Shown here piece by piece: positions 1 to 64,000 of a DNA stretch of 64,000 bases. Each line of letters starts with the position of its first letter. The first letter of the stretch is position 1. The notes below the pieces were generated by a model, which saw only the letters and a list, made by a program, of their open reading frames with translations, did no database searches and was not told the origin of the DNA. The DNA is from an uncultured cyanobacterium (GTDB lineage: Bacteria; Cyanobacteriota; Cyanobacteriia; Phormidesmidales; Phormidesmidaceae), in the NCBI GenBank assembly GCA_963793265.1, contig CAWBZI010000007.1, forward strand, positions 96,001 to 160,000. The letters run 5' to 3'. The translations under genes were made by a program, and so were the position numbers.

Positions 1-975
1 TTCGCCATTTACTGTCATAACGACACGATGCGAGCGTTTGGGCGGCCTCAGGATATGTTCTCTGATACAGGGATTCAGCTACAGCCTATTTTTGCCCAGT
101 GGGTGCAACAGGTTCAGACTATGGCCGTTGGCGGTATGCAGGCCGCAGAACCCTTGGGCAATGCGTTTGGTGGGGCAAAAGATATTGTTCTATCGGGCGT
201 GGGCACAACGGCTCCTGGGGTGATCAATCCCGTCAGCTATGCGTTCGGTGGCGGTGTTGTGGCCGTGGGTAACAAAGTTGCGATGATGCCAATATCCCTG
301 GGCACAGCCGACTTTATGATCCATCACATCCACGCTTTTACCATTCACGTGACGGTGCTGGTGCTATTGAAAGGCGTGTTGTTTTCTCGCAGCTCTCGGT
401 TGATTCCTGATAAGGCTGAGCTAGGGTTCCGCTTTCCTTGTGATGGCCCCGGACGCGGCGGCACCTGCCAGGTTTCCGGCTGGGATCATATCTTCCTTGG
501 GTTGTTCTGGATGTATAACTCGATTGCGATGGTGATCTTTCACTTCTTTTGGAAGATGCAGTCGGACGTGTGGGGTACGGTGAACGCCGATGGCAGTATC
601 TCGCATATTACGGGCGGAAACTTTGCGCAGTCGTCGATTACGATTAACGGCTGGCTCAGAGACTTTCTGTGGGCTCAGGCGACTCAGGTGATTAGCTCTT
701 ATGGGTCGGCTATTTCGGCTTACGGGCTGATGTTTTTAGCGGGGCACTTTGTCTTTGCCTTTAGCCTGATGTTCTTGTTTAGCGGTCGTGGCTACTGGCA
801 GGAGCTAATCGAGTCGATTGTGTGGGCGCATAACAAGCTGAGAATTACGACAGCGATTCAGCCTCGGGCGCTGAGCATTACGCAAGGCCGCGCGGTGGGC
901 GTTGCACACTATTTGCTTGGCAGTATTGTCACGACCTGGGCCTTCTTTTTGGCTCGGATGGCATCACTGGGCTGA
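1..975 (+). CDS. psaA2: Photosystem I P700 apoprotein A1, far-red paralog (5'-partial)
   Basis: Frame is open from base 1 ([22 protein letters not shown]); FX motif [12 protein letters not shown]; extended loop [11 protein letters not shown]...GTTAPG typical of far-red PsaA2; FaRLiP context. Confidence 0.95.
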
Positions 976-998
976 TAGATCTATTTATCAGAAGAAAG

Positions 999-1030
999 AT
1001 CACGCAATCACGCAATCACGCAATCACGCA
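999..1030. repeat. Tandem 8-mer ATCACGCA x4
   Basis: Read directly in the psaA2-psaB2 spacer. Confidence 0.9.
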
Positions 1031-1035
1031 ATCGC

Positions 1036-1064
1036 GTAGGGGCATAGCATTGCTATGCCCCTAC
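1036..1064. repeat. GTAG-type REP-like palindrome GTAGGGGCATAGCA-T-TGCTATGCCCCTAC
   Basis: Perfect 14-bp arms; GTAGGGGC...GCCCCTAC ends are typical of cyanobacterial REP-like repeats. Confidence 0.8.
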
Positions 1065-1101
1065 CCGGAAATCATGAAAAACTCATTACCTATTTCGAAC
1101 C

Positions 1102-3333
1102 ATGGCGACAAAATTTCCAAAATTTAGTCAGGAGTTGCAGCAAGATCCGACCACCCGGCGGATCTTCTATTCCATCGCCACGGCACATGACTTTGAAAGC
1201 CACGATGGCATGAATGAGGAAAGTCTTTATCAAAGGATTTTCGCTTCCCATTTTGGCCATATTGCCATTATCTTTTTATGGACTTCTGGCACTCTCTTTC
1301 ATGTGGCCTGGCAGGGCAACTTTGAACAGTGGATTCAAGATCCGCTTGGGCGATCGCCCATTGCTCACGCCATCTGGGATCCTCAGTTCGGCCCGGCAGC
1401 GATGGAAGCCTTCACAGTGGCGGGGGCACGTAACCCAGTTGATCTGTGCTATTCGGGGGTTTATCACTGGTGGTATACCATCGGAATGCGGACGAATAAC
1501 GATTTGTTTTCAGGCGCGATGTTTTTACTGCTGCTAGCAGCGATGATGCTCTTTGCGGGCTGGCTGCATTTGCAGCCCAGGTTCCGCCCTGGTTTGGCCT
1601 GGTTTAAGAATGCCGAATCTCGGCTGAACCATCACCTGGCCGGTTTGTTCGGCGTGAGCGCCCTGGCCTGGACAGGTCACCTCGTACATGTGGCAATTCC
1701 CGAGTCTCGCGGTCAGCATGTGGGCTGGGATAATTTTCTCTCGATGCCGCCGCATCCTGAAGGGCTCAAGCCTTTCTTTACGGGTGACTGGGGAGCCTAT
1801 GCGCTTAATCCCGATTCCGCAGAGCACGTGTTCAACAGTTCTCAGGGCGCAGGCACGGCGATTCTTACCTTTTTGGGTGGGTTTCATCCGCAAACGGAGT
1901 CGCTGTGGCTGACGGATATGGCGCATCACCATTTGGCGATCGCAGTCATATTCATCATCGCGGGCCATATGTACCGCACCAACTTTGGCATCGGGCACAA
2001 CATCAAAGAGATGACCGAATCGCTTCAGGGCCCCGGCCCCGATGGGTTCTTCATTGCGCCTAATACAGGGCGCGGTCACCAAGGCATCTACGACACCTAC
2101 AACAACTCTTTGCACTTCCAGCTTGCGTGGCATTTGGCCTGCCTGGGTGTGGTGTGTTCGCTAGTGGCTCAGCATATGTATGCCATGCCGCCCTATGCCT
2201 TCATAGCACGTGACTACACGACTACGGCCTCGCTCTACACCCATCACCAGTACATCGCTGGCTTCATTATGCTGGGGGCGTTCGCCCATGGCGCTATTTT
2301 CTTAGTGCGAGACTACGATCCGGTTCTAAATGAGAACAACGTGCTCGCTAGAGTGCTAGACCATAAAGAAGCGATTATCTCTCACCTGAGCTGGGTGTCT
2401 TTGTTTCTAGGTTTTCACACGCTGGCGCTATATGTGCATAACGACTGTGAGGTGGCTTTTGGTAGCCCCGACAAGCAGATTCTAGTAGAGCCTGTGTTTG
2501 CGCAGTGGATTCAAGCTTTTCACGGCAAAACGCTGTACGGGATTAATTCGCTGCTCTCTAATTCAGATAGCATTGCTTCAACGGCCTGGCCGAATCATGC
2601 AAACGTGTGGCTACCAGGCTGGCTAGAGGGGATCAATAGCGGCACGAACTCGCTGTTTTTAGCGATTGGGCCGGGAGACTTTTTAGTGCATCATGCGATC
2701 GCCCTCGGTCTGCATGTCACCACCCTTATCCTGGTAAAAGGCGCACTAGACGCCCGTGGCTCTAAGCTAATGCCCGACAAAAAAGACTTTGGCTACGCAT
2801 TTCCCTGCGATGGCCCCGGTCGTGGCGGCACCTGCGATATCTCCGCCTGGGATTCTGTTTACCTTGCAACTTTCTGGATGCTCAACACGCTGGGCTGGGT
2901 GACCTTTTACTGGCACTGGAAGCACCTTGCCATTTGGAGCGGCAACGTAGCCCAGTTTAACGAAGGCTCTACCTATCTCATGGGCTGGTTTAGAGACTAT
3001 CTGTGGCTCAACTCCGCTCAGCTAATCAATGGCTATAACCCGTACGGTACCAATAACCTCGCCATCTGGGCTTGGATCTTTCTGTTTGGTCATCTGGTTT
3101 GGGCGATTAGCTTTATGTTCCTCATTACCTGGCGCGGGTACTGGCAAGAGCTAATTGAAACGCTGATGTGGGCGCACGAAAACACGCCGCTCTCCTTTGG
3201 CTATCCCAAAGACAAGCCGGTTGCCCTGTCGATTGTGCAGGCAAGGCTGGTCGGGCTCACCCATTTCACCGTCGGCTACATCGCGACCTATGGAGCCTTT
3301 CTAATTGCCTCCACCAGTAGTCGATTCCCGTGA
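1102..3333 (+). CDS. psaB2: Photosystem I P700 apoprotein A2, far-red paralog
   Basis: [10 protein letters not shown] start, [13 protein letters not shown] motif, 743 aa, divergent segments (e.g. [19 protein letters not shown]); FaRLiP context. Confidence 0.96.
1350..1357. repeat. HIP1 octamer GCGATCGC (example; many copies throughout the window)
   Basis: Palindromic octamer recurs very frequently; cyanobacterial hallmark. Confidence 0.9.
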
Positions 3334-3531
3334 TACGCATTGCCGGAAGCGTCTCCTTCTAGTTTTTTCTGGAGTTCTCTTCTGGCACCCATTCTGTGGA
3401 CTCTCCTCGTCCCAGACACACGTCCTGATTGCTAGACCGATCAGGACTTTCTTTCCCCTTTTTCTGCTTTCAACTGTCCGCTTTTAACTGTTCGCTTTTA
3501 ACCTCTGCTATTCGCGTATCGAGGCAAACAC

Positions 3532-4074
3532 ATGACCTCCACATTCACCAGTACTCTGCCCGATCTCTCGGGTAAAAACGATCCCATTGGGCCCTATAAA
3601 GGCGATCCACAGCTAGGCAATTTAGCAACGCCTATCAACAGCTCTAATCTGGTTAAGGCATACATTAATAACCTACCGGCCTATCGCCCTGGCCTAACGC
3701 CTTTTTTGAGGGGTCTAGAGATTGGCATGGCCCACGGCTACTTTTTAATTGGGCCAGAAATTGTAGTTGGCCCGCTGCGAGAGACGAGCCACGGCGCTAA
3801 TTTAGGTGGCTTAATTACGGCTATCTATATCACCGTATCGGCCTGCTTAGGTATTTCTATCTTCGCGCTAGCGACTTTCCAAAACGATCCTAGAGGCGCT
3901 TATAACTCTCATTCTAACGATCGACTGCGACCGCTTCGTAGCAAAGAAGACTGGTATCAGCTCAGCGGCGGTATTTTGCTTGGCTCTATGGGTGGCGCTA
4001 TTTTTGCCTATGGGCTATTGGAAAATTTTGACGCGCTAGATGCCATTTTGAGAGGGGCTGTTAATGCTGGTTGA
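3532..4074 (+). CDS. psaL2: Photosystem I subunit XI, far-red paralog
   Basis: GNLATPINSS, NNLPAYRPGL, RGLEIGMAHGYFL PsaL motifs. Confidence 0.95.
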   Translation: MTSTFTSTLPDLSGKNDPIGPYKGDPQLGNLATPINSSNLVKAYINNLPAYRPGLTPFLRGLEIGMAHGYFLIGPEIVVGPLRETSHGANLGGLITAIYITVSACLGISIFALATFQNDPRGAYNSHSNDRLRPLRSKEDWYQLSGGILLGSMGGAIFAYGLLENFDALDAILRGAVNAG

Positions 4075-4116
4075 CGGCTTTGTTGGATTGCTTACTTTAT
4101 AGAATAGATAAATACC

Positions 4117-4290
4117 ATGGCTGATATCACACAACTGACGGGCGACTATGCGGCTTCCTGGCTGCCCTGGATCTTTATTCCGATGCTTACCTATATTCTT
4201 CCTTTTCCAGTCTTTGCGATTCTCTTTCTTTGGATCGAAAGAGAAGTTCCAGGCGAAGAAGAGATGGGTCAGGATGTTTCTTCTTTGTAA
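4117..4290 (+). CDS. psaI2: Photosystem I subunit VIII, far-red paralog (57 aa; not in ORF track)
   Basis: Own translation MADITQLTGDYAASWLPWIFIPMLTYILPFPVFAILFLWIERE...; GDYAASWLP PsaI motif; between psaL and psaF. Confidence 0.93.
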   Translation: MADITQLTGDYAASWLPWIFIPMLTYILPFPVFAILFLWIEREVPGEEEMGQDVSSL

Positions 4291-4347
4291 GTAGGTTTAT
4301 CCGATTAACGCCCCTACGAGTTTTTGTTTCTTGCGAGGATATTTTCA

Positions 4348-4851
4348 ATGCGAAGGATATTTTCAATGCTGTTGATAGGGTCTATTTGGCTCGGTATGGC
4401 CTTTATAGCTCCGGTGGCTACGGCTGCTCAGCTTCCTGGTCAAAGCACTCATTTAGTGCCTTGCAGTCAGTCACCAGCATTTTTAGATCGAATGAAAGCT
4501 GCGCCGCAGACTTACTATTTCGATACACCCTATCAGTCTTATTCGTCTAACTTGCTCTGTGGGGCTGAAGGATTACCTCACTTGCAGCTAAGGTTTGATC
4601 GGGCGGTTGATATTGCCATTCCCTTTGCTATTTTCTTTTATGTCACTGGCTTTATTGGCTGGTCAGGCCGAGCCTACTTGATTGGAAGTAAAGACGATAA
4701 AAAGCCGGAAGAAATGGAGATCTTTATTAGTCCGGCGCTGGCTGCTCGCTCATTTTTGCAGGGGTTGCTCTGGCCACTAGCAGCGCTCAAAGCGCTAACC
4801 TCTGGCGAGCTGACGGCTGAGAAATCTAAGATCTCTGTATCACCTCGATAA
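4348..4851 (+). CDS. psaF2: Photosystem I subunit III, far-red paralog
   Basis: Signal peptide, LVPCSQSPAF, LCGAEGLPHL, GFIGWSGRAYL, C-terminal SVSPR; ATG 4348 has GAGGA RBS. Confidence 0.93.
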   Translation: MRRIFSMLLIGSIWLGMAFIAPVATAAQLPGQSTHLVPCSQSPAFLDRMKAAPQTYYFDTPYQSYSSNLLCGAEGLPHLQLRFDRAVDIAIPFAIFFYVTGFIGWSGRAYLIGSKDDKKPEEMEIFISPALAARSFLQGLLWPLAALKALTSGELTAEKSKISVSPR

Positions 4852-4894
4852 CGTATCGCTACTGGCTACTTTAGCTACTTTCTAGGAGAACGCT

Positions 4895-5032
4895 ATGAAA
4901 TACCTTGCAAAATACATAACCAGTGCGCCAATTATGGCGACGCTTACACTGGTTTCTTTGTCTATCGTTTTGATTGAGTTAAATCACGTTTTTCCAGGTT
5001 TGCAGTACGGCACATACTTTCACACGCCTTGA
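4895..5032 (+). CDS. psaJ2: Photosystem I subunit IX, far-red paralog (45 aa; not in ORF track)
   Basis: Own translation MKYLAKYITSAPIMATLTLVSLSIVLIELNHVFPGLQYGTYFHTP; AGGAG RBS; follows psaF. Confidence 0.92.
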   Translation: MKYLAKYITSAPIMATLTLVSLSIVLIELNHVFPGLQYGTYFHTP

Positions 5033-5280
5033 ATAAGTTCTTCGCTTACAGACGCGATGAGGGCTCGCTTGAACTGTGTAGGAAGATGAACAAATGTTGC
5101 AGGCAATATTTTTCATAACACGCTATTGCCTGTAGCATCGAGCCTGTCGGTATTCTGGCAGGCTCAACTTTTATAAATTTTGGTGAGATTTTAATCGATG
5201 CCGTTACAATCGGCTCATATGGAGTTCTTACTTTAGGCTCTGTAAGAGAATGTTGGATCACTTTTGATAGGCTGCGAATC

Positions 5281-7209
5281 ATGAGAATTCTACTTGTAGA
5301 GGATGATGAGTCAGTTGCTAAAGTGCTGAAAAATCTGCTGAGCAGTGAGGGCTATACGGTAGATGCTGCGCACGATGGTTTTTTGGGCTGGCAGCTAGCA
5401 AGTGCTTCCCATTACGATCTAGTAATTTTAGATGTTGTTTTACCCAATATCGGCGGGCTGGAATTTTGTCGGCGGCTGCGCGAGCAGTCTTATAATATGC
5501 CGGTGCTGCTGGCGACTGCGCTTGACTCTAGCGATAAGAAGATAGATGGGCTAGACGCGGGTGCGGATGATTATATTACAAAACCTTTTGAGCCTAAGGA
5601 GCTGTTGGCTCGGGTGCGGGCGCTATTAAGGCGCACTCAAACGTCTATTTCTCTGGCTTTTGATTGGGGCAAGCTGCGGTTGGAGCCCCATAGTCGAAAT
5701 GTGGTTTATGCAGAGAATGTGCTAAGCCTGACGCCGAAAGAGTATTCGCTGTTGGAGCTGTTTTTAAGAAATTCGTCTCAGGTGTTTAGCAGAAGGGCAA
5801 TTTTGGATAACCTGTGGAGCTACAGCGAAGCGCCGGGCGAGGAAACGGTGACTTCTCATATTAAAGGGTTGCGACGGAAGCTCTCGGCGGCGGGTGCTCC
5901 GGCTGATTTTATTGAAACGGTTTATGGGGTGGGCTATCGGCTAAAGCCAATGGCGGAGGCTGTTTGCGTTCAAGAAGACGCGAATAAGGCGGCCGCGGAT
6001 CGTCGTCAAAAAACGAAGGTTGCGCTGGCGACTTTGTGGAAGTCGGTGAAAGTTCATCAGGTTAAAAGATTAAATCTGTTGAAGACATCACTTGAGGCGC
6101 TACAAACTAACCAGCTTTCTGCACAGTCGAGAGTGTCTGCCTATCGGGCGGCGCATAGTCTGATTGGCGTGCTGGGAATTTTTGGATTCAAAGCAGCTTC
6201 TGATCTGGCGATAGAAATTCAAGATTTGCTGGCGGGCAATCTGCCGATTGGGCCAGAAGATCAAGAACAGTTGCGATCGCTCATTCGCAAAATAGAAATG
6301 CAGCTCAATGAGGCCGTGCAGCTATCAGAATCAACCTCGAATACAAACTGTATTCCGCTATTGGTGCTCATGGATTCTCAGCTAACGCTAGCGCCTAAGA
6401 TGGTCAGCGCACTTTGGCAAAAAGGGTTAACCGTCAAAATAGCGCCTCATATAGAGGCGCTGCAAAATCTTTTGGTTGCCTCTAGGAGCATTCAGCCTCA
6501 GACAGTTCAAGCGGGTTCTCAAGAACAGGCTTTTGTAGGTGTGAAGGAGTCTGAGTTAAAAGGTATTTTACCAGATGTCGTGCTGCTTGATTTTTCGGTT
6601 GATAAAGCGACCGCTGAGGAGATAGCTCAGCTATCGGATCTTATTCAACAGGTGCCGTCTTTGATGGTTTTGACCTGTAGTGCTGACGGGTCGCTGATGA
6701 CTCGGGCTAAGGCTTCTAAGCTGGGTAACTATCCTTTTCTCTACAATCCAAATGCAGCCGGTATCATTGCAGGCATTGAGATACTGAGATCGCACGCTCA
6801 TCAGACCTCAAGCAAGATTTTAGCAGTGGATGACGATCCTAAAATCTTAGCGGCCTTGCGGGCTCAGCTAGAGCCTCAGGGCTTCGAGATTGTGACGCTA
6901 AATGAGCCGCTTGATTTTTGGCGATCGCTCCAAGAAGCCGCGCCCGATCTGCTGCTGCTTGATATTTCCATGCCTGAGTTTGACGGCCTTGAGCTGTGTC
7001 AGATTGTTCGCCAGGCCCCAGACTGGAACCATCTGCCGATTGTGTTCTTTACCTCTCACGCCGACGCTCGCACAAAGCAAGCCGCGTTTCGAGCAGGTGC
7101 AGATGATTTAGTTGAAAAGTCTTCTCATAGCGCGGAGCTGTCTGCGCACCTTTGCAATCAAATTAAGCGATCGCACCTCCAGCAGGCAATATCAGCGATC
7201 GCCTCTTAG
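5281..7209 (+). CDS. rfpB: FaRLiP transcriptional activator: REC - OmpR winged helix - Hpt - degenerate REC - REC
   Basis: LDVVLP receiver, IETVYGVGYRL wHTH, AAHSLIGVLG Hpt, LLDISMP receiver; directly upstream of a knotless phytochrome. Confidence 0.92.
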   Translation: MRILLVEDDESVAKVLKNLLSSEGYTVDAAHDGFLGWQLASASHYDLVILDVVLPNIGGLEFCRRLREQSYNMPVLLATALDSSDKKIDGLDAGADDYITKPFEPKELLARVRALLRRTQTSISLAFDWGKLRLEPHSRNVVYAENVLSLTPKEYSLLELFLRNSSQVFSRRAILDNLWSYSEAPGEETVTSHIKGLRRKLSAAGAPADFIETVYGVGYRLKPMAEAVCVQEDANKAAADRRQKTKVALATLWKSVKVHQVKRLNLLKTSLEALQTNQLSAQSRVSAYRAAHSLIGVLGIFGFKAASDLAIEIQDLLAGNLPIGPEDQEQLRSLIRKIEMQLNEAVQLSESTSNTNCIPLLVLMDSQLTLAPKMVSALWQKGLTVKIAPHIEALQNLLVASRSIQPQTVQAGSQEQAFVGVKESELKGILPDVVLLDFSVDKATAEEIAQLSDLIQQVPSLMVLTCSADGSLMTRAKASKLGNYPFLYNPNAAGIIAGIEILRSHAHQTSSKILAVDDDPKILAALRAQLEPQGFEIVTLNEPLDFWRSLQEAAPDLLLLDISMPEFDGLELCQIVRQAPDWNHLPIVFFTSHADARTKQAAFRAGADDLVEKSSHSAELSAHLCNQIKRSHLQQAISAIAS

Positions 7210-7242
7210 CCTCATTTGATACCGCATTTGGCTTCTTTAACG

Positions 7243-9795
7243 ATGCAATCCTCTTACCTTCCTGTCAAAAATCTAGAAGATCTGGTGCATCGGATGACCG
7301 ATCGCATTCGGCGATCGCTTGAGCTGCCCGAAATCTTAGAGGCGACAGCAGATGAACTCAGGCGGTTTTTAAAAGTCGATCGGGTGAAGGTTTATCGGTT
7401 TCATGATGACGCGAGTGGAGAAGTGGTTGCAGAGGCGATTAAACGCCAGCGGCTGCCTTCGCTGCTAGGCCAAAGATTTCCGGCAGGAGATATTCCAGAG
7501 GACGCTCGCGAGCTTTTTTTGGCGGTACGCCAGCGCAGCATTGTGAACGTTGCTAGGCACGAGATTGGCGTTAGCCCGCTGTTGAGCGAGCAAAAAGTAA
7601 GCGAGCCGCAAAATGCTCTATTGGCCAATCTCTCTTTTCGCAAGGTCGATCCCTGCCATATTGAGTATTTGAAGGCAATGGGCGTGCAGGCGTCTTTGGT
7701 GGTGCCAATTCTGCATCGGCACAAGCTTTGGGGCCTTTTGGTCGCTCACCATAGCGTGGCCCGGCGGTTTGGCAACAAAGAGTTGGAGATAGTGCAGCTC
7801 ATTGCCGATCAGGTGACAGTGGCGATCGCGCACGCTAATTTGCTACAGATTACGCGATCGCAGGGCCAGCATGAGTCTGTGATTAATCAAACAGTTTCGC
7901 ACCTGCACTCCACGGGTAATAATCCGCTTAAAAACGCCTTATCCCAGATGGTAAGCGCGCTAGGGTGCGTAGGCGGTCGGCTGTATATACCCACAGACAA
8001 AGCTGGCTTTCGGCTGATTACCGACGGCATACAGCCACAGACGCTCAAGACCTCGATTGAAAGCGGACTTGAACCGTCAGGTGCCGCCACTGTTTTGGAG
8101 CGGCAGTCTAGCTGGAAAACCTGGCTAGAAGCTGAAGCCGATAGCCAAATTGTTGCTAACTTATGGGCTATTGCCGATATAGAACATCCTCGTGTTTCTT
8201 CGGGGATTGTTTCAGCTTTTTCGCGGAGCCATATACGAGGCGTTTTGGTGGCCAAGCTGGTGCATCGAAACCGATTTTTAGGCTACTTGAGTCTGTTTCG
8301 TCAGGCAATAGATACAGAGACAATTTGGGCCGGGCGGCTAGATGCGAGTGACGCTAGGCAGCAGCGCCCGCGCGAGTCCTTTGAGGCATGGCGAGAGATT
8401 AAAAAGGAGCAGCCGCAGCCCTGGCGATCAAGAGAGATTGGCTTAGCCCAAGATTTGGCCGACCGGTTTGCTTCTGCTATTTATCAAATGCAGCTATACG
8501 AGAAGGTGCAGGCGCTCAATGCTAATTTGGAAGCGCATGTGCTGCAGCGGACGGCGCAGCTTGAGCAGGCAAATGAAAGCTTAAAGCAAGAAATTACTGA
8601 GCGGGAGCGAGCGTTTGATGAGCTGCAAAAGGCGCGGGATGCGCTGAAGCGTTTGAGCCATCAAAACGAACTGATTCTTGATTCAGCCGGAGAAGGTATT
8701 TATGGCATTGATCCTAAAGGCAAAATAGTCTTTGTTAATCCGGCAGCACTCAAGGCTTTGGGCCGCTCAAAGAAGGCTGTGATTAATTATTTTATGCACG
8801 ACCTTATCTGTCACTCAAAGCCTGATGGTACTCGCTATCCCTGGCGACAAAGCCCTATATACAACACGCTAAAGCACGGACAAACGCAGCACGTAGCGGG
8901 TGATTTGTTTCAGCGGCAAGGGCAGAGCTTTCCGGTTGAATACGTGAGTACTTCGATTTGGGAGCAGGGCAAGATTATTGGGGCTGTGGTTGTCTTTCAA
9001 GATATTACGGAAAGGCAGGAAATAGAGCTGATGAGGGATGAGTTTATTGCGGTGGTGAGCCATGAGCTGAGAACGCCTTTGACCTCTATTCGGGCTGCTT
9101 TGGGCCTGCTTGCGCAAAAGAAGCTAGAGGTTCCGGCAGCTCAGCGTCAGCGGATGGTCGAGATTGCATTTTCCAATACAAACCGGCTGGTTCGGCTGGT
9201 TAGCGATATTCTCGATGTGGAGCGTATTAAGCTAGGGAAAATTACGCTGAGCCCGCAAACTTGCGACTTGGCTGAGATTATGACTCAGGCGGCTGATGAG
9301 ATGAGAGCGATGGCTGAGAACCGCAATATCTCTTTGAAGGTGTCACCGCTTTCGATTCAGATTGAGGTGGATCGCGATCGCATCGTTCAAACGCTTACAA
9401 ACCTGCTGAGCAATGCCATTAAGTTTTCACCCACGGGCCGCGCGGTCGCGGTGAGTGCTCAGCAGGTTGATGCAACTGGCCAACTGCAAATAGCGCATGA
9501 ATTAAGCGCTGCTGGCGAAAAGGCAATTCAGGCGACGCTGGCGCAGGCTCCTTCAATACTGTTAATTCAGGTGAAAGATCAGGGCGAGGGCATTCCTGAA
9601 GATAAGCTAGAAGCTGTTTTTGGACAGTTTGAGCAGCTCAACACGTCAGATGCGGCGCATCAGGGTGGAACCGGGCTAGGACTGGCGATTTGTCGCAGTA
9701 TTGTGCAGCAGCATCGGGGCAAAATTTGGGCGCAGAGTGTGCCGGGTGTAGGTAGCACTTTTTGCTTTACGCTGCCGCTGCCGTGGACTAATTAG
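7243..9795 (+). CDS. rfpA: Knotless red/far-red phytochrome histidine kinase (GAF-PHY-PAS-HisKA-HATPase)
   Basis: FPAGDIP and VDPCHIEYL bilin-binding motifs, PRESFEAW tongue, SHELRTPL, GGTGLGLAIC; alternative TTG start at 7216. Confidence 0.93.
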   Translation: MQSSYLPVKNLEDLVHRMTDRIRRSLELPEILEATADELRRFLKVDRVKVYRFHDDASGEVVAEAIKRQRLPSLLGQRFPAGDIPEDARELFLAVRQRSIVNVARHEIGVSPLLSEQKVSEPQNALLANLSFRKVDPCHIEYLKAMGVQASLVVPILHRHKLWGLLVAHHSVARRFGNKELEIVQLIADQVTVAIAHANLLQITRSQGQHESVINQTVSHLHSTGNNPLKNALSQMVSALGCVGGRLYIPTDKAGFRLITDGIQPQTLKTSIESGLEPSGAATVLERQSSWKTWLEAEADSQIVANLWAIADIEHPRVSSGIVSAFSRSHIRGVLVAKLVHRNRFLGYLSLFRQAIDTETIWAGRLDASDARQQRPRESFEAWREIKKEQPQPWRSREIGLAQDLADRFASAIYQMQLYEKVQALNANLEAHVLQRTAQLEQANESLKQEITERERAFDELQKARDALKRLSHQNELILDSAGEGIYGIDPKGKIVFVNPAALKALGRSKKAVINYFMHDLICHSKPDGTRYPWRQSPIYNTLKHGQTQHVAGDLFQRQGQSFPVEYVSTSIWEQGKIIGAVVVFQDITERQEIELMRDEFIAVVSHELRTPLTSIRAALGLLAQKKLEVPAAQRQRMVEIAFSNTNRLVRLVSDILDVERIKLGKITLSPQTCDLAEIMTQAADEMRAMAENRNISLKVSPLSIQIEVDRDRIVQTLTNLLSNAIKFSPTGRAVAVSAQQVDATGQLQIAHELSAAGEKAIQATLAQAPSILLIQVKDQGEGIPEDKLEAVFGQFEQLNTSDAAHQGGTGLGLAICRSIVQQHRGKIWAQSVPGVGSTFCFTLPLPWTN

Positions 9796-9848
9796 GGCGG
9801 CTTCAGAAGAATATCAGATTGTTTGTTTATACATCGGAGGAAAGACCT

Positions 9849-10247
9849 GTGAGGACTGTGACCGTGGCGACTAAGCGAATTTTGATTGTGGACGATGATC
9901 CTGATATTCGTGAGGCTACTCAGCTATGCCTTGAAATTACGGGGCAGTGGGAAGTGCTAAAGGCGGCAAATGGGCCGGATGGGATAGCGATCGCGCGGCA
10001 AGAAAAACCTGATGCGATTCTTTTGGACATGATGCTACCGGGTATGGACGGGCTAACAATCTTGCAGCGGCTGCGAGAAAATCCTGAGACGCGGCAGATT
10101 CCGATTGTTATTCTTACCGCTAAAGCGCAGTCTCATGAGCAGCAGTATTTCGGTCAGCTAAAAGTGGCTTCTGTGATTACAAAGCCATACGATCCGCTCA
10201 CTATCTCAGACCAGATCGCAACAGCGCTCACGGCTTCAGTTGATTAG
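9849..10247 (+). CDS. rfpC: CheY-like single-domain response regulator
   Basis: ILIVDDD, LLDMMLP, ITKPYDP; GTG start after GGAGGA; third gene of rfpBAC. Confidence 0.9.
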   Translation: MRTVTVATKRILIVDDDPDIREATQLCLEITGQWEVLKAANGPDGIAIARQEKPDAILLDMMLPGMDGLTILQRLRENPETRQIPIVILTAKAQSHEQQYFGQLKVASVITKPYDPLTISDQIATALTASVD

Positions 10248-10428
10248 TATGACCCGCGTTCAAAACTCAACCTATCCTCAACCTATTGAAACATAGCCAG
10301 TACTTATATATCTCTTTCAAAATCAGCATCGTCCATGTGCTGTCAGTTTAGATATTATTTTATTGAAATCTCCAGAACATCAATATTTCTCTAAAGAGAA
10401 ACCTTTGATTTCTAAATTGCGTCAACAA

Positions 10429-10463
10429 CGCTCTCCATACCCTTAATGGAGAGCGCTTTCTTT
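10429..10463 (+). terminator. Intrinsic terminator-like hairpin downstream of rfpC
   Basis: CGCTCTCCAT / ATGGAGAGCG 10-bp stem followed by CTTTCTTT. Confidence 0.6.
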
Positions 10464-10570
10464 AAAGAGCACTTTCAGCTAGGCATCCTCCGTAACTTTT
10501 CTAAAGATGGGTAGTTGCCTGACTAAAAAGCCTTTAAAGTAACCATATCCATTTATATTTATGTCGCTGT

Positions 10571-10798
10571 ATGCCTGTACAAACCGTTGGAACGCCGCCG
10601 CCCGAAGCCGATCAGCTACGCGCAGATGTTGAAAAGCAGCTCCCGAATATCATCGCTAGCTTTAGCGAGGTATTGCAAAAGCAGTTCGGCTTTGAGAATT
10701 TGAGAGTTGGTGGGTTCACCGTTGTTCCAGGATCCGCTGTTCCAGAAGCTGCCGAAAACAACATTTCTTGTGATGAGGAAGGCTGCTCTCTCGACTAG
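10571..10798 (+). CDS. Hypothetical 75-aa acidic protein with C-terminal CDEEGC
   Basis: ATG-started ORF with protein-like composition, co-oriented just upstream of psbA3. Confidence 0.7.
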   Translation: MPVQTVGTPPPEADQLRADVEKQLPNIIASFSEVLQKQFGFENLRVGGFTVVPGSAVPEAAENNISCDEEGCSLD

Positions 10799-10836
10799 CA
10801 CAGCCAAACGGCAGCGTTAGGAAAGTCTTTGGAACG

Positions 10837-10869
10837 CTTCATAACATCTCCATTTTGCTTTGTTCTAAT
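10837..10869 (+). promoter_or_regulatory. Direct-repeat motif CTTCAT-AACAT-CTCCAT upstream of psbA3 (candidate RfpB box)
   Basis: Matches motif found at four other promoters in the cluster; TCTAAT 10 nt downstream. Confidence 0.6.
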
Positions 10870-10907
10870 AGGCGTGGTCACTTAAATAACCCATCCTACA
10901 AAACAAA

Positions 10908-11987
10908 ATGACTATTTCTATCCAACGTCCTAACACAACCCAGTGGGAGAGATTCTGCCGCTGGATTACTAGCACCGAAAACCGACTGTATATCGGCTGG
11001 TTTGGCGTTTTGATGCTGCCGCTTTTGGGCGTTTCAATTACCGTTTTTGTCACGGCTTTTATTGCCGCGCCCCCGGTTGATATTGACGGCATTCGCGAGC
11101 CGCTATCGGGCTCACTGCTGTATGGCAACAATATTATTACCGCCGCTGTAGTCCCAACCTCTAACGCGGTCGGACTGCATTTTTACCCCATTTGGGAGGC
11201 TGCTACGCTTGATGAATGGCTCTATAACGGTGGGCCTTACCAGATGATCGCCTTCCACTATATTCCAGCGCTGCTCTGCTATTTAGGGCGAGAGTGGGAG
11301 TTGAGCTATCGATTAGGAATGCGCCCTTGGATTTGCATTGCCTACTCTGCACCCGTGGCGGCGACAATCTCAGTTTTTCTGATCTATCCGATTGGTCAGG
11401 GCAGCTTTTCTGACGGCCTGCCTATGGGCATCAGCGGCACTTTCAACTTCATGTTCGTTTTCCAGGCGGAGCACAACATTCTGATGCACCCGTTTCATAT
11501 GATCGGAGTTGCAGGTGTGCTGGGCGGTTCGCTCTTTTGTGCCATGCACGGTTCTCTGGTCACATCTAGTTTAATTAGAGAAACCTCTGACGTTGAGTCT
11601 CAAAACCAGGGCTATAAGTTTGGTCAGGAAGAAGAGACTTATAACATCCTTGCGGCTCACGGCTACTTTGGCCGGTTGATTTTTCAATACGCCAGCTTTA
11701 ATAACTCTCGCCAGCTACACTTTTTCTTAGCAGCGTGGCCTGTTATTTGCATTTGGATTGTGGCTCTGGGCATTAGCACCATGGCGTTCAACCTCAATGG
11801 CTTTAACTTCAACCATTCCGTGCTCGACTCTCAGGGCCGGGTGCTACCAAGCTGGGCAGATGTCGTGAATCGTGCAAGTTTGGGCTTTGAAGTGATGCAC
11901 GAGCGCAATGCTCATAACTTCCCGCTAGATTTGGCTAGTGGTGAGGCAACGCCTATCGCCCTGCAAGCGCCTGATATTCAGGCTTAG
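10908..11987 (+). CDS. psbA3: Photosystem II D1, far-red paralog (oxygen-evolving type)
   Basis: Mn-cluster ligand motifs intact ([26 protein letters not shown]); far-red signatures FHYIP, AATISVF and GLPMGISG. Confidence 0.92.
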
Positions 11988-12037
11988 CTTACGTTTGAAT
12001 TGGCGCTAGTTTAGCTTTCGCGGATACCTCCACAGCG

Positions 12038-12067
12038 GCGCTTTCCTTTTGCGAGAGCGCTTTCTTT
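12038..12067 (+). terminator. Intrinsic terminator-like hairpin after psbA3
   Basis: GCGCTTTC / GAGAGCGC stem then TTTCTTT. Confidence 0.55.
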
Positions 12068-12102
12068 GCCTTGGGAAAGATGCAGCTTCAATTCTGTTGC
12101 TG

Positions 12103-12140
12103 ACACCCAGTCAACACCCAGTCAACACCCAGTCAACACC
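12103..12140. repeat. Tandem 11-mer ACACCCAGTCA x3.5
   Basis: Read directly. Confidence 0.9.
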
Positions 12141-12255
12141 TACTTGGCACCTATCTTTGGCCGCAGATAGCTCTCTATCTAACGACAGATCATAAGCGAT
12201 CGCTATAACAACAGCCATATATCCTAATGCATATTGTTCTCATTTAGGGGGCGTC

Positions 12256-12288
12256 CTCCATAAGTTCTCCATATTTGTTTTTTAAATT
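12256..12288 (+). promoter_or_regulatory. CTCCAT-AAGTT-CTCCAT-N10-TAAATT promoter motif upstream of USP/CBS genes (candidate RfpB box plus -10)
   Basis: Perfect 6-bp direct repeat at 11-bp period with TANNNT exactly 10 nt downstream. Confidence 0.65.
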
Positions 12289-12296
12289 CTAAAGTA

Positions 12297-12326
12297 ACTA
12301 TCTACAGACGTACTATCTACAGACGT
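12297..12326. repeat. 15-bp tandem duplication ACTATCTACAGACGT x2
   Basis: Read directly. Confidence 0.9.
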
Positions 12327-12341
12327 AAAGAGACTCCCCTG

Positions 12342-12503
12342 ATGCCTTCTTCCCTTGAAAGCCCACCTATTAGCGCCTGTCAGTTCTTAGTGATTAGCTA
12401 CGGTAGTCAGCTACAGGGCGACGGCTCAGCGGGGATGCGATCGCGCCCTCGTCACAATTGAGCAATTCTTCAAAACCTACGGTCAAAGGCCATGACGTAC
12501 TAG
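12342..12503 (+). pseudogene. Possible decayed hydrogenase maturation protease (HoxW-like) N-terminus
   Basis: FLVISYGSQLQGDGSAG resembles LVIGYGNxLRGDDGAG; continues in frame past a TGA as AILQNLRSKAM, like WxLPNVRSLAV. Confidence 0.4.
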
Positions 12504-12581
12504 CGAAGCGCTATGTGCATAAGCCGCTTCAAAAATTAAAATGCACCGTTGAACTCATTTTCTTTTACCCCTTCTAACACC

Positions 12582-13169
12582 ATGTTCAAAAGAATTCTAG
12601 TTGCGCTCGACTCAGGGGATACCTGCTACGCTCTGTTTGATAAAGCATTAGCGTTAGCCCAAGCTACGGGTGCAAGTCTAATTTTGTTTAGTGCCCTAAA
12701 CGCAGAAGAAGATGCCAGTGTGCCTTCTGCTTACGCGCTTGTAGGCTATCCAATCGGGATTAATGACAGCGCTTGGAACAACTACCAGCAGCGCTACAAA
12801 GCCTATGAAGCTAGAGAGCTAGCGAAGCTACGAAATTTTGTTAAACGCGCTAAGACCGCGGGAATTCAGGCAGAGTTTGCTCAAACCTCGGGCCTTCCAG
12901 GACAGGCTATTTGCGATCGCGCCAAAGCCTGTAGGGTAGATTTGGTGATGGTAGGCAGTCATCGACGCCTGGGCATTAAAGAGCTGCTACTCGGCAGCGT
13001 AAGCAACTACGTTATGCATCATGCACCTTGCTCAGTCATGGTTGTTCATAATCAATCCACGACGCGACTGACCACTGGCATTTCAAACTCGCAAACTTCA
13101 AACTCGCAAACTTCAAACTTGCAAGCTTCAAACTTACAGAAGGAAATCTATCATGTTGACAGTCGCTGA
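12582..13169 (+). CDS. Universal stress protein (UspA family)
   Basis: MFKRILVALD start; DLVMVGSH...LLLGSVSNYVMHHAPCSVMVV. Confidence 0.92.
   Translation: MFKRILVALDSGDTCYALFDKALALAQATGASLILFSALNAEEDASVPSAYALVGYPIGINDSAWNNYQQRYKAYEARELAKLRNFVKRAKTAGIQAEFAQTSGLPGQAICDRAKACRVDLVMVGSHRRLGIKELLLGSVSNYVMHHAPCSVMVVHNQSTTRLTTGISNSQTSNSQTSNLQASNLQKEIYHVDSR
13082..13140. repeat. 15-nt tandem repeat x4 (TTCAAACTCGCAAAC) encoding the SNSQT/SNLQA tail of the USP
   Basis: Read directly. Confidence 0.85.
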
Positions 13170-13668
13170 TATTATGACCCCTAAAGTTTTTACGATTCGT
13201 AGCTCTGCAAAACTGACGCAGGCGATCTTGCTGATGCAACAAAAGCAGGTGCGATCGCTAATTGTTGAAAGAGAAGTTCAGGGCGGTGCTTATGGCATCT
13301 TAACCGGGCAGGACATTGTTTATAAAGCGACAGCTCGGTGCGTAGATCCTAGTAGCACGATGGTTTGTGAGCTGATGAGTTCGCCCTGTGTAGCCGTTGA
13401 GCCTGACTTGAGTTTGTCAGCACTTGCTAAGCGCTTTTTAGCAGCGGGTATACGAAGGGCTCCGGTGATTGAAGACAGTCAATTACTGGGCGTTGTTTCT
13501 ATTACAGATATCCTTATGAATAGCAATGTGGATTCGGTTCATTTGCCGTGCGATTTGTCTGAGCAGATTGAAGTTGCTTTGCGTCACAATCGGCTTAACT
13601 GGGCTGAAGATAATCAGATTGAGCGGGAGTGCGAAGCGGCTAGAAATGTGCTGAGCGAACTGAGCTAA
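13153..13668 (+). CDS. CBS-pair protein with degenerate C-terminal CP12-like helix pair
   Basis: LTVADIMT, YGILT, IRRAPVI...LLGVVSITDI CBS motifs; tail DLSEQIEVAL...ECEAARNVLSEL resembles the CP12 core. Confidence 0.8.
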   Translation: MLTVADIMTPKVFTIRSSAKLTQAILLMQQKQVRSLIVEREVQGGAYGILTGQDIVYKATARCVDPSSTMVCELMSSPCVAVEPDLSLSALAKRFLAAGIRRAPVIEDSQLLGVVSITDILMNSNVDSVHLPCDLSEQIEVALRHNRLNWAEDNQIERECEAARNVLSELS

Positions 13669-13674
13669 ATGCTA

Positions 13675-13708
13675 AGCCCCTACGGAAACAGCAATCTCCG
13701 TAGGGGCT
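13675..13708. terminator. Hairpin between convergent genes, built from GCCCCTAC/GTAGGGGC REP-like arms
   Basis: AGCCCCTACGGA / TCCGTAGGGGCT 12-bp stem. Confidence 0.6.
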
Positions 13709-13719
13709 ATAGCCGTTTA

Positions 13720-14259
13720 TTACGAACCTATATGAGCGCCCCAAGAAACCCAATTTTGAGCGTTTGAAGACGTTCCACAGGTTGTAACTTTTGTTAGATT
13801 TTTTAGGATTGCACCTTCGTAATCGGCAGATTCTAGCTCGCGAGCGTCTATATGAGCGCCCGTTAAATCGGCTTCGCACAGGTTAGCGCCGCTCAGTCGC
13901 ACGTTGCTAAGATCCGCGCCTCTCAAGTCAGCGCGCCTTAGATCAGCGGCTCGCAAATCAGCATTTGAGAAGTTTGCCCCTATAAGACTGGCCGCCTGTA
14001 AGTCAGCGCCAATAAAGTTTGTACTTTGGAGATTAGCGCCGTTCAGAGTTACACCCGTAAGATCAGCATCGGTAAGGTTGGCCTCTGAGAGGTTAGCCCG
14101 GCTGAGATCGGTATTGGTAAAGTCTGCGCTGCTAAGATCGCAACGACTGAAGTTAATACCAACAAGAGAGGTATTGTGCAGTATTACCCCTCGTAATGAC
14201 ATTTTTGCGAAGTTGCGATCGCCTTTGTTGAATTCTTGAATGAGCTGTCGAAATACCAT
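13720..14259 (-). CDS. Pentapeptide repeat protein
   Basis: Many A(D/N)Lxx repeats after a GDRNF-type N-cap; ATG at 14259 with GAGG RBS. Confidence 0.92.
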   Translation of the reverse strand: MVFRQLIQEFNKGDRNFAKMSLRGVILHNTSLVGINFSRCDLSSADFTNTDLSRANLSEANLTDADLTGVTLNGANLQSTNFIGADLQAASLIGANFSNADLRAADLRRADLRGADLSNVRLSGANLCEADLTGAHIDARELESADYEGAILKNLTKVTTCGTSSNAQNWVSWGAHIGS

Positions 14260-14398
14260 GAGAGTTTGCCTCAATAACACGTCTGTATGAGTGATTACCT
14301 ATCAACGCACCACTTGCCGAAACGATGCGCATGTAGGTCTGGCTATACAGCTTGCACATGCGGATAGAGCGGTGTGTTTTCTCTCTTCACACCGCTCT

Positions 14399-14431
14399 AT
14401 TGTATACGCAGAATATGGAGAACTTATGAGG
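14399..14431 (-). promoter_or_regulatory. CCTCAT-AAGTT-CTCCAT-N10-TACAAT promoter motif upstream of the pentapeptide gene (candidate RfpB box plus -10)
   Basis: Read on the reverse complement; shares CATAAGTTCTCCATATT with the USP promoter. Confidence 0.65.
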
Positions 14432-14546
14432 TTTCTTCAAACAGTGTTACTTAGCAAGGTATCGCAAAAGTGCGAATGCATCCGCACTTTTGCGCGCCGC
14501 TTAGCCCACAGTGCACAAAGACTTTAACGACTACTAATGTAGTAAG

Positions 14547-14738
14547 CTAAGTGGCCAAAACGATAGTACCGTTATAGAGCTGCAAGAGAATCAGCATGAA
14601 AACCAGCAGCAAAACCAGCATAACCGCCATAATCGGCGCTGTTCCCCAGCCAGGAGATACCCGGCCTGCTTCAGAGTTAAGCTTTCTCAAGGGGTATTGA
14701 AGCGGGGCAGCTTTGTTAGAAACGTACTTTTGAGCCAT
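14547..14738 (-). CDS. psbH2: Photosystem II PsbH, far-red paralog
   Basis: [21 protein letters not shown] motif plus TM helix; downstream of psbB2. Confidence 0.92.
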
Positions 14739-14751
14739 GATCTAGTCTCTA

Positions 14752-16281
14752 TTAAACAACTTTCTGACGAGAGGTCGGATCGCCTACTTTTGTGAAATAG
14801 CCCCACTCCACTTGTTCGGGGCTTAGCGTAGGGTCGATACCAGAGAATACGTCTTGGAAGATGGCTCGTAGGCCGTGCCAGATATGACCGAAAAACCAGA
14901 GTAGGGCAAAGCAGACATGGAAGAAGGCAAAGAAGCCGCGATTGCTGGTTCTAAACAGACCGTCTGAGTCGTAAACGTCGCGGTCGAACTCGAAGGGTTC
15001 TCCGAGCTGAGCTTTGCGAGCGTATTTTTCGACCGTTTTAGGATCGGTGAACGTTTGGCCGTCTAAATCGCCACCGGAGAAGCTGACGGTTACCCCAGTT
15101 TGTTCAATACCGTATTTGGCTTCTGCCTGACGGAAGGGAATATCGGCTCTCACTACACCGTCTTTGTCGAATAAGACAACTGGAAAGTTTTCAAAGAAGT
15201 TGGGTATTCGACGAACGATAAGCTCTCTGTTTTCGCCGTCTTTAAAGGTGGGATGGCCGAGCCAGGTTGTTGGAAGCCCGTCGCCATCCACCATACGACC
15301 TACCCGAAACAATCCCCCCTTAGCAGGACTGTTGCCTACATAGTCATAAAAAGCAAGCTTAGTCGGTACGCTATCCCAGGCTTGTGAAGGCGTTTTACCC
15401 TCGTTAAGATCGGCGTTTACCCGGCGGCTAATTTCTTGCTGAAAGTAGCCCTGATCCCACTGGTAGCGCGTGGGCCCCCACAGTTCGATTGGGGTTGTTG
15501 CTGTGCCGTACCACATGGTACCAGCGGCGATGAACGCGCCTGAGAAGAACACGGCCAGGCCGCTGGCAAGAACGCTTTCGATGTTGCCCATTCTAAGCAT
15601 TTGATAGAGGTATTGAGGCGGCCGCACTAGAATATGGAACAGTCCGCCAAGAATGGCAACAATGCCCAGGGCAATATGGTGCGCGACTACGCCACCTGGG
15701 TTTTGCGGATCAAATCCAGCAGGGCCCCAGTCTGGAGCGACGCCCTGAACGTGTCCGATGAGGCCGAAGGGATCGGAAACCCACATGCCGGGCCCGAAGA
15801 TGCCGGTTAGGTGAAATGCGCCAAAGCCGAAACACAGCAGCCCGGCGAGGGTGAGATGAATGCCGAAGACTTTGGGAAGATCGATCACAGGTTCGTTGGT
15901 TTTGGGATCGAAAAAGGTGGCAATGTCCCAGTAGACCCAGTGCCAGCAGGCGGCTAGGAAGGAGAGTCCAGAAAAGAGAATGTGGGCGATCGCAACCGTT
16001 TCAAATGTCCAAAAGCCTGGATTGATAAATGTCTCTCCGGTGACGCTCCAACCCTGCCAAGAGTTGACGACGCCTAAGCGAGCAACAAAGGGCATTAGGA
16101 AGCATCCCTGCCGCCACATTGGATTTAAGATTGCATCGCTAGGGTCGTAACGAGAGAGTTCAAACAGCAGCGTTGAACCGGCAAATCCAGCGCAGAGTGC
16201 GTTGTGCATCAGGTGCACGGCGATAAGTCGGCCTGGGTCGTTGAGAACAGAGGTGTGTACGCGATACCAGGGAAGTCCCAT
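14752..16281 (-). CDS. psbB2: Photosystem II CP47, far-red paralog
   Basis: [10 protein letters not shown] start, [16 protein letters not shown]. Confidence 0.95.
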
Positions 16282-16329
16282 GGCGTTTTCTCCTATGAGT
16301 TCAGGGCGGGTTGTGAGGATTGTTACCGA

Positions 16330-17778
16330 TTAGTCCGAGCGCATACTCGGATCGATAGGAGCCATCGAGAGTACGGGTTCGTTCTCTCGATCTAGACCAG
16401 TTTCAAAGCCAGCCGCAGCGGCTCTAGCTCGACCAGCGTGCCAAAGGTGGCCAACTAAAAAGAAGAAGCCAAAGATAAAATGAGCAGAGGCAAGCCAGGT
16501 TCTGGGCGAAACGTAGTTGAAGGCGTTAGACTCGGTGGCGAGCCCTGCAACAGAGTTGAGTGAGCCAATCGGGGAATGGGTCATGTATTCAGCGGCGCGG
16601 CGAACCTGCCAGGGCTGAACGTCGTTTTGCAGCCGTTCTAAGTCGAGGCCGTTGGTGCCGCGTAGTGGTTCGATCCAGGGGGCGCGGGCATCCCAAAAGC
16701 GCATGGTTTCGCCGCCAAAGATGATTTCTCCTGTGGGCGATCGCTGTAAATATTTCCCTAAGCCAGTTGGCCCCTGCGCTGAGGCTACGTCTGCCCCCAT
16801 ACCCTGATCTCTCATCAAGAACACAAACGATTGAGCCTGTGATGCTTCAGGTACGGTCGGCCCGTAAAAGGCACTTGGATACACCGTGTTGTTGAACCAA
16901 ATAAACGCTGTTGCAATAAACGCCTGCCCAGCGACGTTACCTAAGCTTTGAGAGAGATAGGTTTCGCCTGTCCAAGGAAAGAGATTATAAGTCCAGCGGA
17001 GGGGCGGTACTAAAATGTGCCATATGCCGCCGGCAATCAGGATGCAGCCAATCCAAATATGACCGCCGATGACATCTTCTAAGTTGTTGACGCTGACAAT
17101 CCAGCCTTCGCCGCCAGTTGGCTTCTTAATTAGATAGCCGAAGATAATTCGTGGATCTAGCGTAGGATGGCTGATCAGGCGAACGTCGCCGCCGCCAGGA
17201 GCCCAAGGATCGTATAGACCGCCCCAGTACATCGCTTTGGCTGAAAACAGTAGCGCAAAGACACCTAGAAGGGCAATGTGAAAGCCCAGAATTTGAGCAA
17301 CTTTGGCTTTGTCTGTCCAGTCAAACTGAAAGAAGCCGTACAGTTTTTCGGGCCCCTGGATCGCGTGATATAGGCCACCAATGCCGAGCACTGCCGAGCC
17401 GATCAGGTGTGCAACACCAATAGCAAAGAAGGGGAAGATACTGGTGATTTCTCCGTTCTGGCCAACGCCGATGCCGAGCGTGGCGATGTGGGGCATGAGG
17501 ATGCACCCTTGCTCGTACATTGGCTTGTACAGGCTGTAGTGAGAGACTTCAAATAGCAGCATTCCGCCTGCCCACAGGGCAACAAGGCCCGCATGAGCGA
17601 CATGGGCTCCTAAGAACCGACCCGTGAGTTCGGGGGTGATAAAGCGGGCGTTGCCTGCCCACCAGGCGTAGCCGCTAGAGGCTTCGTCGTAGCCAGCGCT
17701 TTGGGGCGCGAGGATAGAGCTGGTTTCAGCGGGGATAGTAATAGATAGATCTGGGATGGTTTCGATCGGCGTTTCCAT
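16330..17778 (-). CDS. psbC2: Photosystem II CP43, far-red paralog
   Basis: [29 protein letters not shown]; own ATG, does not overlap psbD. Confidence 0.95.
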
Positions 17779-17849
17779 GGGGGTTAGAACCTCTTAGGAT
17801 TGATTGTCTGGAGCATAGTTCTGGGTATTGTCCTAAAATTTGTTGAGCT

Positions 17850-18908
17850 TTATTCGGAGAAGCCACGGGGTAAGACTTCATCTGGAAAGACAAACTTTTT
17901 AGCGGGCTGATCCATTTCTGAAAGCCAGGCGCGAAGACCTTCATTGAGCAGAATGTTCTTGGTGTAGAAAGTCTCGAACTCGGGGTCTTCAGCGGCTCTA
18001 ATCTCCTGACTAACAAAGTCGTAGGCTCGTAGGTTAAACGCCAGCCCGGCCATACCGATTGCACTCATCCATAGGCCCGTGACGGGTACAAATAGCATGA
18101 AGAAATGCAGCCACCGTTTGTTAGAAAAGGCAATGCCGAAAATCTGCGACCAGAAGCGATTGGCAGTCACCATAGAGTAGGTTTCTTCTGCCTGATCGGT
18201 CGCAAAGCCTTTAAAGGTGTTCTTCCCTCGATTGTCTTCAAACAGCGTGTTTTGCACGGTGGCTCCGTGAATGGCGCACAGCAAAGCGCCTCCTAACACG
18301 CCCGTAACGCCCATCATGTGAAAGGGGTTGAGAGTGTAGTTGTGGAAGCCCTGAAAGAACAATAGGAATCGGAAGATTGCGGAGACGCCAAAGCCGGGGC
18401 CAAAGAACCAGCTTGATTGGCCGAGCGGATAGATGAGGAAGGTGGCAACAAAGACGGCAATTGGAGCAGAAAAGGCGATCGCATTATAAGGCCGAATGCC
18501 GACTAGCCTAGCCACTTCAATCTGTCGCAGCATAAATCCCATCAGGCCAAAAATGCCGTGGAAGGCGACAAACGTCCACAGTCCGCCGACTTGGAACCAG
18601 CGAACCAGACTACCCCCGGCTTCTGGGCCCCACAAAAGTAGGAGAGAATGGCCCATGCTTTCGGCAGGTGTAGAGACGGCAACCGTCAGAAAGTTGCAGC
18701 CTTCTAAATAAGACGAAACGAGGCCGTGAGTGTACCAGGAAGTAACAAACGTGGTGCCGGTAAACCAGCCGCCAAGTGCAAGAAATGAGCAGGGGAAAAG
18801 TAAAAGACCCGACCAGCCGATGAACACGAAGCGATCACGCTTCAGCCAGTCGTCAATCCCCCTTACCCAGTTTCCTCGGGAGGTAGGCAATCCTATTGTA
18901 ATGGTCAT
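17850..18908 (-). CDS. psbD3: Photosystem II D2, far-red paralog
   Basis: [46 protein letters not shown] in place of canonical HNWTLNPFH. Confidence 0.95.
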
Positions 18909-18942
18909 GATGATGTCCTTAAACTTAACTAATTAGGCGCGT

Positions 18943-19473
18943 TCAGGCAGCTTTGCGAACGCTGCTGTCTTTAATCCCAAAGTAGGAGGGGCCTGGCCGC
19001 ACCAGCTCTTGAATGATCTGGTCGAAGTAGGGGATAATGGCGGCGGCTTCGGGCTCTGAGAGAAGTGCGATCGCCTCAGCTCTTAGGCAGCGTAGGTACT
19101 GCAAAATGTTGTCTAAGGGAATGCCGATATTGGTATAGAGTTCTTTCATACCCAGCAGGCCGATCTCTCTTAGGGGGCGATCGCTTCCGGCTAATAAACA
19201 ATAGCTAATCAGCCGAACGTACCAGCTCATATCGCGCTGAGCTGCCTCAGTTTTTTTGCGGCTACCGCTATTGCTAGGCGTACGCGGGCATATCTGCCAG
19301 AATTTGCGAGTGCCTCTTTCTACAATAGCAGGCGCATGTTGTTCTAAAACCTTGGCGAGCTGAATTCGCTCTGTTCCTGTTTTACAAAAGCTGCGAATGG
19401 TCTGTAGCTCTCCGGGGGTTGGGTAGCGGAGTTCTTCGTCGGCGTCGATAATGACCTGTTTGACGATGCTCAT
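18943..19473 (-). CDS. apcD3: Far-red allophycocyanin alpha-type subunit lacking the canonical bilin Cys
   Basis: MSIVKQVIIDADEELRYP; EAAQRD where paralogs have ASCQRD/ASCLRD; FWQICP Cys present; follows apcE2. Confidence 0.9.
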   Translation of the reverse strand: MSIVKQVIIDADEELRYPTPGELQTIRSFCKTGTERIQLAKVLEQHAPAIVERGTRKFWQICPRTPSNSGSRKKTEAAQRDMSWYVRLISYCLLAGSDRPLREIGLLGMKELYTNIGIPLDNILQYLRCLRAEAIALLSEPEAAAIIPYFDQIIQELVRPGPSYFGIKDSSVRKAA

Positions 19474-19483
19474 AGGTTTAACC

Positions 19484-19660
19484 TCATCTAAACTTTGGGT
19501 AGATATGCACGCCGCCAAACCAGCTAATTGAGATGCGGTAGGCAAAAGGATTGATGTAGTGATGGGTTGTTTGGCTAGAGAGATTTGTGCTGGTAGCTGA
19601 TGTGACGATTAGCGGAACTTCTAGCGTGGAATGGGCTGGATTGTTTTGTTTGTTGTTCAT
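19484..19660 (-). CDS. Possible 58-aa microprotein between apcE2 and apcD3
   Basis: ATG-started ORF filling the spacer; its stop overlaps the apcD3 RBS (TGAGG); no obvious RBS of its own. Confidence 0.35.
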   Translation of the reverse strand: MNNKQNNPAHSTLEVPLIVTSATSTNLSSQTTHHYINPFAYRISISWFGGVHIYPKFR

Positions 19661-19684
19661 GGTTTTGTTGATGAAAGACGACAC

Positions 19685-21889
19685 CTAAGCCGTCACAACC
19701 TCAGACTCAACGCTTTCTTCGGCACTCTCTTCTTCAGCAACAATCGGGTCAGAAGCCACAAACTGATCTTCCTCAATAGGAACAGGCGACGGCGACGCGC
19801 TATGCGCTGAACCTATCAGTTTGTCACGGTCTGAAAGCGGCGAACTTGGTGCTTGCCCATTCCCATTTTCGCTGACGAGCCTATCTTTAGACGGCACATA
19901 GCGCATCATATAGGCTTCGACAGTCAGCGGATTCTCTCTTTGTTTCGCAAAGGCCGCTGGCCCCTGCGGATGTCTGGCACTAAGCCCGCGCGGCGTTATA
20001 TAGCGTTCGTAGGGAACCGTATCTTCCCCAAAGGCTTTCGCATATTCATCGCTATCAATAATGGCATCGATTAGGGCGTAGAAACCTTGACGACCACAGA
20101 TATCGTAGTATTTGTTGGTTTCTCTGCGGTCGTAAGTTGGTCTGCCGAGCAGCCGCCTGTGAATGACTTCAGCGGCTTTGGTTACATACAGATTTTCCCA
20201 GTAAGCCCGACGGAAAGCTTTTGTTTTTGCGAGCTTTCGGACAAACTCACGCATCGTAATACGGCCCCCTCTAAACTCGGTTTCGGCCACTAAGTCTCGC
20301 TGACTTGCCGAGATATCGCGGCCAAATACCTGACGGTAAGTCGCTAAGATAACGGCCTCAGTAGAATGGTGAGCGATGTGCCTGTGATGGCTACTGATTA
20401 AAATGCGACGGCTGTCTTCACTGAAGTGAGCAGGCTGAGCGTTTGGATGACGATTTTCCTGCGGGAAGATTGCGCCAAACTGAATCTCTAATGGGTCATT
20501 ACCGACACCGTAGGCGTGCTGGTTGGGTAAAGGCTGCTGATAGCCTGCAAAGGTGGTTACAAACTGTGGCACTTTGCGAACGGGCGCGCTGTATTTGAAC
20601 AGATCTAGCTGCGGCCCCCAGTTACGACACGCTTGAGCCTCTAAACCGATTCCTCTAAGGAAGGGAACGGTTTCTTCTCCAAAATAATCAGCGTATTCTT
20701 GAGAATCAACAAAGGCATCTACAACAGCCGGAAAACCCTTGTCTGCTATCAGTTCAAAGTACTTTTGGAATTCTTCCATACAGCTTAGGCCGCGCCCGAG
20801 AAAGTGGCGACAGGCTAGCTCGATAGATCGGCTAATGGTGTAGGGCTCGTAGTATAGCTGCCGGTAAAGCCGCGATTTCCCAAGCTGACGAACGAATGTT
20901 TTCATTGAACCTTGTTCGCTTTTTACCTGCGAGATTGGCTCGGCTAATACCCTATTGCCTACGTGAGACACATCTCGCTCAAGCACCTGTCGATAGGCTG
21001 CTTTTATCACTTCATCTTTTTCAATGTCGGGCAGCTCGTGCCGCATAATCCACCGCGGCTGAAGGCGACCGCTTTCTTCGTAGCTATCGGGGAGATACAG
21101 CCCTTGATGATGCTTGGAAACGCCTGGGCGCAAGCGATCCGAGGGCTTTTCAACGGTGTAGTCAGCAATCAGCACATCGAAGTATCGCTTTACCAAAGAA
21201 GCTGCTGCTGATTCAGGCCGGAAAAAAGAAAGAGACTTCCACTGCATTTCTCGTAAAGCAACAGCTGTAGCAACCGTGACGTTCTCGGGAATAACGCCTC
21301 GAAGCCCTTTTGTATTAATGGTGATAATGCTAGTGTCACCAGCGACAATTGCATAGGTGATATATCGCAAAAACCAGCCTAAGTCTCTCATAGAGCGCTT
21401 CATTCGCACCGCACCGTAGTCAGAGATGCTAATGGCCTGAAAGTTGCTCGGAAGGCTAGGCTTGCCACTAAAGAACAGCCCTTTAACCCAATCAAGCGGA
21501 CTCTCAAAGGTATTTACTTTCGTATGGTCGTCTGTTCCACCGTGCTCTTTACGAACCCTATCTGCCGCAGAGAGGTAGTCTTCGGCTATGTAGTATCCTG
21601 ACCCTGGCAGTCCTAGCGGGTCTTCTGGCTTTTCAAAGTAATCCATTGGATTGCCGCCGACAAAAATGCGCTTGCCGCCAGCAGCTACGATGGTATCGGC
21701 ATGCTCACTCAGGGTTTGGGCAATCGACAGGCGGGCTCTGCCTGAAGATAAAAAAGCCGAGAGTTCTTTTATTTCATTTTGGGTGAGGTAGCGATCGCGC
21801 TGTTGCGCACTATCAATTACAGTGGTCGGCACCGTACGATACTGTTGCGGGCATACCACCGGGCTGCCCCCATTAATCCGATCAGCCAT
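19685..21889 (-). CDS. apcE2: Far-red phycobilisome core-membrane linker (two REP domains)
   Basis: MKRSMRDLGWFLRY; GVIPENVT replaces the ENACS chromophore Cys; two linker REP domains. Confidence 0.95.
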   Translation of the reverse strand: MADRINGGSPVVCPQQYRTVPTTVIDSAQQRDRYLTQNEIKELSAFLSSGRARLSIAQTLSEHADTIVAAGGKRIFVGGNPMDYFEKPEDPLGLPGSGYYIAEDYLSAADRVRKEHGGTDDHTKVNTFESPLDWVKGLFFSGKPSLPSNFQAISISDYGAVRMKRSMRDLGWFLRYITYAIVAGDTSIITINTKGLRGVIPENVTVATAVALREMQWKSLSFFRPESAAASLVKRYFDVLIADYTVEKPSDRLRPGVSKHHQGLYLPDSYEESGRLQPRWIMRHELPDIEKDEVIKAAYRQVLERDVSHVGNRVLAEPISQVKSEQGSMKTFVRQLGKSRLYRQLYYEPYTISRSIELACRHFLGRGLSCMEEFQKYFELIADKGFPAVVDAFVDSQEYADYFGEETVPFLRGIGLEAQACRNWGPQLDLFKYSAPVRKVPQFVTTFAGYQQPLPNQHAYGVGNDPLEIQFGAIFPQENRHPNAQPAHFSEDSRRILISSHHRHIAHHSTEAVILATYRQVFGRDISASQRDLVAETEFRGGRITMREFVRKLAKTKAFRRAYWENLYVTKAAEVIHRRLLGRPTYDRRETNKYYDICGRQGFYALIDAIIDSDEYAKAFGEDTVPYERYITPRGLSARHPQGPAAFAKQRENPLTVEAYMMRYVPSKDRLVSENGNGQAPSSPLSDRDKLIGSAHSASPSPVPIEEDQFVASDPIVAEEESAEESVESEVVTA

Positions 21890-21951
21890 AGCGGCCTCCA
21901 AACAAATTCAACACATTATTTTCAGCAATCAGCTTTAGACTCGTCAGCCGC

Positions 21952-22431
21952 TCAGGGCATTAAGCCTGCAATGAGATAGTCAAAGTACGGGCCGACTTCA
22001 GCGACATCTTCTAAGCTCAACATTTCTAGCGTCACCTCTTTAAGCGCGCGCATACAGTCTGCTAGGTTCCTGAGCGGAACGCCGAGAGACTGATACATTT
22101 CTTTTGCGCCTCTGACGCCGCTATCTTCAAGCGGATCTACGTCGCCTGCGGCTACCGCATAAGAAATCAGCCTAATAAACCACGCCTGGTCGCGCAGACA
22201 CGAAGCCTGGAATCGCTCGTTTTCAGCATTGCTAGGGGTAATGGGGCATCGCTGCCAAAACCTTTGGCTTCCCTTTTGAACAATCTCTTCTACATTACTG
22301 TTGAGAATTGAGACAATTCTCAATCGCTGCGATCCGTTATGGAAAAATCTCTCAACGGCGTCAAGTTCGCCTTTAGACAAGTAGCGAACTTCGCGGTCGG
22401 CGGTTGCGATCGCCTGAGTAATCACGCTCAT
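21952..22431 (-). CDS. apcD2: Far-red allophycocyanin alpha-type subunit
   Basis: MSVITQAIATADREVRYLS, FWQRCP, ASCLRDQAWF; between apcB2 and apcE2. Confidence 0.88.
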   Translation of the reverse strand: MSVITQAIATADREVRYLSKGELDAVERFFHNGSQRLRIVSILNSNVEEIVQKGSQRFWQRCPITPSNAENERFQASCLRDQAWFIRLISYAVAAGDVDPLEDSGVRGAKEMYQSLGVPLRNLADCMRALKEVTLEMLSLEDVAEVGPYFDYLIAGLMP

Positions 22432-22488
22432 AATAAACAGCCCTAACACAGCATAGACATTAACAAAGGCGATGCAATACTTCTACTA

Positions 22489-22974
22489 CTAGCTCAGCCC
22501 AGAGCCAATGTGATCAAAGTAAGCGCCCACTTCTCGACCGGCTTCAGCGCCTATCATATCGGTGACTACTTCTTTCATGGCCTGCACCGAACGCACAGTT
22601 GCGCCTACGGGTACGCCCAAAGAGTTGTAAGTCTCTTTCAGACCGTTCAGTACACGCTCATCTAGAATTGACGGATCGCCTGCTAGCATGGCATAGGTCG
22701 CGTAGCGTAGAAAGAAATCCATATCCCGAACGCAGGCAGCGTAACGACGACAGGTGTACATGTTGCCACCAGGCGCGGTGATATCGGTGTATAGCAATGA
22801 TTTTGCGACTGTTTTAGTCACAATCACAGAGGCATTAGCGCTGATTGTCATAGCGGCTCTTGCTCTTAAGTCGCCGCTGCGAAAGTATTGCTGCAGCGTG
22901 TCTAAAGATGAGTCATCTAAATACTTGCCTTGAGCGTCAGAAGCGTTAATGAGCGTGGTGATAGCGTCTTGCAT
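22489..22974 (-). CDS. apcB2: Far-red allophycocyanin beta subunit
   Basis: [27 protein letters not shown]. Confidence 0.93.
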
Positions 22975-23028
22975 GGGCGTTCTCCTACAGGGGGTAATCA
23001 AAATAGGTAGTTGCTGAAAGAAAGGCTT

Positions 23029-23505
23029 TTAGGACAGAGATTGGATGATCAGATCGAAGTAGGCAGAGACTTCTTGAGCATCTTCATCGCTCAGCACTGC
23101 CATGGCTTCTTCTTTTAAACAGCGCATACACTCGGCAATATTCCGAATAGGAATCTCTAAGTTGTTGTACATCTCTTTGATGCCTACTGTACCAATATCT
23201 TCTAGCGGGCGTTCGCTGCCTGCTAAAACAGCGTATGCAATCAAACGCACGTACCAGCCCTGATCGCGCTGGCAGGAAGCGGTTTTACGGTCATTGCCGC
23301 TATTGCTAGGCGTGTTGGGGCATCGCTCCCAAAACTTTTGGCTACCGCGCTCAACAATCTGCTGTTCGTTTTCAGCGAGGGCCTTAGCAATGCGTACCCG
23401 CTGTTCTCCTGTTTTCACGAAGTCTTGAAAAATGCGGAGTTCTTTAGGGGCAGGATAACGAGCTTCACTGTCTGCGCTCAAGATGAGTTCTGTAACTAGG
23501 CTCAT
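23029..23505 (-). CDS. apcD5: Far-red allophycocyanin alpha-type subunit (ApcD5, also called ApcA2)
   Basis: MSLVTELILSADSEARYP, FWERCPNTPSN, ASCQRDQGWY; first gene of the apc run. Confidence 0.85.
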   Translation of the reverse strand: MSLVTELILSADSEARYPAPKELRIFQDFVKTGEQRVRIAKALAENEQQIVERGSQKFWERCPNTPSNSGNDRKTASCQRDQGWYVRLIAYAVLAGSERPLEDIGTVGIKEMYNNLEIPIRNIAECMRCLKEEAMAVLSDEDAQEVSAYFDLIIQSLS

Positions 23506-23536
23506 AACAACGTGTCCTTTTATGGAAGTGGCTATT

Positions 23537-23569
23537 ACCCTAAACAACAAACATGAAGAACCTATGAAA
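23537..23569 (-). promoter_or_regulatory. TTTCAT-AGGTT-CTTCAT-N10-TAGGGT promoter motif for the apcD5 operon (candidate RfpB box plus -10)
   Basis: Mirror copy of the motif at 23635-23651. Confidence 0.7.
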
Positions 23570-23634
23570 AGAAAAAGATATCTTCCAAGCTCTGTTGACT
23601 TAAGTTAAACCAAGGAAAAGCTGTACGCTTTCCT

Positions 23635-23667
23635 CTTCATAGGTTTTTCATGTTTTCACGCTATATC
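23635..23667 (+). promoter_or_regulatory. CTTCAT-AGGTT-TTTCAT-N10-TATATC promoter motif for psbO2 (candidate RfpB box)
   Basis: TTCATAGGTTYTTCATGTTT is present on both strands of this divergent spacer with one mismatch in 20 nt. Confidence 0.7.
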
Positions 23668-23717
23668 TGTTAGGTGAGCCACTGAGCTAAACCTTTAAAA
23701 CTCACCTAACAAAGCCT

Positions 23718-24578
23718 ATGTTTTTAACTAAAAAGATACCGTACAAAGCGATCGCCGTATCATTCTTAGCCCTTTGCTTAGGACTGCTAACGGCCTGTAG
23801 CAATAGCCCAACGATAGGCAGTGGCTCACTTAGCTATGACGATATTAAGGGTAGCGGACTAGCGAATAACTGCCCTCAGCTTACAGGCACCAATATGGAT
23901 TCGATAGCTGTAGAAGGAGAGCAGCCTTACCAGCTCAAAGCGCTTTGCATACATCCTGAAACGTTCTTAGTGAAGCGGGAGAGTCCGTTAACCCGCCAGG
24001 GAAAACGTCAGGAAGGTAAGTTTGTAGAAAGTAAGCTGTTGACCCGCGAGAGTTCTACGCTCGATCAGGTTAGTGGTGTGCTGCAAAGTGCTCCCGACGG
24101 CAGCTTGACTTTTATCGAGCGAGGCGGATTTGACTTTCAGCCGATTACCGTTCAGCTACCGGATGGTGAACGTGTGCCTGTTTTGTTTACGGTGAAGGGA
24201 CTGGTGGCGAATACTCAAGCAGCGATCACAGCACTTACTCCATCTACCCGGCTATCAGGAAGCTTTGACGTACCGCCCTATCGAACCTCTAGCTTTATCG
24301 ATCCAAAGGGTCGTGGGCTTGCGGTGGGTTACGATGCGGCAGTTGGCATTCCTATTCAGGCGGATAGAGACAAGTTTTCTAAGCAAAACAACAAGTCTTT
24401 TGACATGGCGAAAGGACGTATTGTGCTGCAAATAGAAAAAGTGAATCAGAGAACCGGAGAACTTTCGGGTCAGTTCGAGAGTCAGCAGCCTTCGGATACT
24501 GATTTTGGCACGAAAGAAGCCATGACCGTCAAGATTCAAGGGACATTTTACGGACGTGTTGAGCCAGAGATTGCGTAG
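23718..24578 (+). CDS. psbO2: Photosystem II Mn-stabilising protein paralog
   Basis: LSYDDIKGSGLANNCP, DFQPITVQLPDGERVP, FIDPKGRG, QPSDTDFG. Confidence 0.9.
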   Translation: MFLTKKIPYKAIAVSFLALCLGLLTACSNSPTIGSGSLSYDDIKGSGLANNCPQLTGTNMDSIAVEGEQPYQLKALCIHPETFLVKRESPLTRQGKRQEGKFVESKLLTRESSTLDQVSGVLQSAPDGSLTFIERGGFDFQPITVQLPDGERVPVLFTVKGLVANTQAAITALTPSTRLSGSFDVPPYRTSSFIDPKGRGLAVGYDAAVGIPIQADRDKFSKQNNKSFDMAKGRIVLQIEKVNQRTGELSGQFESQQPSDTDFGTKEAMTVKIQGTFYGRVEPEIA

Positions 24579-24605
24579 TTTATATTCATTGAGGGACGTT
24601 TTACC

Positions 24606-24836
24606 ATGATTGGGAAACTAAGCCTAGAACAAGAACTTGAGCTGAAGATTTTGAGCGATCAAGCCCAGCGGCTGTCTCTTGATCAGGCTCAAAGGTATAT
24701 CGTTGAAGTAATGCGGCAAATGATGGTTAGAGACAATCTATTAAGCCATCTATTAACAGAAACCGGGCTTCCTCAAGAACAGTATACGCAGTCTATTATT
24801 TTTCAGGGAAAGTCTTCCTGGTACGAAGGAACTTAA
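24606..24836 (+). CDS. nblA: Phycobilisome degradation adaptor NblA-family protein
   Basis: LSLEQE...LSLDQAQ...QMMVRDNL matches the NblA pattern. Confidence 0.8.
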   Translation: MIGKLSLEQELELKILSDQAQRLSLDQAQRYIVEVMRQMMVRDNLLSHLLTETGLPQEQYTQSIIFQGKSSWYEGT

Positions 24837-24890
24837 GCAGTTTAAGTTAGATAGCCACAGAGAAGAAAAAACGTAGAGGGGACAATAGCA

Positions 24891-25406
24891 ATGATTCGTG
24901 TTCTTAAAAAGATTCTGGCTAGTGCCGCCGCTTTGTATGCGATTGTAACGGCTTTGATGATAGCGTTTGCCTGGACGAGTAGTGCGATCGCACTTGAAAT
25001 CGACGCCCCCCTTCGCACGGTACCGCTCAATGATACGGGTGAACAAACGACGCTGACCATTGAGCAGATTATGCTCGGACAGCAAAAGTTTAATAGTAGC
25101 TGCGCTCAGTGCCATATAGACGGCAGCACAAAGCCTAATCCCGATGTAGATTTGAGCACTCAAACGCTTGCGCTCGCCACACCTTCGCGCGACAGCGTTA
25201 GCAGCCTGCTGGACTATCTCGATCATCCCACTACTTATGACGGGCTGCGATCGCTAGCCGATCTGCACCCGTCTACGCTGAATCTCGATCTTTTTCCTAG
25301 AATGCAGGGTTTGTCTAGGAGTGATTTGGAGGCGATCGCAGGCTACATTTTAGCGGAGCCTAATATTGTTGGAGAGCGGTGGGGCGGCGGTAAACCCAAG
25401 CGGTAA
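24891..25406 (+). CDS. psbV2: Cytochrome c550 paralog
   Basis: Signal peptide, RTVPLN, CAQCH, PTTYDG, LHPS, WGGGK. Confidence 0.88.
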   Translation: MIRVLKKILASAAALYAIVTALMIAFAWTSSAIALEIDAPLRTVPLNDTGEQTTLTIEQIMLGQQKFNSSCAQCHIDGSTKPNPDVDLSTQTLALATPSRDSVSSLLDYLDHPTTYDGLRSLADLHPSTLNLDLFPRMQGLSRSDLEAIAGYILAEPNIVGERWGGGKPKR

Positions 25407-25418
25407 ATGTTATGTACG

Positions 25419-28400
25419 CTATTCTCCTAACCGCGTTAGTTCTTCTAAAAGTAGAGCTTCGGCTTCGGCATCTGAAAGATTGTCTATGTCTTGAGTTTGT
25501 TCAGTAGAGTCTATGAAGAAGTCAGCCGCTTCAAGAGATGAGATCGGAGGCGCAATGAGCGCTACGAGATAGTCTTTGAGAAGCGATGGCGTTGGGTAGT
25601 CGTAGATGAGGGTGACAGGTAGAGGGCTCTGAAGGTTGGTTTGTAGGCGGTTGCGCAGCTCTACGGCGGTGAGCGAGTCTAGGCCGAGTTCGGTAAAGCT
25701 GCTGCTGAAGTCGGATAGCGGAACAAGATCTGTCCCTAACACTATGGCAATTTGTTGCTGTAGGTGATGCGATATTAGAGCCTGTCGCTCTGGCTGGGTG
25801 GCCTGCTCGATTTTAGTTCTGAAAGCGGTGGGTGCAGCGGATGTTTTCGCAACACTCATTTGTGCTGTGTTGTCGGCAAAGAGCGTGTTACTGTTTGCTA
25901 TGCTTGTCCAGTTTTTGATATCTCCTGGTAGAATGCCGATTTGAGGCGCTTCAGCAGCGTTAATCATGATCTGGCTCAAGAGAGACAGTCCGATTTCAGG
26001 CTCAATTAAAGGAATGTTTGCTTTGTCCAAACGCTGTTTTACGGCTGGATTGTTGGCTAAGTCTGTGCCTGCCCAAGCCGCCCAGTTAATGCTCAGCGCA
26101 GGAAGCTCTAGCTGATGGCGTAGGGTAGCTACGGCGTCTAAAAAGCTGTTAGCGGCGGCGTAGTTTGCCTGTCCAGCCGATCCGAGAAGAGAGGCGGCCG
26201 AGGAGAACATAACGAAGTGATCGAGTGGTAGGCTTCGGGTGAGCTGGTGTAGGTGCCAGGTGCCAGTGACTTTAGCTGACATGGCACGCTCGAAGTGAGG
26301 CCAGGTTTGTTGTGATAGAGCGCTGTCGTCGGTTTGGCCTGCTAGGTGGAAGATTCCTTTGAGCGGATTTGTTGCAGAAAACTCAAGCATATGGGCGAGG
26401 GCTGCTGTTAGAATAGGTAAGTTGGAGAGGTCGGCCTGGATAGTTTGAATAGTGATACCAGACTCGGTGAGCTGTGCGATCGCCTCCTCAGCTTGGGCAG
26501 AAGGCTGTTGTCTTCCTAATAGCGTAATGTGGCGGGCACCTTGACTAGCTAACCATTGGGCGACCTGTAAACCGAGCGCGCCTAAGCCGCCTGTAATGAG
26601 GTAATTTGCGTCGGAGCGAATAATGGATTTTGACTCTATAGCAGGCGGCGTAACTACGACTTTGCCAATATGTTTGGCTTGTTGCATCGTGCGGAAGGCG
26701 TCTATGGCGCGCTCAGCGGTGAATAATTGTAGAGGTAGCGGGCGTAGTTCTGCCTGCTGTAGCTGAGCGACTACGCACTGTAGCATTGATTGAATGAGCT
26801 GCGGCTGGTTATGGGTAATGCTGACAAGATCGACAATGTGATAGCTTACGTCAGGGCGGCTGGCGGACATTTCTTCGGTTGACCAGATGTCTGTTTTGCC
26901 GATTTCTATGAACTGGCCGTTAGGGGCTAGGGTAGAGAGACTTTTAGCGATCGCCTCTCCCGAAAAAGAGTTCAATACAAAATTAACCCCTTCACCGTCT
27001 GTCTGCTGCATAATCTTGTCTGCAAAGTCAAGTGCACGAGAATTAAAGATATGCTTGATTCCTTGACTTTCAAGGAGATTCCATTTGGGCAGGGAGGCAG
27101 TGGCAAAGACTTCCGCGCCGATATGCTGAGCGATTTGGACTGCGGCTTGCCCAACACCGCCTGCGGCTGAGTGGATGAGGATGCGATTGCCTTTTTTAAG
27201 CTGTCCTAACTGACATAACGCGTAGTGAGCTGTGAGAAAAGCGGTGGGAATGGTGGCGGCTTCTGTTGCGCTGATGCCGGTTGGCTTTGGAATGACGAGC
27301 TGAGCAGATACAGTGGTGAACTGGCTGAAGCTGGCAGGGGCGATCGCAATGACAATATCTCCCACCTGCACGTTTTGCACCTCTGCACCTTTCGCCACAA
27401 CCTCACCAACACACTCAAGCCCTAAAGCGCCCGCATCACCGGGATATAGCCCTAGCGCGTTAAGCACATCTCTAAAGTTCAAACCAGTTGCCTGTACGCG
27501 CAGCTCTACCTCATGTGATTTGGGCGGCTGTCGCAGCACTTTGTTCCAGTGGAGCTGTTCTAATGTGCCGCGATCAGGAATTTGAAGCTGTAAGGCTGTG
27601 TCGGCTAACTGGCTATTCGCAGGTTTGCGAATGAGCGCCGCGCTGTATCGGACGTTTTGTCGGTATGCAACTTGAGAGCTGTTTACCTCAGCAGTCGAAA
27701 GTTTTATTTCAGCGAAGAGGTTCTGTAGCGGTTGGCGATCGCTATCTTCTAAACCCAAATCCACACAGGTGCAGTTTAAGTCTGGATGCTCCAAGGAGAT
27801 CGTTTTGCCTAATCCCCATAGTGGCGCTGTCGATACGTTGATGTGATCAGTAGGGAGAACAGACTGAGCTTGATTCGTGACTAACCACAGACGCGCAGGA
27901 TTTGTACGATTAATGAGAGCTTGGGCGAGATGAAGTGCGCTTTGGCAGCTTTGTTTGATCTGGCTGTTGATGGTTTCAATCGTTGAAGGGTTGCGATCGC
28001 TAGCAAGATAGATAACGTTATGAACTGTTTCAAAGGTCTGTGGATTATTTGAAATGTAGCTGTCGATTGATTGAGGGATGTCGATCAACAGCTTGTGGCA
28101 GGTTTGGTTTTGAGATGTTAGAAGGGTGGCGATCGCATCTATTTTTTCATTGTCATGCCCTGCTATTAGCCAAGTTGAGGGCGATAAGGGATGGTCATTC
28201 TCTACGGGTGTAGCTTTCCAAATAGGCTGATAGAGCCAATTCTGCCATGGCTTGAGAGATGTATTTGCCAAGCACTTTGCAGATATACCTGAGAGGTAGG
28301 CGATCGCCCGTCCGCTATCATCAACGATCTGAATATTGGCAGTGACGATATCGTTCTCGACTGGATGAAGTGTGATGTGGCTCCAAACAGTGCTGCCAGA

Positions 28401-30137
28401 TTTAGCGGGGAATGACTGGTAGTAAGTAAGAAATTCTAAACCCATCGGAACGTAGGCATTAATTCGTTCGGCTTCGGGTAGGGCGGCGAGTATGCACTGA
28501 AAGCAACTGTCTAGGATTGCGGGATGTAAGTGGTTTTGTTGTTGATCAATGGATTTGGGGATTTCTATTTGGCCTAAAGCTTGAGAGTCAGCGCACCACA
28601 GCGCTTGGATGCTGCGGAAGGGGCCGCTATAGCTGAGGTTGGCTTGCTCGCACTGGGCATAGTGGACTTCAGGCGATCGCATCTCAGGAAGGGAGCGTTT
28701 GACTGCCTGAATATCTATAGGCTCGGGAGAAATATTACTGTTGGACGCAATTATTCCTTCACAGTGAAATGTCCAGTCTTCAGATTGTTCTTCTTTGCTA
28801 TAAATTTGAAAGCGATGATCGTTGAGATGAGGCGTGAGAATTGTTTGGATAGTGACGGGGCGATCTGTGAGCGTAAGAGATTGGGGAATGGCTACTTTTG
28901 TGAGACTCACTGAGTCGGTCTTTAGTAGGGACTTACCGGCTGCGATCGCTATTTCAAGATAGGCTGCACCAGGAAATACGACCTGATTATGGACTTGGTG
29001 GTTTTGAAGATAAGCGGGCTGAGTTGCCGTTAGCGTCTGTTGAAAGAGATTTTGTTGTAAAGGGGTTGAAATAGGTGAGCCTAATAGAAAATGGCTAAGC
29101 TGAGTATTTGAAACAAAGGGTATGTGAGGGACGGGCTCTCTATCTATCCAGTGGCGCTGGCGTTGGAAGGGATAGGTGGGTAGCGGAATGCGGTGGCGGG
29201 GGCGATCGCTGTAAAAGGTGTCCCAATCAATGAGATGGCCCTGGGTGTACAGAGTGGCAAGCGTGGTAAGACTTTGTTCGGTGTCGGATTGTTTGGGGCT
29301 GAGAGTGGGGAGCCAGCGGTGGGTGGTGTTGGGCAGTGTGGTTTGAGCGAGGGTGAGGAGGACAGGGCGAGGGCCAAGCTCTAAGAAGGTGTTGTAGTTT
29401 TGAGCGTGGAGAGTTTGAATGCTTTGCGAGAACTGTACGGGATGGCGGATGTGGTTAACCCAGTAGTCGGGGGTGGCAATTTGTTCGGGAGGAGCAACCT
29501 GACCAGTTTGGTTTGAGATGATGTCCAGGGTGGGCGGCTGGTAGGTGATGGTGACTGCAATTTTGCTGAATTCCGCTAGCATAGGCTCTATGAGCGGCGA
29601 GTGGAAAGCGTGAGAGACTTTTAAGGGACGATGTTTAATGCTTTGTTGTTCTAGCTGCTGAGCGATTTGGGCGATCGCACGCTCATCCCCAGAAATCACA
29701 ACGTTCTGCGGGCTATTGATAGCGGCTAACGAGACGCGATCGCTATAGGGCAATATCAACTTTGCACAATATGCCTCGTCTGCAACCACCGAGAGCATCA
29801 CACCGCCTGCTGGCAGCGATTGCATGAGCCCACCTCTAGCCACAACGAGTTTTAGTGCATCTTCTAGGCTGAATACATTAGCAATGCAGGCTGCCACATA
29901 TTCACCCAAACTATGGCCGAGAACGGCTGACGGGCGAACGCCCCATGATAGCCAAAGCTGAGCGAGGGCATATTCAAAGCTAAAAAGAACTGGCTGTGTA
30001 TAGGCTGTTTGATGAATGCTTTCTTCTCCTCCATAGAGAACTTCGAGAAGAGGAATATCATATTGTTTAAGAATCTCTTCACAGTGGCCTAGTGCTTTGC
30101 GAAAGATAGGCTGAGTGTTGTAAAGTTCTTGCCCCAT
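25419..30137 (-). CDS. Type I PKS, 3' part: AT-DH-ER-KR-ACP plus docking tail (continuation of the upstream ORF across a frameshift)
   Basis: GHSLG and HAFH (malonyl-type AT), HQVHNQVVFP/HPAILD (DH), IHSAAGGVG (ER), GGLGALG/YAAAN (KR), LGLDSL (ACP). Confidence 0.9.
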   Translation of the reverse strand: MGQELYNTQPIFRKALGHCEEILKQYDIPLLEVLYGGEESIHQTAYTQPVLFSFEYALAQLWLSWGVRPSAVLGHSLGEYVAACIANVFSLEDALKLVVARGGLMQSLPAGGVMLSVVADEAYCAKLILPYSDRVSLAAINSPQNVVISGDERAIAQIAQQLEQQSIKHRPLKVSHAFHSPLIEPMLAEFSKIAVTITYQPPTLDIISNQTGQVAPPEQIATPDYWVNHIRHPVQFSQSIQTLHAQNYNTFLELGPRPVLLTLAQTTLPNTTHRWLPTLSPKQSDTEQSLTTLATLYTQGHLIDWDTFYSDRPRHRIPLPTYPFQRQRHWIDREPVPHIPFVSNTQLSHFLLGSPISTPLQQNLFQQTLTATQPAYLQNHQVHNQVVFPGAAYLEIAIAAGKSLLKTDSVSLTKVAIPQSLTLTDRPVTIQTILTPHLNDHRFQIYSKEEQSEDWTFHCEGIIASNSNISPEPIDIQAVKRSLPEMRSPEVHYAQCEQANLSYSGPFRSIQALWCADSQALGQIEIPKSIDQQQNHLHPAILDSCFQCILAALPEAERINAYVPMGLEFLTYYQSFPAKSGSTVWSHITLHPVENDIVTANIQIVDDSGRAIAYLSGISAKCLANTSLKPWQNWLYQPIWKATPVENDHPLSPSTWLIAGHDNEKIDAIATLLTSQNQTCHKLLIDIPQSIDSYISNNPQTFETVHNVIYLASDRNPSTIETINSQIKQSCQSALHLAQALINRTNPARLWLVTNQAQSVLPTDHINVSTAPLWGLGKTISLEHPDLNCTCVDLGLEDSDRQPLQNLFAEIKLSTAEVNSSQVAYRQNVRYSAALIRKPANSQLADTALQLQIPDRGTLEQLHWNKVLRQPPKSHEVELRVQATGLNFRDVLNALGLYPGDAGALGLECVGEVVAKGAEVQNVQVGDIVIAIAPASFSQFTTVSAQLVIPKPTGISATEAATIPTAFLTAHYALCQLGQLKKGNRILIHSAAGGVGQAAVQIAQHIGAEVFATASLPKWNLLESQGIKHIFNSRALDFADKIMQQTDGEGVNFVLNSFSGEAIAKSLSTLAPNGQFIEIGKTDIWSTEEMSASRPDVSYHIVDLVSITHNQPQLIQSMLQCVVAQLQQAELRPLPLQLFTAERAIDAFRTMQQAKHIGKVVVTPPAIESKSIIRSDANYLITGGLGALGLQVAQWLASQGARHITLLGRQQPSAQAEEAIAQLTESGITIQTIQADLSNLPILTAALAHMLEFSATNPLKGIFHLAGQTDDSALSQQTWPHFERAMSAKVTGTWHLHQLTRSLPLDHFVMFSSAASLLGSAGQANYAAANSFLDAVATLRHQLELPALSINWAAWAGTDLANNPAVKQRLDKANIPLIEPEIGLSLLSQIMINAAEAPQIGILPGDIKNWTSIANSNTLFADNTAQMSVAKTSAAPTAFRTKIEQATQPERQALISHHLQQQIAIVLGTDLVPLSDFSSSFTELGLDSLTAVELRNRLQTNLQSPLPVTLIYDYPTPSLLKDYLVALIAPPISSLEAADFFIDSTEQTQDIDNLSDAEAEALLLEELTRLGE

Positions 30138-33100
30138 ACCGGCTGACTGAGCACCTTGGCCAGTGAAGAGAAAGGCTGTTTTAGCGGTGCTTGAGGTGGT
30201 TTAGGACTGGATAACCATTGCTGTAGCTGGGTTTGTAGGTGCTGGATGGAGCGGGCGGTGAAGGCTAGGCGATGGGGGAAGTGCGATCGCCCAACGGCGG
30301 CTGTAAAGCACAAGTCGGCAATGGATAGATCGGGATGGTCTGCTAGAAATGAGATGTATTTCTGGGTGAGTGATCGCAGCACAGACTCACTTTTAGCTGA
30401 GAGCACGAATATTTCAGGGCGATCGCTAGCAACTGTTGTTTGATTCTGAACAGCTTCTTCTAACACCATATGCACGTTCGTTCCACCGATGCCAAGTGAG
30501 TTAACACAGGCGCGTCTGGGCGTTTTTTGCTGCGGCCATTCGGTGAGCGAGGTGTTGACGTAAAAAGGACTGTTGGAGAAGTCTATCTGTGGATTAGATT
30601 GTTCAAAATGAAGGCTAGGGGGAATTTGAGCGTGGTGGACGGCAAGGGCGGTTTTGATAAAGCCGACGATGCCGGAGGCGATGTTGAGATGGCCGACGTT
30701 GGTTTTTACCGAGCCGATAGGGCAGAACTGTTTTGCTTTTGTGCTGAGGCGAAAGGCTTGGGTGAGGCCGGTGATCTCAACCGGATCGCCAAGCTGAGTG
30801 CCAGTGCCGTGGGCTTCTAGGTAGCCGATACTGTCAGCGGGAATATCAGCGGTGGCGATTGCTTCAGCGGCGACTCTGGCCTGACCTTCGCTTAAAGGGG
30901 CCAGGTAGCCGACTTTTTGCCCGCCATCATTGCCGATTGCTGAGCCTTTGATAACGGCGTAGATGAAGTCTTTGTGAGCGATCGCCTCATCCAATCGCTT
31001 CAACACCACTAGCCCAACGCCGCTACCAAAAAGCGTCCCCTGCGAGCTAGCATCAAAGGCCCGACAGTGCCCGTCTGCCGAGAGAATCATGCCTTCCTGA
31101 TACAGGTAGCCTGCTTTTTGCGGCGTTTCAACCGATACCCCACCAGCTAGGGCGATATCACATTCTCCTTGTATCAGGCTTTGGGCGGCGAGGTGAATAG
31201 AAACGAGAGACGTGGAGCAGGCGGTTTGGACGTTGATGCTGGGGCCGCGTAGATTGAGCTTATAGGAGACTCGGGTGGTGAGATAGTCTTTGTCGTTGGC
31301 GACGGTGGCCTGAAAGCCGCCCATGGAGCTGAGGGTGAAGACGTTGAGGGTGTCGTTAGGATCGAGAGTGTGGCGCTGAGGGTAGACGTGATTGAGCAGA
31401 TAGGTGTTGGTGGTGGCTCCGGCGTATAGGGCGATCGCGCCTGGATAGGTATGGGGGTTGTAGCCCGCGGTTTCAAGGCTTTCCCAGGCACATTCTAGTA
31501 GAAGGCGCTGCTGAGGGTCGATGAGTTTAGCTTCTTTGGGGCTGTAGCCGAAAAAGTCGGCGTCGAAGCAGTCAACATCGGTGAGGGTGGGGCTGGCTTT
31601 GACGTAGTTTGGATTCTGTATGAGGGCAGGATCGATGCCTGAAGCTAGGAGTTCTTCGTCGGTGAAGAAGGTGATAGATTCTACACCGTTTTGAAGGTTT
31701 TGCCAGAAGGTATCTAGGTCGGGCGCTCCTGGAAAACGACCGGCCATACCGATAATGGCGATGTTGTTGGAGACTGTCGTTTTGGGACGTGAGCGAATCT
31801 GTAGGGTAGGCTCAGCGGCGTCTGATAGGTGGGTGGCAAGCGAGGCGATAGTGGGATGTTGAAATAGGGTGACGGCGGTGAGGGTAGGGTCTATTTGGTT
31901 TTGAAGGTGGCCGAGCACCTGCATGAGGCTTAGAGAATTGCCGCCAAGGTCGAAGAAGCTTTCTTGAATACCGATATCTGTTGTTTTAAGGACGGACTGC
32001 CAGATCTGAGAGATTTGACGTTCTAGGGCCGGTTGAGTGCGGTTGACGGTACTGAGCTGCTGTTTCAAGGCATTGGTAGACTGGCGCAGTTGTTCAGCAA
32101 AGTCTCCTTGCTCAAAGCGCTGGCTGAGCTGGCTACGCTGAATTTTACCAATGGCGGTTTTGGGTATCTCTGCTTGAGCTAGAGGGATGATGTATGTAGG
32201 AGAAATGCCAATGTGCGTGACAATTTGGGTGCGGATTCTTTTGGTGAGATCGACTATCTCTTCTGAGTCAGTGGGATTAAAGAAGATAGCGAGCTGTTCT
32301 GTGGCATCTTCGGGAGTGCGAACGCCGCAGGCTGCTGTGAAGGAGGTTTCGATACCGTCTATGGTTTCGACAACAGATTCGATGTCGTGGCTGTAGTAGT
32401 TGAGGCCGTTGAAGATGATGACATCTTTTTGGCGTCCGGTGATGGTGAGCTGACCGTGGTGCAAAAAGGCTAAGTCGCCCGTGTTGAACCAGCCATCGTC
32501 TGTGAATACTTCGGCGTTGAGGTCGGGCCGCTGGTAGTAGCCTGCCATGACGGTGAGCCCTTTTACCTGAAGGCGACCGATGGTTTCTTCGCTGGCGACG
32601 CTGTTGTTTTCATCAACAATGCGAATGGAGACGCCAGGAATGGGTGCGCCAACGGTAACAAATTTACTATTGGAGCCGATTGAGAACTGTCGAGAATGAA
32701 CAATGCCGGAGCAGGTTTCTGACATGCCGTAGCCGGGGCTAACGGCGGTAGGAGCTAGCTGGTGAGGTTCGAGAAGCTGCAAGAAGCGCTGGGCTGTTTG
32801 ACCAACAACAGCTTCGGCTCCGTTGCCCATCCAGCGTACGGATGAGAGATTCCACCGACGGTTAGTTTGACGGCTGGCAATTTCGGCGGACTGGTCGTTG
32901 ATGAGGCCGTAGGCGAAGTTGGGAGCCCAGGTGGCGGTGGCCTGATAGCGTTCTAGCAGGTCTAGCCAGGTGAGGGGGTTTTTGAGGATGCGATCGCGCG
33001 AAACATGAATCTGACAGCAGCCCAAATACACTTCGGTGATATGGAACATCACCAGGCTAGCGACGTGCTCTAAAGGCATCCAGTTGAGCGTAATATCGTC

Positions 33101-33736
33101 TGCGGAAAGGCCATTGACGGTAGCCATGCCGTAGGCGCTAACTCGCAGGTTTTGATGGGTGAGCATGACGCCCTTTGAGGTGCCTGTGCTGCCGGAAGTC
33201 AGCAGGAGCAGGGCGAGATCGTCAGGCTCAGGAGAAGGGAGTGAAAAGCCTTGCGGTTTTGCCATTCGCAAGGCTTCTATCGTCAGCGACTGTGAGCTGA
33301 GATTAAGCCCTTCAATGAGCGTTTGGCTGGTGAGGACGGCGGCTTTTTTAAGGAGTGAAAGTGCGCCTGATAGCGGCGTGGACTGATCGTCTTCACAAGA
33401 AAGCTGAACAGGCACAGGGACAGGAATGTAGCCGCTGAGCGTGCAGCCCCAAAAGGCTGCGATCAGGTCTGCATTTTTAGAGAGCTGAAGGATTACGAAG
33501 TCATTAGCAAGGTTTGCGGCCTTTAGACCCGCGGCGATTTGGGTAGCTTCGGTGAGCAGTTCGGCGTATGACTGTAAGGTTTCGGTGCCGTCGGCTTCTA
33601 GATAGCGAAGGGTAGTGTCTTTTTGCGCAGCCTCTCGCAGGGCAGCGGCTAAGTTTTGGGGTATGCGGGCCGAGTCGGGAAAGGGGGCTCCGTGTGCTGT
33701 AGCCTCTGGTCGTGACTCGTCTGTCGCTGGCATCAT
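30089..33736 (-). CDS. Hybrid NRPS/PKS, 5' part: adenylation domain - carrier - KS
   Basis: TSGSTGTSKG, LNWMPLEHV, YGMSET, TGDL; FFDLGGNSL carrier; NDKDY, QTACSTS, EAHGTGT, NVGHL in the KS. Confidence 0.9.
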   Translation of the reverse strand: MMPATDESRPEATAHGAPFPDSARIPQNLAAALREAAQKDTTLRYLEADGTETLQSYAELLTEATQIAAGLKAANLANDFVILQLSKNADLIAAFWGCTLSGYIPVPVPVQLSCEDDQSTPLSGALSLLKKAAVLTSQTLIEGLNLSSQSLTIEALRMAKPQGFSLPSPEPDDLALLLLTSGSTGTSKGVMLTHQNLRVSAYGMATVNGLSADDITLNWMPLEHVASLVMFHITEVYLGCCQIHVSRDRILKNPLTWLDLLERYQATATWAPNFAYGLINDQSAEIASRQTNRRWNLSSVRWMGNGAEAVVGQTAQRFLQLLEPHQLAPTAVSPGYGMSETCSGIVHSRQFSIGSNSKFVTVGAPIPGVSIRIVDENNSVASEETIGRLQVKGLTVMAGYYQRPDLNAEVFTDDGWFNTGDLAFLHHGQLTITGRQKDVIIFNGLNYYSHDIESVVETIDGIETSFTAACGVRTPEDATEQLAIFFNPTDSEEIVDLTKRIRTQIVTHIGISPTYIIPLAQAEIPKTAIGKIQRSQLSQRFEQGDFAEQLRQSTNALKQQLSTVNRTQPALERQISQIWQSVLKTTDIGIQESFFDLGGNSLSLMQVLGHLQNQIDPTLTAVTLFQHPTIASLATHLSDAAEPTLQIRSRPKTTVSNNIAIIGMAGRFPGAPDLDTFWQNLQNGVESITFFTDEELLASGIDPALIQNPNYVKASPTLTDVDCFDADFFGYSPKEAKLIDPQQRLLLECAWESLETAGYNPHTYPGAIALYAGATTNTYLLNHVYPQRHTLDPNDTLNVFTLSSMGGFQATVANDKDYLTTRVSYKLNLRGPSINVQTACSTSLVSIHLAAQSLIQGECDIALAGGVSVETPQKAGYLYQEGMILSADGHCRAFDASSQGTLFGSGVGLVVLKRLDEAIAHKDFIYAVIKGSAIGNDGGQKVGYLAPLSEGQARVAAEAIATADIPADSIGYLEAHGTGTQLGDPVEITGLTQAFRLSTKAKQFCPIGSVKTNVGHLNIASGIVGFIKTALAVHHAQIPPSLHFEQSNPQIDFSNSPFYVNTSLTEWPQQKTPRRACVNSLGIGGTNVHMVLEEAVQNQTTVASDRPEIFVLSAKSESVLRSLTQKYISFLADHPDLSIADLCFTAAVGRSHFPHRLAFTARSIQHLQTQLQQWLSSPKPPQAPLKQPFSSLAKVLSQPVWGKNFTTLSLSFAKH

Positions 33737-33867
33737 GGGTTACGGAGGTGCTTTGTATAAGATAATAATGGCTGTTGCGTGCATGTTTCTACTGTCTCTT
33801 TCAAGTTTACGAACGCCCGAAGTTTATGAATGTGAGTCCGAAGCTGTTCCCTTTGTATTTGATCTAG

Positions 33868-35088
33868 ATGAAGACGCTTGATTTATTGGTTTCTGACGAG
33901 ACGTTGCGAGACGGAGAGCAGCAGGTTGGATTATTTTTTGAGGATAAGGCGGCTTTAGCGCGGCTGATTGCGGCAACCGGGGTGCATCAGATCGCGCTGA
34001 TGCCTGCGGTTCATGCCTGTGAGGCGCAGTTGGTGAAGCGTCTGGTTGAGTCGGGGCTAAAGCAGCAGGTGGCAGCTTCTACGATGATGAGGCGTTCGGC
34101 AATTGATGATTCTAAAGGCTGCGGAGCGAGGCAGATTATCTTGTTTCATGCGGTGAGCGATCGCCTGTTGTTTTTAAGAGATCGGGCGATCGCTGCTGAC
34201 CCGACGATGCAGGGCAAAACTTTAGATGATGGGATCTCCGCAGCGGTGATAGCACAGTGTCGGCAAGCGATGCTGGCAAACGCGCTAGAGCATGTGCAAT
34301 ACGCTGCGGCCCTTGGGCTACAGGTTTGTTTTGCGGCTGAGGACGCGAGCCGAGCTGATTTTCATTTTTTAGTGGACTGTATTAATACGCTGGGGCCGTA
34401 TCTCGATCAGTTTTTGCTGTGCGATACGGTGGGCGTGCTAACGCCTGAGAAGACGGCGATTTGGATTTACGACCTGCTGGCGTATACAGATGGCGTGCCG
34501 CTCTCGGTTCATTTTCACAATGACCGGGGGCTAGCGCTAGAAAATACGATTCAGGCGGTGCAGGCGGGGGCGCTGGGCGTGTCGGGAACGATGGGAGGCA
34601 TTGGTGAGCGGGCTGGGAATGCGCCTTTAGATGAGGTTTTGCTGGGGCTACGGGTGCGCTTTGGTTGGGAGGTGCCGGGGATTGACTACGACGCGGTGGC
34701 TCAGGTGGTGGCTTATTTGCATGAGCGCGGGCATCGGCCCCACCCGCCTTATTCGCTTGAGGCGCAGCGGCAGGAGTCGGGGATTCACGTGAGTTCTTTA
34801 CTGCGCGATCCAAAGAGCTATATGGCGTTTCCGTATGGCCAGCCGGACGTTTGGTTTGGTAAGGGCAGCGGGGTGAGTAACTATCGGTATCTGTTTGAGC
34901 GCTATTTGCAGCGGCCTTTGGCGCAGGCGCAGTATGAGCGACTGAGAGATGCGGTGAAGGCGATCGCGCTGCGAGAAAGGCGGGCTTTTTCGGCGGATGA
35001 GGTGCTGCGGCTGATCGATCAGCGCGATTTGCTAGGTGAGAAATCTGAGGCAAACTTGCTTGCGGAGTCAGCACATCGTCATCTGTAA
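33868..35088 (+). CDS. DRE-TIM metallolyase, LeuA/homocitrate synthase-like, without regulatory domain
   Basis: DETLRDGEQ, HFHNDRG, GIGERAGNA, ESGIH. Confidence 0.88.
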   Translation: MKTLDLLVSDETLRDGEQQVGLFFEDKAALARLIAATGVHQIALMPAVHACEAQLVKRLVESGLKQQVAASTMMRRSAIDDSKGCGARQIILFHAVSDRLLFLRDRAIAADPTMQGKTLDDGISAAVIAQCRQAMLANALEHVQYAAALGLQVCFAAEDASRADFHFLVDCINTLGPYLDQFLLCDTVGVLTPEKTAIWIYDLLAYTDGVPLSVHFHNDRGLALENTIQAVQAGALGVSGTMGGIGERAGNAPLDEVLLGLRVRFGWEVPGIDYDAVAQVVAYLHERGHRPHPPYSLEAQRQESGIHVSSLLRDPKSYMAFPYGQPDVWFGKGSGVSNYRYLFERYLQRPLAQAQYERLRDAVKAIALRERRAFSADEVLRLIDQRDLLGEKSEANLLAESAHRHL

Positions 35089-35168
35089 ACGCAGATGGAT
35101 TTGAGTCTAGCTAAGTGCTGTTCTGCCTTGGTGAGGGTAGAGAATATTTTCTTTCTTCTAGCCATAAA

Positions 35169-35237
35169 TCACTTTCTTTTAATCAGGTCTGTAAGAGATG
35201 AATCAGTCCAGAACGATGGAAGTGTTGCAGACTTCAT
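35169..35237 (-). pseudogene. Truncated RelE/HigB-like toxin remnant (MKSATLPSFW...)
   Basis: ATGA-coupled to the upstream antitoxin-like gene; N-terminus resembles cyanobacterial toxins; stop after 22 codons. Confidence 0.5.
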
Positions 35238-35464
35238 AGCTGCTCATAATCCATGGGTGTTGACTTTCCTTCGGCTATTTCTTGCTTTGCCTTCTGTGCT
35301 GATGCAATTAAGCTGTCGCGAGTGCGCTCAAAGGAAGCATCCCATTTAGCCTCATCTTCTAAATCAGCGATGAACTCACGGATATGGTCTGCGACCTTCT
35401 CTTGCAGAGAGTTTGGTAGTGATTCAACCATCTTGACAATAGTGGCGACTGAAGGAGAAGGCAT
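35234..35464 (-). CDS. Putative antitoxin (76 aa)
   Basis: Small acidic protein with DEAKWDASF...AKQEIAEGKSTPMD pattern; coupled to the toxin remnant. Confidence 0.65.
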   Translation of the reverse strand: MPSPSVATIVKMVESLPNSLQEKVADHIREFIADLEDEAKWDASFERTRDSLIASAQKAKQEIAEGKSTPMDYEQL

Positions 35465-35671
35465 GGGGTTTGTGAGTACGAAACTAGCTACACCTAACAT
35501 GATACAAAAATCGGCTGAACTACAGGAATGTTTTGATGTCACTCAATCTACCGACATCTGCTGTGCGGTCGTCGTCAAATAGAAAATCATCATGAAATAT
35601 TGAGTTTTCAGGCTTAAGAACGGAGTTTTCAGTGATACATTCAACTCTATGCCCCTTATCCTCGTCGCTTG

Positions 35672-37879
35672 ATGCCCCCAGCGCAAAGGATTCTGATACT
35701 CGCTGCTAATCCGTTAGATTCGTCCAGGCTGCGCTTGGATGAGGAACTGCACGAGATTGACGCGGTGTTGAGTCGGGCTAAGCTGCGCGATCAGTTCGAG
35801 ATTCGTCCGCAGTATGCAGCGCGTCCGAGCGATATTCAGCAGGCGCTGCTGGACTACAATCCGCAAATTGTTCATTTTTGTGGGCATGGCGGTGGGGAGA
35901 GAGGGTTGGTTTTTGCAGATGATGGCGATCGCAGCCAGTTTGTGAGCGCTCAGGCTTTAGCGAATTTGTTTGAGCTGTTTGCCGATTCGGTGAAGTGTGT
36001 GGTGCTGAACGCTTGCTATTCGGAAGTGCAGGCGATGGCGATTGTGGCGCATATTGATGCGGTGATTGGGATGAATCAGCCGATTGGAGATAAAGCGGCG
36101 ATTCGGTTTTCGGAAGGGTTTTACAGAGGCTTAGGGGCGGGCAAAGATGTGGAGTTTGCCTATAAGCTGGGGCGGAATTCTTTAGAGCTGCAAGGGATAG
36201 CCCAAGAGAATATTCCGGTGCTGAAGCGGAAGGGAACGCGCAAGCAAGGAAGGCTTGAGGAGAGTTCTGTGCGAGTGCCAAAGTCAGAGGCTTTGGAGCG
36301 ACGGGATATTGCGCTGGTGGAGCCGGAAGTGCTGGCGAAACGGGCGCGGGTGTTTGTGAGCTATAAGCGAGATGTGAGGCCAGATGAGCCTTTGGCGCGG
36401 GAAATATGTGTGGCTTTGCAGGCGCAGCATGACGTGTTTATCGATCAAAAGATGCCGGTGGGAACGCCTTGGGCAGCGCGAATTGAGGCGGAGCTACAGG
36501 CTTCGGATGTGCTGATTGTGCTCCTGTCGGCGCATTCGGTGCAGAGCGAAATGGTGGAGCATGAGGTGGAGCTGGCCTATCGCTTTGCCCAGGCAGCAGG
36601 CAGCGCGTCGGGGTCGGGGGGCTGTCCGCGTATTTTGCCGGTGCGGCTGGCCTATCGCAGGCCGTTTCCCTATCCGCTAAGCCACTATTTAGATCCGCTG
36701 AACTGGGCGGTGTGGGATAGGGCGGATGATACGGCGCGGTTAATTGATGAGCTGCTGAGGGCGATCGCGGGTGAACCGCTTTCAATTACTGAGGCCGATA
36801 AGGCCGACCTTCTAAAGTTTGACGCCAGTGAGGGTTCGATTATAAGTCCGGTACCTTCGGCCCAGCCGGTGCCTTTGGAGTCGCCAGACCAAGGCACGAT
36901 GGCGTTGGAATCGCGGCTGTATATCCAGCGGGCGGAGGACAATCGGGCGCTGCGGGCGGTGGAGGCTCAGGAGGGCACGGTGATTGTTAAGGGGGCGCGG
37001 CAGATGGGCAAAAGCTCGCTGCTAAACCGGATGATTGCTGGGGCAGTAGACAAAGACCAGCAGGTGATTTTTCTGGATTTTCAGCTATTCGATCAGCCTG
37101 CGTTGGAGAATCGGGAGCGATTTTTCCGGCAGTTCTGTACGTTTTTGGCAGATGAGCTGGAGCTGCCGAATAAGCTCAACGAGTATTGGGATGAGGACTT
37201 GCCGTTGCCGAAGATTTGTACGAGCTATATGGGGCGCTATTTGCTGAAGTCGCTGGATGGGCCGGTGGTGCTGGCGATGGATGAGGTAGATCGGGTGCTG
37301 AATACGGGCTTTCGGTCGGACTTTTTTGGGATGCTGCGGAGCTGGCACAATAAGCGGGCGATGAGTAAGCTCTGGCGTAGGTTTAGCCAGGTGTTGGTGA
37401 TTTCGACTGAGCCGTATCAGCTAATTGAAGATCTCAATCAGAGTCCGTTTAATGTGGGGCAGACGCTGCGACTGCAAGATTTTACGTTGGCGCAGGTGGC
37501 GGAGCTGAATGGGCGGCATGGCAGTCCTTTTGGAGTGGGGGAGCTGGATGAGCTGATGCGATTGCTGGCAGGGCATCCGTATTTGGTGAGGCGATCGCTC
37601 TACTTATTGGCGACGGGCGAGTATACATCAGCGAGCTTTTTTGAGGCAGCAGGAACCGATCAGGGGCCGTTTGGGGGGCATTTGCGCAGGCATCTGTTTC
37701 GGCTGAAGGGTAGGGATGAGTTGACAGAGGGGCTGGTTGAGATTTTGCGCAATAATGCCTGCGCGGATGAGCAGCTTGTGTGGCGGCTGGAGGGTGCAGG
37801 GCTAGTGAAAAAAGAGGGGATGCGGGTGTTGCCGCGCTGTGAGCTATATACGAAGTATTTTCGGCAACATTTGTCGTGA
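35672..37879 (+). CDS. CHAT (caspase-like) - TIR - AAA_35/STAND-like NTPase
   Basis: VHFCGHG and VLNACYS dyad; RVFVSYKR...SEMVEHEV TIR; GARQMGKSS and LAMDEVD Walker motifs; SPFNVG; GHPYL. Confidence 0.88.
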   Translation: MPPAQRILILAANPLDSSRLRLDEELHEIDAVLSRAKLRDQFEIRPQYAARPSDIQQALLDYNPQIVHFCGHGGGERGLVFADDGDRSQFVSAQALANLFELFADSVKCVVLNACYSEVQAMAIVAHIDAVIGMNQPIGDKAAIRFSEGFYRGLGAGKDVEFAYKLGRNSLELQGIAQENIPVLKRKGTRKQGRLEESSVRVPKSEALERRDIALVEPEVLAKRARVFVSYKRDVRPDEPLAREICVALQAQHDVFIDQKMPVGTPWAARIEAELQASDVLIVLLSAHSVQSEMVEHEVELAYRFAQAAGSASGSGGCPRILPVRLAYRRPFPYPLSHYLDPLNWAVWDRADDTARLIDELLRAIAGEPLSITEADKADLLKFDASEGSIISPVPSAQPVPLESPDQGTMALESRLYIQRAEDNRALRAVEAQEGTVIVKGARQMGKSSLLNRMIAGAVDKDQQVIFLDFQLFDQPALENRERFFRQFCTFLADELELPNKLNEYWDEDLPLPKICTSYMGRYLLKSLDGPVVLAMDEVDRVLNTGFRSDFFGMLRSWHNKRAMSKLWRRFSQVLVISTEPYQLIEDLNQSPFNVGQTLRLQDFTLAQVAELNGRHGSPFGVGELDELMRLLAGHPYLVRRSLYLLATGEYTSASFFEAAGTDQGPFGGHLRRHLFRLKGRDELTEGLVEILRNNACADEQLVWRLEGAGLVKKEGMRVLPRCELYTKYFRQHLS

Positions 37880-37888
37880 GGGGAGATT

Positions 37889-40672
37889 GTGGTAGCGCCG
37901 AATCCTAGCTTTTATACCGTGGGTGGCCCGGTGCAGGCGGGCAGTGGGGTGTATGTGCCGCGCCGGGCGGATGGCGAGCTGTTGGCGCTGTGTCGGGAGG
38001 GGACGTTTGCCTATGTGCTAACGGCGCGGCAGATGGGCAAGAGCAGCCTGATGGTGCGGACGGCGCGGCAGCTTACGGAAGAGGGCATGGCGGTGGCGAT
38101 TGTCGATCTTCAGGGATCGGGGAAGCTGGTGTCGGTAGATCAGTGGTATCTGAATTTTTTGGTGTCTTTGGAGGAGGCGCTGGAAGAGCAGGATGTGTGG
38201 CTGGACACGAATGTGCGGCGGTGGTGGAAGGAGAATAGCGATTTGGGGCCGTCGAAGCGGTTTTCGCTGTTTGTGGAGAAGGTGCTGCTGGCGGAGGTGA
38301 GTGAGCGGATTGTTGTTTTTGTCGATGAGATTGATACGACGCTGGGGCTTGCGTTTACGGACGACTTTTTTGTGGCGATTCGCTATTTTTATACGTCGCG
38401 GGCGACGAAGCCGGTGTTTGAGCGATTGTCTTTTGTGCTGATAGGGGTGGCGACGCCGGGGGATTTGATACGAGATAGGCAGCGGACGCCGTTTAATGTG
38501 GGGCGGCGGGTGGAGGTGACGGACTTTACGCCTGTGGAGGCGGAGCCTTTGGCAGCGGGGCTGGGGTTGTCTGCGCTGGCGGCGGATCAGGTGATGGGAT
38601 GGGTGTTGGATTGGACGGGAGGGCACCCGTATTTGACGCAGCAGCTTTGTCGGGCGCTGGCGGAGAAGATGGCGCAAGCTGAGCCAGGGCAGGCGGCGAG
38701 CTGGACGGCGGCGGGGGTGGCCGATGTTGTTGCGGGTACGTTTTTTGGTGAGATGCGGGAGCGGGATAATAACTTGCAGTTTGTGCAGGGGATGCTGACG
38801 GATGAGCGGCAGGATATTTATGAGGTGTTGGGGACGTATGGGCTGGTGTGGGCTGGGCGGCAGCGGGTGCAAGATGAAGAGCAGTCGCTGGTGAAGTCTC
38901 ACCTGAAGCTGTCGGGGGTGGTGCGGCGAGATGAGGATAAGGCGCTGCGGGTGAGTAACCAAATTTATGAGACTGTTTTTGATGGGGCGTGGGTAAAAGA
39001 GAATTTGCCGGTGAACTGGCGGCAGCGGATTCAGCGGTTGCAGGGGGTTATTGCTGCGAGTTTGTTGTTGTTGGGGGTGATGTCTGGGTTTACGGCTTGG
39101 GCGCTGAGGGAGCGGGCACAGGCAGCGGCCCAGAGAGATAGAGCTACGGGATTGTTGTCAGAGGTTGAAGCGCAGCGAGAGCGGGCTGACAGACAAAGAG
39201 ACATTGCTGAAAGCGAAGCACAGAATGCAATAGAAGCATTAGCTGAGGCACGTACGCAAGAGAAGAGAGCGGAAGAGAAACAACAGGAGGCTGAGGAGCA
39301 GCGAAAGCAGGCAGAAGCTGCTAAGAAAACGGCTGAAGCGCAGCGACAACAGGCAGAGACGGCTAAGCTCACTGAAGCTCAGCAGCGACAGATTGCTGAG
39401 CTTCGGCAGCAGGAAGCCGAGCAAGCACAACAGGCAGAAGTAGAAGCTAGAGAAGCGGAAGTGGTTTCTAGACAAGCTGCTGAACAAAGGAAAGTAGAGG
39501 CAGACGCTGCTACCCAACTGGCCAGAAGAGAACAACGAGTCTCCTTGGCACGGCAGCTCGCGGCCCAAGCCGATGCCTTGCGGCGCTTTCGCGGCAACAT
39601 GTTGCCTACTAGCTTATTGCTCGCAGCAGAAGCCAGTCAGCGCTTCATGCAGCTAGGAAAGCAAACGCCCATTAGTCGAGGAGAGGCCGATAATGCGCTG
39701 CGCAACTACACGCTAAAAGCACCTGAGATTGCCCGGCTCAGTCACGATGCATTTGTCAGGGCGGTGAGCTTTAGTCCTGATGGCCGCTATGTAGCTACCG
39801 CTAGCGACAACACGGCCAGAGTGTGGGATAGCCAGAGCGGTGCTGAAGTTGCCCGGCTCAGTCACGATTCAGTTGTCATGGCGGTGAGCTTTAGTCCTGA
39901 TGGCCGCTATGTAGCCACCGCTAGCGACGACGCTACGGCCAGAGTGTGGGATAGCCAGAGCGGTGCTGAAGTTGCCCGGCTCAGTCACGATTCAGTTGTC
40001 ATGGCGGTGAGCTTTAGTCCTGATGGCCGCTATGTAGCCACCGCTAGCGACGACGCTACGGCCAGAGTGTGGGATAGCCAGAGCGGTGCTGAAGTTGCCC
40101 GGCTCAGTCACGATTCAGTTGTCATGGCGGTGAGCTTTAGTCCTGATGGCCGCTATGTAGCTACCGCCAGTTACGACGCTACGGCCAGAGTGTGGGATAG
40201 CCAGAGCGGCGCTGAAGTTGCCCGGCTCAGTCACGATTCAGTTGTCATGGCGGTGAGCTTTAGTCCTGATGGCCGCTATGTAGCCACCGCTAGTGAAGAC
40301 GCTACGGCCAGAGTGTGGGATAGCCAGAGCGGTGCTGAAGTTGCCCGGCTCAATCACGATGCATCTGTCAGGGCGGTGAGCTTTAGCTCTGATGGTCGCT
40401 ATGTGGCCACCGCGAGTGGGGACGACACTGCTGAAATTCGCTACGTTTTCACTCAAGACGTGCTTACCCAAGCCTGCGATCGCCTCACCCGCAACCTCAC
40501 CCTCCGCGAATGGCAACGCTACCTTGGCGACACCGAACCCTACCGCAAAACCTGCCCCAACCTCCCCTACCCAGACGACTACGAAGCGGCTCCAGAGACA
40601 AACAACAATCTCTCATCTCTCTCCACCTGGCTCATCGCCAAAGTAAACAACCTCGTCTCCATCAGGCAATAA
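37889..40672 (+). CDS. AAA_35/STAND-like NTPase - TM helix - coiled coil - WD40 repeats
   Basis: TARQMGKSS, VFVDEID, TPFNVG, GGHPYLTQ; hydrophobic VIAASLLLLGVMSGFTAWAL; E/Q/A-rich coil; six WD40 repeats; LTRNLTLREW tail. Confidence 0.88.
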   Translation: MVAPNPSFYTVGGPVQAGSGVYVPRRADGELLALCREGTFAYVLTARQMGKSSLMVRTARQLTEEGMAVAIVDLQGSGKLVSVDQWYLNFLVSLEEALEEQDVWLDTNVRRWWKENSDLGPSKRFSLFVEKVLLAEVSERIVVFVDEIDTTLGLAFTDDFFVAIRYFYTSRATKPVFERLSFVLIGVATPGDLIRDRQRTPFNVGRRVEVTDFTPVEAEPLAAGLGLSALAADQVMGWVLDWTGGHPYLTQQLCRALAEKMAQAEPGQAASWTAAGVADVVAGTFFGEMRERDNNLQFVQGMLTDERQDIYEVLGTYGLVWAGRQRVQDEEQSLVKSHLKLSGVVRRDEDKALRVSNQIYETVFDGAWVKENLPVNWRQRIQRLQGVIAASLLLLGVMSGFTAWALRERAQAAAQRDRATGLLSEVEAQRERADRQRDIAESEAQNAIEALAEARTQEKRAEEKQQEAEEQRKQAEAAKKTAEAQRQQAETAKLTEAQQRQIAELRQQEAEQAQQAEVEAREAEVVSRQAAEQRKVEADAATQLARREQRVSLARQLAAQADALRRFRGNMLPTSLLLAAEASQRFMQLGKQTPISRGEADNALRNYTLKAPEIARLSHDAFVRAVSFSPDGRYVATASDNTARVWDSQSGAEVARLSHDSVVMAVSFSPDGRYVATASDDATARVWDSQSGAEVARLSHDSVVMAVSFSPDGRYVATASDDATARVWDSQSGAEVARLSHDSVVMAVSFSPDGRYVATASYDATARVWDSQSGAEVARLSHDSVVMAVSFSPDGRYVATASEDATARVWDSQSGAEVARLNHDASVRAVSFSSDGRYVATASGDDTAEIRYVFTQDVLTQACDRLTRNLTLREWQRYLGDTEPYRKTCPNLPYPDDYEAAPETNNNLSSLSTWLIAKVNNLVSIRQ
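39731..40445 (+). repeat. Six near-identical 123-nt WD40-coding tandem repeats
   Basis: Units start at 39731, 39851, 39974, 40097, 40220, 40343 (periods 120, 123, 123, 123, 123). Confidence 0.95.
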
Positions 40673-40772
40673 AACGAAAGAGGGCAGAGAGAAATATAAC
40701 AAAACGGTCAAAGCGACTGGAATGATAATCATAGTAAACTGTAGTTGACTTACCTATGTGGAGAGCTGTCTT

Positions 40773-40982
40773 ATGTCTGATGTAAGCTTGAGTGAAACCC
40801 AGCTAAAAAGCCTGATGAAAGCGGCAATATTAGAAATTTTTCAAGAACGGCGCGATCTCTTTCAGGATTTAGTTACTGAAGCCTTAGAAGATATTGCTTT
40901 AGTTAAAGCTATTGACGAAGGCAAAGATTCTGAGCCCGTCAGCCGTGATGCTATCTTTGCTATTCTGGAGCAGCCAGAGTGA
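40773..40982 (+). CDS. Putative antitoxin (69 aa)
   Basis: Small acidic protein (EALEDIALVKAIDEG) GTGA-coupled to a RelE-like remnant. Confidence 0.7.
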   Translation: MSDVSLSETQLKSLMKAAILEIFQERRDLFQDLVTEALEDIALVKAIDEGKDSEPVSRDAIFAILEQPE

Positions 40983-41066
40983 AAGTTGAGTTTAGAAAGA
41001 CTTTATGACACCTTACGCTTCATAAGGGTTCTACATCGCAGAGAATTCTATCGCTACTTTCCATAG
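40979..41066 (+). pseudogene. RelE/StbE-family toxin with internal deletion
   Basis: N-terminus MKVEFRK joined out of frame to C-terminus TLRFIRVLHRREFYRYFP-stop. Confidence 0.7.
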
Positions 41067-41140
41067 ATATTACAAGGCAGCACTTCATGTCTTAAGGCTC
41101 AAAGACACTCATTACCAACAGCCAACTAAACCTAACCACT

Positions 41141-41848
41141 ATGACGAAATTCGACGGTAAAACAGCACTGGTAACTGGCGGCAATCGAGGAATTGGATTC
41201 GCTATCTGTCAGGGACTGCTCAAGGCGGGCTTTAACGTGTTGTTGGCAGCGAGAAGCACTGATGAAGGAAAAGAGGCTGCACAAAAGCTCTCTGAGTATG
41301 GGACGGTGACTTTTGTTCAGCTAGACATCAGTGACGACAGCAGTATTCAAACGGCGATAGAACAGATTAAACAAAAGACGGATAGGCTGGATGCTTTGAT
41401 CAACAATGCGGGCATCTATCCCGATGAGGGGGTAGATATTTTGAGCGTTTCAAGAGAGTTGTTGATGCAGGCTATGAATACAAACACGTTTAGCCCGATC
41501 GCACTAACTCAGTCGCTGGTGCCGCTGTTGGAGAAGGCAGAAAGTCCCAGAGTCGTTAATATGTCGAGTGGTAATGGGCAGCTAGAGGGGATTTCTGAGA
41601 ATGTGCCTAGCTATTCGCTTTCTAAAATGGCGCTGAATGGAGCGACTATCTTGCTCTCTCGGGCATTGGAGCCCAAAGGGATTGCAGTGTATGCGATGTG
41701 TCCGGGGTGGGTACGGACGGATATGGGTGGGGAGAGTGCGCCGCGATCGCCCAAGGAAGGCGCAGATACGGCTATTTGGCTGGCAAGTGAAGGGACAATG
41801 GCGCAGAGTGGGAAGTTTTTTCGCGATCGCACCGAACAACCTTTCTAA
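41141..41848 (+). CDS. Short-chain dehydrogenase/reductase (carbonyl reductase-like)
   Basis: TGGNRGIG, NNAG, YSLSK, CPGWVRTDMGG. Confidence 0.93.
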   Translation: MTKFDGKTALVTGGNRGIGFAICQGLLKAGFNVLLAARSTDEGKEAAQKLSEYGTVTFVQLDISDDSSIQTAIEQIKQKTDRLDALINNAGIYPDEGVDILSVSRELLMQAMNTNTFSPIALTQSLVPLLEKAESPRVVNMSSGNGQLEGISENVPSYSLSKMALNGATILLSRALEPKGIAVYAMCPGWVRTDMGGESAPRSPKEGADTAIWLASEGTMAQSGKFFRDRTEQPF

Positions 41849-41854
41849 TAAGCT

Positions 41855-41978
41855 GTGTATGTTCTACGTGAAACGTATGAGAAGCATAGTCTCTAGAACT
41901 CTTACAGTATTCACAGCGGCTATGAGCCCGTAGCGTTACTTGTTGTCTTTGCTGCGCAGAAATATATTCTCTAGGCAT
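41855..41978 (-). pseudogene. Truncated HNH endonuclease
   Basis: RAHSRCEYC...FHVEH then similarity is lost where it meets the SDR 3' end; second CxxC/N motif missing. Confidence 0.7.
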
Positions 41979-42375
41979 GAACAGGTGGCGGCTTAATGTC
42001 GAGCTGTTCCATTAAAGTAGGCAAAGAGACTTGGCGAATTTGTGAAAGTGTAAATAAAGCCTCTAGCCGTTCTCCCTCTGCTTGCTCAATCCGCTCAATA
42101 AGCTTCACCAGTTCCTTCTGCTCAGCAGCGGTTATGGTTTCATTATGAATCTTGTCTTGCAATACGGTATGCCGCATCTCTACATCTACTGGCAAGGTGC
42201 AGTTAATTATTTTAAATAGCTCTGTTTCTTGGGTGGATAAGCTAGCTGCCTTGCGCTGGGCCACGAGTAAGCTAATTTTCTCTGCATAAGCCTCAAGCTC
42301 TGGCGTTTCTAGCTGGGCTACGCCTGCAATTAGCTGGTCGAGGTCAATCTTAGAAGTGATTTGTATAGAAGTCAT
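41971..42375 (-). CDS. Hypothetical helical protein, partner (antitoxin-like) of the HNH gene
   Basis: 134-aa ORF overlapping the HNH start; resembles proteins commonly encoded upstream of HNH genes in cyanobacteria. Confidence 0.7.
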   Translation of the reverse strand: MTSIQITSKIDLDQLIAGVAQLETPELEAYAEKISLLVAQRKAASLSTQETELFKIINCTLPVDVEMRHTVLQDKIHNETITAAEQKELVKLIERIEQAEGERLEALFTLSQIRQVSLPTLMEQLDIKPPPVHA

Positions 42376-42467
42376 AGGATCTAATTAATGACTTAGTTTA
42401 GCTGCACAGCATATTCCTACTATACGCCTAAGTTAAGTTTACTCCCGCAACTTGATCATAACGTTGT

Positions 42468-44174
42468 TTATTCAGGGAGGCGATCGCTAATCTTTCCACA
42501 AACAGCAGATATCGCAACGGTGCGTGGAGATGCCAGGTAGTTGTGAGCTGACGGATCGCCACTGCGGCCCTTGAAGTTTCGGTTTGTCGCATAAATGCCG
42601 GTTTCTTTTTCTCCTAACACGCCTCTACCGGCGTTAATACAGGCACCACAGCCCGATTTGAGCACGGTTGCACCTGCCCGTTCTAGCGTATCAAGGTAGC
42701 CTAGCGATTCTGCTTGCTGTCTGACTTCTTGAGAAGCAGGCACGACGAATAAACTGACGGCTGAATCTACGGTTTGTCCTTTTAGCGCAGCGGCAGCTTC
42801 GGCAAGATCGTACAGTTTGCCACCCGTGCAGGAGCCGATGAAGGCTTTGGTGATGGGCACTTTGTCGAGGCGATCAATGGGAACGACGCAATCGGGTTTG
42901 GGTGGGCTAGCAACTTGAGGCTTTAGCTGGCTCAGGTCAAATTGATAAGTGCGTTCGTAGATGGCGTTAGGATCGGCAGTGACTTCTGTGAAAGGCTCAG
43001 ACGTTCTCTCTTTTACATACTGTCGGGTTACGTCATCAACAAGCATAAGACCACACATAGCGCCGCACTCAATGGCCATGTTAGCTAAGGTCATGCGTTC
43101 GTCTATAGGCATTTGATTGATGACGCTGCCGGAAAACTCGATGACCTTGCCAGTAGCACCGTCTGAGCCAAGCTGCCCGAGGATAAAGAGCATCACGTCT
43201 TTAGCGCTGATGTGTGGTGAGAGCTGGCCCAAGAGTTCTATGCGTAGGGTGGCGGGGACTCGTAGCCAGAGGTCGCCCGTGGCGAATATGTTGGCCATAT
43301 CGGTGGTGCCGACGCCTGTAGAGAAGCTGCCGAATGCGCCGTATGTGCAGCTATGGGAGTCTGTGCCTGCGATAATCATACCGGGACGGATGAAGCCTTT
43401 TTCAGGGAGGAGTACGTGGCAGATGCCAGCGGCTTCTCCAGGGGAGATCACGTCGAAGAGGTGACATTTTTGCTGATGGGCAAATTCGACCATTTGCTGA
43501 TGCATTGCGATCGCACCTTCATCAGCCCGGATGTCGTTGATTTGGATGAAGTGATCGGCAACGAGGACGATCTTATCGGGGTTCCAGACGGGCGTAGTGG
43601 CTCCGAAATGCTGATGGAAGAGGTGGGCGACCGGGCCAGCGATCGCATCGTGTGACATAGCCAAATCGACCTGGGCAAAGACGACTTCTCCAGGCTGCAC
43701 GTATGGGTTGTCTGAGGCTTGCGCGAGTAGCTTTTCAGCGACGGTCATGGGGCGCTGGGCGGTGGTGCTTTTGGGTGGGGTGATGCGGCCCTGCTGGCGC
43801 TGCTGGTTGTAGGGAATCAGGCCGCCTGCTTGGGTGATGGCGTCTACTACCGGGTTTTGCTGGGTAGAGCCGATGATTTCTAAGGGCAGGCCAATGTTGA
43901 TGCTATTACGGTAGAAGATTTCGGCAAAGGATTTGGCGCGGATTTTTTGGATGCCTGCGGCTTTGATGGCGATAGGTGCGAATTCTCGGCTAGAGCCGCA
44001 GCCGAAGTTAACCCCGGCTTCGATGATGTCGTATTTGAGTAGGTTACCAGGGCCGATCAGGTGCTCGAAGGCGTAGTGGGCGAGATGATCGGGATCGGCG
44101 CTAGTGCCTCTTTGGGCGGGGATGATGTCGTCGGTGTTTATGTTGTCTCCTAGATAAAGCGGGGGCTGAGGCAT
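42468..44174 (-). CDS. Fused small+large subunit isopropylmalate isomerase/homoaconitase-family hydratase (LeuD-LeuC order)
   Basis: N-terminal DNINTDDIIP and NFGCGSSRE; then GICH, TDSHSCTYG, IGSCTGG, GCGACI, NRNFKGR. Confidence 0.9.
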   Translation of the reverse strand: MPQPPLYLGDNINTDDIIPAQRGTSADPDHLAHYAFEHLIGPGNLLKYDIIEAGVNFGCGSSREFAPIAIKAAGIQKIRAKSFAEIFYRNSINIGLPLEIIGSTQQNPVVDAITQAGGLIPYNQQRQQGRITPPKSTTAQRPMTVAEKLLAQASDNPYVQPGEVVFAQVDLAMSHDAIAGPVAHLFHQHFGATTPVWNPDKIVLVADHFIQINDIRADEGAIAMHQQMVEFAHQQKCHLFDVISPGEAAGICHVLLPEKGFIRPGMIIAGTDSHSCTYGAFGSFSTGVGTTDMANIFATGDLWLRVPATLRIELLGQLSPHISAKDVMLFILGQLGSDGATGKVIEFSGSVINQMPIDERMTLANMAIECGAMCGLMLVDDVTRQYVKERTSEPFTEVTADPNAIYERTYQFDLSQLKPQVASPPKPDCVVPIDRLDKVPITKAFIGSCTGGKLYDLAEAAAALKGQTVDSAVSLFVVPASQEVRQQAESLGYLDTLERAGATVLKSGCGACINAGRGVLGEKETGIYATNRNFKGRSGDPSAHNYLASPRTVAISAVCGKISDRLPE

Positions 44175-44236
44175 GGTGTCGGGTTGTTTGTGGGCTATAG
44201 AATTGTAGGAGAGATTGGGGAAATACCGGAAATACT

Positions 44237-45598
44237 ATGGTTGGAAGAGTGGCTGAAAGAGTGGCTGAAAGAGATATCTATGATGTGGTGATTGTGGGCG
44301 GCGGGGTGTGCGGGACAGCGCTACTTTATAGCCTGAGCTGCTATACGAATGTGGGCAAGATGGCGCTGATTGAGAAGAATGATGAGGTGGCCCTTGTTAA
44401 TTCTAGGCAGACGAGTAATAGCCAAACGCTGCATTTTGGCGATATTGAGACGAACTATAGCCTTGAGAAGGCGACAAAGGTGAATCGGGCGGCTTCGATG
44501 GTGAAGCGCTATGTGCTGGCGCATGATCCTGAGCAGGTGAGCTATACGAAGTATCACAAGATGGTGCTGGCGGTGGGTGAGGAAGAGGCGGATTTTTTAC
44601 GGGTTCGCTATGAGGATTTTAAGGGGCTGTTTCCCGATTTGAAGCTGATTAAGCGGGCGGAGATTGCTGAGGTGGAGCCGAATGTGGTGCTTGGGCGAGA
44701 TGAGGATGAGGAACTGCTGGCGCTGTCTACGCCGGATGGGTATGCGATTGACTATCAGGCGTTGGCTCAATCTTTTGTGGCGCGTTCGGTGGAGCGGATA
44801 GCGGCTGAGGAGCGATCGCTGGATTTGATGATGGGGACGAAGGTGCGGGCGATTGAGGAGCGGGGCGATCGCTACGTAATCACGATGGCGAACGGTAAGA
44901 CAATAGAGTCGCGGGTGGTGGCGGTGACGAGTGGGGCGCATAGCCTGATGTATGCAAAGGCGTTGGGCTATGGGCAGGACTATGCGCTGCTGAGTGCGGC
45001 GGGGAGTTTTTATTTTGCGCCTGCGCTATTAAAAGGGAAGGTGTATATGGTGCAGATGGCGAAGCTGCCGTTTGCGGCAATTCATGGTGACCCGGAGGTG
45101 CACGATGCGGGCAAGACGCGGTTCGGGCCGACGGCGAAGGTGTTGCCGATGTTGGAGCGGCATCGGTATGGGACGGTTTTTGAGTATTTTAAGACGGCAG
45201 GATTAAGTCTGGATGCGTTTAGGAGCTTTTTTGCGATTTTGAGCGATTGGACGATCTTGTGGTACATGATTGTCAATTTCTTTTATGATTTTCCGGTTTT
45301 GGGTCGGTTTTTGTTTGTGCGGCAGGTGAGGAAGATTGTTCCTGCTGTGCGGGTGGGGGATTTGACTTATGCGAGGGGGTATGGGGGGATTAGGCCGCAG
45401 ATTGTGAATTTGCGATCGCGTAAGTTGGAGATGGGGGAGGCGAAGATTTTGGGACGTAATATTTTGTTTAATATCACGCCTTCGCCGGGGGCGTCTACTT
45501 GTTTGAAGACGGCTGAGGATGATGCGCGGCGGGTGGTTGAGTTTTTGGGCGAGGGGGTTTGGTTTGACCAGGAAGGGTTTTCTCGGGATTTGGGATAA
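44237..45598 (+). CDS. FAD-dependent 2-hydroxyacid oxidoreductase (malate:quinone oxidoreductase / LhgO-like)
   Basis: IVGGGVCG, NSQTLHFGDIETNY, GGIRPQ, TPSPGAST. Confidence 0.8.
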   Translation: MVGRVAERVAERDIYDVVIVGGGVCGTALLYSLSCYTNVGKMALIEKNDEVALVNSRQTSNSQTLHFGDIETNYSLEKATKVNRAASMVKRYVLAHDPEQVSYTKYHKMVLAVGEEEADFLRVRYEDFKGLFPDLKLIKRAEIAEVEPNVVLGRDEDEELLALSTPDGYAIDYQALAQSFVARSVERIAAEERSLDLMMGTKVRAIEERGDRYVITMANGKTIESRVVAVTSGAHSLMYAKALGYGQDYALLSAAGSFYFAPALLKGKVYMVQMAKLPFAAIHGDPEVHDAGKTRFGPTAKVLPMLERHRYGTVFEYFKTAGLSLDAFRSFFAILSDWTILWYMIVNFFYDFPVLGRFLFVRQVRKIVPAVRVGDLTYARGYGGIRPQIVNLRSRKLEMGEAKILGRNILFNITPSPGASTCLKTAEDDARRVVEFLGEGVWFDQEGFSRDLG

Positions 45599-45827
45599 GA
45601 GGCAAAACGCAAGGCGTCAAGATTAGGGAAATACCCTTTGATGCCGAGGGACACTGGCTCGGTGCTTCTAATGCGTTTCCCCTAAACCCCTCCTCTGCTT
45701 ATTTCTTTAAACCCTGCCTGGGGGCCGAACCCTCCCCCAGACCCCCCGAATGGGTTGCTGGCTGTTTGCTGAGTGGGGTGTTGGCTTTTTTTGGTAGGAT
45801 ACACGTGCCTTTTATGAATTCGTGTGT

Positions 45828-47252
45828 ATGTTCGGAGCGGCTTTTCGACGGCTTACCTTGGGCAATTTTGCATTTGACCAGTGGCGGCAGGTAAGTGTGC
45901 TGCATAAGCTGCTTTCGCCTTTGCGGAGCTGGCGGCAGGGGAGCTGGCTGCTGGCCTGGGGTGATGGGATTGCCTGGGTGTTTGTGGCGCTGATGTTTGC
46001 GATCGCGCCCTATGTCTCTACGACGATGATTGGCTTTTTGCTGGCGGTGGCGGCGGGGTTCTGGCTGCTGCTGACGGTGAGCGATCGCGCCGAAGGCTGG
46101 CTGACGCCGCTGCATATTGTGGTGATGGTCTACTGGGGGGTGATGCTGGTGGCGACGGCGCTTTCTCCGGTGAAGGCGGCGGCGCTCTCAGGGCTAGTTA
46201 AGCTGACCTTGAATGTCTTTTTGTTTATGCTGCTGGCGCGGATACTGCGAATTAAGGAGCTGCGTTCGGGGCTGATTTTGGTGTATTTGGCGACGGCGGC
46301 GCTGGTGTCTATCTATGGCGTGCGGCAGTGGTTTTCGGGGGCTGAGGCGCTGGCGACCTGGGTTGATCCTGAGTCGAATATGGCGGGGACAACGCGGGTT
46401 TATAGCTATTTGAAGAATCCTAATCTGCTGGCGGGCTATCTGATACCTGCTGTGAGCTTTAGCGCAATGGCGATGTTTGCCTGGCCGAAGTGGTTGCCGA
46501 AGGTGCTGGCGGGGGTGCTGTGCTTGGTGAATACGGCCTGTTTGGTGTTGACGCTGAGCAGGGGGGGATGGCTCGGGTTTGTGGCGGCGGCGTTTGTGAT
46601 GATTGTGCTGCTGGTGTTTTGGTGGAATCCTCGGTTCCCGAAGTTTTGGCGGCAGTGGGCGCTGCCGATGCTGGTGGTGGGCTCGATGGCGTTTGTGGTG
46701 GCAAGTGTAGTGCTGGTGCCGCAGGTGCGTGAGCGGGTGGTGAGTATCGTGGATTTGCGCGGCGATAGCAGTAATAATTTTCGGCTGAATGTGTATGAGG
46801 CGGTGTTTGCTATGTTTCGCGATCGCCCCATTATCGGAATTGGGCCGGGTAACAGCGCGTTTAATGCGATCTATCCTCTGTTTCAGCGGACGGGCTACTC
46901 GGCGCTGAGTGCCTATTCTATTTACTTTGAAACGGCGGTTGAGGCCGGAATTTTGGGACTGTTGTCGTTTGGCTGGCTGCTGGTGGTGGCGTTTCAGCAG
47001 GGCTGGGTGCAGCTCGGCAAACTGCGTTCGGCAGCAGGTGAGGTGATTGATGCTCAGGGCTATTGGCTGATTGGAGCGCTGGCGGGTATGGCTGGACTGC
47101 TGGTGCAGGGGACGTTTGATACGGTCTGGTATCGTCCGCAAATTAGTACGCTTTGGTGGATGCTGCTGGCGATTGTGGCGAGTTTTTATGTAGAGATTCG
47201 GCAAAAGTATAGAGAGAAAGAGGATAGGGTTTTTGTCGAATCAGATGAGTGA
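45828..47252 (+). CDS. ictB: IctB family membrane protein (O-antigen ligase-like)
   Basis: LATWVDP, RVYSYLKNPNLLAGYL, SRGGW, DSSNNFR, GIGPGN, DTVWYRPQ. Confidence 0.88.
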   Translation: MFGAAFRRLTLGNFAFDQWRQVSVLHKLLSPLRSWRQGSWLLAWGDGIAWVFVALMFAIAPYVSTTMIGFLLAVAAGFWLLLTVSDRAEGWLTPLHIVVMVYWGVMLVATALSPVKAAALSGLVKLTLNVFLFMLLARILRIKELRSGLILVYLATAALVSIYGVRQWFSGAEALATWVDPESNMAGTTRVYSYLKNPNLLAGYLIPAVSFSAMAMFAWPKWLPKVLAGVLCLVNTACLVLTLSRGGWLGFVAAAFVMIVLLVFWWNPRFPKFWRQWALPMLVVGSMAFVVASVVLVPQVRERVVSIVDLRGDSSNNFRLNVYEAVFAMFRDRPIIGIGPGNSAFNAIYPLFQRTGYSALSAYSIYFETAVEAGILGLLSFGWLLVVAFQQGWVQLGKLRSAAGEVIDAQGYWLIGALAGMAGLLVQGTFDTVWYRPQISTLWWMLLAIVASFYVEIRQKYREKEDRVFVESDE

Positions 47253-48138
47253 GATGAGATTGCCGGATGCGGCGAAGGTGCTGGTGGAGACGCTGACGGA
47301 GGAGACTTCGGTAGCGATCGCCCAGCAAATTCAGTGGACAGATATATCGCTTCCTTTTGGTACGGTGGCGACGAGCTATGTGTGCCAGGGTGAGGGGGTG
47401 CCGATTGTTTTGCTGCACGGGTTCGACAGCTCCCTGTTTGAGTTTCGGCGGCTGGTGCCCTTGCTCGCTGAGCGCGCCCAGGTGTGGTGCTTAGATTTGA
47501 TGGGGTTTGGGTTTTGCGATCGCACGGCGAGCGATCGCGTTGATCCTGAGGCTATCAAGCAACACTTACACGCCTTTTTAACTCAGGTCATCAAAGCGCC
47601 AGTGGTGTTAGTAGGCGCATCTATGGGGGGCGGTGTGGCCATAGATTTTGTCACGAGCTATCCAGAGATGGTGAAACAGCTAGTGCTAATTGATGCGGTT
47701 GGCTTTGCCGCAGGCCCGGCGATCGGCAAGTTCATGTTTTCGCCCTTAGATAAGTGGGCGACGAACTTTCTGCGCAGTCCTAACGTGCGCCGCAAGATTA
47801 GTGAAAAGGCTTACTACAACAAAGCTTTTGTTACGCCCGATGCACAAGTCTGCGCGTCTTTGCATTTGCTGATGCCAAAATGGCAGGAAGGACTAATCAC
47901 GTTTACGAAAAGCGGTGGCTATAACTTTCTATCGAAGCGGATTGCTCAGGTGGCGGTGCCGACGCTGGCAGTTTGGGGTCGGCAGGATAAGATTTTGGGC
48001 ACAAAGGATGCAGCGCGATTTGAGCAAGAGATTGATGATTGCAAACTGGTGTGGATAGAGGACTGCGGCCATGTGCCCCATCTAGAGAAGGCGGCTGATT
48101 GCGCGCAACACATGTTTGAGTTCCTTTCGCTAGGATGA
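47245..48138 (+). CDS. Alpha/beta fold hydrolase
   Basis: LLHGFDSS, GASMGG, CGHVPHLE. Confidence 0.9.
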   Translation: MSEMRLPDAAKVLVETLTEETSVAIAQQIQWTDISLPFGTVATSYVCQGEGVPIVLLHGFDSSLFEFRRLVPLLAERAQVWCLDLMGFGFCDRTASDRVDPEAIKQHLHAFLTQVIKAPVVLVGASMGGGVAIDFVTSYPEMVKQLVLIDAVGFAAGPAIGKFMFSPLDKWATNFLRSPNVRRKISEKAYYNKAFVTPDAQVCASLHLLMPKWQEGLITFTKSGGYNFLSKRIAQVAVPTLAVWGRQDKILGTKDAARFEQEIDDCKLVWIEDCGHVPHLEKAADCAQHMFEFLSLG

Positions 48139-48171
48139 GGCTTTAATCACAGAGCATTTTGAAGGGGCGAT

Positions 48172-49515
48172 ATGCGCTATTGGCAAGGTTTTTTGGGTCT
48201 ATGTTTACTGCTAGGAGGCTGTCAAAGCAGTGCGGTCGAGCAAGGTAGTGTAGAACCAGAGGTGACTCAGACTGAGGCGATCGCCCAAACGAATGCGCCT
48301 CAAACATCTGTGCCCGAGAGTGCTCAAATACCCACAAATCTACTCACACCTGAACCGATCAATATCGCTTTGACTGGCCTGCCTGAGCCCTACGCCTCTG
48401 AAAGCGCCAGCCAGTCGCCAAACGTAATTCCGCCCCCAGCAGATGCGACGTTCAATGTGCCTGAAGGATTTGCGGTAAATGTGTTTGCCGAAGGGCTAGA
48501 TCGGCCTCGATGGCTGGCGCTAACACCCGAGGGTGATGTGCTGGTAACCGAGACACGAGAGAACAGAATTCGGCGGCTAGTAGATGCGAACGGCGATGGC
48601 GTTGCTGAGCAGCAGGAGACATTTGCAACCGCCCAGAATGGGTTGGATATTCCGTTTGGCATGGCGTTTGCTGACGGGGCTTTTTTCTTAGGAAATACGG
48701 ATGAGGTGCTGCGGTTTCCGTATGAGAGTGGGCAGGCGGCATTAGAAGGGAGAGGCGATCGCATTGCAACCCTCCCCGGTGGCGGCTACAACCAACACTG
48801 GACGCGAAATGTTGTTGTTTCTCCTGAAGGCGATCGGCTCTACGTCTCCATTGGCTCTCAGTCAAACGCCAGTGAAGAACCCCTACCCCGCGCATCTGTG
48901 CAAACCATGGCGCTAGACGGCAGCGGTATGCGTACGTTTGCCAGCGGCCTCCGCAATCCTGTCGGCCTAGACTTTCACCCCGCAACGGGCGAGCTATATG
49001 CGACGGTGAATGAGCGTGATGGGCTCGGTGATGACTTGGTGCCTGACTACCTTACGCAGGTGGAAGAAGGCGCGTTTTATGGGTGGCCCTATACCTATCT
49101 CACGCCTGATAATCTAGACCCGCGTCAGGTGGTGAACGGCGCGAGTAAAGCGCCCGACTTGGCAGCGCAAACTAAAACGCCCGATGTTTTATTCCAGTCG
49201 CATTCGGCGGCTTTGGGCCTACAGTTTTACGATGGTGAAACGTTCCCCGAGCGCTATCAAAACGGTGCGTTTGCGGCGTTTCGCGGCTCGTGGAATCGCA
49301 GTGAAGGAACCGGATACAAGGTTGTTTTCATCCCATTTGATGAATCGGGACGCGCTGAAGGAAACTACGAAGACTTCTTAACGGGCTTTTTGATTGACCC
49401 GAGCGGGCCAACAACTTGGGGAAGGCCAGTAGGACTGCTGACAATGCCGGATGGTTCGCTATTGGTGACAGATGAGGCAAACAACAGAATTTATCGAGTG
49501 CATTATGTGGGGTAG
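48172..49515 (+). CDS. Sorbosone/PQQ-dependent sugar dehydrogenase-family lipoprotein
   Basis: Lipobox LLGGC, HWTR, GLRNPVGL, NERDGLGDDLVPDY, GSWNR, GRPVG. Confidence 0.88.
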   Translation: MRYWQGFLGLCLLLGGCQSSAVEQGSVEPEVTQTEAIAQTNAPQTSVPESAQIPTNLLTPEPINIALTGLPEPYASESASQSPNVIPPPADATFNVPEGFAVNVFAEGLDRPRWLALTPEGDVLVTETRENRIRRLVDANGDGVAEQQETFATAQNGLDIPFGMAFADGAFFLGNTDEVLRFPYESGQAALEGRGDRIATLPGGGYNQHWTRNVVVSPEGDRLYVSIGSQSNASEEPLPRASVQTMALDGSGMRTFASGLRNPVGLDFHPATGELYATVNERDGLGDDLVPDYLTQVEEGAFYGWPYTYLTPDNLDPRQVVNGASKAPDLAAQTKTPDVLFQSHSAALGLQFYDGETFPERYQNGAFAAFRGSWNRSEGTGYKVVFIPFDESGRAEGNYEDFLTGFLIDPSGPTTWGRPVGLLTMPDGSLLVTDEANNRIYRVHYVG

Positions 49516-49527
49516 CAATCGAGAAGT

Positions 49528-50412
49528 TTATTTGAATCGCTGCATGAGCTTGGTTTTGTAGGGGGAGCCGAGCCGGGCGATCGCCTGAACCGGATGAATA
49601 GAAGCCGCCTTCAGAAATGCTTGAATAGCGGGGAGCGGAAACCCTCTACGCCACAGCATGTCAGCGTGATTAAACACGAAATCTGCATAGCGAGCACGGG
49701 GATACTTTAGAAAGATGTCCTGATGTTTTTCGATCAGGTGCTGAAAGTTTTGCTGTCGCCGATGCAGGCTTGAAGAGACTCTTGGCCCACTGTGGGCTGT
49801 TAGCTGGTAGGTCACCACCGGCAGACCTACTAAAGAACAAACAGGATTGAGCCGAAGAAAAAGCTCTGTGTGTACCCTGGATGTAAACGACTCATCAAAG
49901 CCGCCAATATCTAGTAGCACCTGGCGCTCTACAACAAGCGTTTGCTTAGACGAAAAAGACAGCCCTGGATCGATGGTTTCTAAGCAAAAATGACTTCCTT
50001 TAGGTAGCGAGGGCGGCGTGTGCGTCTTGCATATTTGCTGCTGTTCATTCACCTCTACGAGCGCCGATAGCACGCCGACCGGCTGCGGTAGCGTTGTGTT
50101 TTCGAGCGCTTCAAAGGATACCTCAGCCATGTGGGGCAGCAGCTCATCATCGTCGTCTAAATAGGTAATCCAGCGCGCTTTAGCAGCCTTTGCGCCGATA
50201 TTGCGAGCGGCAGCACCGCCCTGGTTTTGAGAGAGACGAAGTACCTGTATGTCAGGATATTCTGGAAGAACCACAGGTGGCGTTGAGGCGTCGTCTACCA
50301 CAATAATTTCAATGCCCGAGAGAGTTTGAGCTAGGGCGCTGCGGATAGCTCGCCTGAGTAAGTCAGGTCGATTATGCGTCGGGATAATGATGCTAAGAGA
50401 AGGCGATCGCAT
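49528..50412 (-). CDS. Glycosyltransferase family 2
   Basis: SIIIPTHNR, VVDDAS, AARNIG, YLDDDD. Confidence 0.92.
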   Translation of the reverse strand: MRSPSLSIIIPTHNRPDLLRRAIRSALAQTLSGIEIIVVDDASTPPVVLPEYPDIQVLRLSQNQGGAAARNIGAKAAKARWITYLDDDDELLPHMAEVSFEALENTTLPQPVGVLSALVEVNEQQQICKTHTPPSLPKGSHFCLETIDPGLSFSSKQTLVVERQVLLDIGGFDESFTSRVHTELFLRLNPVCSLVGLPVVTYQLTAHSGPRVSSSLHRRQQNFQHLIEKHQDIFLKYPRARYADFVFNHADMLWRRGFPLPAIQAFLKAASIHPVQAIARLGSPYKTKLMQRFK

Positions 50413-50740
50413 TCTGTATTAAATCGTGGCCGGAGCTACACGGCGTAAGGGGTACGACAGATTTCATACTAGCTTAGTCCATACATCTTTTTGTAAAAGA
50501 CTGCTGTTGTAGAAGCGGAAATCGGCGAAATAAGCTCCTCAGCTTTGCAGACCTAAAATTATGCAATCTGCATACGAGTACGAACAATATGCATCGCAAT
50601 CTTAATTGCATGAGAGATCTCTTTTTAACTTTTTGTAAAACCCTGCACAATAGCGACTGTTAAAGCTTGAGAAACTTAGTTAAAACATTTTATTCCTGAA
50701 AAATCGTAGCTATCTAATTGCTCATTACTCTTTCTATTCT

Positions 50741-52093
50741 ATGAAGACTATTCCTCGCCCTCGAACTCCCGAAATGCTGCAAACACTTGAATGGGTGCTA
50801 GATCCTGTTGGATATATGCAGAAGAACTTCAGCCGTCACGGGGATATTTTTCAAGCGGCGATCTCGGGTAGGTCTAAGCCTTACCATTTACTTAGCAGAC
50901 CCAAAGACATTCAATACATACTGACTCGCGACACCAGCAAAGATCTGTCGTCTCCAGGAGAACTCAACCGGATACTCGAACCCATGATCGGTCAGCAAAA
51001 CGTGATCCTGCTGAGCGGCAAACAGCACCAGAAACGCCGACAGTTAGTAATGCCGCCTTTTCATAGAGAACATCTTTCCACTTACAATCAGGTGATACAA
51101 CAGATAACTGAAGCGGTCATTGCCCAATGGCAAGCTGGCGATAGCTTGGATGTTCGTATAGAGATGCAGAAAATCACCTTGCGGACGATTCTTCAAGTTG
51201 TGTTTGGCCTGTATCAGGGAGAGCGCTATCAAAAAATAGAGCAGCTCTTAAGCCTTCGTCTAAATATGGCCAGTACGCCGCTGACCGCTCTATCAGTATT
51301 CTTTCCATGGCTGCAAAAAGGTATCGGTAAATGGAGCCTGGGTGCAAAACTACTTCAGATAAAAGAAGACACCGACAAACTTTTGTTTGCAGAAATAGAA
51401 GAGCGCAGAGCTAATACAGACCCTGAGCGAATGGACGTTTTATCTCTGCTGATTGTCGCTCAAGATGAAGAAGGCAACCATCTTTCAAACCAGGATTTGC
51501 GCGACGAATTGATGACCCTGCTAGTTGCTGGTCACGAAACCACAGCCACCGCGCTTACTTGGGCAGTGTACTGGACGCTCTCTCTACCAGAAGTAAAGCA
51601 CAAGTTGGAGTCGGAGTTAAAGCTGCTTTCGGACTCTGACCGTGCAAACCAAATGCTGGCGCTGCCTTACCTGACGGCAGTTTGCAACGAAACCCTGCGC
51701 ATTCATCCGGTTGCGATGCTAACGTTTCCTCGCCGGGTAGAAGTTCCGCTGGAGATAGGCGGCTATCCATTTTCGTCGGGCGATCTTGTTATGGGCTGTA
51801 TCTATGCGCTACATCAAAGAGAAGAACTCTATCCTCAGCCGCAGGTATTTCGCCCCGAACGTTTCTTAGAAAGACAGTTTTCTCCCTACGAATTTATGCC
51901 ATTTGGCGGTGGCGTACGAAGATGCATCGGCACCGCGCTAGCCCAGTGCGAAATGAAGATTGTTTTAGGCACAATATTGAGCAAAACGGAGCTGTCATTG
52001 ACGAACGCTCGACCCGTACGGCCTGCCAGAAGAGGCCCCACTTTAGGACAAAAAACACCTGTACGGATTAATATAAACCGTGCGAGTGTTTAG
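50741..52093 (+). CDS. Cytochrome P450 (CYP110-like)
   Basis: AGHETTA, ETLR, FRPERF, FGGGVRRCIG. Confidence 0.93.
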   Translation: MKTIPRPRTPEMLQTLEWVLDPVGYMQKNFSRHGDIFQAAISGRSKPYHLLSRPKDIQYILTRDTSKDLSSPGELNRILEPMIGQQNVILLSGKQHQKRRQLVMPPFHREHLSTYNQVIQQITEAVIAQWQAGDSLDVRIEMQKITLRTILQVVFGLYQGERYQKIEQLLSLRLNMASTPLTALSVFFPWLQKGIGKWSLGAKLLQIKEDTDKLLFAEIEERRANTDPERMDVLSLLIVAQDEEGNHLSNQDLRDELMTLLVAGHETTATALTWAVYWTLSLPEVKHKLESELKLLSDSDRANQMLALPYLTAVCNETLRIHPVAMLTFPRRVEVPLEIGGYPFSSGDLVMGCIYALHQREELYPQPQVFRPERFLERQFSPYEFMPFGGGVRRCIGTALAQCEMKIVLGTILSKTELSLTNARPVRPARRGPTLGQKTPVRININRASV

Positions 52094-52197
52094 GTAGCAA
52101 AGTTAGGATTGCTGGCTAATGCGCTTTGCCTTTATAGCTGGCGGCTAAAACAAAAAGGCGTTTTGAGATAGAAACAGGGTAGCAAAATGCTGCAAAG

Positions 52198-54294
52198 CTA
52201 CGCTCTACCCTCTGAGGGTGCCAGACGAATTGAGGCTCTATAATCTGTTATCCATCTCTTGCTGAGCACTTCAAGCTGCTGCCGTTCCGCTGTGCCAAGG
52301 CTATTAGGATCGAATCGGTGACGGTAGTGCAGCATCAAAATCGTTTGCAAGCCTGCCCACTGTATTTCTGATAGATTCTCTCGCAGGCGATCGCCCCACT
52401 GCAAAAAAGACTCCGCCGGTAGCCGCTGCAAATCTTGCGCGCTCAGATGCTGCTCAATGTCATATAGCTCTGAATCTAGTCCTTTGGCTACCGACTCCGC
52501 ATTCTCTTTTAAGCCCAAGACTTCTAATGTATTTTTCCGCTGCCCTTGAAATGACTGCGTAGAGCGCCAGAGTAAATAGCAAAAGAGCGGTATTACAATC
52601 ATGAGTACTTCTTTTAGTCCTAACTCTCCTAGCTGACGAATTCGGTAGGTGCTTTGAAACCCTAAAAAGGACATAAAATCTGAAATATTTTGCCAGGATG
52701 TCCTTAGTTCTCTATCCCTTGTTGTCCAGTCAGGCGGCGTGGTGTCTAGGGTCTGCCAAGCGCCCTCTAGATAGACCAGCGTCCAGGCGTGGGCATCGCG
52801 GCTGCGAACAATATATTGATTTTCGAGCGCGCTAAACTCATGGACGGAATAGCCTACGGCGTAGCGAGCTGGAATCCCCGCCCCGCGTAGCAATAAGGCG
52901 GTGGCACTGGCAAAGTACTCGCAGTGGCCCGCTTGGGTATTGAGCAAAAAGTCCGAGACTGCGGAGGTGTTGGCTGCTGGTTTTAGCAAATCGAGAGAGT
53001 ATTTGAAGTTTTGAAGGTAGGCGGCAATCTGGTTGGCGATCGCACGATCTGATCCAGTGAGGTCAAGCTTTGCCAGAGTGCTTTCAACCGCAGCTTTATC
53101 GACATTGGGAATTTGTAAATCTGTCGGCGTCGGCGGTATGTCGGCAAGCGGCGTCTCCCTGCCTGATTCAAACTGCACCTCGTAGGCCGCGGTGCCGGTA
53201 GCATCTACCTGCACCGCGCCGTATTGATTGCGCTGCATTTCTTCAACGGGTAGCTGACGAATAGTGGAAGTGCCGCGCGGTAGGGTTAGGACGCCATCAC
53301 CGCGTTCTAAATCCGTAGAGATGGTGATGGATTTGGTGCGATCGCCCGCTGCTCCGAGTATCCAACTACCCGCTTCATCGCCGGGCGGCACTGGGTTAAA
53401 GAGAGAATCGGTAGCCCGCCAGGCGGAGAGCTGGTACTGGTTGTAGACAGCCTCTTGAAGGAGTAAGGGAAACGTGTCAGAGGAGTTAGCCTCTAGCTGG
53501 CTTTCAGCAACGCGGAAGGCAATCCGGCCAGATAGCTTCAGTCTACCAATAGCACCCATCTGGGTGGCGGTGCCGTTGGGATTGATTCTACCGCTGGCGA
53601 TATTGCCGAGCATCGCAATGACTTGAGATTCTAAACGTTGCTGAAACTGCGCAAGCTGCAAATGGCCAGCAAACCCTAGACCTGTAGAAAGGCAAAAAAG
53701 CAGCACCCATAGAATTGGCGCTGAACGCCTTGGTCTGAGTGGCCACAGCAAAAGGGCGGTAAGCACAGTCGCCGCGCCATAGAAGAAAAACCGATCGGTA
53801 TCTGCCGCGCTAGCTGCCACCAGGCAGGTGCCAAAATAGAGATAGTACAGATTAAGCGGACTTCGCTGACGGCGAATGCCCCGCTTTAGCAGATGCGGAT
53901 CTGAAAACCAGTCGAGGAGTCGCGCCTGTGTGTCAATCCCGTAGGTTTGGGCGAGCAGTAAAGGGAGCAAAGCAGCAGGCAGCCATTGCAGCAGACCGTA
54001 GATAAAGAGTGATTTTTGAGTGGTGATGAGCACCGCGAGCAGCATGGCGAGAATGGCACCGCAGAGCTTAGCGGCTTCTTTAAGATCCGGTAGAGAGATT
54101 TCCCAGCGATGCTTCACCACATGGCGAGCTTCTAAGCTCAAAATGATAGGAATAGCGACCCAGAGAAGGCCCGTTTGCCATCCCCAGAGGGCCGTTGCTA
54201 GGCTGCATAAGCTGGCGTCGTTAAGCCAGGTAGATATCTGTTGGACAAACGTAGAGGATTGAGCCGATCTGGAGGGTGGCACGCTGGTTTTCAT
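52198..54294 (-). CDS. Membrane transglutaminase-like protein (TgpA type)
   Basis: Multiple TM helices, GHCEYFA, AHAW, LDTTP triad motifs. Confidence 0.88.
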   Translation of the reverse strand: MKTSVPPSRSAQSSTFVQQISTWLNDASLCSLATALWGWQTGLLWVAIPIILSLEARHVVKHRWEISLPDLKEAAKLCGAILAMLLAVLITTQKSLFIYGLLQWLPAALLPLLLAQTYGIDTQARLLDWFSDPHLLKRGIRRQRSPLNLYYLYFGTCLVAASAADTDRFFFYGAATVLTALLLWPLRPRRSAPILWVLLFCLSTGLGFAGHLQLAQFQQRLESQVIAMLGNIASGRINPNGTATQMGAIGRLKLSGRIAFRVAESQLEANSSDTFPLLLQEAVYNQYQLSAWRATDSLFNPVPPGDEAGSWILGAAGDRTKSITISTDLERGDGVLTLPRGTSTIRQLPVEEMQRNQYGAVQVDATGTAAYEVQFESGRETPLADIPPTPTDLQIPNVDKAAVESTLAKLDLTGSDRAIANQIAAYLQNFKYSLDLLKPAANTSAVSDFLLNTQAGHCEYFASATALLLRGAGIPARYAVGYSVHEFSALENQYIVRSRDAHAWTLVYLEGAWQTLDTTPPDWTTRDRELRTSWQNISDFMSFLGFQSTYRIRQLGELGLKEVLMIVIPLFCYLLWRSTQSFQGQRKNTLEVLGLKENAESVAKGLDSELYDIEQHLSAQDLQRLPAESFLQWGDRLRENLSEIQWAGLQTILMLHYRHRFDPNSLGTAERQQLEVLSKRWITDYRASIRLAPSEGRA

Positions 54295-55706
54295 AGCGTT
54301 AACAAGCCCTCCTGAATTCGGTTCAGGTGCAATACGTGAAGACTACTTTGATTGTTCCTCAAGCAGCTACGATCCAGTGGTTCTGCTAAGCCCGCCTCGC
54401 TGGCAATGATCAGCCCTAACGTAGGAATGTTCGCAGCTTGCAACTGTTCGACGAGCTGTTTGCGATCGCTGTCCCACGTCAAAAAGATACAGATACAGCC
54501 ACTCAAAAGGGAAAGGCGCGATCGCACCACCGTCAGCAGCGATTCAAAGGGACGATCCTGGCAGGGGACTGCTGAGGCTAGCAAAGCCAATAGGCTTTCT
54601 GTTTGCCCGGTACCGCGTCCTGCGGTGAAGTCGTGAGCGCGATCGCCCATAAAAAGCATGTCTAGCAGAGCGTCTTGCGCCTGTTGTCCTGTTGGCAGCG
54701 TGCAGGCAAAAGAGGCTGCAACGGCCACAGCTTCTTCCAACACCTCACTATAATCATCAGCTTGAAACGTATCGAGAATCAGCGCGTGCCGAACCGAGTA
54801 CGCGATCTGTTCTTCTTTGATAATAGGTTTACCCGTTTTTGCCCAGCTCTTCCAATGAATTTTTCGAGGAGAATCGCCGGGCCGGTACTCTCGCAGCGCC
54901 CTGAACTCTTCTGAGTTTCCAACAGAAGTAGCCAAAGCTAGCCCGTCAGACTGGTAGCGCCTAGTCCCTGGCAGTTGAATATTGGGCAGTTGATAGCGCT
55001 TCGGTAAAATCAAAACCTTTTGCGGCACTGATAAGGTGACGCAGCGGTTGACTAAGCCCAGCGGATCAGGACAGATCAAGGTGAGCTTGTTGAAGCTCAG
55101 CATCCCCCGGCGTAGCGGAATAAGTTCGGCGGTGACTTCGGTTTGTTGCTTGGGCGTAAGCGTCGGCAGCAAAATTGCAGGTGCAAATGCCCAGCGCCGC
55201 CGTGCTATGAGCTTAAGCCATGCACTTCGTCCATTTTTGGCTTGCATAGCTTTGCGAAATTCTGACAGGGTAGGAAAAGCCGCTTTGAAAGACTCGCTGG
55301 CGGCAAAACCGCTTTGCTTTGTTGAACTGTGGTTATGTAAGACTATTCGATATCGCAAAGAGACATCTACGCTACCGTATTGAGGCAGATGGCGAGTAGC
55401 GCTAATTCGGTATCGAGTGCAGCGAGCAGCGATGATAGAAACGATTAGCATCGCCAGCAAGAAAGTAAAAAGCTGATAAGATACGCTGCGTTTGATATCT
55501 AACCCAACCAGGCCAAAAACAAACAGCGCGCCTAATATACCAAGTCCGCTAGGCGTGAAGTACTGGGTTAGCCACAGCCGTAGCCCGTGACTAAACTTGA
55601 GTGTCCGATAGATCACTCGCATCCCCAGCGGGCTAGGCTTTAAGCTCTTTCCCAGAAGCTGTTTTAGTCTCTGGCGAACTTGTCGAAGAGAATCATATTC
55701 CTTCAT
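54291..55706 (-). CDS. DUF58 domain protein
   Basis: RRG...DPLGL, EFRALREYRPGDSPRKIHWKSWAK. Confidence 0.88.
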   Translation of the reverse strand: MKEYDSLRQVRQRLKQLLGKSLKPSPLGMRVIYRTLKFSHGLRLWLTQYFTPSGLGILGALFVFGLVGLDIKRSVSYQLFTFLLAMLIVSIIAARCTRYRISATRHLPQYGSVDVSLRYRIVLHNHSSTKQSGFAASESFKAAFPTLSEFRKAMQAKNGRSAWLKLIARRRWAFAPAILLPTLTPKQQTEVTAELIPLRRGMLSFNKLTLICPDPLGLVNRCVTLSVPQKVLILPKRYQLPNIQLPGTRRYQSDGLALATSVGNSEEFRALREYRPGDSPRKIHWKSWAKTGKPIIKEEQIAYSVRHALILDTFQADDYSEVLEEAVAVAASFACTLPTGQQAQDALLDMLFMGDRAHDFTAGRGTGQTESLLALLASAVPCQDRPFESLLTVVRSRLSLLSGCICIFLTWDSDRKQLVEQLQAANIPTLGLIIASEAGLAEPLDRSCLRNNQSSLHVLHLNRIQEGLLTL

Positions 55707-56671
55707 CAGGCTGGAACCGGGAGCGTTTTCAAGATATCTGTGATGATGCTTTCAGCAGTTGTTCCAGAAAATTGAGACTGGGCCTCCATGACCAGGCGAT
55801 GGGCTAGCACCGACGCCGCAATCTCTTGAATATGATCGGGCGTGACAAAGCTATACCCGTCAAACAGTGCGAGTGCTTGAGCCACTTTCATCAGGGCAAT
55901 AGAGCCCCGTGGACTCGCGCCAAGCTGAACGCCTTCGGCCTGGCGCGTAGCGTTGACAATATCGACCACATAGCGCTTTAGCTCAAGGCTCACGCGTACC
56001 TGCTTGACCTGCTGCTTAAGCATAAAAATCTCCTCAATCGCGACGCAAGGGCGCACTTGACTGATTGGATGGGTTTCAATCTGATTAGAGAGAATCTCGA
56101 CCTCTTGCGCTGGTGAAATATAGCCCAGTCGAAACTGCAAAGCAAAGCGATCCATTTGGGCCTCGGGCAAGGGATAAGTCCCGCGAGCGTCGATTGGATT
56201 TTGGGTCGCGATTACAAAAAAGGGATCTCGCAGTTGATTCAGCGTTCCGTCTATGCTGACCTGTGACTCGGCCATAGCCTCTAGCAGAGCCGATTGGGTA
56301 CGAGGGGAGGCTCTATTGATCTCATCGGCAAGCACAATATTGGCAAAGATGGGGCCTTCATGAAAGTGAAAGGTGCGTTTTTCAGGATCGAGAATAGAAA
56401 CGCCGAGAATATCGGAGGGTAGTAGATCGGGCGTGAACTGGATACGCTTGAATGTAGCGTCTACAGAGAAGGCAAGAGCCTTAGCGAGCGTCGTTTTGCC
56501 AGTACCTGGATGATCTTCTAATAGCACATGGCCGCTGCTAGCGAATGCGGCTAGCAGCTTACGAACTGCCGCAGGCTGACCTTTAACGACCTGCTGAATA
56601 TTGTCAGACAGACGGCTGTAAATAGCCTGACCCGATAGAACAGCCGGAGCCGACGTAGATGAAAGTGCCAT
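55706..56671 (-). CDS. MoxR family AAA+ ATPase
   Basis: PGTGKT, RIQFTPDLLPSD, DEINRA, ATQNP, YPLPEAQMDRF. Confidence 0.95.
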   Translation of the reverse strand: MALSSTSAPAVLSGQAIYSRLSDNIQQVVKGQPAAVRKLLAAFASSGHVLLEDHPGTGKTTLAKALAFSVDATFKRIQFTPDLLPSDILGVSILDPEKRTFHFHEGPIFANIVLADEINRASPRTQSALLEAMAESQVSIDGTLNQLRDPFFVIATQNPIDARGTYPLPEAQMDRFALQFRLGYISPAQEVEILSNQIETHPISQVRPCVAIEEIFMLKQQVKQVRVSLELKRYVVDIVNATRQAEGVQLGASPRGSIALMKVAQALALFDGYSFVTPDHIQEIAASVLAHRLVMEAQSQFSGTTAESIITDILKTLPVPA

Positions 56672-56765
56672 GGCAGAAGATTGAAACCAGGCGTAGCATA
56701 CCCAAATTAGAGCAAGCCGTCTTGATATAGCAAAAGTACGGATGAATTCGCACTTTTGCGCGCCA

Positions 56766-57632
56766 CTATTCCGTCTCTAGCTGTTGCACAGAGGGCATTT
56801 GCGGATAGGCTAGCTGCTGCCGGGCGCAGGCTGCTTTTATCCGCAAAACCAAATCTGTTTTATACACAAACTCATTGCGCGCGTCCATCGGATACGACTT
56901 AAGCTTTAGCTTTGTTGCCCAGGGATGCTCTGAAACAATTACTACCACTGGCAGCTTTAGCTGAGTGTAGCGACTGCTGTAGGCCGCCTGATACAAAATT
57001 TCAACCGCCAAATTAATATCAGCTCCGTGGGCAAAGTAAAATGCGGTTACCACCTGAGCCTCAAGCTGACCGCTGTTTGAGTTTGAAATTGGCTCTGTCC
57101 AGGTGGCGCTATGAGGAATCGTAACCGCATTGTCATCCGGGGTTTGTAGCTGCAATCCCCGCAGGCCGTAGTCGGTAACTTCGCCGTAGTGCTCACCGAT
57201 TTGAATGCGATCGCCCATCCGAAAAGGCCGCTCAACTAAGTTCACAATGCCCGCCACCACGGAGCTGGCGTAGTCTTTAAACACGAAGCCCAGCGCCACA
57301 AAAATTGCGCCCGAGAGCGCCAGCACATTTGGCCGGGTGAACTTAATAAACAATGTAAGTAAATAAACGCCTGCACATAAAAGAATAAACCCTCTGATCA
57401 AAGGCACAAGCTGCTTTGTCCGCAATCTATTACGACGCGCCACCTGTTCCGAAAAGTTGTCTGCCGCTGTTTTAATCACCAGCAAAATGCCGTAGGTGAT
57501 GATGAACACTAATATCGCGTGAACAATCGTTCCGACACTAATATCATGGAGAAAATCTCCGATATTATCGATGCCTAAAAAGTCAGACTGAGCTAGCAAA
57601 GCCGCGCTTCTAACAGGAAAAAGGATCATCAT
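56766..57632 (-). CDS. Small-conductance mechanosensitive channel (MscS family)
   Basis: Three TM helices, ALGFVFKD, ERPFRMGDRI, YGEV. Confidence 0.88.
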   Translation of the reverse strand: MMILFPVRSAALLAQSDFLGIDNIGDFLHDISVGTIVHAILVFIITYGILLVIKTAADNFSEQVARRNRLRTKQLVPLIRGFILLCAGVYLLTLFIKFTRPNVLALSGAIFVALGFVFKDYASSVVAGIVNLVERPFRMGDRIQIGEHYGEVTDYGLRGLQLQTPDDNAVTIPHSATWTEPISNSNSGQLEAQVVTAFYFAHGADINLAVEILYQAAYSSRYTQLKLPVVVIVSEHPWATKLKLKSYPMDARNEFVYKTDLVLRIKAACARQQLAYPQMPSVQQLETE

Positions 57633-58835
57633 CTATATTTCTCCAATCAGAAAGTTGTTGTTCTTCAGCTCGCTATAGAGCTTAGGGTAGTGAGCCGGGT
57701 GCATCGCTAGCCGCCGCCCTCGCTGAATGATGATGCCCTCGCGCTTGAGCACCTGGAGGCGATCTCGTATTTTCCTTTCAGCCTCACCCAGGCTCAGCGC
57801 CAAATGAGCCGTGGTCATCTCTTCATGAATCATCAGCGAATGTAGCAAATATCGATCCATCACCTCCAACGTCATCAGGCTTGGCAAAGCCGGTTTTGCA
57901 GGTAGCAAAATCGTTTTCCCTTCAGCCGCAGAGGCACTTTCTCTTACCCGCAAAGACTTTAGCCATAGCCGCGCCGCCGTAGCGCCAATGCCCGACGATA
58001 GGTTACTCAGACTAGCCCAACAGCGATCACTCCCCGCCTCCAACGTCACAGGCGGATCGTCGTCTGCTCCCTCTAAATTCATGACCGTCAGCGCATCGCT
58101 AAAATAAGGCAGCAGCCACGCCTTCAAATCCTCACCCTCTAGCTCTGGCAGTCGGATCGTCTGCTCCAAATACGCCCCTACCTGACACACCCGCTCCAAA
58201 AAGGCCCACGCCCAATGATTGCAGCCAAACACCCAAAATCGGGACGTATCCCGCGTACTGAGCGCCTGCAAATACTCAATGCCCTCCCAGCCCTGAATAC
58301 AGCGTAAAAAGCACTGATCTAATCGTGGTATCACCACAATTGTCGGCAGATCAATGTCCGTAGGCGCGTCATCAGGCTCCAGCTCCCTTTTAATATGCTG
58401 CGGAATCTCTAGCGGGTCGAGCGGACGCTGATACTTTTTTAGGCAAAACTGCACGTGATAGTCTTCAAACCCAGTTTGCAAGCTCTCCTTCAAAATAGCT
58501 GTCACGTCTTCTACCGGCCTGTTGAGCACCACTAGGCTATTAGGGGCGACTTCTGGGTTTGCCTGCCAGGCTGTGATCGCCTGCAATATGGCTGCTTTCA
58601 CTTCAAGCTGACAGGGCGCAGGCGCAGGCAGCTTACCGGCCTTACTTCCTAAGGGGTTAAAAATAGCGGGCGGTACGATAGTCAGCACTTCATCAGCCTC
58701 AGCGCTCGGAGCCGCCTCGCCCCATGCGGCCATCGCTTGCACAGCGGTTCGTAAAAAAGATTGAATGCCCACTGTCAAAGCCCTATCTAGATCATTTGCA
58801 CACGCTTTAAACGTTTGTACCCTCTCAGCAAGCAT
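57633..58835 (-). CDS. Hypothetical protein with C-terminal winged-helix-like segment, adjacent to MscS
   Basis: 400-aa ORF abutting mscS; HLALSLGE...LQVLKREGII HTH-like tail. Confidence 0.7.
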   Translation of the reverse strand: MLAERVQTFKACANDLDRALTVGIQSFLRTAVQAMAAWGEAAPSAEADEVLTIVPPAIFNPLGSKAGKLPAPAPCQLEVKAAILQAITAWQANPEVAPNSLVVLNRPVEDVTAILKESLQTGFEDYHVQFCLKKYQRPLDPLEIPQHIKRELEPDDAPTDIDLPTIVVIPRLDQCFLRCIQGWEGIEYLQALSTRDTSRFWVFGCNHWAWAFLERVCQVGAYLEQTIRLPELEGEDLKAWLLPYFSDALTVMNLEGADDDPPVTLEAGSDRCWASLSNLSSGIGATAARLWLKSLRVRESASAAEGKTILLPAKPALPSLMTLEVMDRYLLHSLMIHEEMTTAHLALSLGEAERKIRDRLQVLKREGIIIQRGRRLAMHPAHYPKLYSELKNNNFLIGEI

Positions 58836-58897
58836 TTTCTACCAATGCGGGCATATCTCAAAGGATTACGAGCAAAAATCTCTATGTTCGAGGTGTA

Positions 58898-61800
58898 TTA
58901 ATTGCTACTGCGGGCAACGGGTGCAGCCGTTGTTGTAATTCGAGTGCGGCTTTGAGACTTCCAGTGCTGATAGCGAAGTAAGGGAAAGGCGGATACTCGT
59001 TTTGCTAAAGACCAGAAGAAGACATAGCTCGCCAGCAGACGTTCGTAGGCGCTGAAACGAGACTCTTGTAGTTTCTCGAAGGCGACTTTTGAGGGAGAGT
59101 TTTCTATAGTTGGGCTAAGGTCACTAGAAAGGACAATCGCGTCTTGAAAACCCTGCTGCGCGATCGCCGGATTGTGGCCCAGCGCAATAATCTCGGCCCC
59201 CGCGCGAGCATTTTGCACACCGATTGCCTGCTTGCCCGTCATAATCACCGCGCTCTCGTCGTCTTTTCGCATGGGGTGCCGCCGCCCGTCTGGGATGCCT
59301 AAAAACACCAGGGTGCCTCTAACGACGCGGTGACCGTAGTGGTGCAGCATGTGGTCTTGCGGGTTGGCGCTGTGTATGTCTATAGAGGCGATGCCGTAGC
59401 TGAGTGAAAAGAGCTTGCTGACGTAGGCTTTTAGCAGCTTATGAACCCAGCGCACGTCTCCAACTACGAGCGAGCGGTTGCCGGTGCGGGCGACAAGCGG
59501 TCTGCCCTGAAAATATCGGAGGGCTAAGGCCCAGAGCCAGGGGCCGAAGATGTAGATGAGGATGTCTCCTAGTGTGAATAGAGGGAGTAGGAGGAGAATA
59601 GAGGGAGGCAGGTTGGCGATCGCAACTATCCCTCGAAACATCGTTTGCAGCAAAGGCATTCCTAGCCCAACGGTAATTAGGATGTAGAGTGCATGAATGG
59701 CCCATGTTGTCGGCGTTTCGGTAATGTGCAAGGCCCACTTTCGACTGCTGCTGACCAACTTTTGATGTTCAAGGGACTTGAAAGGTTTACCGCTGGCGTC
59801 GGTACCCGTAATGGCGGCCACGCGCTGCTTTAGAAAATCATCTTTCATCCGTTCTAAACAGGAAAGATCGTCTGCGGTAAGGGTCATGCCAAACGGCCCT
59901 TGACGGGCGGGAAACTGCTGCCGTAGTCGATCTGCAAGATAAAACAGGAGTTCGGTGAGTGTCGATTGTGTGGCTGCAACCACAACCGTAATCGGTTCAG
60001 CCGTTCTGCGTCCGCTGCTGTTGATGAATATGCGGCGCGTAAAGCTAGAGTCTGGATAGTAGTATTGAGCGATCGCACTTCCCATCAAACTACAAATCTC
60101 GCCAGTCATAATAAACAATTCACCAATTTTTCCCTGCTGACGTAGCCCTTCAAAAGCATTCGTCGCCTGCAGCGTCGGGAAGGTTTGGCCGGAATGGCTA
60201 ATGGCTAACACAATCGAGCTTTTGTCTAGATGCAGACCGCTAAAGCCATCGTGCAGCTTGCGCAACACCTGATTAGAAGAGAGTGTTTTGATACTCAGGG
60301 CAGGAAACAAGGTGTTTAGGTCTTGAGCAAACTGCTCACCGAGCCAGAGGCTGCTCTCAACACCCGTAATCAAAAGATCTAAAGGCTGCTCATAGCTCAT
60401 CGATTCCAGCTTAATATTGATCGTGGCTCGCTGTTTTTGTTCCCAAATTTTAGCTTTTGCCAGCAGCAGCTCAGTCAGATACGCCCCGCTCTGACGATTG
60501 AATGAATGAGGATCGCGCCAGGAAATATCTATCTGGCTAAGCACGCCAGCAATATCTTGAATATCCTGCTCAACAGGATCTTTTGCATTTTCTTTAGGCG
60601 GCAGAATATAAGGATTATCCTGTAGTGGAATCCACCGCTGCTCAAGCTCCGCACCTTGCAGCTCGCGATCTTCTCGCATTGAGTACACTGCAATATTATT
60701 AACGCCGACCCAGGCAATTTCGCCCCATTTCTGATCCAAGTCCAATCGATAGGATCTCGGAATATGCGACAGAACAGCATCCACAGCAGCAGGCTCAGAA
60801 GCATAGACCATGTAGTTATCTTCTACATTAAAACCAGTTGCAATCGGCTGCCCCCACGAGCTAAGTACAAGGCTGTCTTCGCTCAGCGTTGAAGCCGTCA
60901 CCAGGCCGAAGCTACCTTCGGCTCTAGACATAAACAGCTTCGTCGCCTGATACAGGTTGTTGTGAAAAAAGGCATAAACCGCATTTTTGACAAAAGCAGA
61001 TTGTTTTGACGCTGGCCACTGGCTGATAGTGCTGTCCTCACTGAGGGCCTTCAACAGATCTTGCTCAAAGCGGGCCACTTGCTTTCTAGAAAGCTCTAGC
61101 ATTGACTTGGCGTAGGGCAGTAGCAGCGTGCCTTTGTGCTTGAGAAAAATGGGTTTAGCGATCGCACCCCAGTCCTGTATAAGCTGTTCTGAAGGAGCCG
61201 TATTAGGCGCAGTTTTCGCAGGCGTTTCACCCCCAAACGCATCGTCGATTGACTCAGCGATCGCAAGCTGATAGGCCAGTCTTAAAGAAGCCTCCCACAT
61301 TCCCTGGGTGATCAATAAATCCATCAGTCCAGCAATTTTAGGAGAATCGCCCAGCGTCGAATTTGGCGTATGCAGCACCCGTTCAAGCCACAGCCCCAAA
61401 GGCGCATTTTGAATCGCTTCACCGAACAGCGTCCAGGCGTCGAAGTCACCGTTGTGCGTAATGCGGTGATTGACCGTCTTGCGATCGCACACCCACTTCC
61501 CCTGCTCTACCCGCCAAACGTCCGCCTCTTTTGCACCCGTCCACTCATGCCAGTGCGTTTCTACCACCGCAGGCGGACTGCTCGTAGCGTAGCGATAGTG
61601 CCAAACGCCCACAATCGCTTTGTCTAAAGGCTTTGCACCGGCACTCGTCGCTTTCTTCCGTATAGGTGAGAAGGCAGCTTCTAGCGACTGTGTAAGATTC
61701 TTCCGCTTTTGATTAACAACCTTTTCACCGACAAAAACAACCTGATCGCGCCGATCTTTAGCAAACGTAACGCCGCCGCCTGCCTGCTCTCCTCTAATTT

Positions 61801-62401
61801 CAGTCTCGCTGCCCATCGTGTGAAAAATGTCAACCACTCGCGCAGGCAGCAGCTCATCCTCATCTCTCGGCAAGCGCTCTCCTAAAAAACCAAAGTTACC
61901 GCAGTTAAAGCAGGTCGCATGGCCAGTGACAGCCGCTGCAATATCCGAGAGTGAGCTAAGCGCGATGAGGGCGTTAGCGAGTGAGAAAGCAGCGATTAAT
62001 AGGGTTGCTATCTCTCTGTTTTCAGAGGTGTTAGAAATTTGGGGAATGAATAGTATTGAGGCTGAGGCGATCGCATTAAACAAAACGCCGCCTAAGGCTT
62101 TAATCCGAATAGTCCAGGGCGTTAGTTTGCCGCTATCAACCCAAGGGTAAGGGTCGTTGCTAAGTTCAGGAAAGAAGGTAGATGCAAATGGGACACATGA
62201 TTTTGCAACGTTGAGCAAGCTTCTATTTTCAAGAATATTAGAGGCTTTTATAAAAGATAAATCTCGGTCGAGAATAGCAGTGAGTAAAACATGACCTAAG
62301 CCATGAATTATGATAGCAACGTTCCAAATAACGCGGCTCAAAAGGCAAACGATAATGATGTCTGGAGCTATGCCTTCAAAAACTATCGAACAGAGAAACA
62401 T
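58898..62401 (-). CDS. Large membrane protein with class II glutamine amidotransferase-like and SIS-like domains
   Basis: Internal CGNFG, HYRYATS, THNGD; ITGVESS and AISHSGQT (SIS); hydrophobic helices at the N-terminus and near the C-terminal third. Confidence 0.75.
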   Translation of the reverse strand: MFLCSIVFEGIAPDIIIVCLLSRVIWNVAIIIHGLGHVLLTAILDRDLSFIKASNILENRSLLNVAKSCVPFASTFFPELSNDPYPWVDSGKLTPWTIRIKALGGVLFNAIASASILFIPQISNTSENREIATLLIAAFSLANALIALSSLSDIAAAVTGHATCFNCGNFGFLGERLPRDEDELLPARVVDIFHTMGSETEIRGEQAGGGVTFAKDRRDQVVFVGEKVVNQKRKNLTQSLEAAFSPIRKKATSAGAKPLDKAIVGVWHYRYATSSPPAVVETHWHEWTGAKEADVWRVEQGKWVCDRKTVNHRITHNGDFDAWTLFGEAIQNAPLGLWLERVLHTPNSTLGDSPKIAGLMDLLITQGMWEASLRLAYQLAIAESIDDAFGGETPAKTAPNTAPSEQLIQDWGAIAKPIFLKHKGTLLLPYAKSMLELSRKQVARFEQDLLKALSEDSTISQWPASKQSAFVKNAVYAFFHNNLYQATKLFMSRAEGSFGLVTASTLSEDSLVLSSWGQPIATGFNVEDNYMVYASEPAAVDAVLSHIPRSYRLDLDQKWGEIAWVGVNNIAVYSMREDRELQGAELEQRWIPLQDNPYILPPKENAKDPVEQDIQDIAGVLSQIDISWRDPHSFNRQSGAYLTELLLAKAKIWEQKQRATINIKLESMSYEQPLDLLITGVESSLWLGEQFAQDLNTLFPALSIKTLSSNQVLRKLHDGFSGLHLDKSSIVLAISHSGQTFPTLQATNAFEGLRQQGKIGELFIMTGEICSLMGSAIAQYYYPDSSFTRRIFINSSGRRTAEPITVVVAATQSTLTELLFYLADRLRQQFPARQGPFGMTLTADDLSCLERMKDDFLKQRVAAITGTDASGKPFKSLEHQKLVSSSRKWALHITETPTTWAIHALYILITVGLGMPLLQTMFRGIVAIANLPPSILLLLPLFTLGDILIYIFGPWLWALALRYFQGRPLVARTGNRSLVVGDVRWVHKLLKAYVSKLFSLSYGIASIDIHSANPQDHMLHHYGHRVVRGTLVFLGIPDGRRHPMRKDDESAVIMTGKQAIGVQNARAGAEIIALGHNPAIAQQGFQDAIVLSSDLSPTIENSPSKVAFEKLQESRFSAYERLLASYVFFWSLAKRVSAFPLLRYQHWKSQSRTRITTTAAPVARSSN

Positions 62402-62427
62402 TGACCTACCTTTGAAAATAAGATTTT

Positions 62428-64000
62428 TCAGTCTACCGTTGAGCACTCTAAACACGTCTTGATTTTGCTCAGCAAGCGTGGAAAATCAATTGGCTTAGTG
62501 TCGTAGTCATCACAGCCTGCCGACAGCGCTTTTTCGCGATCGCCCGCCATAGCATGAGCCGTCAGCGCAATAATCGGAATACGGCTAGTCTCAGCATCCG
62601 CCTTAAGCTGCTGCGTCGCCTCCCACCCATCCATCACTGGCAGGCTAATGTCCATTAATATGACCTGAGGCTGTTCTGAAACCGCCTTAGCCACACCGTC
62701 TGCACCGTCAGCCGACAGCACAACGTCATAACCTACACGCTTTAACCGGCGAGAGAGCATATCGGAGTTCAGCTCATTGTCCTCAACCAACAAAATTCTG
62801 ATAGGTGTATCTATAGACTCTCCGTCCGCAGACGAGCGTTCTTCAGGGGCTTCAGAGGCTGCTGGTATTTGTTGAAAATAATCTGTTTGTTTAATAGCAG
62901 TTGCTTGCTGATTCTGACTGGCTTGCGCTAGCTCCTTTTGCAGCGTCATCACCTGCTGCTTCAGCGCTTTTTGCTGTTCCTTTAGCTGCGATCGCTCCAA
63001 ACAGCCCATCACTTTTGCACGCAGCATAACCGACTGATAAGGGCGCGTCATATAGTCTGTCGCACCAATTGCGATCGCCCGCGCAACCGCAGCACGATCT
63101 TCAGGGATAGCCATCATCAAAACAGGGATATGCTGCCAGTCAGCTCTAATTTGCGCTAACACCTCTAGCCCACTGATATCTGGCATATTTATCTCTAGCA
63201 AAATGAGATCAAAAGGCGCAAGTGCGATCGCCTCTAAAGCCTGCTGGCTAGAGGATGTAACGGTTACTTGAGCACCCTGATCTTCCAAATGACGAGAGAG
63301 CAGTACGCCGTTGTACGCATCGTAATCAACGACTAAAATTCGACTGCCTTCTATATTGCCTTCTGCGTAGAGCGTTGGAGAGGTCGGTTGTATGGAAGCC
63401 GTAGCACTTTCAACATCTAGTGAACTACCACCGAGCGCCTGAATAGACTCAAAACGCTGCTCTATAGTTTTATCGAGGTCATTTACTTTAGCTAGCAAAT
63501 CCTGCGCTGAAGCATAGATTCGCTCTAGATCAGGAACAAACTCACCGGGCGCTTCTTCTATCAAAATCTCGCAATAGCCAACAATTGTGCTCAACGGCGT
63601 CAGTAGCTCCCGCCTTAGCGTTGGCCCAAGTAGATCAATTTCTTGCTGTTGAATCTCTACTAAAGCCGGATTCAAAACAGCATGGGAGAGGCGCAGTAAT
63701 TGCTCTCCAGACGTCAGCAGCTTTTGTAAGTCGCTCTGCAAGCTCTCTTTTTCACTCACGTCCTGCCGAGCAAGCAGCCCTAAAAGGAGATCGCTATAGC
63801 CAATAATGCTACAAATCGGGGGATCGAAGTCTTGACGGCGAAGCTGAGTTCTCAGGGCTCGCTGCTGGCGATCGCGATCGGGCCGAGCTAAGTCGGTAGG
63901 TACCTTCGGAACCTCTGGGGGTGAAGCTACCGGCACGATCAATTGAGTCATTTTGGCGATGAGCTGCGGCAGGTCAACGGGCTTTGTATCGTAGTCATCA
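62428..64000 (-). CDS. Multi-receiver response regulator with two His-less HisKA-like helices (5'-partial)
   Basis: Frame is open to the window end (DDYDTKPVDLPQLIAK = end of another REC); then pseudo-HisKA x2, atypical REC, and DivK-like REC (LLVEDNE, LMDISLP). Confidence 0.85.
   Translation of the reverse strand, partial: DDYDTKPVDLPQLIAKMTQLIVPVASPPEVPKVPTDLARPDRDRQQRALRTQLRRQDFDPPICSIIGYSDLLLGLLARQDVSEKESLQSDLQKLLTSGEQLLRLSHAVLNPALVEIQQQEIDLLGPTLRRELLTPLSTIVGYCEILIEEAPGEFVPDLERIYASAQDLLAKVNDLDKTIEQRFESIQALGGSSLDVESATASIQPTSPTLYAEGNIEGSRILVVDYDAYNGVLLSRHLEDQGAQVTVTSSSQQALEAIALAPFDLILLEINMPDISGLEVLAQIRADWQHIPVLMMAIPEDRAAVARAIAIGATDYMTRPYQSVMLRAKVMGCLERSQLKEQQKALKQQVMTLQKELAQASQNQQATAIKQTDYFQQIPAASEAPEERSSADGESIDTPIRILLVEDNELNSDMLSRRLKRVGYDVVLSADGADGVAKAVSEQPQVILMDISLPVMDGWEATQQLKADAETSRIPIIALTAHAMAGDREKALSAGCDDYDTKPIDFPRLLSKIKTCLECSTVD

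Follow-up and report, generated by a model that had tools for sequence, protein, structure and literature searches.

A tandem-repeat promoter box in a cyanobacterial far-red photoacclimation cluster and its probable recognition by RfpB

Six promoters of the far-red photoacclimation (FaRLiP) cluster of an uncultured cyanobacterium share a box made of two direct repeats. We put at roughly 70% the probability that these boxes, five in the window and one upstream of chlF, are activator sites of far-red promoters, each predicted to be bound by phosphorylated RfpB as a head-to-tail dimer that recruits RNA polymerase. The window is the whole stretch of 64,000 nucleotides that was analysed. An earlier note on this DNA had listed five sites with a common motif, each oriented with its downstream gene, and hexamers lying exactly 10 nt further on; re-reading of the sequence and a pattern search reproduced all five, with identical positions, strands and hexamers (Table 1).

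A fixed 33-nt promoter module

All five boxes in the window are intergenic and point toward the next gene, namely psbA3, usp, the pentapeptide gene, apcD5 and psbO2. The sixth, that of chlF, lies 2.6 kb to the left of the window, and was absent from the earlier list because of this location. The box consists, at 6 of 6 sites, of two 7-bp direct repeats (TYTYCAT) with N4 between them and a period of 11 bp. Box, T-rich spacer and hexamer occupy 17 + 10 + 6 = 33 nt at every site, and the distance from box to start codon ranges from 55 to 277 nt in this genome.

Table 1. Genes, boxes and hairpins of the far-red cluster (window positions, except for the chlF box).
Feature	Position	Strand	Description
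rfpB	5281..7209	+	Pfam: receiver, winged-helix (Trans_reg_C, residues 147-221), Hpt, receiver
rfpA	7216-9795	+	phytochrome histidine kinase
rfpC	9819-10247	+	CheY-type receiver
psbA3	10908..11987	+	target of psbA3 box; TIGR01151 psbA, 715 bits
usp and overlapping CBS-domain gene	12549..13668	+	usp: universal stress protein family; predicted box targets; Pfam Usp 8e-30, CBS 3.8e-22
pentapeptide-repeat protein gene	13720..14280	-	predicted box target; NCBIfam penta_HetL 4.5e-36, under its cutoff
apcD5-apcB2-apcD2-apcE2-apcD3-psbD3-psbC2-psbB2	14752..23505	-	far-red allophycocyanin/photosystem II operon
psbO2-nblA-psbV2	23718..25406	+	psbO2, nblA paralogue, psbV-like gene; Pfam MSP 9.6e-96, NblA 7.9e-16; TIGR03045
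psbA3 box	10837-10853	+	CTTCATAACATCTCCAT; 10 nt, then TCTAAT at 10864-10869
usp-CBS box	12256-12272	+	CTCCATAAGTTCTCCAT; 10 nt, then TAAATT at 12283-12288
pentapeptide-gene box	14431-14415	-	CCTCATAAGTTCTCCAT; 10 nt, then TACAAT at 14404-14399
apcD5-operon box	23569-23553	-	TTTCATAGGTTCTTCAT; 10 nt, then TAGGGT at 23542-23537
psbO2 box	23635-23651	+	CTTCATAGGTTTTTCAT; 10 nt, then TATATC at 23662-23667
chlF box	contig C7, 93406-93422	+	CTCCATATCTTCTCCAT; 10 nt, then TACGCT; about 75-76 nt to chlF ATG
terminator-like hairpin	10429-10455		after rfpC
terminator-like hairpin	12037-12061		after psbA3, before usp-CBS box

The hexamers are putative -10 elements. Two of the five in the window are poor as such (TCTAAT of psbA3 and TATATC of psbO2), and the former is preceded by TGT, which resembles an extended -10. 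Each box occupies the spot expected for a -35 hexamer; promoter calling gave no sigma-70-type -35/-10 pair at any box, and the -35 candidates match TTGACA at 1-2 of 6 positions (4 of 6 at psbA3). The predicted operons defined by the boxes are chlF-psaA2-B2-L2-F2, psbA3, usp-CBS, the pentapeptide gene, apcD5 to psbB2, and psbO2-nblA-psbV2. The true start of apcD5 is read as the ATG at 23505, as suggested by the sequence together with the homologue in another genome (G040).

In its strict form, the box is specific to the cluster promoters in this genome. The strict pattern YYYCATARNNTYTYCAT has five matches in the window and none in each of 100 dinucleotide-preserving shuffles, and a scan of the whole genome (5,677,707 bp, both strands), a check that the earlier note had proposed, returned the same five cluster sites only. 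Cross-validation used a 45-nt matrix of 37 sites, all taken from other genomes, in which the TYTYCAT-N4-TYTYCAT layout is also found. With this matrix, 4 of the 6 sites of this genome ranked 1-4 among 11,354,798 positions (44.9, 40.0, 36.1 and 33.1 bits), ranks 1, 2 and 3 being held by the apcD5, usp-CBS and psbO2 boxes, respectively. The next position, at 20.6 bits, is a box-like site (CTTCATAATTTACTCAG, followed after 10 nt by TACTGT) inside the locus of an RfpB-like paralogue on contig C6. The pentapeptide-gene box ranked 9 genome-wide with 15.7 bits, and the psbA3 box is weak with the cross-genome matrix (4.0 bits). An earlier 40-nt matrix, made of the chlF sites of 10 relatives only, placed chlF, usp and apcD5 as the top three and left the psbA3, pentapeptide-gene and psbO2 sites below 12 bits; it was over-fitted and was therefore replaced by the 37-site matrix. 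No box was found upstream of rfpB, rfpA and rfpC, where the best matrix scores are -12.6, -10.5 and -4.2 bits, and the matrix scan likewise found none in the internal intergenic gaps of the apcD5-psbB2 operon or before other internal genes.

Conservation across far-red genomes

The box recurs before chlF, psaA2, psbA3, apcD5 and psbO2 in the 19 other far-red genomes examined, which belong to four families; its presence before psaA2, chlF and apcD5 in other FaRLiP genomes is what the earlier note had anticipated. A relaxed pattern (YYYCAT-N5-YYYCA[TG]) gave 51 matches in the far-red loci of 20 genomes (580,174 bases in total). Forty-two of them precede, in the same orientation, chlF, psaA2, psbA3, apcD5, psbO2, usp, the pentapeptide gene or a second CheY-like gene, and the other 9 agree with the 7.9 expected from the background of this genome (13.6 per Mb). 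Fifteen of the 42 promoter matches come from loci that were chosen for holding a pattern match, and these 15 are thus no independent test.

The upstream regions of chlF from 11 genomes of the genus can be aligned in one block only, which reads TGTAACTTTT..AAA, about 12 nt, CTCCAT-NNGTT-CTCCAT, 10 T-rich nt and TANNNT, and the hexamer fits TANNNT 10 nt after the box in 11/11 of these promoters. The block of this genome is composed of TGTAACTTTTCCTAAA (16 nt), 11 nt and 33 nt, about 60 nt altogether, and is kept in all 11. Within the genus, the psbA3 promoters have the same box followed by TTTGT-TC[TC][AG]AT (4/4), and the same box precedes apcD5 in 9 further genomes. The psbO2 promoters of relatives (7 genomes) read CTTCAT[AG]AGTTCTYCAG + 10 nt + TANNTC, with a hexamer that ends in C. 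On this comparative evidence, the proposal that the box defines the promoter architecture of the cluster appears to hold, given the fixed 10-nt spacing, the conservation before the leading genes of far-red operons in 20 genomes, the absence before rfpB and internal genes, and the lack of a called -35/-10 pair.

At the scale of the phylum, a box+N10+TA pattern had 59 matches in 401 cyanobacterial genomes. Sixteen fall in 7 genomes with a far-red cluster, among them all 6 with chlorophyll f synthase (ChlF). A single other genus accounts for 19, which leaves 24, exactly as many as a reversed control pattern gave. Another pattern, YYYCATANNNTYTYCAT, is not discriminating alone: it matched 0-6 times per genome in 46 genomes of the genus, and T-rich background, for example TTTCATATTTTTTTCAT, was frequent.

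The element TGTAACTTTT of the chlF promoters (the TGTAAC element), about 28 nt upstream of the box, was considered as an NtcA-, CRP- or HLR1-like site, by comparison with consensus sequences, and its spacing did not fit. A covariation of the recognition helix (TVTSH in the genus, TVTAH in distant lineages) with the half-site (CTCCAT vs CTTCAT) is visible at chlF and is broken by the TTTCAT or CTTCAT of the genus's own apcD5 and psbO2 boxes, so it was not counted as evidence.

RfpB as the probable reader of the box

The cluster encodes an OmpR/PhoB-class regulator, RfpB, and RfpB binding is therefore the best reading of the box; we infer that RfpB is the box-binding protein. That RfpB is of OmpR type, as the earlier note had stated, is borne out by Pfam, NCBIfam and matches to solved regulators: the protein has 642 aa and a REC-wHTH-Hpt-REC layout, and its first 230 aa match solved members of the OmpR/PhoB family (DrrD 1kgs, 1.7e-45; RpaA; BasR). 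Published genetics, as summarised in PMC5737509 and PMC10127269, place RfpB at the end of a far-red phosphorelay, RfpA to RfpC to RfpB, and knock-outs reported in these articles make it necessary for cluster expression. In far-red light, phosphate from RfpA would thus pass through RfpC to RfpB, whose winged helix would read both TCAT-containing repeats. RfpB would stand in for the missing -35 contact, as PhoB does at the pho box, and transcription would start about 7 nt past the hexamer. The DNA target of RfpB would be the missing link in far-red photoacclimation, in which a signal goes from the phytochrome RfpA through RfpC and RfpB to about 20 genes.

The pho box is a close parallel. It is made of two 7-bp repeats, CTGTCAT, with a 4-bp spacer (PMC4447250), and in E. 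coli it sits near the -10, substituting for the -35 (PMC4971064). Both boxes are 7+4+7 direct repeats of 11-bp period; the far-red box lies beside a putative -10, where it would likewise take the place of the -35, and both PhoB and RfpB are winged-helix response regulators of the OmpR/PhoB class. The half-sites differ (CTGTCAT vs TCTCCAT or TCTTCAT here, with TCAT in common), as do the signals, phosphate in the pho system and far-red light through a phytochrome in this one. RfpB also has an Hpt domain and a second receiver that PhoB does not have, and its binding and sigma contact are predicted. RcaC shares the receiver-wHTH-Hpt-receiver layout with RfpB. Chromatic acclimation provides further examples of OmpR-class regulators that respond to light colour and act on short repeated boxes in phycobiliprotein promoters, RcaC at the L-box, called an inverted motif, and CcaR at the G-box, called a direct repeat (PMC5737509). 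These boxes differ, by description, from the far-red box, and their sensors are the cyanobacteriochromes RcaE and CcaS.

A real far-red or light-quality promoter element could also be read by another protein, such as an RcaC/RfpB-like paralogue or a small accessory regulator, with RfpB acting at an earlier step than that protein or at the TGTAAC element, the second conserved element of the chlF promoters. Four further large RfpB-like regulators are encoded in this genome (E 1e-68 to 1e-116), one paralogue locus contains the box-like site on contig C6, a box precedes an RfpB-like paralogue in two relatives, and boxes occur in genomes without ChlF. The box type is thus not exclusive to RfpB, and another member of the family could read it. 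We nevertheless consider such a reader unlikely: the recognition helix TVTSH occurs in this genome in RfpB only, the paralogues having VRTH or VKAH, the strict box is confined to the far-red cluster, rfpB is the sole DNA-binding gene found in that cluster, and RfpB is needed for cluster expression according to the knock-outs cited above. In a REC-wHTH tree of 32 regulators, the g21 regulators and true RfpBs form a polytomy inside one clade (97/99 support).

It is still less probable that the box is a promoter recognition element, an unusual -35-like region for an alternative sigma factor made or activated in far-red light. The fixed distance from box to hexamer and the absence of TTGACA would suit such a factor, but a tandem repeat of 17-18 bp with an 11-bp period is the signature of an OmpR/PhoB-type dimer, while sigma region 4 reads one hexamer, and the gene annotation of the cluster contains no sigma-factor gene. 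Finally, a similarity without regulatory meaning, through a short repeated or mobile sequence or a chance likeness of T-rich intergenic DNA, is very improbable and already contradicted by the conservation data, since, despite the T-rich flanks and the low-complexity background in relatives, the shuffles gave no match, every genome-wide match lies in the cluster, background matches equal the reversed-pattern control, and position and orientation before orthologous genes are kept across four families in which the surrounding DNA is unalignable.

Published motifs and the box outside far-red clusters

The earlier note left open whether the motif had been published. The motif class and the RfpB hypothesis are already in the preprint of Antonaru et al. 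2024 (bioRxiv 10.1101/2024.05.15.594131), which describes 'chlF', 'long' and 'short' FaRLiP intergenic motifs and proposes their interaction with RfpB. These T-rich motifs are reported up to 440 bp upstream of chlF, apc, psa, psbA3, psbO and rfpD, and as absent before rfpA/B/C; their 3' region has about 33 bp, and the chlF version reaches about 61 bp through an additional 5' region, set off by a gap of some 12 bp. According to the preprint, Tomtom gave no known role for the motif. The 33-bp region corresponds to our box, spacer and hexamer (17, 10 and 6 nt), and the 61-bp motif to the chlF block of this genome (16 + 11 + 33 nt), letter identity being deduced from lengths, positions and gene lists. 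The placement also agrees, with boxes here before chlF, psbA3, apcD5 and psbO2, plus usp and the pentapeptide gene, and none before rfpA, rfpB and rfpC.

Since both motif and RfpB hypothesis are public, the main contribution of the window is one more well-behaved example. Beyond this, it offers the pho-box reading, two putative target promoters that were unexpected, and a hint that the box also functions outside far-red clusters. The main text of Antonaru et al. 2024 does not contain the terms 'direct repeat', 'universal stress', 'pentapeptide' or 'nblA', and three points may be new: the usp-CBS and pentapeptide promoters as apparent extra targets, the explicit pho-box reading of the far-red box, and the near-identical box in a genus whose checked genomes are without ChlF (see below).

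As to function, Antonaru et al. 2024 state that the region upstream of chlF gives far-red-induced reporter expression with RfpABC and that a conserved region is required, a result which they credit to Liu et al. 2023 and a thesis. Of 10 promoter fragments taken from far-red clusters, Liu et al. [quoted passage not shown] The Synechococcus 7335 fragments of chlF, psbA3 and apcD5 were unresponsive, for which they blame RfpB divergence or weak promoters. The box alone is no guarantee of induction in another host. The same authors describe the identification of RfpB-interacting motifs as still in progress, and we found no binding experiment of RfpB on such DNA in the literature searched. The 33-bp module is compact, and its two defined half-sites and fixed putative -10 make it an exact probe for EMSA or footprinting, as well as a rule by which synthetic biology could design far-red-inducible promoters.

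One genus has a single near-identical box in 19/19 sampled genomes, and no ChlF was found in the 4 genomes of this genus checked in full. We tentatively raise the possibility that the box predates far-red photoacclimation and extends beyond it, and is the operator of an entire phytochrome-linked subfamily of RfpB/RcaC-like regulators. If true, this subfamily-operator logic would make the usp/CBS pair and the pentapeptide protein direct far-red targets. In three genomes of the single-box genus, the box is followed by two tiny genes and has a kinase-CheY pair as its neighbour. The gene order of one of its genomes shows an RfpB-like regulator of 647 aa, whose recognition helix is the same, encoded elsewhere in the genome beside a canonical phytochrome.

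A direct-repeat box at far-red promoters

The FaRLiP cluster occupies the first 25.4 kb of the window, as delimited by ORF calling, NCBIfam and Pfam, and the box that recurs in it, a 17-nt direct repeat followed by 10 nt and a -10-like hexamer (33 nt in total), is a real and conserved feature that very probably has a function. All five sites claimed in the earlier note were located by sequence reading exactly as described. The strict pattern YYYCATARNNTYTYCAT matches five times in the window and not once in 100 shuffles, and a scan of the 5.68-Mb genome, proposed in that note as a check, returned these five as the only matches. With one position relaxed, a sixth site (CTCCATATCTTCTCCAT, 10 nt, TACGCT) lies 76 nt upstream of the chlF start codon. 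When the base preceding the 17-mer is included, each site consists of two 7-bp repeats (TCTCCAT, TCTTCAT, TTTTCAT and similar) with 4 bp between them, and the spacer after the box is T-rich. The TANNNT form described for the hexamer 10 nt downstream holds at four of the six sites and fails at the other two. Terminator-like hairpins 3' of rfpC and psbA3 are consistent with separate transcription units.

Features of the far-red cluster, its flanks and related boxes. Plain positions are those of the window, equivalent to G000:C7:96001-160000 (G000, this genome; C6 and C7, its contigs); L numbers are loci taken from individual genomes.
Feature	Position	Strand	Remark
chlF leader region	G000:C7:93440-93500		L001 7440-7500
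chlF	G000:C7:93498-94631		just left of window
psaA2 (3' part)	1-975	+	
psaB2	1102-3333	+	
psaL2	3532-4074	+	
psaF2	4324-4851	+	
rfpB	5281-7209	+	
rfpA	7216-9795	+	
rfpC	9819-10247	+	
Terminator-like hairpin	10429-10455		3' of rfpC
75-aa ORF	10571-10798	+	
psbA3 box	10837-10853	+	
psbA3	10908-11987	+	
Terminator-like hairpin	12037-12061		3' of psbA3
usp box	12256-12272	+	
usp leader duplication	12296-12330	+	
usp	12549-13169	+	
CBS-domain gene	13153-13668	+	
Pentapeptide-repeat gene	13720-14280	-	
Pentapeptide leader hairpin	14355-14395	-	
Pentapeptide box	14431-14415	-	
psbB2, psbC2, psbD3, apcD3, apcE2, apcD2, apcB2, apcD5	14752-23505	-	
apcD5 box	23569-23553	-	
psbO2 box	23635-23651	+	
psbO2 leader hairpin	23668-23711		
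psbO2	23718-24578	+	
nblA paralogue	24606-24836	+	Pfam 7.9e-16
psbV-like gene	24891-25406	+	
Polyketide synthase pair	25419-33736	-	
Box-like site	G000:C6:438146-438162	+	outside window
g21 box	L045 10043-10059	-	G213
g21 box	L046 7946-7962	+	G374
g21 box	L047 7752-7768	+	G442

A 45-nt matrix built from 37 sites, all from other genomes, was scanned over 11.35 million positions here, and its four highest scores in the genome fall on the apcD5 (44.9 bits), usp (40.0), psbO2 (36.1) and chlF (33.1) sites, the next score being 20.6 bits. With the same matrix the pentapeptide site reaches 15.7 bits (rank 9 genome-wide) and the psbA3 site just 4.0 bits. All four psbA3 promoters compared within the genus nevertheless keep this weak site, along with TTTGT-TC[TC][AG]AT, whose sequence suggests an extended -10 (TGn) ahead of a weak hexamer. 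None of the other intergenic gaps of the cluster scored above -4 bits, including those 5' of rfpB, rfpA, rfpC, psaB2, psaL2, psaF2, psbB2, psbC2, psbD3, apcD3, apcE2, apcD2, apcB2, nblA and psbV2. A consensus scan called no -35/-10 pair at any box; the hexamers 16-18 nt 5' of the -10 match TTGACA at one or two of six positions, and at four of six in psbA3.

Searching with ChlF identified orthologues (75-83% identity) in 10 other genomes of the genus and, in a 401-genome sample of the phylum, five more that belong to three other families. In the 11 genus genomes, the 300 nt upstream of chlF contain a single alignable block, in the order TGTAACTTTT..AAA, about 12 nt, CTCCAT-NNGTT-CTCCAT, 10 T-rich nt and a hexamer that fits TANNNT in every genome. 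The earlier note had held that absence of the motif upstream of psaA2 and chlF in other FaRLiP strains would speak against it; the same layout is present there, upstream of chlF in four genomes of distant families (G153, G432, G236 and G324) and upstream of psaA2 in the first three and, at a second locus, in G324. It also occurs upstream of a second CheY-like gene in G432 and of a psbA3-chlF pair in G343. Half-sites in the distant families are CTTCAT, the promoter-proximal one sometimes ending in CAG. Across the far-red loci of 20 genomes (580,174 bases), a relaxed pattern gave 51 matches, 42 of them co-oriented with and 5' of the first genes of far-red operons, though 15 of these 42 come from loci chosen for having a pattern match and are not independent. 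The other nine are background, 7.9 being expected at this genome's rate.

The box outside far-red clusters

When 401 genomes were scanned with YYYCATNNGTTYTYCAK-N10-TA, 16 matches fell in the seven genomes with far-red clusters (all six ChlF-positive genomes, plus G040 with its apc/psb far-red cluster), 19 in the genus g21 (one in each of the 19 genomes sampled) and 24 in all other genomes. The reversed pattern, used as a control, also gave 24 matches, so that the box is at background level outside the far-red and g21 groups. The 19 g21 matches are nearly identical (CTTCATAAGTTCTTCAGGTTTTAGTTTTA); the box reads CTTCATAAGTTCTTCAG, followed by 10 nt and TAAGTT or TATGTT. In the three g21 genomes fetched, it follows genes encoding a PAS-type histidine kinase and a CheY protein that share 45-47% identity with RfpA (C-terminal half) and RfpC, and it precedes by about 75 nt two small ORFs, a membrane ORF of 72 aa and a cysteine-rich one of 70 aa. 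ChlF was not found in any of the four g21 genomes checked, where all candidates scored were PsbA-level matches of at most 59% identity. These occurrences show that the box is not a strict FaRLiP marker.

All four of these genomes encode an RfpB-like regulator of about 640-650 aa. Gene order was examined in one genome, G213, where the regulator (647 aa; receiver, wHTH, Hpt and receiver domains) is encoded elsewhere in the genome (L053); genes for a PAS2-GAF-PHY phytochrome kinase and a CheY protein come next, which is the rfpB-rfpA-rfpC order. The recognition helix of the g21 regulator is EEAVTAHIKGLRQKL in the two g21 genomes aligned, compared with EDTVTAHIKGLRQKL in distant RfpBs and EETVTSH[IM]KGLRRKL in RfpBs of the genus; the four RfpB paralogues of this genome have VRTH or VKAH at the same position. 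The comparison supports a link between an RfpB-type helix and the box. A tree did not settle whether the g21 protein belongs inside or outside the RfpB group. In this genome, contig C6 carries a box-like site (CTTCATAATTTACTCAG, 10 nt, TACTGT; 20.6 bits, fifth in the genome) 40 nt 5' of a 129-aa ORF. This ORF has an RfpB-like paralogue (631 aa) on one side and the kinase-CheY genes of that paralogue on the other, and a similar box is found upstream of an RfpB-like paralogue in two relatives (L030, L041).

RfpB as the candidate reader of the box

RfpB comprises a receiver, a Trans_reg_C winged helix (residues 147-221), an Hpt domain and a second receiver. Its residues 1-230 form a complete OmpR/PhoB-class module (E 1.7e-45 to DrrD, with similar scores to RpaA and BasR). 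In the E. coli pho box, a tandem PhoB dimer recognises two CTGTCAT repeats spaced 4 bp apart (PMC4447250), and the box usually replaces the -35 (PMC4971064). The far-red box shares this geometry, a 7-bp repeat, 4-bp spacer and 7-bp repeat adjoining a -10 without a -35. Taken with the complete module in RfpB, it leads to a recruitment model in which RfpB~P would occupy both repeats head to tail (about -39 to -23) and would bring polymerase to a -10-only promoter. We infer the identity of the binding protein, the transcription start and the sigma contact; RfpB as reader is the best available hypothesis.

The earlier note left open whether its RfpB box was new, and the finding as stated has already been published as a hypothesis. 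Antonaru et al. (bioRxiv 10.1101/2024.05.15.594131) describe conserved T-rich motifs (chlF, ~61 bp; long, ~59 bp; short, ~33 bp) that in all FaRLiP lineages lie upstream of chlF, apc, psa, psbA3, psbO and rfpD and are absent 5' of rfpABC; Tomtom gave no known role for them, and an interaction with RfpB was hypothesised. Our box agrees with these motifs in lengths, layout and gene list, the features on which the likeness rests. Liu et al. 2023 (PMC10127269) report one inducible fragment among 10 far-red promoter fragments in Chlorogloeopsis, and a search for RfpB-interacting motifs then under way. The terms 'direct repeat', 'universal stress', 'pentapeptide' and 'nblA' do not occur in the main text of Antonaru et al. 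What may be new here is the explicit reading of the architecture as that of a pho box, the prediction that the usp-CBS and pentapeptide promoters of this genome are far-red targets, and the presence of the box next to RfpB-like systems in g21, where the four genomes checked yielded no chlF.

Leaders and neighbouring genes

The predicted usp leader contains a 15-nt tandem duplication (ACTATCTACAGACGT twice), and the predicted pentapeptide leader a hairpin with an 11-bp stem (AGAGCGGTGTG...CACACCGCTCT), similar to one in the psbO2 leader. In the chlF leader, a hairpin-like ATCAATCGGGATAGGTTGAT directly past the predicted start is conserved in the genus and weaker in this genome; the conserved TGTAACTTTT element lies about 28 nt upstream of the chlF box in the aligned genus relatives.

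The nblA paralogue (a phycobilisome degradation protein) lies downstream of a far-red box, between psbO2 and the psbV-like gene, a position kept in at least seven relatives, and would tie white-light antenna breakdown to far-red induction. PMC8689208 mentions a psbO-nblA-psbV operon in Synechococcus 7335. A 75-aa ORF located between rfpC and the psbA3 box matched no family; given the conservation of its C terminus (..NISCDEEGCSLD) in one relative, G016, it may be a genuine small gene. Immediately past the far-red cluster lies a pair of large type I polyketide synthases, of 1572 and 1215 aa, that includes a fatty-acyl-AMP ligase as start module.
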